DNA of 60,000 bases from Lytechinus pictus (taxonomy: Eukaryota): the NCBI RefSeq assembly GCF_037042905.1, contig NC_087245.1, positions 4,032,001-4,092,000 of the forward strand. Direction: 5' to 3'. Each line of letters opens with the position of its first letter. The stretch's first letter is position 1. Positions 1 to 60,000 of the stretch are shown here, one piece after another. The position numbers and the translations under genes were made by a program. The notes under the pieces were generated by a model. It had not been told where the DNA came from and did not search any database. It was given only the letters and a program-made list of their open reading frames with translations.

Positions 1-487
1 TTTGTGTGCCGTGGTGATGTGGTTCTTTTCAATGAATGGTACCAAAGACAATAATTTTTATTTGTAAAATAATTTGTGAACAGTATTGATCTGTGTTCTG
101 GAGCAAGTTTTATGATTTATTTGAAAGGATTTGTCCTCATCATGAAATATGTGAGTATCCCATTTTAATAGCAGGCTATACTGAGTTTATTCCCCTACTA
201 CTCTTGCCTACCTTTCTTTCACCCTCCACCCAAACTTTCTCTCCCTTTATGATATAAAATTTCAATCCATGAGGACCTTTGAAGGGTTTCTTTTTATTAA
301 TGATGTACCATATCATGGTTAACCATTATCTTCATCTAGCTCTCTACTTACCTTTGTTTGTTCCTTTTGTGTGTGTTAAAAAAAAAAGGTTTAACAAAAA
401 CATGCAAACTAAATTGGTTTATGATCCAAGTTCCAGAACTATGAACTTAAGAATGTAAAAACAATGTCTTCTCATTAAAGCTTAAAT

Positions 488-636
488 CCTGTTGCATAAA
501 ACTTTTTACCTAAGAAAACTCAGGTATTTTTTACCTGAGTTTTTGCCCTGTGTTAAAGTCAATGGCAGAAATCAGACTAACCTTAGTTTTCAGATTTTAC
601 CGGAGTTTTCTCAGGTAAAAAGTTTTATGCAACAGG
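488..636. mobile_element. MITE, PIF/Harbinger-like
   Basis: Terminal inverted repeats of about 39 bp: CCTGTTGCATAAAACTTTTTACCTAAGAAAACTCAGGTA ... TACCGGAGTTTTCTCAGGTAAAAAGTTTTATGCAACAGG. Confidence 0.8.
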
Positions 637-738
637 CTGCAGGTACATGTATGCTTACATAGGCCTAACTATATTTTGTCCTCTGAGGAAGCGTAGTTAA
701 ACATAAAGTGAAGTTGTTTTCCTTTCTTCTTTCTGCAG

Positions 739-936
739 AAAGAGACGACGATGCGGGAGCTGATGCAAGAGCGTGAGGCCCGTAGTTCTCTGGAGAAGCA
801 ACTAGAGGGTGCTGTAGCAGAGAATAAGTCGTGCAATGCTCAGCTGGAAGCATTACAAGAAGAGATCATAAGGCTGAGGAGTGCAAGTAGTGTGAACTCA
901 CTTTGTGATAATGCGGAGAGTTGTAAACGGTTACAG
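739..936 (+). CDS. NCKAP5: NCKAP5-family gene, first visible coding exon (internal exon; coiled coil KETTMRELMQEREARSSLEKQLE...CKRLQ)
   Basis: Polypyrimidine acceptor tttcttctttctgcag|739; donor CAG|gtaata at 937; 198 nt, phase 0/0; heptad-like E/K/L/Q-rich peptide, in frame with the next exon. Confidence 0.8.
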
Positions 937-1036
937 GTAATAATGATTTTAGAAATGATTGGTGTTCCCTTTTCTGTCATCTTATTGCTGATGTAGTTCT
1001 CTGTAGTTAAACGAAAGCTTTTATTAGTATAAAAAT

Positions 1037-1245
1037 TAAGTCCACCCCAAAAGAATTGATTTGGATAAAAAGAGAAAATTCAACTAACATATTGCCAAAA
1101 ATTTGAATAAAAAATGAATATAAAATAAAAAAGTTGTGACATTTCAAAGGTTTTGATTATTTTCACAAAACATTTACCTTCTCTACCTGATGATATGCCA
1201 TGATGTCAAAGTTTCAATATTTATTTTGTATTTTATTGTAAGAAT
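1037..1245 (+). mobile_element. Degenerate fragment of a Kolobok-like non-autonomous DNA transposon
   Basis: aagtccaccccaaaagaattgatttggataaaaagagaaaattcaac...aaagttgtgacatttc has the same left-end layout as the element at 13142; the right end was not found. Confidence 0.5.
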
Positions 1246-1964
1246 TGTAGGGTTTTTGCAGATATGTTTTTAAGGAACCCTTTGATCGAATCACAAAAGG
1301 TTGCCACATATTCAGAGAAGAATTTTAAACTTCTGGTTTCAAATTTTAATGAGGAAAAATGTGCAATTTTACCATGATTGCAAAATCTCGATGAAACAGG
1401 CCCAATAAATATTGTTTGATCATCATTCATTAAGTATGTGATATTTTTTCTTGGTTTGATCCAGGATCAAGTTGGGGGCAGATACTGTCCTATATAACCC
1501 AAACACATATCTAAAGACTCTTGGATTCAGCACTTAAGTTTCAGACCTGCTAAAAGTGCTTAAGCTCTGTCTTAATGAATTCACACATCGTGTTCTTTTG
1601 TTTCCATGACAACAGAATGGGTTATCATCAACTGACACTGGTCTTAGTGATGTGGAGAGAGAAAACTGTAATGTAGTGGTATCCAACAAGCAACTTGAAT
1701 TAAAGGTAAAAATGATTGGACTCGATCTTACTTGTGGGTTATCAGTACTTTACTCCATGGTCTGACGAAGCAAACTTAGGATCATTTGTGAGGATTATCA
1801 ACTCTCTGTCATACAGACAATCTAGATCTCCATGGGTGGACCTATGTGGAGCTTAACAAGTTTATTGTAACAGTAGGCTCTCAAACAATCATTGCATTTA
1901 GAACTTTTGTGAGTTGCCATTTGGCATTGATGACAAGTGTGATGAGACTTGACGCGGGGGGGGG

Positions 1965-2135
1965 GGGGGACGTTTCAAAAAGTAAAGAGTGACTTTAAGA
2001 ACGACTTGGGATCCTTTCTTGTGGTAAATGATAGCCACCATTAAATGTTCATTTGCGATTATTTAGTATGAAAGTTTCACCAGTTGTTCTTTAACACGCT
2101 CTTAACTTTATGAAACACCTTTATGAAACACCCAC
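1965..2135. mobile_element. Degenerate Harbinger-like MITE
   Basis: Imperfect TIRs ggggacgtttcaaaaagtaaagagtgactttaagaacgact / agttgttctttaacacgctcttaactttatgaaacacc, with a short duplication at the right end. Confidence 0.6.
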
Positions 2136-5100
2136 CTGATCTTGAAATGAACCAATGTAGACCCTGAGAGGTTACCAGTTTTACCAATTCACCTGTTCCA
2201 GACAGAAGTTAATGTTTGCAGAAGGGTCATGTCTTTTCACAAACTTCATTTTAACAGTTTAGAGAACACATGGGTGTGGATAAATAAGATGTAAATGCCC
2301 CCTCCCCCGATTTTTGTGCTTTTACTATCTAAACCAATCTCATCTGCCTCTTAAAATCTGAAGCCATTTGTTCTTGCTGATCATAGAAGCCTGCCTGAGA
2401 TTTTGAAATCTCACCCCTTACTGACCATCAGTCTCAAAACAAGAAATGAAGTACCACATTGAAGCTCTAACATAGGAAATATTTGACATTTATCATACAC
2501 CCAACTATTGATCTGATGTGATGCTTGTGTCACAGCAAAGTCAACTTAAGAAGACCGGTCCGACCAGAGTTTCCTCTTGGTCATGAAATTAAACCTGACA
2601 TGATTTAATATGAAAGGCATTACATCATGGTTTTCAATGGTGTTGCTAGACCAATCTAAATCCAAGTGTCAGACATTTTTTTATTTGGCAGGCCGAATAT
2701 TCTTGTGCATTGTTTTTTTTTAAAGTTAAGAGATGCACTGAGAAAACAAAATTGTATAATGAACACGGTGATCTTTCTTCTTGCACTTTCTTGTACTACA
2801 TTCATTATATTTTATAATAGTTTGGGCACATTGCCTGAATATTGTTAGCTGATTCTACAGTAAAGCATTAATGTTTAGATCAAGCTTACTACTCTTTGAA
2901 AATTTCTCCATAATATCTCTTGAAATTATAGTCAGAATAGTTATTAGAATGATACTGTCAAATGATGATCTCATCAGATCTAACCCAAGTAACTAAGGCG
3001 TGAACATCCCATTCTCACATAAGGGAAACACTCCCAGTACAGACCCTCATAAAGTCACCCACTCTTCAATATCTGTACTTCTGTCTCTCTTATTCAGGTT
3101 GACAAATGGGACAGTTGAGGGCAATTATGGAAATTGAATTACTTTTCTAATATGGATAGAGAAGGCTTTGAAAGTTGGGCTCCCAAAAATGCCAAGTGGT
3201 TTCACTTTTGTCAAAAACATGGATGTCTGAATTTTATCTTTGTCAAGTGAAAATGCCACTTTACAACTCTCTAACATTTTCTTGTGTGACACTTGTGAAT
3301 GGAAGTGATTACTTGTGTTGGATGTGACATATGAATAACTGAGGAAGATTTTGTTATTCTGATGTATATTAAATGATGATAAAGAGAGCTAGGGAGAGGG
3401 GATTTGGATAAAGAGTAGTTATATTGAAAAGAAGGCTGTAGAGAGCAATTCTTGGGGTGGTAACTAAAACGAAAACCCTATTAAGACACTTATCACCAGA
3501 GTATAAAACAATGCAGCTTATATTTTATATTCATATTTAATGAAAAATCAGTTCCCTTTTCCTATAATTTCCTTCAATCATTTCTCCCTGTATTCCTGAT
3601 ACATGACAGTTTGACATACATTATATGTCAAACTGAGGGAAGTGGTTCGGTTCAGGTCGATAACTAATCTGAACTAATCTGGAGGATAAGACTTGAAGAT
3701 AATTCACTCCTGGATATTGGCGGTCAGCGCTTGTCATAGCCTAGACTCTGAAGACTCAGAGGAAATTATATGGATTTATGAACGGATGAGTAAGAGCTAC
3801 AATTTATGAAAATTAATTGGTTGATTGATAGGTTTAGTACTATTGATGACTCAATAAACTTGGCATTAATTTCCATGGTAACGAAGTGGAATTTGTTTTC
3901 CAGTTGGAAAGGAAACACCTATGGGCATCTTAATATAAAAAAGCTCATCATGAATAAAGAAGCAAACTTAATCAAATCCAATTGAAAAAAAATCCCCAAA
4001 ACTTTCAAAGCTGAATTATGTTGCTCGCCATTGGTGTAAACTTTATTTTTAAAGCTGTACATAGAAGTTCTCAGAATTTAGAAGGCAGAGCAGAATACCT
4101 CTTAAGTAAATTTGATTACATTTTGAAAAAGGGGTCAATCTTTTCAGTACAGTACAGTGTGATCATGTTACTCATGTTTTCCACAAAACATTCCTAACAA
4201 CATTTAGAAATCTGGCTATACTCCCTTTTCCCATGATAGCCTGATCCAATGTATCAGTTTCCTAATCTCTACAGGTTTGTGTGTGACTCAAATGAAGGGT
4301 GTTCTATCCTAAATTATTAAATGCAATTTCATAATGGCATTTGTCAAGGAGTAGCAGTTTGAAGGGGAGAATGGGAGACGGTTAGGCGAGGAGAAGAAGG
4401 AAGACGAATGAGAAGTGAATGAGATGAGATGGATGATAAATATGGAGAGACAGAAAAGAGTCTCTGTATTGATAGAGAGAAAGGGAGAGAGAAGGAGATG
4501 GGGAAGACATTGTAAGAGAGAGAGAGAGAGAGAAAGGGGGGAGCAGGATGAGGTAGAGCTATAGACGAAAAGGATTTTACCGTAGAATTGGGTTAATTGA
4601 TGTTGTCAAGATTCTAGAGTAGAATTTAAGAGGCATTAGTATAATCTTGATAATAATTGTGGCATAACGAATGATTTAATGAAGAGGGAGGAGAAGGAGG
4701 AGGATTTCATCTTAACCTAACCCAGATACTTGGACAAAAACAATGTTCTTTGAAGAATCCGATACTCATTTGAATGTATTGGTTGCACAATGAAGAGAGA
4801 TCTTATTTGATTAATGTTAATCCTTTCTGATTATATTTCACCCTTTGTTTCTTTCTATTATCATGCCCAGGCTAATATAATGTTTATTTATTTGCAATTA
4901 GGTTTGAATGGAAATGGGAATTATTTAGAAAGGATAGCCTGGGGGTTTAATTACATCAATTGTGCAACATAAAAGCATGGATATATGTTACGATCGCCTC
5001 ATTCATGGATGAATGTGGAAAACATAAATAGTAGAGAGATAGTCAATAAATGGACTAGACACTAGATAGACTAGAATCCCCACACTGTGCCTCTATCTCA

Positions 5101-5673
5101 GTTTATTGTATTTAAATGACCTTTTTTTAATTTTTACATTCCAGGATATTAATTGAATTATTTTTCAAATGAATAAAATTGAATTTAAAACTGTCTTAAG
5201 ATGTATTACATTTAGAATTAGTACAATATCCTGGGATTTATTTATTAATTCTAATCCTGTTAATTAGAAGTTTAAGAGTGGAAATCTCTTTCTCTAAACT
5301 TTAACACAAATCCCTACATTATTATAATATGAATGAATTTGTTTCATAGATTTTGGCATAAAGTAAATGAAAAATAAATCACTGATCATTCTATTTCATC
5401 AATTAATATTGTTGAATGATAATTGAGATAGCAAGTATTAGTTTATACATGTATTTGTTCCTGTCAGAATTTGAATAATCTTAATATATTCAAACAATTT
5501 GAATTATTGTTTCCTATGTAAAGTATAATGTTATTCCTTTAGAGCATTTGAGAGAGAAAGGTTTGTAAAGGAGTGTTACAGCACTTCGTTTGTTCTAAAT
5601 ATGATCAATAAATCTGATCAATACCATCATCTCACTCCCTGAGGTGTATTATCTAGTGTGAAAAGGCTATTGT

Positions 5674-6020
5674 GGAGGTGTCATACTGTAGTGGTTTGTT
5701 CATTTGACTCTTAATTTAATAGTTGGGGGTTCAGATCCCACCAGATGCTAAGTTCCTTTTCCAAGGCACTTATCTATGTTTATCACTCTCCACCCAGGTG
5801 TGTGAGAGGTAACCAGTAGGATGCTTACATCAATGTAATTAAATTGGCATGTGTGTACCTAAGGGATAGAGCTTGACCAGCAAGCTCCCTTGGGAGGGGA
5901 GACGGTCATTTTATATTTTGACATTGATTTAACACATTGACCAGGGTATAGTATAGTATGTAAATTATGAACAATGCTGAGATAATAAGTGTTCTCTTTA
6001 AAACAGAATATTATTGTTAG
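5674..6020 (+). mobile_element. Old, degenerate tRNA-derived SINE
   Basis: Decayed A/B boxes (gggttcagatccc), ccaaggcacttatcta, and ctctccacccaggtgt shared with the SINEs at 20671 and 58524; tatt-rich tail. Confidence 0.6.
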
Positions 6021-7702
6021 AATCATGTTTGCATCATTATATTAATAACACTAAGTTGAATATATCAAGTGGAAAAGGAAGGATAGTATGATAAGAAAGC
6101 AAACCAATGAGAAGGGTAGATTAGGAAAGGAATGGAGAAAACCTCAATTTCTATGATTGTAAAGCATTACCTTTATGTATTTGTCACACATGTATGCAAC
6201 TGAAATAGGGTCCACATGATTCATTTAAAAGATCATATCTAAATTGCCTATGGCTTTGAAGTGTAGAAATGTTTAAATTCACCACAACTGACGTAAGGAC
6301 AGATTCAGGGGGCATGTGATTTTTTTCATGTATGTTCCTAACATTAATTTAGAAATGAGTCAGGTGCCGGAATTAAGGCTACTGAGTAGGAGGAAGTCTC
6401 TATTCCATTGCTGAATGGACATAATGAAAACTGGTTCAATTCCAGGTTAAACCGATACATCTTACAATTTCAAAGTTACTGGTTTTGATTATATCATGAA
6501 AAGGGCACATTCTGTCCCCTTTTATTATTTTTTTAACCTTGTTTCAGAATATATAAAAGGAAGGATAGGAGGAGCTTCCCTCACCAAAATATGGACCTCG
6601 TTTATGGCCCCACCTGAGATAAATCACTTGTCAAGTTTAATCACAATTTTTTAGGGAAAACCCTTGATTTTTTTGAAGAATATTGTCAAGTCATAGGGTC
6701 AATATGGTGGCACCTTTTAATCTAAGCTCAATATTAAAAAAATTGCCTTGAGAAAGGATAATTTTGTATTGGGATTCGAGACGATACACTGATAAAAACG
6801 CTCTTTTCTTTGTTCGATATTCAAACCTGATTGTAATAAAGACGATTCAACAAAGATTACTAAACAGTATACCGTTGCACTCTTTATTTTTGAAAAATAA
6901 TTCCTTCATAATATTTCCCCCCAGTTTAGACATATAGGGGTAAGATGAATTCAAACACCTGCTGAATGTTCTGTCATGATAGATTGTCATAATGATTATT
7001 TAAAGATTTACCATCAATACTCCACTCCTAGCAATTGTGTTACAAGTACGTCACAGGACATGAATACACCACTCTCCTGGCAGCTGCGTCCCTATATAAA
7101 GGAAGGAAACATATTTAAAGGAAGATAGATTCTCAGGCCAGATTTGATGTTATGTTAACATAAACATAAAGGAAGATTTTGGTTAAAAGTAGAACTGACT
7201 AATTGTTTGCAGCTAGTCATCACTTGTAGAAAAGTGCTCATGACATTGAAAGATGTCGTTAAAACGTCAGTTAAGTCAGGATTGGTTTGATGATATATTT
7301 GTCCACCCATCCATCTTGACTTGAACTTGGTGGTTAGGATGATGGTTTGAGATGGTTTTAACTAACCAGGAAGGAAGCTAGAGCTTTGATAGCAATAGCA
7401 TTCATCAGGGGCACACTGAGAGCCTGAAGCAGTCGATAATCTACCCTGATAAACCCCCTTCTGAAACGCATTGCAGGAGTCAGCAGACTCGCTTTGACGT
7501 TAATAGGAGCTGTAACCGCCACAAAGGAAGAACCCCTCACTTCTGCTTCAATTTATTTTGGTAGTTTGAGAAGAGAGTGATTGTAGGGTAAGATATAAAA
7601 GAAGCCCAGGGCAGCACTGAACCTTTCTTCAGATAGAGATCAGATCTTGAAGTTTGGATGTATATAGTGTATAGATTCCTAGCTCTTTGTGGAGTTGTAT
7701 GA

Positions 7703-7852
7703 ATGGATCTCACCATGATAAGAAGGGAGACACTTTTTGTTGTACCAGGCTGCTGTGTCCAGGTTTCAGCTGTTACAGAGGATAGGAATGAGAGTAGCCA
7801 TACCAATGGAGATAGATATAAAGGATATAACATGAAGAATATTAATGATATG
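7703..7852 (+). CDS. Candidate alternative first coding exon A (MDLTMIRRETLFVVPGCCVQ...NINDM), splicing to exon 2
   Basis: ATG-initiated frame ending ATG|gtaaat in phase 0; a second in-frame donor CAG|gtaatg at 7970; TATATAAA at 7093-7100. Confidence 0.35.
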
Positions 7853-8505
7853 GTAAATCATTTTCTGCATTTTATAAATATGCTGTTGCTGATATTTGAT
7901 TTGGCAGAACTTTTTGCGCATATGTACACTGTGTGCACCCATATAGATCTTGTGCAATCGTCACTGCAGGTAATGGAGAATGATGGACCGAAAAATCGAG
8001 TGGCAAAATTTGCGCGTACTCAAACTAATTCATTACCCCATGGGCTGAAAAAGATCAGCAAAACAAAAAAGGTCCATCACTGCAAGTGATGATTGATGGG
8101 GAAACTACCCTTTATCACATGACCGACTTCTGACCAATCCTATAGCAAGAATCTTAGTATGTGGAATATAAAATGAGATTGGGCAAAGATGGATAAAGAA
8201 AGTGAGATGGATCTCAAGAAGAGAGGGGTTAAAAAAGGGATATCAAGAAGATAAGGAGATCTTGGATGTGAGAAAATGGAACAAATGGAAAGAAAGACAG
8301 CCAGAATGGAAAAATTGAGAGATATAGATAAATATTGAGGGAGAGATGGAAAAAAGGGAAATGAAAGAATTTGGAGTTGGGAGATTTAACAAAAATTATG
8401 CTTTCCTTCTTTTCACAATGCATTTTTTGATATTTCCATCTAATGTAGCATTTTCTGTAATGCAGTCATTTTAATATAAATTGTTGTTTTTTATCTCTTT
8501 TTCAG

Positions 8506-8640
8506 GTTGTGAGCAAGGAGGAGGTAGTGAAGGAGAAGTCAGCTCTTCTAGAGAGATTACGACAGTTGGAATCAGAGAACTCTGCTCTTGTTCTGGAGAA
8601 TGAAAACCAGAGAGATACCTACGATCAGTGCCTTGATGAG
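8506..8640 (+). CDS. NCKAP5: NCKAP5-family exon 2 (VVSKEEVVKEKSALLERLRQLESENSALVLENENQRDTYDQCLDE)
   Basis: Acceptor ttttcag|GTT; donor GAG|gtatgt; 135 nt, phase 0/0. The peptide matches the recalled vertebrate NCKAP5/NCKAP5L motif LLERLRxLEAENSALAxxNENQRExYERCLDE. Confidence 0.93.
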
Positions 8641-11600
8641 GTATGTTACAACCAACTAATCTTTGTACCTATAACTCAATTGAAATCATGCATAGCTTTA
8701 TGGTGTAATGAGGTTGAGGATTTTGTTGTATCCTTTTCAGGAAAAACTATATCGATTGGTATAATTGTGCATGAGGAGCCCTTAAATACTCACTCTGAAC
8801 TCTCTCTTTCTCAAATTTTTATCTGTTAGAAGGTGATTTGGACTTGTTATTGGACCACTGATTTTAATCCATTCATTGATTACGGAATGTTGTAATTCTT
8901 ACAGGAATGAGCTTGTCAGTGTTATTGTATTTTAGGTCTTTGGCAATATATGAATAGCCTGTGGCTGTTTTACATTTCAACATTCAAAGTTATGTGATTT
9001 TCACCCTATGGATTGCCTCTTGAGGAGAATTGGTCTGCAGGAGAATGTCAGGTTGAACTTTACTTGCTTTCAATTGATGAGGCAAGGTTACGGTCAAAAT
9101 AACTTGAGAAAAGATGAAATTGGGAATGACTGAGATATAAGACTTGACAAATTCTTTCAGGTCATGCACTTGACAGCATTGAAATAAGGCATCTTCACTT
9201 ATTGCTAGAAGTAGTGACAAATCATTTGGAAGCATAGATCGATTGGAGAGTTCTGTTTATTGGAATATAGTCAGGAGCCATGCAGGGAAATATAGCCCTC
9301 TAATTCTCTACTAAATAAACTATACTTGCGTATTAATTCCACCTCAGGCATATCCAGATTATCTTGGCCTTATTCAGGGGGGTGTTTTACTAAGTATTAA
9401 GCATTAATAAAAGTCGCACATTGAGACCAGAAAATTGAAGGTGAGCTTTATTGGGAGGAAAATCCGAATGAGGGTAGTTTTCTAGTTGTTACATTTCAAA
9501 AAAAGACAAAAGCAAAAACACAGATCAACAGTTTGATGGCAATGAATTGATAAAAGATGGGTTTGACAGTCTTCCATATCCTGCTAGTAGATGGATTGAT
9601 AAAGTTGTCTTAATGATATTTTTTTTAATTCACCCAAATGGAGTTATGAGAACCTCATAGCGATCAAAGCCAGATATATTGGAAAATTACCAGCTTTCTT
9701 TTTTGAAAGCTCACATAGGTAAGAAGATAGTGTGAAGAGATGATGGAAAGAAAAGGGAACGAATAGGGCTTCAAATAGAAATAATCACAATGAATGGAAA
9801 CCTGATATGTGGATTAGTAGATTCAAGAAGCCCTTCTAAATCTGTATAAGGCTGAGATGATTTGGGTATCTTATCCAAGCTTCTGGCTCTAATCTCTTCT
9901 TAAAATGTCAGATATGTTTAGTTCTGCTCAGAAGACCCAGTAATCAGATCTCATCCAGTTAAGACCTATAAGTCTGTAGGTTTAAGATTGAACTCACAGA
10001 AAATTTTCTTCTTATGCTCACTTTGGAAACTGTCTGATATTTGACAATAGGTGGAGCTATTCCATATCACCTCTTGAAGGAGTTAGATTATTCTTTCCAA
10101 TATTGTTGTGTATGACGTAGTTAATATTTGTCCATAGAAGTCTGGATATAACAAGTCTGATTTGAAATATTTCTATGAATTTCTATTTCTATGGTGATAT
10201 TGCACCTCTTCATTGATTTTGGCTTGAAATATTATTCCTAAAAGGAGATTTTTTCCTAGCCTCTGTTCTTTCCAAATAACTATTGCATTAAACCCAATGG
10301 TAGATAGTTTACAGGGGCTACTTTACAATTTATTGGGGCTATTGTTGACATTTTTAAGGTCAATTTGTCCTAAACCTCCATGCATTTTTGGTATGTGAAT
10401 AGTATTGGCTCTGCATAGAAAGATTGATTGAGAAGGGCAGTTGTAGAAATGGATTGTTCACAAAACAAATACCATGATTTACCATCTATTCACAACGAAG
10501 AGACAACATTTATGTGAGTAGACAAGGGTATTTCCTGATAGGAAAATTCTGGACATATTGAAATTGTTTCCTTCTACATTAATTCTTTATTTTTTGTATC
10601 TGCACTTGGTTCATGATTTCATGGTGTCACCTTGAATGGCAATTAAGAGTCCAGACACATCACTATGACCGAATGAGAGCAAGAAGGGCAGTAGACCATA
10701 TCCTTCTTTATGCCCCTAACATCCTTCTAGCACTGAGCAGGTGATATAATTATCTGATTAGGTTTAATATGAGGCTGGACCACAAGACTTGTTAGTATGT
10801 CAAAAGGCAGACAATGGAAACTCAATCACTCTGCTACTGAGATGGTGATTCAGTGTTTAGTGAGGTCATATTTCATAATTGGAGAGTATTGTTATCCACT
10901 GACATTGACATCATATAACAGCTTTGGTATAATTAACAGGATTGAACTCCAGAGTTGATGGCTGAAGGGGAGGTAATTGGAGGAATGGATGGATCTAGTG
11001 CAGTGCTTTTATCATGCTTTTGATAACATAACTTTTTACTCAATAAAGGTATTCTGACCTACTGTCATGAGGGAAAAATTACATTAAAAAAACTTACTGA
11101 TGCGACTATCTTCTGTATACTTCATATCAAAACATAAAAATCGGGTGAACATTTTTCCTTTGCAATCCCTATTTTATTGCTATTTTCTCTCTTGAAATAG
11201 ATGTAAGGTTATATTTATTATCCTGAATGAAGGTAAAAATGTGATTTGATATACAGTATAGGAAATATTTCATTATATATACAAAAATGATACTGAAAGC
11301 ATTCCATTGTTAGGTTACTACCAGCAAATAAATCATTTACAATTGAATGTTTAAGAAAATGCAGTTGAATATAACAAGGTTCAGATTTGTTTTATTGTTT
11401 AAAATGATGGCTGGCTTGGGGTCCTCTCTTAGGGACCTGATAATTGGGATTGATGCTTCACTTGGTTTCAAACCTTGGTCACTGAACTTGAAGCCTCCAA
11501 CTGAGCTGATAAAGATTTGTTAAGAAAGAACCAAATGGACATTCGTGCTCATGTATTCAGATAATGGCTATCTGACCCGGTGTGTGTTGATCTGATGATA

Positions 11601-12270
11601 GATATCTTGGTCCAGGATATATAACTGGAAAAGATCCAATATTAGAACTCTGGTCCAAAGAGAAGACAGACTTCCATTTCAAGGAAGGATGAGTCAAACC
11701 TAAACATCCAACCCTCTGGTCAAAATATTTATCCACTGTACATCTGATAAAACATCACCATTTAGAGCTCAAAATAACTCTAAGCCTATTTTAAGAAAGT
11801 TTTTAAATTCATTGCATAGGCCTATGTAGATTTTCCAGATCAGCTTCTGAGACATTTTGTTTTGCTGTTGTAAACAATGTCAAGTTCATTTTACCATTCA
11901 AGGTAAATTATGAACTGTTGATATTAAACCAAAATATTGCACTGATAATTGAATGAGAGGTATACCAAATCTTTTTATAACATTTAATCAATTATAATTT
12001 TTATACTTGAAAGATTTAGATGAAATTGATATTATTAAATATCTTTAAAAGCTATAAATTGTTGAAGGCCTCTGTATACCCTGTCTGAGAACACCCTGCA
12101 GGCAAGGTAGCTGCTTGTTCTGGCAAAGTCGACCAGCACCATGCCTATCTTGAGAATTTTTAATGGGTATGGGTGTACAAAATTGCAACATGAATTTTCT
12201 ATTAACAACCACCTAGTCTGTAAAGGTCAGGCAATCCTGAATAAAGTTACCAGCTGCCTTTTTAGTTTAA

Positions 12271-13137
12271 AGACCCTGACCGGTGTAAAAACAATCATAT
12301 ATCAAAATAAAGGTAATGATTCATACAATACAAATATACCAAAAATATTACATATATCTCCTTCCAATAGTTAAAAATATTAAATGAAAATCAAAGAAAC
12401 TGCTCCTCCAAAGTACGCTTCGATTGAGCACCCCCACGTCGCCTGGAAATGATGACGTCACGTTGTGTCAGGAGGGTTGTGATTCCATAGGTTTGTGTAC
12501 AAAAGCATTGGGTATTTTCTTCCATTTCCATGTTATGAATCCATTATTTTTTTTCGTTTTCAGATGAAAATGGTACTCAAAATTATTCACTGTTCAATTT
12601 TTTGTAAACCTGCAACTATTCACTACCTTTTTTGTGATTTCTTTGTTTGGTTCTTATTGGGCCTAAATTGCTTTGTCAGGAAAAGTTGTTATACATAATC
12701 TAAATGCAGATAGAATTGAAATCTGCGCCAAATAAGCAGGAAATAAAATATGGCAAAAACTAGTTCAAAACTGTAGATTTCAGAAATTCAAGCTTGTGGG
12801 TAAAAATATATGTGATATCCCTCTGTGGTAGAAGTGAAGAGAATGAAATGCGTTATCTGGAAAGCAAAAAAATCACCCAGTTTTTCTGTGTACAAACCTA
12901 TGGAATCACGACGCTTCTTACACAATGTGACGTCACGGTCTCGAGGCAGGTGAAAAGCACAATAGAGCCTATTTTCTAAGCGGGGTTCGAAGCCCGATAA
13001 TTGGAATATTCTTAAGCAAAATACTCAGCTGGGAAGCGGTGAAAATGCATAAAGCATACCTTGCTGTATTTAGTAGCTTATAAGCTTTCGATTGGTATAT
13101 AATTTATCAATTTCATTTTCGGGTCCGGTCTGGATCT
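12271..13137. mobile_element. Kolobok-like non-autonomous DNA transposon
   Basis: Flanked by TTAA (12267-70 and 13138-41); TIRs AGACCCTGACCGG / CCGGTCTGGATCT; internal inverted repeat of about 65 bp (about 12451-12520 vs 12869-12937). Confidence 0.7.
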
Positions 13138-13141
13138 TTAA

Positions 13142-13736
13142 AGGGGAATCCAACCCAAATGAAAACTTGTTTTTATAAGGAAAAGAAAATTCAGACAAGT
13201 TGATAGGTGAAAGTTTGAACAATATTGGACAAACAACAAGAAAGTTATGAATTTTTAAAAGTTGCAAATATTGGTAATCACTATACCCATGGAGACTTCA
13301 AATTGGCCGCATATGGGATGTCATAGTGATGTAAGGCAAGGACTACTCTTCCATGTACTCCAATACATATTATGGCTAAAATGTCATTATTCCCAAATAT
13401 TTTATTGCAAATTATATTTTTCTTTCATGAGGACATATAACAATATACTACCTGGATTATATTTAGATTACTGCCCCAGGGGAATGGGTACTAAGGAGAA
13501 AACCACAAATCCCTGATAATAAAGTACATGGCCTATGGGAAAGTTGTCCTTGCCCCTTGTCATAATTTACTTACCCAGTTGCCAATTTGAAATTTACATA
13601 GTATTAGTGATCTCAATTTTAAAGCAGCTATAACTTTCTTATTGCTTGTCCGATTTCTTTCAAACTTTCACCATTCTGTTTAATTTATTTTTCTCCTTCC
13701 CAACACAACATTTAATGGCCAAGGCTGGATTTCCCT
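13142..13736. mobile_element. Kolobok-like non-autonomous DNA transposon
   Basis: TTAA|AGGGGAATCC ... GGATTTCCCT|TTAA; long imperfect subterminal inverted repeats (ggtgaaagtttgaa...aagaaagttat / ataactttctt...ttcaaactttcacc). Confidence 0.85.
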
Positions 13737-16700
13737 TTAAGTCCAGGTATAGGCTTGTATCCGAAGGGGAGCAGACAAGGCCTCACCAAATTATTTTTGC
13801 TGAGGTACATGGGTTTATTTCTAGAATAATAATTATTGGTTTTGTTTTCAGAGGTTGATCTTTTTTTTTAGTACATCCCTCACGTCAGGGAAGATGACAC
13901 ATAAACCACTGATGGCGCTAGAAACATCCTGCTTTGTTTGAATCCCCCCCCCCCCTCCCCTTCCCAATCAACCTTCCCAAACATGTCTAATTGAGCTTGA
14001 TTTTAGTGACCAGTAATGGTTACCCCCACCCCTCTCTGTAAAATAAAGGTTTAATCCTTTCTATTTGCAACAATGATGAAGAGCTCTAAATTGCATGGTC
14101 CCTTTTCATTTTTTTCCTTATTTTATATTGATTTCTGTACCATTTTTTTATCAATTTGAAATAGATCTTTTATTCTGAGAATGTTGACTATATTCCCAAT
14201 ATCTTATCAAAATAGATGATGATACAGATGCAAAAAAGTACAAATAGGCCTATATTGTACTTGGTTTATTCACTCTTATCGGAGTGTGCTAAGCGTTTCC
14301 TATCAAGCAAACTTTGCTGAAACATGAAAGAGTATAACTTTACAATAGGGTTGTTATATTAACCGACTTATACTCACACTCGCTGATACTTAGTTAGGCT
14401 TTCTAAAAGGATTAAAAGATTGATATCCAAATAAGTATACAAAATAGTTTGTTCACGAAACGGTAACCATTCTCCATTTCATACCTACACTACATGCACT
14501 ACAGTGCTCTTGGTAGACAGACTGGGAATAACTTCTATGTCACCCCTTACCTAGACCCTGTGAACCTAGCATAGTCTACCCCTAGATAGAAACCATGGAA
14601 TGACAAACCTGTTAAATGATTTCCAAATGTCTGCTCTGTCATTCTCTATTCTCTTGCTCCATATTGACAGAGGGTGACAAAGGTGTGATCACACAGCATC
14701 TCTAGTCTATTCACCCAGCTGTGCTCTGGTCCCCTATTTGACTCAACTCAGACATGTTCTTTACAAGAGCAAGAAAGAAAAAAAATAAGGGGGAAAATAG
14801 CAGGGGGAGTGGGGGGGCATAATGAGAACCATATTATGGGGCAGTTGCTTCTTTATGATTGTCTGTAGGGAAAATGCATTAAAAAGGAATAGGGAGACCA
14901 AATTAGAACCATCATGTGGGGATAATTTTAGAGGGCAGTTATTTATCCACCTCACCTAAAGTCATGTGTTGTTGTTTAGCAAGTCTCTCTACCTGTGATG
15001 ACATTACATCTCAATTTAAAGCCAGTGTTAAAGGGGGTTTTATGAGGGTAGTCCCATGAACTCTTCAAAAGGAAATTAAGATTAAAACTTGTTTTAAGTT
15101 GTAAAGCCTGTAATTTATACAAACAAAATTGTGGTCCATTTTCCTTTTTATTGTTGACTTGACACTATGTGTAGTTTAAGGTGTTAAATTTATTTTAAAA
15201 TCATTTTAATATTTGGTTGCTTCTCCAGGTACCATCTTCTCTGTTGAACAAAGGTGAATGATTTTTCTTTTTACATCGTAGCGATTACATAACTTTGCAA
15301 TTATCTCTTGAGATGCAAACACAAAAGACAAGACTTTATTTGCTCTGATGTGAATCACTGTAATCTAGATTAAATATAGAGAGCGAGATACAAAGGATAG
15401 GTCGTTTTCATGGCTACAACATGTTGTAAAATATTCTCTCTTAATCTGTGTGAGACCATTTGATAGATATCATTAGAACCTATTTTACTTGTGGAATTCT
15501 ATTAATTGACCTAAAGTAATTCTAGCAATCCATCATGATTTGTTTGTATCGTGTTCTGACTGGATTTGACAGAATTGTATCAGGATTACAAAGGTGCCAC
15601 ATCTTGATAGAGAAGTGAATTACCATAACCTTGATATATAGCCTAATGTGTCCATGTCAATCCAGTCTTAGAAATTCAGTCATGTCTTTTTCTTTCTTTG
15701 TGATGAGCCGAAGATTGCCATTCAGTCAGAAGAGATAATTGAAGGATAAAAGAGGACAATACAGGGATTGATTAACAATGCTGGAAAGAATTATCGACTG
15801 AGGCACATTTCACAATCCAGTCACTTGCCAACTAATTCAGTCAAAATGCTCTGCTCTCTATTAGAAAGGAACTCTGTGGATATGTATTTTTGGAACATGA
15901 GCAATGTTTGCCCGGAACTTGTGAAAAAATGTGAATATTTACAGATTAAACATTCTTGCTGAAATGTCATCTTTGAAAGGAAATATTGATGTTTTTGAAG
16001 GTTCTTACTGAACGTTCATCTAAAGACATTTGGAATTTTGTTATTAAGGAGAATCAACAAAGGTATGTTATGCTATTTACTTTTCTTTCTTTTGAGTATA
16101 TGGCAGACTTCTGTGCTGAGGTCAGAGACAAATGAAGCATGTATTGCACATATCTTACTGATTAGTTTGTCAATATTTTGAAATTAAATCATTTTGAGTT
16201 TCATTAACTGGTAGATAAGGCTCCGATATGCCTTTGGAGTGAGAAAGAAAATATAATATGATATGCAAACTTTTGATGATTAAGTAAATATTGCAATTGA
16301 TTGTAATCAGGGAGTAAATTATATTGCAATAAAAAAAAGACTTTGACCTGAGTTGATATTGGAGGACTTCGCAATGCATAATTAAAATGTTGCTGTGCTC
16401 AATTGTATCATTCCAATTGAAGTAAGAGGTCTTAGAGGGAAATATTAAATCTTCATATTTCATTCTCTTTAGTCTTTACATTATGTGGGTGAGTTTCTAA
16501 ATAATATGTCAAATTCTCCTTGTAATATATATATTCTAGTGTAGTTAATTTTGATTTTTACTGCACTCTGTTGTGTGGAAGCAAATGATTTATCTTTGGA
16601 AAAGGAATTAAATGGTTGACCTGCTAAAGTAGTCAGTGCTTTCAGAGTAAGCAAACTGGAAAATTAAATGATATTCCAAGGATGCAATTAGAAGTCTTGG

Positions 16701-19700
16701 AAAAACATCCTTTGTCACAAACAGCTGACCATTAGCTAATGACAAGGAATGCTTATAAATGCTAACTAAAAAGAGTTTTGTACTAGACACAAACAACATT
16801 TCTTAAGGCACTCTAAAGCACAAACAGGATGTACTGCTAAAATAAAGTTCTTTTAATTTGTCTTCTTTATTTCTTTGTTCCATTTCCTTTTTTGCTACAC
16901 ACTTGTAGTTGAGATGAAATTTGTACATTGTTTTTGAATTGCCAAGGAAAACACAAATTTGAATTCTTGTAAAATTCAGTACCTTGTTAACACAAATTTG
17001 ACGAAAAAAATCTTTAGAACACTACATTTATTTATGAAAATGACATGACCTGGATTTGGGGAATGACTGCATTATTCTTTGTGTGCGGGGAAAGTAGATC
17101 TACCTGAGGGTATAAAAACATATTGTTGGTATAAAGAAACAGCAACTTCAAAGCTATCATGCTACAATATCACCCAAAAAAAATTATTGTCAAGGTAATT
17201 TAATCTTTGTAAAAGAGAAAAGTGCCCTTTGCCATATGAAAATATGACTTCTTACTGCTGGTTTGTTGGAAAGTTTATCCGATTTGTTTCTTTTCGTTTA
17301 TGGTATAGCCCCAGGTCAGAGATTATTCTTTTCTTACACTTAGTCTTGCAGCAAATCCACAGACAGCTAACCAAATCTTAGGCTTACAGAGAACTAAAAT
17401 AGAGCCAAGTAAGATTTGTAGTGTTAAGATGATTATAATAATACTTCTTTGGCTGAAAAAGAGAGGGGGAGAAGGAAGGAGAAGATGAAATGAAAGAACC
17501 AAATTTAAAACATGCACAAATCCAGAGTGGGAGTAGATGAACTGTTTTCAATGTCTGCAGTTTCTGCTGAACAAGTGTTCAAGATAGGAAATTTACTGTA
17601 TTGAGGAGTGACTTTCATGAAATCATCTTTGGATTTTAATACATTATTCAGTCATTTGTGTTTCTTGTTTGGCAGATATCAGGCTTGCAGGTAAGATTCA
17701 TGGATTTTTAAAAAGATTCTGTTAAGGCAATTTTTCTGTGCCATATTTTCAAGCTTCATGTAGCTTTTGTATGCCTTGAGAATCCTTAGCAGTGTGATCA
17801 AGGTCTCTCTGGATAGAAGCAGTGTGACAAAGGGGGGGGGGGGGTTTTGTTCTGAAACTATTTTGGTCTTGATGCAAACACAAAGTACAATAGAATTTAG
17901 TATCAATAAATCTGATATAAATCAATCTTGTACATGTAGGTGATTCCATCCAATTCATGTTGAGAACACGAAATGGATGGCTGATTTGATGACAAAATTC
18001 ATTCAAATAATAGAATAAGTAACTCTGAAAATTTTTTATTGCAAGCTATATATTGTTTGGTAAACTTGAATAATCTACATAAATATTGCATACTGTTTTA
18101 TTATAGTAGATTCTATTAAAATTTGTTTCGGCTTGTCAAGACCAAAATTGCATAAATTCGGCAGCTGGTCCAAACTGTAATGAGGATGTGTAATGAAGAA
18201 ATGGCATGTTCAGATGCATAGGCCTCTGTAACCTGTAATCTGGTATCTTAATTAAATGCCCTGTTATCTCCATACATGTAATTAGGAATGGGCCTGTGTC
18301 CATGTATCAAAGCATGGTGATTAGAACTCAATCACTGAGCTGTAAATCTGGATCCAATAAAAGCCTCATTTGCATAACACACACATGCTAATGATGTAGA
18401 AAGCATTGCTGAAAATGAATCCCTATCTTTGGCAACATATTCTCTGGTTTGGCTTATTAAGGGGTAATCAATGAAAGAGGTGATTTGCTTTTAGGACACG
18501 TTTCAATTCTGCCTTTTCCTGTAAAAAAAAACATAATCAGTTGGCAGCTGGGTTTGCTAAAATCTATCCCAGTAATCCAGAGTTTAAACAAGCTTTTAAA
18601 CAAGAGATTGGACTGCATTAGTGCTGGCTGAATTCGTGTACAGGGTTACAGCAGAACTACATCCAACATATAGTACTATTGGAAAATAACCTCATTTGTC
18701 AGTGGACATCCGCAGTTGCCATTCTACTTCAGACACAGAAGACACCAGCTTTGTTTTGTTTTTCATTAAGGATGTTTTAATGATGTTTTACGCTGATATG
18801 TGTTGGGATATGTAAGCACAGGACTTGCATTGATTTGTTTGTGTTATTGGAGACCACTGATTTGGTCTTCTAATGTTGGACTTCATCACTTGGATGTACA
18901 TGGTATCTTGGAGGTAAAATATTTTTCATGATATATGGGGGAATAACTCAGAGATTTATGTTTCGCTCTGTAAGAGTTGAATTATTGTTGTTTTCTTTAA
19001 AGTGGTATTTCAGCTGATTTTATTATTCATTTGATGGTGAAAGGTGATATGTATGCAGGCCTCAAAACAGTTTAAATCTAAAGCTTTTGCAAAAGCCAGT
19101 TTTTTGGACTCTGGTCATATCCAAACATGATCTTGTCAGTGTACTACTGTCATCAATAGAACCAGAGGATTTAAAATAATTAACTGGATGATAATTCATA
19201 GAATTTATGACAAGTCAATATCATAATGCCTTTGCTTCTGTTTGAGTCTGAAATTAGATTTGTTATGCTAGTAATTGAATTCAAAATTATTTATCTGAAG
19301 CAAAACAAAATGTTCTTGGAAAAAAAACTTTTTAGAAAATAGGTCTTGACTATAAAACAATGCAATCTGTGATAATTTTTCTTAATGTAATTAAAGTTTA
19401 TAAGTTATACTGTGAAATTCAGTTAATCTCATGCATGCAGAATACTCGATGATAACCCAAATAACAACACATAGCTCTTGGCACTGTGAAAGATTTAAAT
19501 CTAATTTTACAATTTTCTGTAAATCTGCCCTTTCATGACTGTCTATCTCTTGGCAAGCCTTTACAGAATTGATTTACTGAGTACCCTAATTTCAAATAGA
19601 TTCAGTTTTAGATAATCAACTTTTCATGATGTGAGATAGTGAGACTTTAACCCATTATGGATTAAAGTTACCCAAGAATTCAATTTTTACAGTTTTCACA

Positions 19701-19710
19701 GCAATTACTG

Positions 19711-19915
19711 TTCAATTCAAAGTTTTATTAAATTCCAGTAAAAAAAAATCAATACTAAGTATAGAATAGAGTAATAGCAAATACATTGTACAACAATAAG
19801 GCAAGAAAATGTAAGACAAAACAAGAGAATAAACAGATACAAATGACAATAAAAAGATTATTGGAGCTGGGTGGTCATAAACACCTATGAAGGTTTGTCA
19901 AAATAACCACCCTTA
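19711..19915 (-). mobile_element. Possible degenerate 3' end of a LINE (L2/CR1 group)
   Basis: On the minus strand, AATAAA is followed by a (TTGAA)n-like tail and preceded by T-rich UTR-like sequence. Confidence 0.35.
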
Positions 19916-20670
19916 TATCAATAAAATAAGTCAGATTAAAATTACAAATGTGATCTTTTCCACCAATTTTGAAGATTAAATCAAATGATTATAGATTAAT
20001 CACTTTTGATTATGAGAGAGAATAACTTATTTGCTCGTATTTCATCGCATTGTATTCTTTGATGGCCAAATGAAAAATGGATTTAATGTCATGTTGACTA
20101 GTCTGACCTTTACTCAAACTGAAATGAAGTAAAACACACAAAAACATGCCCTTTTCAAATTTGTTGAACTAGTTCACATTTTATCACTTGTATGTTAACT
20201 GATTCTCATGGGTTATTAGTTCTAAAGGTATGTTAAGACGCAGAGGTTTGGTCTGGTATTAATGGAGTTCAGTTCCTTCCTTTTTTGATCAAATCAAAGA
20301 TATTGAGTGAAGAACATCAATTAAAATCACCTTCAGATCAAATTGATCATGACTCGGGACTTCTGTATGGCTGGTTATAAGAAACAGAAATTCAACATTT
20401 TCAATCTCTGACTTACTGAATGACCTCTGGTTTTGAAATAAACGCCCAATCCCTGGATGTAATTGACATCATACATGAAATTACATTTTCAGAATGATTG
20501 AATGTCGGTTTCAAAACCCCTTCATATCTAGATTCATGTGGTTATAATGAATTTGAGATAAAGCATTAAAAAGGTTGATTGTGAAACTGTACACCCCTAC
20601 ATTTTTAGTCAAATAATGCCTGTGATGATCGCATGTTCACAAAGTTTGTAGGTGTGGTGCAGTTCTGTGT

Positions 20671-20941
20671 AGAGGTGTTGTGGCTCAGTGGATAAGCCTC
20701 CAGACTTTGAACCACAAGGTCTGGGGTTCAAATTCCACCGCAGCATTGGCAAGGCGTTTATCTACATTAGCAACTCTCCACCAAGGTGTAGCAAATGGGT
20801 CTGGTAGGAAGAAATTACTTAAATGCTAAAGCATCCGATCAGGATAGCCATGCTCAAGCTGGGGTAATAGTATGCAGTGCTTAGAAACATTTGTATGAAT
20901 TAAGCGCTTGATAATTGTTGAATATTATTATTATTATTATT
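20671..20941 (+). mobile_element. tRNA-derived SINE
   Basis: A box TGGCTCAGTGG, B box GGTTCAAATTCC, non-tRNA body (ggcaaggcgtttatctac...ctctccaccaaggtgt), (ATT)n tail. Confidence 0.85.
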
Positions 20942-21558
20942 CCCTAATTAGCAAGTAATCAATAACTACAAAGTCATTGTATATGTACTCTCTAAATGCA
21001 AAATAGCTATTCTAGTCCCTAATCACATGCACTCCTCAAGCAATTTCAGGGACTAATCCCTGTTAACGTTGTTAACAATTCTTTTCAGAGCTAACATACA
21101 ATCAAGAAAGAATAACAAACAGTCCTTTTCAGGACTACATACTTGGTGTTTACTGTAAAAAAAAACCTCCATTAATCCCTTTCAGGTGAACTGTACATTC
21201 TTATATAGTGCATTACAGCTCCTTCTGGAGTGAACTGATAATCTTTTTTGACACTTCACTCTCAAAATATTAAAATCTCACCCCCTAAGGACTGTCCCTC
21301 GTCTCATTCCAAGAGGAATGTTATTAAGGACTAGATTAATTCTTTTGCATTTGGAGATCAACAAATATCTCTTTGGCATGCCTATATTCTAAACTGAAAA
21401 TGAAATATCTAACTACCTTAAGCATTTTAGTTCTCTTGCACTGTGGGATCAAGCATGCCTCAATTTCCAAGCCGGTTATGACATTGGGGCAAGATTGTAC
21501 ACCTTTTTTTTCTTGGGCTTCATGAAGACTATATCTATGTATAAAAGATATCAAATCA

Positions 21559-21788
21559 CACTGTTAAAAATAATTCAATCAATGCTGTTAACTATGTGAA
21601 TCGCACAGTAGTTTAAACAGTTTTAAAAAGTGTTTAAATTCTTAAACAACTATGCTTAAATCATTGATAATAAAATGTTTGAATTTAAACTTTGTTGTTT
21701 AAGATGTTAAGCACTTGTTTAAAATGTTTAAACAACTACTGTGCAATTCACATAGTAAACAGCGTTGTTTAAATTATTTTTAACAGTG
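21559..21788. mobile_element. Palindromic MITE with CACTG termini (CACTA/EnSpm-like)
   Basis: CACTGTTAAAAATAAT ... ATTATTTTTAACAGTG; imperfect arms of about 90 bp; 2-bp direct repeat CA on both sides. Confidence 0.85.
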
Positions 21789-21894
21789 CACAACTATCAA
21801 TTGATTTTTGTATTTGAAATGATTGTGTTTGTAATCACAAGTAAATGATTTGACAATTCTCTTCTGTCTCTTATATTTTCTTTGATGCACACAG

Positions 21895-21933
21895 GTTGCC
21901 AACCAAGTTGTTCAGGCACTGCTCATGCAGAAG
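21895..21933 (+). CDS. NCKAP5: NCKAP5-family exon 3, 39-nt micro-exon (VANQVVQALLMQK)
   Basis: Acceptor gcacacag|GTT; donor AAG|gtatgt; phase 0/0. It continues the family motif VANQVVQALLxQK and is absent from the ORF track. Confidence 0.93.
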
Positions 21934-22134
21934 GTATGTATGAATTCAATGATGGGGAGGTATGGCTCAGGACAAACTGAAGGGTGTTTGGGTATACAAT
22001 ATCAACAGATCAGGATATCTTAATTACATCATCATCATCATCACAACTAGTATTACCACTTCACCATATCATCATCATCACCATCACTACAGAAAATAAT
22101 TCATGTTATTGTTCAAAACAGACATTAAAAAAAA

Positions 22135-22350
22135 GATATCCTCAGAAAATTCATTTTGCCCAATCGATCATAGGCCTGGCAACCACAGTGTGGCAGCAGA
22201 TGGACGTTGCTCTATCCCTTAAATCGTTGAGCACCAAACAGGGTAGCAGCAACTTTTTTAATGTCTTTTGGTCTGACATGGCTGGGGCTTGAACTCCCGA
22301 CCTCCCGGTTGTGAGACGGACGCTCTACCAACTGAGCCAACACACCGGTG
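22135..22350 (-). mobile_element. tRNA-derived SINE, second family
   Basis: Minus strand reads TGGCTCAGTTGGTAGAGCG...GGGAGTTCAAGCCCC followed by the non-tRNA body gtcagaccaaaagacattaaaaa...gctaccctgtttggtgctcaac. Confidence 0.85.
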
Positions 22351-22429
22351 TTTATCATTATTATTATACTATATTGTTATGTATTACAGTATTTTATAGC
22401 ATATTATATGCTTATATTATTTTAGTATT

Positions 22430-22510
22430 ATATCATTATCATCCTCATCATTGTAATCATCATCATCACTACCATCATCCTCCTCCTCTTCATCACCACC
22501 ATCACCACTA
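22430..22510. repeat. (CAT/CAC)n microsatellite
   Basis: Imperfect trinucleotide run; a similar run lies at 22028-22090. Confidence 0.8.
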
Positions 22511-25502
22511 GACCCCTTCCTACAAGGATTAACCTTACAGGACATTTATTATATTCCTTCACATCTTTCAAGTCTTAACATCAGTTCATTGCCCTCCTAA
22601 TATCACTCACAAGTAGAAACAATTATCCAAACTTTTGAAGTCAATGACAAACATCAATTTCATTGACACCTTCAAAACCAAAGGAACGGAAATAGTGATC
22701 AGTGATTGCCCTCTCTAGTTCAGGTAGCTAGGTGTACGTTCTTCATTTCCTATTCTCTGACTAAGACACGATCAGTAAGTAAGATGAGTCAGATTGGTCA
22801 AGTCCCAGACGTTGAGAGATCCTACCAAGAGTTTTCCAGGATATTCAAAACCAAGATGCGGAAAAACAATTGTTCTTCATAATAAAGAGCCTATGATTAC
22901 ATCGTTGAAGTAAATGATTATTTCAGCTTCAGTATTTTGTCACGATTTGGTAGTTCTGAGATGACTTCAAAATCAGATTTCTCATTCTTAGTAGCCTGTG
23001 CTGAAAACAGCCAGATTACAATATATCAAAAGCAAAATAAAGAGTTGAAAATGTTAGTGACAAACTGGATAGGTATTGGAAGTAGGGAGGAAAGGATGCT
23101 AATATTCTTGTACATCTTTAAGAAATATATAAGCAAAGAGATTTCTTGTCGAAGCCCAGATCCTGCTAATTAGTGTCCTGTCTTCTCACCAAGCTAGGAT
23201 TTCCCTTCAGCTTCTCCACAAATCTTGAAGGAAATTCAATTTTAGAGTGGCATTAATGACCCCATTTCTACTTCATTACAACTGTCTTTCCTGTTAAACC
23301 AGACTCTACATTACCCCTTCCCCTCAAAGTGTCGTAACCCATTATGTGGCCCTCATAGTTCGGAACTCAAGCAGCTGGATGCATATGAACAATAGACTTG
23401 TCTGGCACACATTTCTTGCTCATTAAGATTAGCTTTAATTAATTGGGTTTATACTTAGAAGCTTTGCTACTCACTGATATCTTTTATTGAGGTCTAGAAT
23501 GTTTTCAACTATCATTAGTATCTGAGGTTAAGATCGATGCAGCTGTTTCACTGAATTTCCAGTGAAGTGAAAATGTTTTTAGTTTGCCTAATCATGTTTG
23601 AAGAGTCAATTTTTCTTCAATCCAGCTTACATTTATGATGGAAGATTATTGATGGTTGTTGACTCTTGTGAACATTATTTAAGGTATTTTGGATCATCCA
23701 TGAAGTTTACCCATAACATTTCACTCCCTCTAAAACTATGTTTAGTTTGCCAGTTTGTTTGTATTTTCATGCATTGATAGTAAGATAAGTTATGAAGATA
23801 TGATTTGATAAAGACCAAAGTTTAAATCTATGACATGTTTGAAGAATTATAGTGGATGTTGATCTCTCTTAAAATTTCTGCAGAAGAACATTTGAATCGA
23901 AGTGCTTTCATTGAAATCTTTACCTCGGGGAAGTGAATAAGGGGGAATGAATAGTTATTATTTTCAGTTGTTTGTTAAAATCATCCAAAAGGCATTTAGA
24001 TAACAAGATGAAGCTGAATTTTGCAGTGTCATTGGATTTTGATATGTCTACCTAGCATACACATATGTTATATTTACAATTACCTGATTTTAAGCCACTC
24101 CTGTTAAGTGGATTAAAAATCAGGAGTATTCCGTGATTTGCAAAATTGTTTTCAACTCTTGAAGTTGATATGTATTATAAATAATTTTATGATTAAACTT
24201 ATATTGATGATGCTTATATTGACATATAGGGTCAATAATGGTGATATATGATACAAAGAGCTATAGGTATCTATCATGAAGTCAGCTCTAGTCATCAGAC
24301 ATGTACTGATAGAAACAGATCAAACTAAGCTGTACTTTCCCAACGCTTATATCCAGTTAGTAAACTGTCGTGATAGCTGGCTTGGTAGATTTCTCCTTTG
24401 GTTCATTCAATAATTTTGTTGTTGTTGTATATTAAGTTGAAAGACTCTTCACCAGATAAGTTTTCTGTTGGTAGGAATTATTTTTCATATTGTGTAGTTA
24501 CATTTTCTTTTGCATGTCCCACAGGAAGCTAGTGTAGATTCATTAATATTGAAAGGCTGATGGCAAGACTATGAAACCACCGCTGAATCAGAGTTTGAGT
24601 TACTATTAGAGATAGAGGGAGAGAGGGGGAAGGGATGCATGCAACTATCACTGATCAATCGTGAAGAGGGGGCAACGGGTAAGCAAGGGAGCTCTATAGG
24701 TGATATTTCTAGCCCTGTCTTGTTTCTGGAGGATACATCTCTGAGCGTGCAATGAATGGGAAGCAATAGCGACATCCTGATGGTCTTTAAGAGCCACTTC
24801 AGAAGTTGCCTCATGAGCGAGAAAATAAACTGTATCCTGTGTCTAGTATTCTATGTGCCGTTGGAATTTATTCCATCTGAATTTCAAATGAATCTCAATT
24901 TCCTTTAGAAGGCATGCTCAACTCACAGTATTCTTTGGGTTCTTGATGCATCTTCACCCTGGGAGCTTGCTTACATTATATTGTGATCATTGTAAAAGCA
25001 TCTTCCAGTTTATACTGACTTTGTCATCAGCATCATGAAGTTTTATTGGTAAACAGAATATGACAGCTCCGGAACAACATTTTGACTTTGCTTGACACAG
25101 ACACACATGGAATGGATAAGTTAGGGAACAGTATCTTATCAAGAGTGCCAGTGAATCACCATGATGATTTTATCCAGGGCAAGGAGTTGGTTGGGCTTGG
25201 ATAGTGAAACATTTCAGAACAAGTGTGAAGATAAGAAACACTAAAAAGAATGGGTTAGACCTGGAGATTTCTCTGCAGTTATTGGTTGTGTTTTTCTGCA
25301 AGGTGCTCGATGGTTTGGTAAAAAAAATGTGCTACCAGTCTTCAAGTTCAGAGATGGTCATCTTCTGTTTTTCATAAGTAATACCAGAGCAGTGGCAATG
25401 TGTCTATAGATATGGAATAATGGATATTATTCATGTTCATTGAACTTTGAAAGCATTTTTCTCTTCAGTCAAGAGGGTGGAAGAACTTTGAATTTTTCTA
25501 AG

Positions 25503-25586
25503 ATGGAGGATATTTTCTTTCCTTGGCTAGATCTGATGGTCTATTTCTCTGTCTGCATTGGACTCTGGTATTTCGTGTCACTGCAG
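25503..25586 (+). CDS. Candidate alternative first coding exon B (MEDIFFPWLDLMVYFSVCIGLWYFVSLQ), splicing to exon 4
   Basis: aagATGg start context; upstream in-frame TAG at 25407; donor CAG|gtaatg in phase 0, matching exon 4. Confidence 0.55.
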
Positions 25587-25965
25587 GTAATGTCTAATGT
25601 TGAAATGATATTTTGATATGAATTTGATTATTTCTGTCCTATCTTTGATACTAAAACAATACAACAATGTTTAGATTCATTGAAGTACTTGTAAAAGGAA
25701 TGTTTTGTTCAAAAAAGGGAAATATATTCATTTGTATCTAATTTGTTTTCTGGTATGTTGGCATATTAATGAGGCATTGTTATTTTAGAGAAACCATCAG
25801 GGGTTGAATCAAGTCAATCTATCCAGTATATTTGGTAATACATTCATCCCCAATTACCAAGTCCACCAGAGAAGGTGTAAATTTATCTGTCCTCTGGATG
25901 CTTATTTTGTTTTATTATAAGCCAGGTATATCAAACCATTAATCATAACCATTTTATTAAACAAG

Positions 25966-26645
25966 AATCTTTTTGGCCTCCCTTCATTATGTGAACGCAG
26001 AAAGGATCTCATCTTGAGTTTTGGACTTGGTCTTCTCAAATCTCACCGCCATCGAGACATGTTACCCCCCACACGTCAATCTGTTTCGCGACACAGTTCA
26101 GCCCTGCGTAACGCGCATCTTCTGGACTTACCGCGATGCAGAACTCAGAGATATAAGAACTCAACTATCCCTCATGTCACAGCATTATTGAATGCTGCTC
26201 TGTGATATGTGCCACTGTATATGCCATTGAAGTCAATGTCAACCCTTGTTCATGTTCGTATATAATTTGTGTGTAAAAGTATGACATTGTTTTCTTCCCT
26301 TCACCCTTCACCTCCTTTTTCATAACTTACAAAAGTCCCCCCCCCCTCAGTTTACATTGAAATCAATCAACATAATACATATCCCAATATTTTTGTGTGT
26401 TTTTATCGGTCATTCTATTTTCTCTTTATATAGCATTATCCCCTTAATCATATTTCTGTAATGTGTAGAACCTCGAGTGCAATATTTAATCTTACTATTA
26501 TGTTCTTATTATATTTTGTTAATTCGTAGGTATATAATTTAATGTATTTTTCCTTTTTTTCTGTTAACTTTGTATGTGTCAGTCTTCGGACTGTTTTACA
26601 ATGTCTTTCATAATAAACCGAATTGAATTGAATTGAAAAAAAAAA
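25966..26645 (+). mobile_element. 5'-truncated non-LTR retrotransposon (L2/CR1 group): ORF2 C-terminus plus 3' UTR
   Basis: Frame GLPSLCERRKDLILSFGLGLLKSHRHRDMLPP...PRCRTQRYKNSTIPHVTALLN* resembles L2/CR1-group ORF2 C-termini; ends in AATAAA-(GAATT)3-poly(A). Confidence 0.85.
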
Positions 26646-28937
26646 GGTGACGTGATTCTTGTGGTTTAACTTTTTGCAGATTTAATGACAATTATTTTTA
26701 TTTCATTCTTACTTTTTCCTCTTTAATGGCAGGCGATGTTTCAAGATATTTTCTTGAATTATGTAATGGATAGACTAAAGGTAGAATATAATATTTGCAA
26801 ATTAAAGTTGAGGAATGTAGTTTTTTTCAGTTTCATCAATACTTGTGATATATTTGGGAGCCTTTTGCCCTTGGATTGTAATCCATATTCATGTCGGTCT
26901 CTAGCTTCTGTCACATTGAATCATGATATTATTATATCATAAATAAGGGGTTATTTGAGGAATATGCTCAGCTCCAAAATAAGGGAGGAAGCTTGCAATC
27001 TCAGATGAAATGTAAGGAAGAATTAGCTTAAGTTAAGTCATCAGTTGTCACTCTAATGCAAGATTTGGATCTGAAGTTTAATATCCGTCCTCTTACAGGA
27101 AAAGTTTTCAGGAAAGGTTCTCCAAACCTATTACCTGCTCTGATATCTAAATGGATGCATTATTTTTGTTTATACTGAACATTCCCTTTTCGATGACAAA
27201 TTTTTCGTGAATTTTAGTAGATAGTTAAGTGTTTGTTTGTTTTAGAAGCCTTTGTGCTATTTCATTGTCATAGTATTTATAAATATCAAATGAATGATAT
27301 GGAGATATATTGGTTTATGTATCTTTCCTTGATGACTTGGGAATAACCTCTACATATAAAGGGGCTTACAAAAATAGATTACTTTAATTAATTTTCGTAG
27401 AAACCTTCCTTTTGGCACCTTTGGATCACAGTCATGATGGCTTGATCGTTATCATGTTCCAAATGGGTCTTAGGAAAAGCACCTCCTCCCAAAATAAAAG
27501 TCATGATGACCTTCATTAGGGGGAGGCTGGGCATTAATGTTCTTGCCTCTTTGCCAAAGATGTAATCCCTGTGGAATAAGCAGACGTTAGCATGTCATTA
27601 GTGCAAAGACAGAAGGGTTCTAAATCCTACGACTGAACTTGGATTTATGCCCTTCTTTGACTTACAGTTGATGCCTAAATCCCCAAATGAGAAAGAGTTT
27701 CTGCTATATCTCACCCCTCGTATATGATAAGGTCACATTAATGGTTAATTGTAGACAATGAATATATTACAGCCAATGTCAGCTTTCATTAACTTCACAA
27801 TATGACTATGGGTGGCCTTACTTTATTGGGATTTTACATGTATATTTTCTTTTACACTTTGATTTCTCAGTCCGGCAATGTGGTTTAAAAAGGTTTTAAA
27901 AAATTGTTTTTACACATGTAAAAGTTGTCCATTATTAAGGGGCCAAATTGAAGATGAATCTTTACTCTCTTTTGAAGCAATGTATATTTAGTGATTTAGG
28001 GTAGCTATTATGTTCAATTTTTAAATGATTAATAACAATACACAACAAAATTTTTGTATAATTTTCTTAACTTTTACCTCCATAACTATAAATTTAATAC
28101 CAGCAGCAGCAAAGTTAAGGGTGCGGCATTAAGTTGAGCTTAGGGCTGATCTAGCAAAAGATATGTCCACTCTTTCAGATGAAAATTGCAATCCAATTAC
28201 TTTTAGTTTTGTGAATGATTTCTTCTTGTAGGTCTTATAACAATTTCTTTGAGACTTATTATTTGTTAGCTTTGTATAGAATATTCAAAATAACAACTTT
28301 TTTTTTTTTTTTACATTTTGATTCATCAAATTCTATAAACCACCAATGTGGAATACATCTATTTTCATTAGTGCATTTTAATTGAGCTTTGTCTATATCC
28401 ATATTCTCACTTCTTTGTCTTGCTTACCGTGATGTAGGTTATCCCTTCTATTTTTGGTTTAGGGTGGAAGGGGTACCCCTACTTGATTACTAAGCTTAAT
28501 AGGCATCCTGTCATGTAAGGATAATCACACTCGCCTTCTAAGAAAAGAATAACCTTCAAAGGTGAATGAAACTCACAACCATCTCATTAAACTCAGACTT
28601 GCCTGGTCAAGGGCAAATAATATTGATCACAGGGAAATCATTAATTGCTTTGATTAAAAACAAAGATGTTGAATCTTCATATTGCCAATTAAAGGTTATT
28701 TTCCGTTTTTAGTCTTTAACATTAAAAGCAGTACAATCATGAGAGAAAACAAAATCTTTAAGTATCTTGGGAAATTTCAAGGGTTGCCATTGTCACATAA
28801 TTGTATAAAGGGGCATAGTTTTGATTCACAATTGAAATAAGTAGCCTGAAATAATAGCATTTTGATATAAACCTGTCTTGAACCATCAACCTCCCAATCA
28901 TTAGACCCTTTCTCTGAACCATAATGCAGATGTCTGA

Positions 28938-29747
28938 GGCTGCGTTTATGCGACCTCAAGCCAGAATCATGATTTGAATCATGATTTGAATCATGATTCA
29001 AAACACAAACATGAATCACGATGTCACAGAATCAGCGTTTAGACGACCTTCATTACAATGCTGTTTCTCCTCAGATTCGGGCCAATCCAGTGCGCATCAC
29101 TAGTGCGCAGTTTGACAGAGGAAGTTTTTCGCACGTGTTTCGGCTCTCGAAAAATCTTTTGCTTCCAGAATTCAGTCTATACCTAATTTTGTTTACTTCT
29201 ATAGGGTCCATATGCTTCTATTCATCTTGTTAGTTTATCCAAAATGGTGTTCGGAAGTGAATTTCAGCGTAGATCCAACTTAATATTAACACTCTATACT
29301 CAACAACAACTGAGATCATTGTCTGTCCAGTTAATTCATTCACTAGAACTTGAAGTTGAAGACATGACCAAAAAATGAAAAGTAGTGGACGATGCGATGA
29401 CCAACACAGAACTTGAACATGACAAGAAATGCATGCAGAGTAACCATGTATATACAATGAGCATATAGAGAGCCTTGAGCTTGGCAAGAGTCAAACCGAA
29501 AGTAGCCCGACACAGTGAGGTCATATAATCATGATTCAAATCACGATATCGTTTATTCGAACATTTTCATACGTGATTCTGTAGAAACGTCTTTCCAAAC
29601 GCCCCTTTTTTCGTAGTTCATGTTTGTGATTCTAATCATGATTATATTCAATTTCGACTAAACGCAATCGTGATTCTGCAGAATCGTGATTTGAATCATG
29701 ATTCAGATCATGATTCTAGGGTGAAAAAGTGGCGGATAAACGCACCC
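28938..29747. mobile_element. Non-autonomous PIF/Harbinger element (810 bp)
   Basis: TGA|GGCTGCGTTTAT ... ATAAACGCACCC|TGA (3-bp TSD); subterminal tandem copies of GAATCATGATTT at both ends; CpG-rich. Confidence 0.85.
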
Positions 29748-31690
29748 TGATAGTGAGGATGAACAAACTCAATCAAAGGATTTTCTCAGATATCATCTCT
29801 AGAGACCATTATTGGCCTGACTTCAACATCAAAACTTGTTGGATTATAAATTCAGTTTGTATTTGTTGGTATGACCCATATAACTGTTCCTCAAAGGAGA
29901 TGATATTCAAGACAGGTGGTGGCCGAGGATGTCACTTTCAGAGATATTTTGGTCTTTGTGATAATAATTTGAGTCAGAAAGGACAGAGGGGCATCCCCTA
30001 AAAATAAAAAGGTACAATTTCATAAAAGTCAAGTTAATCTGACTGGTGTGTGTTAGTCTTTCATATTTCAGACTTAAAATTTTCAAGTTTTCATGCAAAG
30101 TATTATGTGAGGATCTGTAATATTATCAGCCACTTCTAAACTATGTGAGCTGTTTCCATTTTTAAAATTAGAATTGTTTGACTAAACTCAATACTTATTT
30201 ATATTATAAACTTAGCTCTTCTTTCAGAGGGGGGGGGGGCTCTTTCTAACCCATCCATCTCCCCTCTTTCTCTCTCTTGCTTTCTTTGCCTCATGTGTAT
30301 TTTATTTTCTTCCCACATGATTCTTGATCATCAATGAACAATCCCCACCCTCCATCCCCATAATGCACATCCTTCCTCCTTGCCCTATATCTATATTTCA
30401 GAGCCAGCTACATAATAAACTTTCCCTTAGATTTCCAAGGACCTGCTTTAATTCTTGTGTCATTCTATTTTTGGTGGAAAAATGAATGTTGCGGAAGAGC
30501 CCTAGGTTTTTAAAAGCAAGTCTTCAAATATTCAGTGGTAGCTAAGTTTGAACCATGCAAGCTGTTGTGTGGATTATAGAAAAGAGATGAAGAGCTTGAG
30601 TAATGTAGATCATGGGGAAAAAGGAGCCAGTAAAATTATTTGTATGTTACATGTTGGATGGGAAATAATCAAATAGAAAATAAATGAAATCATTGCCAAG
30701 TCACAAACTCCTCATCTTCGATTTCCTTCATGACAAATTTCACTCGTTCAATATGCTGCAAGAGACATTGTGGTTCCATTTTAAAGAAGGTATTTTACTG
30801 AGATTCCAAAAATACTTTTTTTCAAACCTCAAAAAGCTCTTCCAATCTAGAGTATATACGACAGGTGCCAGCAGTTAAGATGAAAACAAGCTGATGAACA
30901 TGGAGAGAAGGATATCCGTTATTAATATTTAGAGACGGTCAATATGAAAGATAAACCTCACAAGGTCACCTGTGTGTATAAACCAGAGAGGCAAAATAGG
31001 GGAGAGACCTAACACCAAAAATAGCATTCATTCATTTTATATCTAAAAGTCATGGAAATTAAAATTTTGAATAGAGTTGAAGAAGAGGATAGCTTAATTT
31101 TCTTCATGTCAACGATGTAAATATTTAATTTAGAGTACGTTCCCATTGTGAAGGTATTTTTGGGGGCTGGTGGAGAGATAATATGCATGATAGAATTCAT
31201 TTGTATCATCATATTTTGTGTTACCCATTTACAAAACAGATTTTTGTTAAAAACAAATTGACCAATGTTTGGGCAGTTGTTAGAGTTAATTCAATTTGGA
31301 AGAATTTGATGAATTTCCTTCTTTTCCTGTCCTGACACAATAAGTCAAGTCAATGATGAGACAGGAGGGGTGAAGATTGATAGGGACAGAAAGGAAAAGG
31401 GCTGGAAATATTCATATCCTAAATCAATTGAGAAAAGGAATAAGGGGTAAAAATTTTTAAAATGTGATAAGATACATTCGATGTAAGATTTTTCTAAGTT
31501 TATTTTGGTTTTGACAATATTTGATGCACGTTGTTCATATTTCATTTTCAAGCATGAATAGTAAAGCATAGGGTGGCAACCTGAAAGCTTTGCAAAGAAA
31601 ATCAGAATTATATGCAGGTATTCTTTTCTGAGTATTGGAGTGTTTATACTAGGCTTATTAGACATGTTTCTTACCAAATTTTCTTTGTAC

Positions 31691-31898
31691 GGCGATAGCT
31701 CAGTCGGTAGAGCAGGGGATTTGTATTCCGGTGACCCGGGTTCGATTCCCACTTGGTGCGCTAGTGCCCTTTGGTAAGGCATTAATCCTCATTACCAGGT
31801 CCTTTGGAGAGGACCTTAAGCCGTCAGTCCTCTGGTTGCTTGCTTACAAGCATTCATGCTTTCTTAGCAATCAGGTAAAAAATCCCCACCAACCAACC
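31691..31898 (+). mobile_element. tRNA-derived SINE, third family (Deu-domain-like body)
   Basis: A box TAGCTCAGTCGGTAGAGC, B box GGTTCGATTCC, body gtcctttggagaggaccttaagccgtcagtcc, (CCAA)n tail. Confidence 0.85.
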
Positions 31899-32100
31899 AT
31901 ATCCTTGCATAATGATTTTTTAACAAACATTTGGTTATGGATAAATGGATGTAATAGTAGGTATTTGTTTTGAATGTCTAAATGAATTTTATCATTTGGG
32001 TAATCAGACATTGTCTCTTTTCTTTTCATATTCCCTAATTCATGTGATCAGTAATATTCTAACCATTTTCTATCTTCTCTTGTTTTGTTTTTCCTTGTAG

Positions 32101-32223
32101 GATCTGCGTGACGAGTGCCTGAAGTTACATGGTAGAGTACGAGATCTGGAAGTTCAGAATCGGAATCTAAGGTGCCTCTTTGATCAGAATAGATTCAAGC
32201 AATCCATCCCTTCTCCATCACAG
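32101..32223 (+). CDS. NCKAP5: NCKAP5-family exon 4 (DLRDECLKLHGRVRDLEVQNRNLRCLFDQNRFKQSIPSPSQ)
   Basis: Long pyrimidine tract then ttgtag|GAT; donor CAG|gtaaaa; 123 nt, phase 0/0. Matches the recalled family motif DLREECxKLKxRVFDLExQN. Confidence 0.92.
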
Positions 32224-32478
32224 GTAAAATGGTCATTTATACACTATCCTAATCATTTCTTTTCTCATTCATCTTCTTCTCCTCCTCCACTTCTGTCTTC
32301 TCCCTGTCCTGATCTTTCCCTTTTTTTTCTTCCCCATTTTTTATTTTGTCCTAGTTTCCGTATCATTTTCTTGTGAGTTCCTTTCTTTCTTATTCATCAC
32401 TCTGCTTTCTTTGATGTATGATTGAATATGTTACAGTCTATTCACTTATTTCCCTTATATCAATTTCTACACCTACAG

Positions 32479-32739
32479 TCTTCTTCACATCAGCAATATG
32501 TTTCCTATGGAAGTACCTCACCAGGTTTGGCAGGTTGTTCAATACCAGTCCTTACACCCTCAGCATCTTCCCATTCTTCATCTTCATCAGCCTCACCTGG
32601 TCTCTATGCACCCTTCAACCATCCACTGAGGACCACCAAACATCAACGGTCAGAGCCTGGTCCTTCTGGCTCAACCCCAGAGAGTGGCAAGGATCCACCG
32701 CTTAGCCCTCGCTTGTTGCAGGGACAAGCTCCTAAGAAG
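32479..32739 (+). CDS. NCKAP5: NCKAP5-family exon 5 (Ser/Pro-rich, SSSHQQYVSYG...QGQAPKK)
   Basis: Acceptor cctacag|TCT; donor AAG|gtaagg; 261 nt, phase 0/0; lies within ORF 32422..32772. Confidence 0.75.
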
Positions 32740-33204
32740 GTAAGGGCCATCATCATCAAGGGGGTTCTTTGAATTCATTAACCTGTGTTTTGGCACTATT
32801 AACATACGAGGTGTTTCACAAAAAGTATTTTCTAACTTTATACAGGGATAGTTATATGTTGATAGGCAATGAGTTGTAAATCTGTTGTATACTGGAGCCA
32901 GGTGATCTCTGTATAAAGCGTATGGTAATGACAGATATGCCAGACTGTTCATGCCATTAACTCTTTTGAGGGAAGTGGATGTTTTTAAGTAATTTTTTAT
33001 GTAGCTACAGATTATCAAATAGTTTTGTTTTCTTATTTGGAACCAAAGCCCTGTTGTAAATTGGTTAAGTTATTGTAAAGCAGCCCATGAATATATTATG
33101 AAGGGGAAAAATGTACATCTCTTATTCATTAAATTGCTGAGTGTGATGAGACAGAACAGTTTGAAAAAAAAAATTCTCATAATTAAAATGAAATGTCAAA
33201 TCTG

Positions 33205-34199
33205 TTTTTGTATCACCTGCATAGCAGAGTGAGACTATGAGGCCGTTCTCATTACGCTTTCTAAAACTAGTTTACTGGAAACCAATTCAGGAAACCACTT
33301 TAGAAGATCGCTTTGCTAGCGTTCCCACTTGATCACACGAAAGTGGTTTTCAAAATCACTTCACGTAAAGCGCTCTTGTTGCTATGGAAACGCTCTCAGT
33401 GGGGTGATACGTTTCGCGCGAAATTCGAAACCGCAGCATGGGCATTCTACACCTGTCGTGTGGAGTAGCGTGCTCAAAATGTGCGTAGATCGCTTCCCGA
33501 AGAACGGTTGTGTCCTCACTTACGCTAAAACCAGTTTAACGAGGCAAAGCAATCTTGAAAACTACATCGCGAGGTGTAAAAGGTCATTTAGGGTCAATGA
33601 ACTTTGGCTAAATTGGTGGTATATGTTGAATTACCATCATAACTTTGAAAGTTTATGGATCTGATTCATGAAACTCGGCCATAAGAGTAATCAAGTATCT
33701 TTGAACATCCCTCCGAGTTTCAGGTCACATGACCAAGGTCAAAGGTCATTTAAGGTCAATGAACTTTGGCCATGTTGGAGGTATTTGTTGAATTACCATC
33801 ATATCTCTGTAAGTGTATTGGTCTAGTTCATAAAACGTGGACATAAGAGTAACCAAGTATCACTGAACATCTTGTGCGACTTTCAGGTCACATGACCAAA
33901 GTCAAAGGTCATTTAAGGTCATTGAACTTTTGCCATTTTTGAGGTAATTATTAGATTGCTGTCATAACTTTCAAAGTTTATAGATATAGTGTATAAAATG
34001 TGGATATAGGGGTAATCAAGTATCACTGACAAGTTTTAGGTCACATGATCAAGGTCAAATGTCAATGAACGTAGTATTGTATCATTATATGAATGGTGTT
34101 TTTTGTGAATAATTATTTTATAGTAGTTTTCAAAGTCAGCACTGCTGCTATATTAAATCGCGTGATGCAGGTGAGACAGCCAGAGGCATTCCACTTGTT
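33205..34199 (+). mobile_element. Helentron/HINE-like non-autonomous element with an internal tandem array of about 162 bp units
   Basis: Subterminal inverted repeat TCACCTGCAT (33213) / ATGCAGGTGA (34165); T-rich insertion site; 3' end CTTGTT; about 3 tandem units beginning aggtcatttaaggtcaatgaactttggc at 33581, 33743 and 33906. Confidence 0.7.
33241..33577 (+). mobile_element. Harbinger-like fragment nested in the HINE-like element
   Basis: Begins TGA|GGCCGTTCTCA; CpG-rich and unrelated to the host's tandem units; no right TIR found. Confidence 0.55.
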
Positions 34200-34912
34200 T
34201 TTTTTATAATTTTACATTATGTTACTTTCCACATCTGTTGCCTTTCAGATATAGATGCCATTGTATAGAAAATATTTCATTAATTTGAGGAGTTTTTCCC
34301 CCAATGCTTTATAAAATAATTACATCATTTATGGTTTCTAACAGAGAAATATTAATTGATTCTTAAACATTATATTTGAAGTTATGCAGTAAACTATGAA
34401 TAGGGCTGAAACCTGCAATTGACCTGCATTTCTTCAATATCAAATTTCCAAATCAGCCCTATCTAAATCTTAGGAAGGAAAAGTAAATCATGACATGGCA
34501 AACTCGCAAAGTCAAGGTTAGGTACGCATCCTTCCTTGAAGTTTGTTTAGCGAATATTGATGTATATCCATTGCATGGAACTGTATCACATCCAAAGAGC
34601 TTTCTCAAGGATCAAAATGGAGAATGCCTTTTCAAATGACTCACCGATCTTGTTTGAAGCAACTTTTATTATGAAAAATAGAAATCATCTGAAGCAGATT
34701 AACATTGGCATGATAAAAACCGTAGCATTTGTGCTCATTTTAGATAGGTGGAGGTTTTTTTTTCATGGTGTAGATCACTTTATTTGCGATTTCCTTTCAA
34801 ATTTTTTGAAATGTTAGGTGATATAGATTTAGGAACAACAACTAGGGATACCCACAATCCTTCATGCATGAATATCTTTTGATACATGATTTTGTCTTTT
34901 TTGTGTGTACAG

Positions 34913-37524
34913 CTTGACCACAGTGGTTCCCCAGTGAAGACAGCAGACCAGTCCAAAGAAACCAATCCTCAGTGTGACACTTATCAAAGGCTAGTCAGGC
35001 AGCAATATCAGCAATACCGTCATCACCATTCCCAACAGCAGCTTCAACAACAACGCACACTACCTCAAGAGATCCTAAGACAGCTGTCAGCTCCAGCTAA
35101 TTATCCAGCATCATCCTCTCCACATCACGCAATGCAACAGGGTAGGACACCAGCAATCAGGGGCTTGGATCCCTTCCTCCCATACCAGTGTGAAGTGTCT
35201 GGGGTAGAAGGTGCAGGTGAGGGGATGGGTATGGAAGACTACTCTTGGTCCACAAGTCCTTCAGATGCATTTCCGTCGTCCATGGGGCATTCTTCTTTGC
35301 CAAATACTCCAGGAAGGATGGGTGTCTATGATGAGGCCTTGAATGGTAACATGCCTCTCAGTGGAAGCCTTGGGGCTAGGATTGCTAAAATGCAAGTGAT
35401 GGGAGAGGATAGGCTTGAGAGGAACTCACCACCAGAAGTGCAGGATGGGCGCAATGGATACATCCTCGGGGACCAATACACTAAGCCTTATGTTCATGCA
35501 CCATTCCATTATGCTCAAAGTCTTCTCAAGGAGCTACAAGAGATAAGTGCCAGTGTTAAAAGCTTTGAAAGTCTCACTCTAGAACCTAAACCCAGTCACC
35601 AGCAGAAAAGGAAAGCAAACGATGGCCAACCTGTCCTGCAACGTCAGAAACTTGCCAAAAACTTTTCACCGAGTGCTTCCAATGCAAGCAGTGAGTCTCT
35701 CAATAGTGCTACCTCTCCAAAACATATGATGGACAGCACAAGTAGTATGACAAGTACAGAGAGCATGGAAACAACTTTAGAGAGGATTCCACCGACTGTT
35801 CTTTCTCATGGTAGTCCTCTAAGACAAGAACATCATCTTCAATGGAGACCTGAGTATGGAGGAAACAAGGTTCCTGATAGAACTTCTCAATTCCCTCCTG
35901 ATACCCCATCACCACCTACCACAGATATTGAACCATCGGAAAGGGACTATCAGCACTCCCGGTATATGCGGAATAGACAACACAGTGGTGGGTCCTGTCC
36001 AGAAAGAGAGTCATCATCAAGGGAACATGAATCAGATAGCAAGGGTGATATCAGTCTCTCTTCTGGTAAGGGTAATGTGAACAAGGCCATTGATAGGTAT
36101 CAGGAGAAGGTTAAGAATGCAATGAGTGGGAGAAGAGACAATCAACAACTTCCTGTTAAGAATCAGATGCCTGCTCTCAGCATGAGAGACAAAGATGCTA
36201 TTAATGAGGCTCAAAGGAACTTACAAATATCTCAAGATAATGAAATGGCTTGCGGAAAGGTCTCACATCAGCCTGTCAGAGATGATGGAATAGAGGGGTC
36301 GTATTCTGTACAAGATTCAATCTGTTCAAGGTCAGTCTTTGGCAGGGTAAAGGCACAGGTGCAGAGCAGCAGTACTGGATATCCATCCGAAAAGACAAAG
36401 TCCGATGAGGATGTTCTCGAAAGTGTAACTACCCAGGTAAAACCTAAGCTGAGTAGGCAACGAGCAGCTGAATCAGTGAATCAGAATATAGAGATGCTGG
36501 CAGGAGAGGGCAGCAAGCATCTTTGTCAAAGTTCAGCAGAGAGTCCGCTGGAAAAGAGCCAAGCATCAAGGCAAGCTTTGCCACAGTTGAGAGACAATGA
36601 CCCTGATGACATGTCTAGTCCAATTTGGAAGCGCAAGTCACAGATGGAAGCATATAGGTTAGATGAGGATGAAAAGAGAGGGGATGAGGAAGATGATGTT
36701 GATGAAAGTGCAGATACAGACTCAAGAGTTGCATCATTTATGACAGCTCCAGATGTAAAAGGCAAAGAAGAAAATGGACAACTTTTATCAAAATATGGAA
36801 ATGAAGCAAACAGCAAATTATCTCCAAAGCATTACGCTGGTAAAATGCAGTCTCCTAAGTCGTGTAGAAAGTCAAGTTTACCACTCCCCGCCCCATCTGC
36901 TGTTACTGTGGCAACGAGTAAGCCATCTGGAGCAGGTCTGTCGCAGAGTGTGGGATCAATTGCTAAAGCAGATGTCGGTGTGGTAAATGGGATGAAATCA
37001 GCGCAGAGTGGAGATGCAGGGCTAGATAGATTGGATACGAGTAAAGCAGTAATGAGAGATGAAAGCAGTACAACAGCAGGAATAAAGGATGAGACTGCTT
37101 CCAAACCATTACTGTCAAAAGGAGAGGCAGGGAATGATCAAGGGAGTAAGAGTGTGGTGAAGGTACAGGGTAATGTAGTAGGAGCAGAGAAGATGAGACA
37201 ACAAATCCCAGTCAGGACTAGCAGAGAAGCTACAGAATCTCTCCTGCAGAAGACTAAGATGCAGTTCAATCGTGGGGAGGTTGGGAGATGTTCTCTCGGT
37301 GCCAAGATGACACAACTATCCAAGAAAGGTGCACCGTCTCCATCAGAACGCCCGTTATTATCCCACAATGCAACAGGACGTGGCCCTCTAGCCATGGCTG
37401 CCTCCGCGAAGGATGTGGATGTACCTGTATTGGAATCATCGCCACGGTTACCAGGAAGACGGCAGATGACTCCAGAGCATCTACGCAATGAAAGAGATTC
37501 TCTTGGAGACATGGTTGAATTCAC
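34913..37524 (+). CDS. NCKAP5: NCKAP5-family exon 6, large disordered exon (about 870 codons)
   Basis: 880-aa ORF 34886..37528; acceptor gtgtacag|CTT; donor AC|gtgagt at 37525 (phase 2); higher GC than the flanking introns. Confidence 0.88.
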
Positions 37525-38405
37525 GTGAGTATTATTAGACATGACTCTAATTAGTTTGAAAGTTGAAAGCACAAAATTCAAAATCCGGTGTGCTTTAATG
37601 TTGATTTACCTGATTTTGAAATAAAAAAGCTGAGGATGTATCAGCTGATCAGTGATGCTGTAATCAAATAATCTCTACAAAGCAAATACTAAATATGAAC
37701 ATATTTGCACTCATAGATTTTAAAAATAAAAACTGAAAACAATTGTATTTGAAAAAATAAACAACTTGGTCACATTATGTTTAATCAGATGATACTGAGA
37801 ACAGTTAACAGATCTGGAATCACTCACTTGTACATCATTTATAGCAGACACTGTATTGAACCTGTTTCAGCTGTACAGCACTTCATTTGATGTGTTAATT
37901 GAAATTAGATTATTTTACTGCCATAAATTTGATTTGTCTTTAAAAAGGTGTTTTGTTACAATAATGTTTAAAAAATGAATGAAATCCCTTTGGAGGGGAA
38001 GTGCATTAAAAAAGAAGTATATGTTAAGTGTATATGGTCAAGGGTATTGGAAGTCATTGTTCAGCTCTGAAAGATGTTAATATCTCACTCTCCAGATAGA
38101 CAGCAGGTTGGGAATCACTTAAAGTCCCAGCTGTGTTTGCATCTATCAGTTTAGAAGTCTCTGTTGTACAATGTATCCGGTCTCTAGTCATCTTCAAGAC
38201 TGAATTAATCATCCTCTCTTTATCTCTGTATGACAACTTTATTTCTGAGAGACAACACATCATCTCCCTTCTCTTTCACCTTTCATCTATCTCTATCCGT
38301 TTCATTTTATATATATTGCTCTTTCTCTCCCCATCTATGTCTCTTTCTATATCTTTATACTTTTCTTTTTTATCTCTCCTCTTGCTTTATGTCTTACATG
38401 ATGCA

Positions 38406-38553
38406 CAGTTGTGCTCAAAAGTTCATGAACCCCACCAGAAAATGCACTCCTTCAGGGAGCGCAGAAAACCGGACTTAAATATAGAAAACATGACAGAACA
38501 GTTTAAATGTGTTTATTTTTTGGGTGGGGTTCACTAATTTTTGAGCACCACTG
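38406..38553. mobile_element. Tc1/mariner-like MITE (148 bp)
   Basis: TIRs of about 31 bp: CAGTTGTGCTCAAAAGTTCATGAACCCCACC / GGTGGGGTTCACTAATTTTTGAGCACCACTG; right flank TA, left flank CA. Confidence 0.8.
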
Positions 38554-41500
38554 TATATCCCTTTCTCTTCATATACATCTCTTCTCTGTTTTTTCTCTCC
38601 TATATCCTCCTATGCCCAGTTACTCTCCCCCTCTCTCTCTTTCTTTCTCCTCTGCCTCTCATCTTATCATCCCTCCCATCACCTCATCATCCATACCATC
38701 TTGCTATGAAGGACACATATTCTCATTCCATGCATAGCTATGTATTAAGCTCACCCATGTTGAGAGGTTCCCTACATCACTAGAAGATCGATGCCATGTT
38801 CCTTTTTAAAATTCTTCCAGCATCACATGTCCACCAGACAACAGCTTCACTGATTAGGTTTAAAGGCTACATTCACACTTCTTCAGAATCACCTACAATG
38901 TAGTTCATCTAACAGTGAAATAAATTGCATCATTGTCAGAAATTTATTAAGAAAAATAATGATTTGCCTTTTGATAATAATACTTTACAGTTCTGTCTTC
39001 TTCGTTTGTACTGTAGTTGCTCCCTTTGAAAATTTGCATTTTAGGGCAGATATCAAACACCCAAAAACACACTCAAGCTAAATGTTATCATATCATCCTG
39101 CATTTAAACCACTTTCATATAGTTCTTGAAATTCAGATGAGAGCTGTTGATTCAATAACATTGCGCATACAATAATGAAAAACATCATTATACTGGAATC
39201 CTAATAATCAAAAAAATAAATTTTTGTAAAAAAATATCTTGTCTTGTTTTAAACAAATATATTCTAAGAATCTCAATACAGTGAGGTTGGTAGTATGTCT
39301 TTCTGATATATTGTCATAAAATTGAATTTTAGGGTATTTGAACAGTGGAATAAAATCTCAATATTTCTTGTTACAATCAGTTGCAGTTTATAATTTTTTA
39401 TTGTTGTTTTTTGTTCAACTAATAAGTTACCAATATTTGGTATCATCCTATATTCCATTCTTCTTTGAGGAGAAGTTTGCGTACCCAGTCACATTATATT
39501 CATTATCACGCAGGCTTTGATCTACTGAAACATAGGCTTTAGAATAATGAGGGGACTTCACGGGGGAGATCTGTTGCTGAATAGTTGATCTCTTGTTTCT
39601 TATCTGTCAGTCATTAAGATATACATGATGATCTATCTGCATTACTGATGCTCATCTGTGATGGTGTAATTATTTCTAGGTTTTGTGTTTGCTTCTCACT
39701 GTGTACATATCTTTTATCCCCCTCTCTCTCTCTCTGTTCCTCTCTATTTCTCTCTCTTTATCCCTTCCCTCCTATGTCCCTTCTCTTTCTGTCATCACCT
39801 TTCATCTCTTCTCTGTCCTATCACCTGGTAGCTGACATTCGTCTGACTCTGGAATCCATAACATACACACACACACAAGATCTCCATCTCCAGTAGACGG
39901 AAACTTTGTTGGATTTAAACTGTGTATTTATCACAATCGGACTCACAAAGAAAGAACCAAGAACAATGACTGTCTCTTGTGCTTTATAATTCTTTACCTT
40001 AAATGGATTTTGAGAACATGTCATTTTGTACATTTGAAGGCTTTGTTTGTTATTCTGAAGTCTACATCTCCTGTCTGAGGGCCTATTTGATGTCCAATAT
40101 CACTTTATTTTCTCTTATTTTCTGAGACTTCAGACAAGCTTTGCACTTGAATAAAAGAACAAGGATTCAAACACATGTCAGCTCAAATTTATTTAAGTGA
40201 ACTGAAGTTAGCATGTGATGCTCCATGGTGATACACATTTCTATGGGTTTTTTTTTTCTAGACAGATTTTGAGATCAAAACAAATTTGTTTATTTCACCT
40301 TTCATTTATAAGGTTAGCTTTTGTTCTCTACCAAGGAGAATACCCTATCCTAGTGACATATGTTTCATGTAAATAATAAATAACTGCTGGTAGTACTACT
40401 ACATCTGTTGTGGAATAACAACATATGGTTTCTTCTGTTTGAAATTGGATGACTTCATGGCACTCTGATTAAGTTTAGATTACATATTGACCTTCCTTCT
40501 ATTAGTTCAAAACAGTGGCATGTTCATGGATGGCTGCTTTCATTTCTGGTATAATTCTAACGCATTCTAATCGAAGACGGAAAATATACTATTTAAAAGA
40601 GAAAGAAATTAGATCACTCTGATTTGTGAGATTACAATGTAGATATATCATTACATTAAGTGAATTTTTGCTTGTGGGTGTACAAAATGTGTTTGAAGTT
40701 TAAACTGCTTTTCTATATGACAATATTATTTTGATGAACAGTATTGGAATATTAATTGATATGGAATTGCATTGTTACTAGAAATTAAAAGTACTGGGAG
40801 ACTGATGGAAAAGTACTCATATTATATTCATGTTACACAAAGATAAAGCAAAATAAGTTGTTCATAATAAATGTTTATTTTGTATTCACAGGACACCCAT
40901 TTTTACCTACTAGTGACCAATTATAGTAAGGCTCTACCACATATGATTTGGATGCAATGGTATGACCATTTCTAAGCATTATCATTTGACAATCATACAT
41001 TATAACCACAAAGAGTAATTCCATCGTTTTCATCATAAAAATGAACTCTTGATGACAGAAATTGTCTGTTGATAATGGAATGAAACCATGGTTGACCCGG
41101 ATCACTCCAATGAATAACTATTGATAGTCTATTTGATGAAGATGAGAACAATAATAGAGACAGGTGCAGTGAGATATCTCAATAGGTCTCTTTTGAATGA
41201 CTTCCTACAAAATATGGTGGTAAATATGATATTGAAAATACTATTATATCTTCAGTCAGATGTGTGTGTAGTCCCAATATACCCTTGAAATGTCAGTTAA
41301 CCTTACACACGTAAAGTTTGGTTCTATTTAGATGGATGCTAGTATAGGCCTGTTTGACGTGATATGATAACAAGGCTGATCATTCTAATGGAATAGGATA
41401 AGCGGAGATACAACAATGAGTTGTACTTAAAATAGACCTACATCTTCCCACAGACACACTAAATATAGATGTCAGTAAATGTAGATCCAGAGTTTTGTTA

Positions 41501-44358
41501 AAATATAGATTGACACTTCTGCTGTTGTTAAGGGAAAGGGTTATCGTATGCTAAGTTTGAAGGTATTTTGAAATTATATTTAATTATGAATTTTCTTTTC
41601 ATGGTAGCCTCTTATATACTCGACAGTGCATGTTTTCTGCATGTATGACGTGAATGCTCATCACGCGGCTTTGAGAACAGTGCTGAAGTACTATGACTGC
41701 AGCTATACATAATGCGAATTCTGCAGTGCTTTGAATAAATCCAATGGTTTTAGTGGGATCTGTTCAGCTGTTGTTATGTTAGATCGCTGGTATCCATGTT
41801 ATGAAATGTTATAGCAGTCTGGATTACACATCCTTGAACAATGTACATTATTTCCATTATTGATTTTACAGCTTAATGTGGAATGGATACTGAAATGCAA
41901 ATGATAATAATAGCAATAACGGCATATTTACCCAGGGATGCCACTTCTATAGACATGGAATACAATTTTACTTTTTCCAGACTTATTTTTTTCCCCGGAA
42001 AATTCTACATAGGTCTTCTACATAGCCACCCCCCAACTGTCAACATGTTACAAAAATCACTGCTCTTAGGATTTTTGTTTGTCATGTTATGCTTGTGCTA
42101 GATAGTAAGGTTGATACATATAGGGCCTCTATGTTGAAGAATTTCTGTTCAAATAAAAACCCTTGAATTTGTCAGGTGGATGTGAAATCTGTCATTATTT
42201 ATTATTCTACTTCAGTTCAGAAATTCCCCTTTGACTGATTGAATGGGAATTCAACATCATTTTGTGATATTCATGGCAAAAGCAAACCAAGTTGCGTGCA
42301 TGTAGAGAGAATTTAGTAGAGAATGAAAAGATTACCCTCAGGGTACTACTTCAGATCAGAGTTTTGTCAATATTTATGAAGTTATTCACAAATAAAATTC
42401 CTTTTCCTATCTTGATTTGATTTGCTTCCATTTATCAATATTGATCATCCTCTCATCCTGTAGTAGAGTGACTTTATGCTCCCTGAATTGGATAAATACC
42501 AGCAATATATTATCATATTCATTGGTAATCTGAACTCCAAACAGAATACCACACAAAAGATTGACATGAATAACATCATAGCAGTCTGTTCCCATTGCTA
42601 CCGTCATGGCCATTCTTTCTTACTATTCTATGATCATTGAAATGGGGTCACTATAGCCCTATATGATATTCATGTCATTCACGAAAGCCACTTGAGCATA
42701 TTATGATGGTATGGATATTGTTGTAAGTTAAATTTATTATATCAACATTTCCATTGTTTTATTTAGGTCAAGAGTGTTTGTTTATCTTCCTTTTGTTTAG
42801 CTACTTGTAAAACACTCTGTCATTGCACAGTGATATTTCTACCAGCCTCTCCTATGTTCTGTGACCATGAAAACAACATAAACAACATATTAATTTCATT
42901 ATCATTTTGTAAACAAGTCCCAAATGCATTCTTAGTTTTGCTTTTTGGATTCTGACAGAAAGTAAAATCCTAAATACAAGGAGTAAGTATTAGATGTTGA
43001 AGCCTCCTTTAATATTAACAGACTAAAGAGTTGCAAATCGCATTTCTATAAATCACAATTTAAGGCAATGGGAACATGGTATCCTGCACTTGTCAGTATG
43101 GAGTCAAAGTTATTTCTATTGTGGTGAATGGTAGTCTTCTTATTGTGAACGTGAACTTCGCTACACAATGCTCTTTACATGGAGATCTGTCATATCAGCA
43201 GGGTGGTATTCATCTTTTAAGTGTCATCTAAGGTCTTAGTGTCATCATAGGCCAAGTGATTATTCTCTCTCTCTCTCTTCATTCTTTCTGTCTCTTCTCT
43301 TTCTCACCCCTCCCTTTGTGATTCTTTATCTTTTTTTCTATTAGGCCTACTCTTCTGTCACTCAGTGTTTGCTTTTCCATCCTCTCATTTAAACAGCCCC
43401 CCCCTCTCCCTCCTTTTCTCTTTTTTTGTTGTTGTCTTTTTTCTCCCTTTCAATGTCTCCTCCTCTCACTTCTATTGTTTGATCTCCCTTTTAATCTTTT
43501 GATTTATTTTTTTATTTCTCCATGCTTTCCAAGAATTGTACACTGTGCTAAGTTTGTAACAGTTTCTGTATTTTCTCCTTTACTTTCTCTCACCCTCCTT
43601 CCTCACCCCCTTCCTCACCCCTTTCTTTCTCTTGATCTCTCTCTCTCTATATGATTGGTACCAGTATAATGTATAGTCTCCTCACCTTGTAGTTGTTCAC
43701 CCTGTGGGATATCATTGAACAAAGTGATACCATAGCTGTGACGCGATGTGATTGCTGACTGATGTCTCCAACAAGGAATTCAGCATTCCATTTCATTCAC
43801 AATCGAGTTGATCAAACAGAAGGATATCATTTGGTCGCTTGCAGATGATAGACATATTTTGATCAGTCAGAATTCTGGGTTTACCTATCTACTGTTTCGG
43901 TCATATTATTAGGATATATACTTTAACTTATTCAATGCTGTTTGCTGTGACAACTTTTAAACTCTCTGAATTCATGCGACTTAATCATTTTGCAAGGAAT
44001 ATTGTTTTAAAAAAGTAGCAAAGTTTTGGTTGATATCAAGTTTGAAGATTTGATAAAGTGATACCTACTATCTCCAGCGATGCAAGGCAGAATTTCCGCA
44101 TGGATCAATAAAGGATGTATCATGGATTAGGGATTGCTCCTGTGAAGTGAAAATTGACAAATTATTCTTGATGGGGTTCTTTGATCGCATATTTATGGAT
44201 GTTTCTAGGGCCCTGTGTGTTGTGATTAGGAAGGAAGTTTGAGATTTTGTGATGGATGGATTTTTATTGCACTATACTTATACAAACCAACGTGAAGGAA
44301 TTCTCTTTGTGACTGAAGATTTATTTGATTCCCCTGGCCTGTCAGATTGTTTTTGACA

Positions 44359-44393
44359 ATGGGATTGTACAAAATGAACCATGAAAAGATGAG
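44359..44393 (+). CDS. Candidate alternative first coding exon C (MGLYKMNHEKM-S), splicing to exon 7
   Basis: acaATGg start context; upstream in-frame TGA at 44326; consensus donor AG|gtgagt in phase 2, matching the phase-2 acceptor at 46119. Confidence 0.55.
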
Positions 44394-46118
44394 GTGAGTG
44401 TTAAAGCTTTAGAAGAAATATTTTATAATAATTTTTTCTATAAATTTCAAACCCACATAAGGAACTTTACCTAATTCCAACCTCAGCAAACCCCACTGGT
44501 TTATTTTATGCCAGCCTGGTTGGTTGACTAGTATACTTAAATTTTGAAAGGGTACATATATATATATATAAGAAATCGACCTATTGTTGGGCGGTTGGAC
44601 AAGCAGCCGGTTGATTGTTCGATATATTCCAAATCATGTAGATCAAACTACTTCCTCAGTTTTTTGCCCATGGCTTACAGGGCTTGGTACATGGATCGGT
44701 CTTGGAGTATAGACATGTAAGAGATTTTTTTTAATGTTTTTTTGTAGGCCTGCTGCATTGCTATTGTAAGGACATTATTTTGCAAAAGTCAATGAGATTT
44801 TTTTGTTTCATTTAATATTTTTCTCACATAAGGCCGTCTTGAGTCAGTGTATTAATCACCTTCTTGATCTAACTTGATCACCTTGCATGAAGGCCAAAGT
44901 GAAATGTTTAGCTTTATGATGAGGTACATTTCTTTGTGTTATTTATCATTTTCCCAATAATTTTATTTTCCAATTTTGTTCCAGTGATTGAACACCAATG
45001 AGCTGTAACAGTCTGATTATTATTTTAATTGGTTTCTTTTCAGTGTATGTGATGTGTGTGTGCCATGTAACTGTAAAAACATGTTGTGTTTTGATGTAGC
45101 ATGGACTGAATGAATATAGGTGACAATGATGTATACAAAAACATTATTGTAGCAGTGTAGAGACTCTACTAAAAGTTCTGTAAGGTTGAAATGAATCATT
45201 TCTTTTCACTCCAAGTTAACACTAGTGACCTGTAACATATACACTCAATATTGGGATTATTATCAATCTTAGATTTAAAAAAAAAACTGTGTACAAAAGA
45301 ACAATAGTTGATAAAAAAATTATTTTATCTCTTCAGGGCTCAGGGTTGTCAAAAAACGTGTTGTATAGACAAATTGAAGTGCATTATTGAAGTATCTGAT
45401 GTATCAGCAATGGTAGTCTTGAGCCAAAGTGGGATACGATGAGTCTGTTTTCTACGTCTTAGTTTGATCAACATAAAGTCTTGATTAAACATTTTTTAAG
45501 AACCCACCCCATCTGCAATCCCAGTGATAAAATAGCTCCTCACAAGAAAATTAAAGATGAATAGCAAAGGAAATAGTTGATGATATTCTATCCAGGACAG
45601 TGTTTAAGTCTGTTGCAAGTCATCTACAATGAATCAACCAAACAAAAACAGATAAAGCTATCCAGGGTGAATGGTGTTGTTATTTTGATAATTGAAAAAA
45701 AAATTGACATATGAATTGATAAATGAAAAACATGATGGTGTCACTGTATGAGCTGCTCTTATAGGTTGATCAATGGAGTGCACTTTTATCTTGATAGGTT
45801 ATGCATACATTACCATATAGACACAAATAACATAGACATCTGACTCTGTTTTCAATGTAAACATGAACAAGTATGCTAGGCTTGTCATGAGTAGAAATAA
45901 TGTTTTCTTTGAACTAGATCTTAATCAGTTGCATTCTCTGACAGCGTTGCTGCGTTCTTTCTTTATTACAGGCATGATATTCCCCCGACTAAAATCAGAT
46001 GGGAGTTGCCATTTAAAAAGGGAAATAGCAAATGAATATAAAAATTATCAATTGTCCTTTCTTCTTATTTTCTAGCTATTTTATGTAATATTGGCATCAT
46101 TTCTTTTTATCTTTTCAG

Positions 46119-46260
46119 TTCTCAGAGCATTGAGGAGAGAGCATCAGTCCAGAGTATGTCAACTGAATCTCTTCAGTCAGGTAACTCCTTAGGATCATCA
46201 GCAGATTGGGATTCTCCCAGCAAGAACAGTTCCACCTCTCAGCAGGCTTCTACCCCACTG
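46119..46260 (+). CDS. NCKAP5: NCKAP5-family exon 7 ((T)SQSIEERASVQSMSTESLQSG...ASTPL)
   Basis: Acceptor cttttcag|T completes the phase-2 codon from exon 6; open for 142 nt; donor CTG|gtaaga (phase 0). Confidence 0.85.
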
Positions 46261-46894
46261 GTAAGATCACTGTGTTCTTCATCAAGCCTTCATGTCCTCA
46301 TCCATTCATGTGCTATGATATAATTAACCTTTGCTAGTACAGCAACCAGATCTAAAAGAATTTTGTAGTGATTCACTTTGTTATAAAGAATAGTTATATA
46401 GTTACATTAGGGAAGTATTCTGCTAGTTTTGGATGTACCTCTTTTTTAGTTTAAGATTGCCAATTATATCAGAGTTTTTGATCTTTGACTCCAGAATCAT
46501 GTATTCCATCGCATAGTGATATGCCAACTTTTTTTCAGGAGTGCACCTTTAGATTTTTCAAAATGTTATAGTGCCATCCAAGTGCACACGTTTCATGTCA
46601 TAGTATTTATAGATATATTCTTTGAAGAGTTTTCCATGTTTTTGTTTTATATTTGATTATTCCTCATTGTGCATGGATAAATGGTCAATAATGAGTTATA
46701 AACTACCTGAGAAACAAATGGTTTGGCTTTTTTTTAAAGGCATTTCTAGCTTGAGGAAAGTAAGCCAAAACTATTCTTTTGTTTCTTTACCGTTATGTGT
46801 ATACTTTCTAGTAATTGTGTTAAAAGATGCAGCTCTTCAACCTTCAATCCTATACAAATATCTAAAATTAATTTCATTATATTTTTGTTACCAG

Positions 46895-47038
46895 GGCAAC
46901 CTGTTATCAAGTGATTCTGAATCAGAGGAAGAAGAAGAGAGTGTAAACTTTGTTGATATGTGGAAGGCTCGGTCTACTCCACCCATTAAACTACCAGACT
47001 GGGATCCTAATAAGAGCATTGAAGAACATAGAAAGAGG
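46895..47038 (+). CDS. NCKAP5: NCKAP5-family exon 8 (GNLLSSDSESEEEEESVNFVDMWK...EEHRKR)
   Basis: Acceptor ttaccag|GGC; donor AGG|gtaagt; 144 nt, phase 0/0. Confidence 0.85.
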
Positions 47039-47571
47039 GTAAGTTTGCCCCACCCACTAAGGTAGAATCACACTTTGCTCATACCATATCTTTTACAAGT
47101 TTATTTTTTAAAGAGTTTTGCAGAGCAGATGTAATAACATTTGAAGATTGAATTTCACCCCAAAAGCAAACCATTATGTCAGATATTCAGTGCTAATTCA
47201 GAAATCTTCTTCAATTAGATGTCAAAGTCTATCAAACTCAATACATTGAAATACAAGGAGTATTCAATGAATATGTCAGACAGGTTCAATTAAGAATCCA
47301 TACTGCATCTAGTTTACAGTCCTAAATCCTATAATAAAGCTTTGGATTAATTGTAATGCTGATTTTTTTTTTTTTTTGCAATTGATTGTACTAATCATCC
47401 ATTGCAGTCAATTGTACAAATGAACAATATGATTAATCACTAAACTTAGTATAACATGGCCATGAATATGGATTTGTCTGACTCATATGTGTGAAGCAGA
47501 CAATATACTACTTCAATAGATCAATAGATCTGTTTTAAGTGGCAGGTGCATTCTGTGTTAAGGGGAAAACT

Positions 47572-47860
47572 AATAAACATGCTGGCATACAATAGCTTGG
47601 GGTTTAACTTTTGCACAGATATATTATAACATGCAACAACATGATTGAAATAAATTGTAAAATCACTATATAGTATTGTGATTTCACAATGTATTTCGAT
47701 CATAAATAGATTGCGAGACAAATGAATACCCTCTAGCGATTATTTCATTCCGTAATAATGAACCTATTTAGTATTATTTCGATCATGTTATTGCATGTTA
47801 TGGTATATCTGTGCAAAAGTGAATCCCAAAGCTATCGGATGACAGTTTTGGTAGGTATTA
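47572..47860. mobile_element. Degenerate MITE / long inverted repeat
   Basis: Arms of about 63 bp at 47591-47653 and 47774-47836 (ttttgcacagatata...taacatgcaa / ttgcatgtta...tatatctgtgcaaaa). Confidence 0.7.
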
Positions 47861-47887
47861 TTTTGTTTCAAGATATTCAAATGAGCT

Positions 47888-47967
47888 AATAATGATAATG
47901 ATTATAGTCATAGTGATCATAATGATGACAATAATGACATTGATGATGGTGATGGTGGCTGTGTTGG

Positions 47968-47999
<32 letters not shown>

Positions 48000-48030
48000 G
48001 TGATGATGGTGATCATGATGATAACAACAT
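47888..48030. repeat. (GAT/AAT/GGT)n microsatellite
   Basis: Trinucleotide run. Confidence 0.9.
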
Positions 48031-48292
48031 TAAGGTAGAAATGATTATAAAAACAGAAAACATGCAATCAAAATAATATATTCTGAAAAAAAGCAATTAA
48101 TTTTGCATATACATGACTATGATAAATCCTCAAAACTTTCTTTATATACTAATTGCAAATAGCTGAATATTTGAATTGAAGACTCTTTGATGTACCAATA
48201 AGCTAAAAGGATATAAAACCCTAACTATTAATATTTGAGAATCTGAACTGCGGTCCATCCTTGAATGCATGTTCTTCTTTATCTTATTTCAG

Positions 48293-50239
48293 ATGAGAGA
48301 GTCATTGGAAAGAACAGAGAGTGCCAGTTCTGCATCTAGTGAGCAGTGGATCCTCAGTTATCCTATACCAGATGACCCATCAACCAGATCAGGACCAAGC
48401 AGCAGACAAAGCAGTGTTGGTAGTATGACCAGGCAGGATTCTTCTAATTCTAGATCAGGAGTCGCATGTGATGAAGATAGGAAGATACTCCAAGAACTCT
48501 TGGAGAAGGAGCATAAAGCGCAGAGTAGGAGCACCAGCAGCGATAGCAGTCCAGAGGGGAAGAAGCAGCAAGTCATAGGTTCAAACCACAGCTTGGGCGA
48601 TACATCCATCATGTCTGATTTTGTATCAAGCATAATGGCAGAGGTGAAATTGGAAGATGCGACAGGTAAATCCAAATCAAAAGGGTCCAAAGATGATTTG
48701 ACAAGACCCAAGAAGCTTCTTAACAGTCCATTCATTAGATCTCAGAGTATGAGAGCTCCACCTAAACCATCAAGACCGGAAAGGACAAGACTACCAAGTG
48801 GTGGAAACATGGACAAAGGAAAGGTTAATTCAAGTATTCCAAAACCACAGTCTCATAATAACAAATCTCTTGCAAGTGTCAAGAAGTTGGACACACCTAG
48901 TACTAAACCATCAAAAACTGTTCAGAATCATTCATCGAGTGATAGCAAAAAGAGTGGAAGTGGGCTGACAAGAACTTTCATGTCCAAAGCTCTATCAAGA
49001 ACTACTAATAAAAGTGCATCAGACAGTCCGACTTCAAATCAATCACAGTGTGGAATTACAAGTCCTACTGCTTCAGAAAAGTCTGGAGGAAAGAGTAAAA
49101 AATCAAATTCAAAAAGTGGGAAAGGAAAAGGCAAAGGGAATGACTGTGCACCAAAGGGAAAATCAACTACTTCGGGTGCTAAAGATCCTGGATCAGCTAA
49201 TAAAGATTCCAAGAGTAAAAGTAAAATACCTCAGTTAATCAGACAGGGTTTGAAACAAAGTCCCGGGAAAAGTGATTCAACAAAGAAAAGAGGTCAACAG
49301 AGGAAAGAAATTGTTGTTGAGTCTCCAAAAACAGTACCAGCAGGGAGTGAAATGCTAAGAACAGAGAAATCATCAAATTACAACACGAGTGCTTTCACAG
49401 AAGTTGCTCCGCTTACAAAGCAGCCAAGTTTTGTCGTAGACAATGTGCCTTTCATTGATGACTCTTCTAGAAGTCCTACCGAAAATGACAATCTCAACAA
49501 AACCCCATCACCGAATGATGAGAAAAATCTTTTCACAAGCCATTTAGACCAGCAAGGTGAAGCACTCTGTGGACAATCTCCCAAATTGAGTCCTCGACTT
49601 CTTCAGAGACTTCGTGCCAGTGGTATTGAGCTTGCAAACAGCAGTGGTTCGGACAATGACTCTGTCTTCCTTCCCGATGAACCACGTCCTAGCACATTGC
49701 CGATTGACTCTGTACAAACATGTCCTATGGGCAATGGTAGTGTTACAAAGCAATGCCAACAGCCAGAAAGAAGAGAAAATGGTTCCACTTCAGAACTGCA
49801 TTTAGATCAAAAGGAGATTGAAGACATCAAGAATGGACTCCTTGTAAGTGAATCAGATGCTCTCAGTATTGGCAGCTGGAGTGCCAAGTCAAGTGAATTT
49901 GGGCTCAAGAATTCATTTCTGTTTGGGAATGGGGATTTGGGAAATGTTGGGACACCAAGCAACAGAAGTCTTGGTCGAGGAAGCCTTGACAGGGGAAGTA
50001 TAGGAAGAGGGAGTCTTGAAAGGGGGAGTACTGGGAGAGGGAGTCTAGCGCCTTCTGTATCATCTAACCCTGAAGATTCTACAGAATTAGGAAGGACGGC
50101 AGATGATGAGGTGGATCCCAAGAAATATGATGTTCCTTTGGTATCCACAGAGATGATGGAAGACTTTGAAGCAGAAGATCTCTGTGATGAAGATGGGATG
50201 AGCAGTGATAGAGAGAAAGAGGCACAGCTCACTGAAAAG
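48293..50239 (+). CDS. NCKAP5: NCKAP5-family exon 9, large Ser/Lys-rich exon with SxIP motifs
   Basis: 674-aa ORF 48269..50293; acceptor tatttcag|ATG; donor AAG|gtatgt; 1947 nt, phase 0/0. Confidence 0.88.
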
Positions 50240-50677
50240 GTATGTAAAAGATTTGAAATAAAAGCAGGTCTTTTGAAAATCAATCTTCATTAATTCAAAT
50301 ATTCTTATCTGCATCACAGTAAACTATATAAATAAAAACTAAAATCATTATGATCATCTTTTGTCTTTGTTTTTCTGTTTTCAAAACAATTAAGAATTCA
50401 CTAATTGCAAGAACAACAACAATGTTTTTGCCAATGTAATGCAAATTTACTGGATTCTATGGGATTCCATTATAAAAATAATAATAAATACTCCTATGAT
50501 TGATTACATTTCCATAGGCTTCAGAGACTTGATACTGTGCCTCTTAAATTTTAGCGCAAATGTATTCTGTTCGAATGGCAGTGTGAAAATTGAGTTTTCA
50601 AGGCTGAAATTTATTTTGGGGATTCATCATATTACTACATGCTTATCCTTTTGTCCTCTTTATTTGAAACTGTTCAG

Positions 50678-50819
50678 GAACGAGCCAACCTTCTTGATTC
50701 TCTCTTTGAGAGTGATGATAGTGATGGAGGTCTTGATGGCTTCTTAGATGAATCCAATGAATCTCTGCTTGACAGCCACCCTGATGAAAAAGAGTTCATG
50801 AAACTCCTTGGCGACAAAG
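50678..50819 (+). CDS. NCKAP5: NCKAP5-family exon 10 (ERANLLDSLFESDDSDG...KLLGDK)
   Basis: Acceptor tgttcag|GAA; donor G|gtaaca (phase 1); acidic peptide within ORF 50639..50833. Confidence 0.82.
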
Positions 50820-50879
50820 GTAACAAGATTTAGTTCATATAAAGCTTTGTGGCAAAATAATATATCCCTCACTAATATG

Positions 50880-51172
50880 ATATTTTGGAAAGTCCACTTG
50901 TCAAGATAACATATCTCACACTATGATGACATGCTTTTTCTTAAGTTGACTTGGTAAGATATTTATTTCACCACAACAACAGATTTTCTTGTCAAGTTGA
51001 CTTGGTGAGATAATTTATGTTGCAATGTTTACTTACACAAGTTCATGACAAGTTCAACATGGTTAGATAAATATCTTCATTGACAAGTTGACAAAATATG
51101 GATATTATGTTAAGTTGTTTAGATAAAATATCTCTTTGAGATGTCAACTTAAATGGCACTTTAAATTTTCTG
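50880..51172. repeat. Degenerate interspersed repeat with short internal subrepeats
   Basis: Repeated ttgtcaag / aagttgacttggt(a/g)agata motifs, ending atgtcaacttaaatggcacttt. Confidence 0.5.
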
Positions 51173-51912
51173 TAAAAGGCAGATTTTTGTTTTCATAACA
51201 GTTGAAAAGAAGTTTACTTCATTTTCTATTGGAGCCTCTTGGTCGCTTTTTTAATCCTTTGGGAATGATGAAACTAGGGGTAGTATTCTAAACAGCATTA
51301 TATCCTTTGATATAAATTGTGTTTACATAACACAACCTAAATGCTCACAACTCATCCAAACCTCACACATCTAAATAAAATGACATCCAATCTTGTTAGA
51401 ATTGACTTCCATATACTTAAAAAATAAGAACTCATCCAGAACTAAAATGTGCACAATGTGGGAACATTTCAAGCCATTAAAATATAGTCTCAGAAGTAAT
51501 TACATACATAGAAATGATACATTGCTGTGAAAGATTAAGAACGGTTATACACCTCAACTCCATACTTGTTCCGAGTATAAGATTAAGGTCACACTGTCTT
51601 TAAACAACTAAGAAAACCATTTGGAAGTGACAGTAAACTCATGATTTGGGAGTTGCAAGGTCAAAGGTCGTGGAGATCATGGACCAAGTTCATTCATGAA
51701 TGCATATGGGAGTGACGATGTGATGATTATGCAAGATTAAGTGTGCAGTATAATGACAGAGGCATACATTTCTACTGCACACCTTTGAGAATCCATCTAT
51801 ATCATCATGGTACTAAAAACTGAATTGTCTGATCATTGGCTGTGAAATGTGTGTGTAACGGAATAATTCAAATCTTGGTCATTAAAACGTGATGATGTTT
51901 TTGTTGTTTCAG

Positions 51913-52502
51913 GAATGAAGAGACAAGTGGTACGCCAATCTGTATATTGTCGAGTGTCCCTCATACAAATGGATGTCTTCTCTCTCTACAATCGCTTTGA
52001 TGATCAGGAGAAGGAGGCTCTGGCATGCTTTGACTTCCTAGAAGAGATGCATGCAAACAATGCTGGTGAGACACACTTCACTGATGACCATCCTTTCTCT
52101 GTGATCAGTCCAGGTGTTAGGAGTGGTAACTCTGATACTTATGATGGCAGCAGTGGGATAAGTGATCACTTTGGTAGTAAGGGTACAATCAAGGATTGTT
52201 TTGATACTAGCCTCATGCAGGCAGGTGATACTACTAGTAGTCTCTTTGGAGATGACCCATCAGATGCTACTCTTGTTGGTGAATCATTCACTTCCAAAGG
52301 TTCTATAGGAGAGAGCTTACATGAGAACAGTGGAGACTTTACTGAGCACTTTGATGGAGATAGTTTCAGCAGCCGACATAGCAACAAGGTCTTTGATGGC
52401 TGCTATGCTATTGGCGACTTCAGCGATCACCTTGGCAACAGGAGCAATCTCTGTTCCAGTATGTCCTCCTCATCAACAGCTAGCTTGTCTTCCCATGAAT
52501 AA
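51913..52502 (+). CDS. NCKAP5: NCKAP5-family terminal coding exon 11 ((G)MKRQVVRQSVYCRVSLIQMDVFSLYNRF...SSHE*)
   Basis: Acceptor tgtttcag|GA completes the phase-1 codon; stop TAA at 52500-52502; AT-rich UTR-like sequence follows. Confidence 0.85.
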
Positions 52503-54845
52503 TATTTAAAATATCTCAGCGTTTTTGCACTTCATAACATTTTGTATCCCCAAACCTGCTTGCCCCAAATTTGAGCCTCCATTTTTATATACCATTTGTA
52601 AGTTTGATAAATACCCCCAAGTTTTACTTTGTCATTTGTGATGTTCTTTTGATAACTTTTTGTAAACTGTATCAAATTTTCAAAATAAATGAAACGTTTG
52701 TTGTCAATGTCTGTTTTTATCAAAGTACCTTCAATTCATTAGTTATCATGTTGCCTGTAAATTGTTAAACTGCTATGTTCATTACAATGTATGTTGAACT
52801 GGAGAGTTCAAATGTTTTCATAATTATTCAGCAAAAATCTTGTCCAAAAATAAGTTACTAAAGGGTCCAAGAATAATTTAAAAAATTTGTTGGCCCTAGT
52901 TTAGGTTACTTATAAAGAATGGATAAATTTTGTTTTTTAAATATGTCAGTGCAACCAGTAAACATCTGATTTTTAACAAATTCAGTTTTTCAAAGTTAAC
53001 CAAATTAAAAGAAGTAAACCATATTTTTTGTTTAAAAATGTTTAAAAACACACAGTTCAAATTTAGCTAAGCCCCAACATTTGACTCTAAGACATATTAT
53101 CTTTAAACCTAGAGATGTCTTATTTTGCTGTATATTTATTGATTACTAATGTCTGAACCACATTATTCCACTACTGAAACCATCATAGAGAATGATTTTC
53201 ATACTATGTACTTAATAAAAGTCATCTCAATTACTTTCTGTATGTGACAACTACCTCATGAATTGTTTCAAAGTGCCACTTGACATTAACAGAATTCAGT
53301 CTTACAAAACAGGAATGGCATCAGGCTTTCATGCTGAACATCTTTTACATTGGTTGCCATTTCAACTTCACACTTAAATCTTATATTTAAAGGGCAATGT
53401 CTGGAGGTAGTTGACATCAAAACATGGCAGTAGAATTTTTTTTTCTTGTTGGTTTTATGTGAACTTTGAAGTGAGTATGTGTTCTAGGATTTGTGCAATA
53501 TTTGTTTAGAGTTTGATGATGTCATCATGATAATCTTCAACCTTATTATGTTTATTCTTTACTTTGTTTGTACTGGCTCTGTTTGTCAAAGTTCTGGACA
53601 CTGTACATGTATCGTGCCTATGATTACGGCAGGTATCTATTAAAGGGTGGTTTGCAGAGATAGATAATTAGGTAAGACATTACAAAAATAATGACTTTAA
53701 TCTTTTGAAGATTACATGATGTTGAATACTAAACAAGGATATCTCTTCAGAAATACCATTTATACAATATGATGTTAGGACTGTAAATGGTGCTTTACTA
53801 AATATAATGTAATTCAGCCAGTGTTTTCTTTTATTCAAAATTAAAAATATGATTGGATATCGAATTGTTATCATCAACTTATGCAAGTATTATTTAATTT
53901 GCGGAATGTAGATAAAATAAAGCTGTAATTGTTGTTAAGACATAGAAGATAATTGCACAGTTTTGATTGTTAGTCAACATAGAATCTCTGCAACACTCTT
54001 GCTTTCTATGCATTAATCCATCTTGGACATGTCTCACTCCTCATATGATTTATAAACCCAATCTATACAAGATAACTCAGGAACATGTATTACTTGTGCC
54101 ATTGGGAAAATGGCGATTTCAGTTCACAGCATTGACTTCAAAACCTTTTTTTTGTTCATCTACTTATTCATATATTACCCTTTAAATATCTACAGGGAAA
54201 ATATTGACAGCAATGCCTTCTCTACTTTACGTTAAGAGAATATGTATTGTTTGGTGCTAAATTCTGCATTTTAATCATAGTATGATATTTATTTAAATAT
54301 TTTTTAATTCAGCTGTTGTTTCAGGATTCATAGAGTGTAATGGGGCGGACTTGTTGGTTCAATTTGAAAAGGCTTGTTAATATTTCGTTATTTATTCTAC
54401 AAAAAAATAAACCTAATCAATAAGATTAGTGTGAAATTAAATTTTCTTTAAGTTAAAGCTAGTGTGGTATTAATGTTTAACATTAAATGTAACTATTACT
54501 TAACTCTGCTTTTTAGAGAAAAGAAATATAAAGAACGGCAGCAGGTGTGTTCAGTTCTGCCTAAATTCTGGAGGGAAAAATAGTAATATTGCAAAGATAC
54601 TTGCATGAAATGCGACCAAGTACGTATTCTTTCTTGGAAACTTACATTTATCAAAATGGATATTATTCTAAAAGAACATACATGATTGCAGATATTGTTT
54701 CTGTGTATAGAAGAGTAAATAGCTGTAAAAAGATAGATAATATATGTGAATCAGCATGTGTATGTATTCATATTTATGTACATTAGATTAAATATTCATT
54801 AATACCACAAGTGGAGTGGGAACTATATTTTCCTTGAATAAAAAA
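52503..54845 (+). other. Probable 3' UTR; end uncertain
   Basis: AT-rich, largely repeat-free sequence after the stop, with several AATAAA hexamers (e.g. 52684, 53214, 53916). Confidence 0.45.
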
Positions 54846-55316
54846 AAATCAAAGAAATTAAAATTGAAATCATGATCTCATGAAAAATAAATAATGGGAA
54901 TACTCTGTTGAACCCCAAATCAGAGATTGTTATGTTTATTTGTTTCTCAATTTACATTGCAATTATCTGCAGTGCAAGACAAATTTGAGTTTGTGATTTT
55001 GATTTCTATTGTGATAATGTCTGAAATAATCATAATTGATGTAAATGACTGACACAATCAATTGTCTATTCATTGATTTCAATTACAATGGTCTTGCTGT
55101 TTTATTCATTGTTTTAGGACTTCATTCATGCATATGTATCGTTTGATTTCATGTTGTGAAAATTCTGAATTTGTTTTTGTAATTGTTGAGATCATGTAGG
55201 CCCGAGAAATGGACCAATTTCACACAAAAATATATTATGAAACAGAGTCACTTGGTGCGACTAATGATTTCCTATACCTCGAGTGATACTGGTGATAAAG
55301 AGGATGTTGATTATAA

Positions 55317-55833
55317 TTGATAGTTGTAATTGTGATATTGTTTGTTTTATGTACAGACGTGATGGTGGTTGTGTTTGTGTCTTTTATGATGATGATCATC
55401 ATCATGATCATCATGATGATCGATGGTAATTATGATGGGAATGATGATTGTGGTAATGATGATGATGATGAAGGTGAAGAAGATGATGATGTTGATGTTG
55501 TTACTGATGATGATGTTGATGATGATGGTGATGGTGATGATGATGTTAATGATGATGATGATGATGGTGGTGATGATAGTGATGTTGATGGTGATGATGG
55601 TGACGATGATGGTGATGATGATGATGATGGTGGTGGTGGTGAAGAAGATGGTGGTGATGATGATGGTGGTGATGATGGTGATAATTATGATGATGGTGTT
55701 GATGATGGTGATGATGATGACGGTGATGATGGTGAGGATGATGATGATGACGATGATGTTGATGATGATGGTGATGATGATGGTGATGGTGATGATGATG
55801 GTGATGGTGATGGTGATGATGGTGATGGTGATG

Positions 55834-55866
<33 letters not shown>

Positions 55867-55935
55867 GCTGTGACAGTGTTGGCAGTTATGATGGTGATAG
55901 TTGTGATAATGAGGGTGATGGTGATGATTATTATT
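55317..55935. repeat. Long (GAT/GGT)n microsatellite, about 600 bp
   Basis: Continuous imperfect trinucleotide array that accounts for the poly-D, poly-M and poly-I ORFs. Confidence 0.95.
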
Positions 55936-56900
55936 GCCAATTATATTTTTTTAGTTATAATGTATATTCAGCTGAAAGTTGCTGTTGATACATGCTTTAT
56001 AAAAATACAATGAACATAGCAAAATTAACAATAAATGATTATTACACGATATTATGGAATATTAGGAAATTCCAATGACATCATTACTGAGAGTGTAAAA
56101 TAATTATGAAAATCAAAACACTGATATGGCAAATATTGATATCAATTCAGACTGTAGAATCAAAGAGCTTCTGTTTGAAACTCCTTGGATGAACGATAAC
56201 GCTTGGGGTTATGAGTAAACTTATCATGAAGTGCAGACTGGTTTATACATTTATATTACATGAATATAATTTAGCTAATAAAATTTTTTTTCATAAATTT
56301 TAATTTTCACTCACTGATAAAAAAAAACCAATGTCGTTGCACTGCTGCTCAGTGTGGCAAAATCGTTCGAATAAAATATCGCCCTCTACATTCAATTTTT
56401 AAAAACTTAATTATTAATAGACTTATTCAAAGCTATTCAATATTCTAAAACCTTCTATTCTAGATCCAGACCCGGAATCCAGATAAATATAACTTTAAAG
56501 TAAGAGCATCTAATGATGTGCAGAAGAGCAGGTGTGTAACTAAGTGAGTTTTAATCATTGTATTTTTAATGCTCCCAATACCAACCAAACTGAACTGGTC
56601 TACAAGTTTACGTTCTCCGAAGAGTCAGAAAGGGGCTCTTTTAAAGAACTACTTAGGAAAATTTGTTCAGTACTATGTTAAAGAAATCCGTCGCAGAACA
56701 ATGTTCATTCTTACACGTATAGGCATATGTCTATAAGAACCATTGAAAAATAACATCAGTTCGAAGTCCAAGGAAATATCAAATCAATAGGCTATCATGA
56801 AAGAAATGTGAATTTTGTAAGAATATTTACGGAAATTTAGTACTGATCAACCGTGATCAACATGGTTGATGCTATCGAAAATATATAAGGCTATATACAT

Positions 56901-57035
56901 GGAAAGTCCGGGGTTCGATTCCCGGCCGGGGCACCTATGTTCGTGAGCAAGGCATTTAATCTACAATGCTCTTTTATCTTGCTTTCAAATAAATGGAAAT
57001 GCTATTTGCATTATTGGTAACTAGGTGTGCACTAA
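56901..57035 (+). mobile_element. 5'-truncated tRNA-derived SINE
   Basis: B box GGGTTCGATTCCC followed by gagcaaggcatttaatctac; A box missing. Confidence 0.65.
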
Positions 57036-58058
57036 TCGAATGATAAGGCCTAAATGTTATGCGACTTTTTTTATAGGCATAATTTTTTGCGGATTTGTGA
57101 TCAAAACTTATATCACAATTTTTTTCATTTCTCCTGCAATGCAACTGATATTTCATTCATCATTGAAATGATCATATCGAATATCTAAACGAGAATTGAT
57201 ATTCTTCGGACTACGGAAAACACTGGATGTACTTTTTCATATTAAGTAAAATATGCAACTCAAATTATTATCAAAAATTACTTTTTTCGATACAATGTAA
57301 ACGCCGAGGTAGTCATGTCCAATAATTTAACGTTTTTTTCAGTCTTTAACACTGGCTTAGACCCTTTGTCTATAATATTCAATAATATTCATAACCACGT
57401 CATACATCGAAAGATTTTATGAAATAGAATTGTTAAATTAACGCCACGACAATAAAAGCAAACCAGATCATATTTCGATTTACCAGCTGTCTAAAGAAAT
57501 CAAACCATAAGCTCAGATCTCTCGGTTTTACGATCGATATTCTCTTGGTTCTATATACACCATACCCTGGGAAGAGAAACGACATGAATAAGCAATGAAT
57601 AGCAGAGGAAAATAGACATTACGTAATTATTGTTACTTCTTTTGTGTTCAAGGATCGCTTTCTTTGATCACTCTAGGCAACAGAAGCTCAGGTAACGAAA
57701 AAGCAAATTTAGCTTTCTTGCTTTGGTGCTTTAATCTCAACTTCAATTGCAATACGGTGCCCTTCTTTATCTTGTTTAAATTAGCTCATACTAAAATAAG
57801 AAAGAAAACTCTCCTAAAAATCTCTACTTCGCATAATGCTTTGGTGAAAATATTCTTGACAGCGGAGCAGTAGCCAACTATTCATCTATTCAGTATATGC
57901 CAATTTACTGAGTATAAGATATGTAAGATAATCAATGATAATATTCGAGTAGTAAATGGGTTAAACTGCCTCGAGTGGATAGCAAGCTAGTGCATATAAT
58001 GTCGTAAGCAAAGTAGATACAGATTTGTACTCCCATTGTAACAGAGAGAGGAGTTTAA

Positions 58059-58467
58059 AGGTAAAGAAAGTAGTTCAAGCAAACAATCATTATTTCATGA
58101 GAAAGTCTTATAAATCAAGGTATAAACATTGTGACCACATTATCATTATATCAAGATCATGTACATTAATGTAAACGTATCTCTGAGAAATCATGAGATT
58201 TTAGCTCAAAACTGACAATTCGGATGATCATTAACACAGAAAGGCATATTGTGGAACAGTATATTAATATTGCCTGGGAAAATGTCAGACATTTGTTTTG
58301 ATGAAATTCCGTGCTTATTTTACTCGTTTCTCAGCAATTACGCATTTTCTTCCAGAGCCATTTGACACACAAAGTCATGTTTTATTTATACATACGGTTA
58401 CCAATACTTGGTGGTAATTTTACTGGATTCTGTTCGAACTCATCGTTACCGCAACTGGTATTTATTT
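58059..58467. mobile_element. Degenerate Kolobok-like non-autonomous element
   Basis: TTAA|AGGTAAAGAAAGTAG ... CAACTGGTATTTATTT|TTAA; internal ctgagaaat / tttctcag inverted motif. Confidence 0.5.
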
Positions 58468-58523
58468 TTAAAACTTGTATCAAACGCAACAAGCAATCAG
58501 AAGCACGCAACTGGAACGTTTGT

Positions 58524-58836
58524 GGAGCGTTGTGGCCCAGTGGATTAGTCTTCTGACTTTGAAACAGAGGGTCGTGGGTTCGAATCCCAGCCATGGCGTA
58601 ATTTCCTTCAGCAAGAAATTCATCCACATTGTGCTGCACTCAACCCAGGTGAGGTGAATGGGTACCTGGCAGGAATTTATTCCTTGAAGTGCGGGTGCGC
58701 TGTAATCTTAGTAATTACTGCTGCCAAGCTACAGCTGGGGTAATAATATCCAAGTCCTTTGGAAGTGCATAGAGACATTATTCATAATGTGATATATGTG
58801 ATATACAAGAACTGTATATTACTATTATTATTATTA
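58524..58836 (+). mobile_element. tRNA-derived SINE (same family as 20671 and 5674; best-preserved copy)
   Basis: A box TGGCCCAGTGG, B box GGTTCGAATCCC, body cactcaacccaggtgaggtgaatgggtacc, (ATT)n tail. Confidence 0.9.
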
Positions 58837-58900
58837 ACTGGGACTCGGTTTCATTTTTTTCTATCTTAGCACTTTCTCCAGTGGCGCCAAGGATAGGTTA

Positions 58901-59202
58901 GGCAGCCGCAATCGCATCCACTGGCCGACGGACACAAAACGCATATTCATAACGGATACAGTAGACAAGCAAAATTTCGAGGCGGCTCCATCCGCTTCAG
59001 ACAAAATATGGACAAAATAGGCGAACAATGAAATCACAGTGGACGGATGCTCGATGGATTAGATATACAGCGTATGAAACACGCACGCATAAAGTACACA
59101 ACGGATACATAACGTTTTCAACGGGTGGCAAGATTCTTTTCCGTTTTAGATCCTCTCTGCATCCGTAAGTGCAGTGCACGGGACCGAGCATTTCACAATG
59201 CC
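58901..59202. mobile_element. Possible Harbinger-like MITE
   Basis: TTA|GGCA ... TGCC|TTA; CpG-rich with repeated ACGGAT motifs; TIR match is weak beyond 4 bp. Confidence 0.45.
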
Positions 59203-60000
59203 TTATAATCACTATTTTCTATTGTTTTGAATCTCCCGTGTGAAGAGAAAAATAATAGGCACACCTGAATGTATTATGGCATTCGTCTGATTGACATTCC
59301 GATTCATTTGTCAATCTGAAAAAAGGGTAAAAATTGTATCCAGACAAAAAAAATGCAAAGTTGAGTTAAGCGATTCAAAAGATTTGCTCGGAAATACTAT
59401 CTGAACGTCTCTTATTCTAGTCGGAACTATAGGTTTCTGTGCATCATCTGATAACATTGTGTTAAATTTTTTTTTTTAATTTCCTTAATTTTGATGTTCC
59501 CATTGCCAAATCATGTCCCATGGGGTTCGAAATTGGTAATTTCGGCAGTCATCTTGGTATAGAACAATTATTTTCATCAAAACAATAAGAAAAATCAAAT
59601 TAATGCGCTTTTCACTATGACTCTGAAAGTAGGAAAGGATTGCAATAGTTTTTTGGACAGTCCGGCCTAGTTTTTTTTTAGAAAAGTTTGAACTATTTAT
59701 GTAAAAATTACATGTATGTTTCACTCCTTCAATTGAAGACCGGGAGTGGAGAGATTTGAAAAGTCTGAGGACGACATGCATGTCGATGTTTTCTATGTTA
59801 GTGAGTCAACGTAAAATTTTCGAGACAGTAACTATCCACATCTAGACTAAAGCACAACCCTCCTAAACGATAATTCAAGAAAGCTATAGATATCACCACA
59901 GTTATCAGTATCAATATAATGTAACCTTCAGGCCAATGGAGAGTTATTTCTCAAAATTCATTCACGAATCTTATTTATACAGTTCTCATTTTTTTTAAGG

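What the first reader, a model, noticed from the sequence alone, without database searches (positions are those of the whole stretch)
24560..25592. Hidden alternative first exon encoding a signal-anchor-like peptide: a possible membrane-tethered NCKAP5 isoform
Seen: inside intron 3, aagATGg at 25503 opens 28 codons, MEDIFFPWLDLMVYFSVCIGLWYFVSLQ. These include an uncharged hydrophobic run of about 17 residues, end at CAG|gtaatg in phase 0 (the phase of exon 4), and follow an in-frame upstream stop. About 1 kb of repeat-free sequence with a GA-rich tract lies upstream. Established: NCKAP5L/Cep169 is described as a soluble EB1-binding centrosomal/plus-end protein. Inference: an isoform of about 2010 aa that swaps most of the coiled coil for a membrane anchor while keeping the SxIP motifs, i.e. 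an organelle-to-microtubule-tip tether. I know of no such isoform for this family.
Basis: partly seen in the sequence, partly recalled or inferred. Interest (0 to 1): 0.75.

Follow-up and report, generated by a model that had tools for sequence, protein, structure and literature searches.

The report
Membrane-anchored NCKAP5 isoform in sea urchins
A sea-urchin gene for a microtubule-tip protein has a real, spliced alternative front exon that replaces most of its coiled coil with a conserved membrane-spanning-like helix, so one gene probably makes both a soluble form and a form that ties a membrane to growing microtubule ends; public gene models already contain the isoform, but the membrane role is untested.

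Summary
Observation confirmed. The 28-codon exon (25503-25586) is real. A contig from a related urchin joins it directly to exon 32101. RefSeq models of Lytechinus pictus (2014 aa, 2014 of 2014 residues map to this window) and L. variegatus already start with it, so it is not hidden. An unnamed diverged orthologue keeps 23 of 28 residues, the start context and the residues read through the donor, while similarity falls off upstream of the ATG. The peptide is the only strongly hydrophobic segment of the protein, is non-amphipathic and has an acidic N-flank, which predicts an N-out/C-cytosol signal-anchor. An SxIP motif shared with starfish is kept. Not shown: membrane insertion, EB1 binding, the transcription start, and the junction in the window's own species (1 contig run and 1 read run, both low coverage). 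0 of 20 non-Lytechinus echinoderm proteins carry it. At least 22 upstream ATGs burden the leader. Verdict: new variant of a known kind, STIM1/TAOK2-like in design.

The parts
24678..25502 (+). Transcribed 5' leader of the alternative exon (5' end not mapped; it lies somewhere in 24356-24678). 22 upstream ATGs from 24678 on, 26 from 24526 on.
   Evidence: X2 contig 9 covers 24678-25584 unbroken; X1 contig 3 covers 24764-25439; X21 raw reads depth 0.6 and 1.2 in bins 24356-25363, 0 in bin 23852-24355, same mate orientation as the canonical junction reads; ATG list
24608..24635 (+). GA-rich tract, role unknown (promoter element or leader)
   Evidence: sequence only
24500..24525 (+). Pyrimidine tract and AG that look like a 3' splice site; if used, the exon is internal (24526-25586) rather than first
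   Evidence: no joint to it among the 15 joints shown (17 more not shown)
25503..25586 (+). Coding part of the alternative exon, 28 codons, strong start context
   Evidence: RefSeq P0009 and P0006; orthologue P0035 23 of 28 identical
25533..25583 (+). Residues 11-27: uncharged hydrophobic helix, predicted signal-anchor; S16-xxx-G20 on the face that continues the a/d register of the following coil
   Evidence: helix with pLDDT about 90 in the orthologue model; membrane insertion inferred
25587..32100 (+). GT-AG intron removed in the alternative isoform
   Evidence: X2 contig 9, record 1-911 on 24678-25584 and record 912-1036 on 32099-32223 (2-base slide at the joint)
32101..32223 (+). First shared exon: last four heptads of the conserved coiled coil
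32479..52502 (+). Remaining shared exons (32479-32739, 34913-37526, 46120-46260, 46895-47038, 48293-50239, 50678-50820, 51913-52502; ends approximate to 1-2 bases where codons are split): long low-complexity region and C-terminal conserved blocks
   Evidence: 2014 of 2014 residues of P0009 map here
49220..49231 (+). SKIP motif (residue 1432 of the isoform) in a basic context, aligned with SRIP in Diadema and starfish: best EB1-binding candidate
   Evidence: binding not tested
739..21933 (+). Canonical upstream coding exons skipped by the isoform: 739-936, about 1616-1705, 8506-8640, 21895-21933
   Evidence: joint 21933^32101 in X21 (9 reads), X1 and X7

Best explanation
An internal promoter (or an upstream non-coding exon) in the last intron of the coiled-coil region of a sea-urchin NCKAP5-family gene gives a minor transcript with a leader of 0.8-1 kb and a 28-codon start that is spliced in frame to exon 32101 (SHOWN in a sister species; annotated in this one). 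The peptide is under selection as protein (INFERRED from one diverged orthologue). It most likely works as an uncleaved reverse signal-anchor: the short acidic N-terminus crosses the membrane, residues 11-27 span it, and the other 1986 residues stay in the cytosol (INFERRED). The four remaining heptads probably keep it dimeric, and the disordered tail keeps its SxIP motifs, so the protein would link an endomembrane, ER or Golgi most likely, to growing microtubule ends through EB1, like the STIM1-EB1 tip-attachment complex (INFERRED by analogy). It loses most of the coil whose counterpart in human Cep169 (residues 1-135) binds CDK5RAP2, so the promoter switch would trade centrosome association for a membrane. 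My odds by step: exon real 0.95, translated 0.85, membrane-inserted with the tail in the cytosol 0.7, plus-end tether 0.5.
For: Junction: X2 contig 9 skips the 6.5-kb GT-AG intron exactly; X7 contig 20 (another study) covers 25017-25584 at record 22-590 of 620 and its bin depth shows no run-on into the intron. RefSeq: 2 of 5 Lytechinus cluster members begin with the peptide joined to exon 32101. Orthologue P0035: 23 of 28 identical, changes E2D, I4V, V13I, Y14F, I19F (4 of 5 with positive BLOSUM62 score, all keep the residue class acidic or hydrophobic), against 1 of 31 (5 of 31 after a one-residue shift) in the frame upstream of the ATG; residues after the exon are again V-M, as read through the donor here; I before and D after the Met imply A at -3 and G at +4. 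Only segment of P0009 with KD19 above 0.82; hydrophobic moment 0.02-0.14; flank charge -3 (N) against +1 (C), -3 kept in the orthologue; flanking charge largely sets orientation (PMC2139883, start of abstract in the listing). SKIP/SRIP stands out as a conserved island between urchin and starfish. A membrane-bound, zipper-dimerised SxIP protein plus EB3 is sufficient to pull membrane tubes in vitro (PMC7090928, passages). Cep169 tracks plus ends through SxIP and binds CDK5RAP2 through residues 1-135 (PMC4613824, passages and section 14).
Against: In the two runs labelled with the window's own organism neither the coding part nor the junction was covered in the rows shown: X21 depth 0 in bin 25364-25867 (about 6 in 100 of the run read), X1 contig ends at 25439 (17 joints and 1913 pieces were not shown). 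The isoform is minor in 3 of 4 runs (contig depth 5.0 against 28.1 in X1, 7.6 against 20.4 in X7, read depth about 1 in X21). 22-26 upstream ATGs should hinder scanning. Conservation beyond Lytechinus rests on ONE unnamed sequence of unknown divergence, with no DNA, so no dN/dS. 0 of 20 Diadema, starfish and sea-cucumber proteins that hold the shared exon carry the peptide; searches for further orthologues found none. Identity between the two Lytechinus species says little at 3-5% DNA divergence. Hydrophobicity is moderate: a position-free sum on a biological scale (values recalled) is 0.03 for 17 residues and 2.97 for 19. AT-rich intron DNA readily gives hydrophobic peptides ending in LQ: 3 of the 6 hits are such read-throughs. 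2.7 SxIP-like words are expected from composition, 6 seen.
Confidence: 0.55

Rival explanations
1. The isoform is membrane-anchored but is not a plus-end tether. It is a membrane scaffold or decoy: through the shared heptads it pairs with the long isoforms and either brings CDK5RAP2/gamma-tubulin or Lis1-dynein loading activity to a membrane (a non-centrosomal organiser), or draws the long isoforms away from the centrosome. The membrane could also be the mitochondrial outer membrane.
For: The shared exon keeps a regular a/d pattern with an Asn at an a position. Human Cep169 binds CDK5RAP2 and is needed for Lis1/dynein loading at plus ends (PMC11466077, passages). Moderately hydrophobic N-terminal anchors also target mitochondria (own knowledge).
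Against: The isoform lacks about two thirds of the conserved coil (58 of the 87 residues printed lie upstream of the shared exon). The C-flank is only weakly basic (+1), unlike typical mitochondrial signal-anchors (own knowledge). The conserved SxIP island argues for EB1 use.
Confidence: 0.2
2. The exon is transcribed and spliced but yields little or no protein: it is a regulatory or poison exon (entered through the acceptor at 24525 from exon 21895-21933, which meets a stop within 12 codons) or a uORF-silenced leader, and the hydrophobic frame is incidental.
For: Good-looking acceptor at 24524-24525, 26 upstream ATGs, low abundance and no coding-part coverage in the two own-organism runs, absent from 20 other echinoderm models.
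Against: Orthologue similarity begins exactly at the Met and the changes are conservative; start context kept. In run X2 this junction was assembled and the canonical one was not listed. No joint 21933^24526 among the 15 shown.
Confidence: 0.12
3. The helix is translated but does not span a membrane: it is a protein-binding or palmitoylated (Cys18) helix, or simply caps the shortened coil.
For: Marginal score on the biological hydrophobicity scale; Cys18 is kept in the orthologue.
Against: Near-zero hydrophobic moment, 17 uncharged residues, aromatic residues at both ends, all kept in the orthologue.
Confidence: 0.08
4. The peptide is a cleaved signal peptide or a type II anchor that sends the long tail into the ER lumen or out of the cell.
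For: Ser at -3 and Gln at -1 before residue 29 are allowed by the classical signal-peptidase rule (recalled).
Against: Acidic n-region (-3, kept in the orthologue), no polar c-region, and a tail made of cytosolic-type coil and SxIP motifs shared with the soluble isoforms.
Confidence: 0.05

Closest known systems
RefSeq models XP_063963418.1 (Lytechinus pictus, 2014 aa; P0009) and XP_041481404.1 (L. variegatus isoform X2, 2044 aa; P0006), both named 'microtubule-associated protein futsch-like'
   Same: Exactly this isoform: same 28 residues joined to the same exon; P0009 maps 2014 of 2014 residues to the window.
   Different: Automatic predictions under an uninformative name, with no mention of NCKAP5 or a membrane segment in the names shown. 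The L. variegatus model starts 23 residues earlier at an ATG that is out of frame here.
Human Cep169/NCKAP5L (PMC4613824, passages and section 14; PMC11466077, passages)
   Same: N-terminal conserved coil, long proline/serine-rich tail, SxIP motifs; family assignment by UniRef names of the starfish and sea-cucumber orthologues.
   Different: Described as centrosomal and plus-end tracking; the words 'membrane' and 'isoform' occur 0 times in PMC4613824. The urchin isoform loses most of the region matching the CDK5RAP2-binding part and gains a hydrophobic helix.
STIM1-EB1 tip-attachment complex (PMC7090928, passages)
   Same: Predicted design: one membrane helix, a dimerising coil, SxIP in a basic disordered cytosolic tail.
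   Different: No homology claimed. STIM1 has a lumenal calcium sensor (own knowledge); here only about 10 residues would be lumenal, the tail is about 2000 residues, and the anchor is isoform-specific.
TAOK2 alpha/beta (bioRxiv 10.1101/2021.04.22.440958, passages)
   Same: One gene gives a membrane-anchored isoform that tethers ER to microtubules and an isoform without the hydrophobic region.
   Different: TAOK2 alpha has four C-terminal helices from alternative splicing and binds microtubules directly; here one N-terminal helix from an alternative 5' exon and a predicted EB1 link.

Membership tests
NCKAP5/NCKAP5L family | Conserved N-terminal coiled coil | tested here: met
   P0007 aligns with P0037, which UniRef names Nck-associated protein 5, E 1e-78, near-identical over the coil; the shared exon is 20 of 37 identical to locus L008, whose resemblance to vertebrate NCKAP5 is recalled, not tested
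NCKAP5/NCKAP5L family | Exon layout: 39-base exon followed by the phase-0 coil exon | tested here: met
   L008 shows the same 39-base exon and next exon; one locus only, organism not named
NCKAP5/NCKAP5L family | Pfam NCKAP5 domain (C-terminal; accession PF15246 recalled) | tested here: not met
   No such hit at E up to 1 in 9 of 9 proteins, including the starfish and sea-cucumber orthologues. This lowers formal membership; I treat the gene as a probable orthologue by its coil, not as a Pfam member.
NCKAP5/NCKAP5L family | Direct or reciprocal comparison with named vertebrate NCKAP5/NCKAP5L | not testable with these tools
   No named vertebrate sequence was returned; Atlas hits were generic coils under 0.9
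SxIP-type plus-end tracking proteins | SxIP motif in a basic, serine-rich disordered context | tested here: met
   6 motifs (2.7 expected); the one at 1432 has net charge +4 and aligns with SRIP in Diadema, Acanthaster, Asterias and Patiria
SxIP-type plus-end tracking proteins | EB1 binding and plus-end tracking | not testable with these tools
   needs pull-down and imaging
Reverse (type III) signal-anchor proteins | Uncharged hydrophobic helix of about 17-21 residues near the N-terminus | tested here: met
   17 uncharged residues, KD19 1.75 (1.89 in the orthologue), low moment; marginal on the recalled biological scale
Reverse (type III) signal-anchor proteins | C-flank more positive than a short, unfolded N-flank | tested here: met
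   -3 against +1; 10-residue N-flank
Reverse (type III) signal-anchor proteins | Uncleaved insertion with N-out/C-cytosol topology | not testable with these tools
   no SignalP/DeepTMHMM here; needs topology assay
Alternative first exon | Spliced in frame to a downstream shared exon | tested here: met
   X2 contig 9; RefSeq models
Alternative first exon | Own transcription start site | tested here: inconclusive
   No pile-up of molecule starts (table 6: none); contigs cannot show starts; candidate acceptor at 24525

The most novel reading that the evidence does not exclude
Sea urchins evolved a promoter switch that turns a centrosomal/plus-end NCKAP5 protein into an integral-membrane tip-attachment factor. 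Its membrane helix dimerises through an SxxxG face in register with a four-heptad zipper, and with a 2000-residue flexible arm it couples ER or Golgi to growing microtubule ends independently of STIM1, possibly also carrying the long isoforms with CDK5RAP2 or Lis1-dynein to that membrane. It would be the first membrane-integral member of the family, and a candidate for organising membranes on the large asters of urchin eggs and embryos.
Probability: 0.3. Interest if true: 0.7.

Novelty: new variant of a known kind. Interest (0 to 1): 0.48.

Why it matters
Few natural membrane-to-plus-end tethers are known, and a membrane anchor, a zipper and an SxIP motif are sufficient for one in vitro (PMC7090928). 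If the prediction holds, this isoform is a natural example built by a single new exon in a family described only as soluble, in a tractable embryo model where an isoform-specific knock-out is easy to design. The limits are that the isoform is already in automatic annotation, seems confined to some sea urchins, and that switching a protein between soluble and anchored forms by an alternative end exon is a familiar device.

Tried and rejected
1) A look-alike 'sister exon' ending at 7969 shares a 16-base word across its donor-like site with this exon (3 exact copies in the genome). Rejected as duplication or transposon origin: 7909-8174 is a dispersed repeat (41 matches, 40 of 118 candidates scored), and the candidate exon does not resemble 23 anchored copies outside the word (57 of 179 and 86 of 179 background sites score as well; pairwise 22 of 179 at DNA level and 1418 of 5000 shuffles at protein level). 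2) Short internal cassette through AGs at 25468 or 25502: rejected, since X2 and X7 contigs run unspliced through both and the orthologue has no AG before the ATG (Ile codon). 3) P0034, P0036, P0038 looked like distant membrane isoforms but read as acceptor pyrimidine tracts translated into the shared exon (my reading); P0033 is an unrelated repetitive coil. 4) N-terminal extension of the L. variegatus model: out of frame here and not kept in P0035. 5) No paralogue of the exon in the genome (5 matches, only self with E under 1) and one copy of the coil exon. 6) Further orthologues: none in metagenome contigs (0 of 196 candidates), none among 30-99 aa proteins, only 2 full-length hits among 3 candidates; second metagenome scan gave 2 of 78, one NCKAP5-like locus with a 288-base intron and no such exon, and one unrelated bacterial-type hit. 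7) Homodimer prediction for residues 1-62: no verdict. 8) Atlas searches: nothing at 0.9 or above. 9): no RNA holder listed on record (18 rows were guessed RNA). 10) First attempt at a full spliced model used wrong exon ends and was replaced by mapping P0009.
Full report
OBSERVATION. In 320 kb of local DNA on both strands it is the only one of 87 strict donor-like sites (9 with an ATG frame of 19 or more residues) that gives a TM-like peptide; a looser rule adds only a microsatellite (2 of 233). The thresholds were chosen after seeing the candidate, so this is supportive, not a test.

THE GENE. The window holds most of a sea-urchin NCKAP5-like gene on the + strand. Coding exons lie at 739-936, about 1616-1705, 8506-8640, 21895-21933, 32101-32223 and seven more to 52502; two further coding exons lie about 7.5 and 62 kb upstream. 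Orthologues were found in Diadema, starfish and sea cucumber (5 hits among 6173 candidates); UniRef names two of them Nck-associated protein 5. Pfam gave no NCKAP5 hit for 9 of 9 proteins, so family membership rests on the coil, the exon layout and those names.

THE EXON IS REAL AND ALREADY MODELLED. Of 5 members of the Lytechinus cluster, 2 begin with the 28 residues joined to exon 32101: XP_063963418.1 (L. pictus, 2014 aa, every residue maps to the window) and XP_041481404.1 (L. variegatus isoform X2). I laid 4 of the 23 runs listed on 17300-32400. In X2 (organism B, RNA by guess) one contig runs 24678-25584 and continues without a gap in the record at 32099-32223, which is the 25586^32101 junction with a 2-base slide. 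In X7 (organism B, another study) a contig covers 25017-25584 and stops matching there with 30 letters left, which the table does not place; bin depth shows no run-on into the intron. In the window's own organism, X21 raw reads lie on the leader in the sense orientation (depth 0.6-1.2, zero in the bin upstream) and an X1 contig covers 24764-25439, but neither covers the coding part or the junction in the rows shown; 17 joints were not shown. The canonical joint 21933^32101 was seen in X21 (9 reads), X1 and X7 at three or more times the depth, and was not listed for X2. So the isoform is minor in 3 of 4 runs. The 5' end is unmapped, and an acceptor-like site at 24525 leaves open that the exon is internal.

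THE PEPTIDE IS CONSERVED. A search of residues 1-67 of P0009 against 1.84 billion representatives gave 6 hits. One, P0035 (unnamed, ENA), carries a diverged copy of the exon: 23 of 28 identical, with E2D, I4V, V13I, Y14F and I19F; the two residues after it match what the donor reads through here; the flanking residues imply the same strong start context; and the frame upstream of the Met is 1 of 31 identical, or 5 of 31 after a one-residue shift. That pattern is what selection on a peptide starting at this ATG would leave. It is one sequence of unknown divergence without DNA. Three other hits are intron pyrimidine tracts read into the shared exon, a warning that such peptides arise easily. None of 20 Diadema, starfish and sea-cucumber proteins that contain the shared exon has the peptide (3, 5, 7, 4 and 1 proteins; 8 fragments without that exon left out), and three more searches found no further copy. 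The known range is thus two Lytechinus species and one unnamed relative.

HOW IT LIKELY WORKS. Residues 9-27 are the only segment of the 2014-aa protein with a KD19 above 0.82 (1.75). The moment is near zero, aromatic residues flank both ends, and the charge is -3 before and +1 after. AlphaFold on the orthologue alone gives a helix with pLDDT about 90 over this stretch and under 50 for residues 1-153, which is weak support since hydrophobic stretches fold so anyway. Flanking charge largely sets signal-anchor orientation (PMC2139883, start of abstract only), so I predict N-out, C-cytosol. The next exon keeps four heptads whose a/d register continues into the helix through L27, Y23, G20 and S16; SxxxG as a membrane dimer motif is recalled knowledge, and dimer formation is not shown. 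The tail is 72% disorder-promoting residues and keeps 6 SxIP-like words, one of which (1432) is a conserved island with starfish. Human Cep169 tracks plus ends through SxIP and binds CDK5RAP2 through residues 1-135 (PMC4613824; passages and section 14), and helps load Lis1-dynein at plus ends (PMC11466077; passages). A membrane-bound, zipper-dimerised SxIP construct with EB3 pulls membrane tubes in vitro (PMC7090928; passages). The simplest reading is therefore a promoter switch from a centrosome-associated to a membrane-anchored plus-end linker. Every step after splicing is inference. Against it: moderate hydrophobicity, 22-26 upstream ATGs, low abundance, narrow known range.

KNOWN AND NEW. 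The sequence is in RefSeq under a misleading name; the design resembles STIM1-EB1 and the isoform logic resembles TAOK2 alpha/beta (bioRxiv 10.1101/2021.04.22.440958; passages). I found no paper on a membrane-anchored NCKAP5 isoform: NCKAP5L + isoform (20 of 21 listed), Cep169 + EB1 (6 of 6), NCKAP5 + SxIP (1 of 1), alternative first exon + transmembrane + SxIP + isoform (0), NCKAP5/transmembrane/sea urchin (15 of 3106 listed), NCKAP5 with promoter or anchor terms (12 of 474 listed, none with NCKAP5). Apart from the four papers named as read in passages I saw only listings; the library lacks most subscription papers, and I opened no supplements. The scan's own notes hold nothing on this gene family, while one search shows other alternative first exons in this genome, some already annotated.

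VERDICT. A real, annotated, conserved alternative 5' exon that probably adds a membrane anchor to an NCKAP5-like plus-end protein. New variant of a known kind; interest 0.48, rising to about 0.7 if the tether function were shown.

Noticed in passing
window 7715-7852: Another alternative 5' coding exon: the L. variegatus model P0001 starts here and splices from a donor at 7852 to exon 8506. With the candidate exon and the next item this makes a nested set of internal starts along the coil. Not covered by the read lay.
   Followed up: partly
window 17640-17696: Strong donor-like site at 17690 with no in-frame ATG; may be a non-coding first exon for the L. variegatus X3 form (P0008), which starts at the Met inside exon 21895-21933, or a 15-base microexon (17676-17690). 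No depth in X21, X1 or X2; an X7 contig runs through it unspliced.
   Followed up: partly
window 7909-8174: A dispersed repeat of about 265 bases, at least 40 other copies at 72-97% identity, which carries a built-in donor-like word; here it prolongs an open frame (7703-8089) with a hydrophobic stretch (KD19 1.83). Class of element not determined.
   Followed up: partly
   Followed up: yes
G000:C1:3969866-3969937 and 4024461-4024525 (approximate end): Two further coding exons upstream of the window; the full-length isoform is probably about 2240 aa as in Diadema setosum.
   Followed up: partly
P0016, P0017, P0018, P0003, P0015: Starfish models also have several short alternative N-termini joined at other coil exons, one shared by two Asterias species; none is TM-like except a weak stretch in P0003 (KD19 1.14).
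   Followed up: no
window 31690-31890: tRNA-like repeat (probable SINE; my reading) with very high, strand-biased RNA depth from copies elsewhere (1879 against 189 in X21).
   Followed up: no
window 35173 region (large exon): The L. variegatus models have three extra residues (QMY) here relative to this window and P0009: a 9-base indel between the species or alleles.
   Followed up: no
P0001 versus P0006-P0008: L. variegatus has two separate gene models on the same chromosome record with near-identical sequence, possibly a haplotype duplication in that assembly; the present genome has one copy.
   Followed up: no
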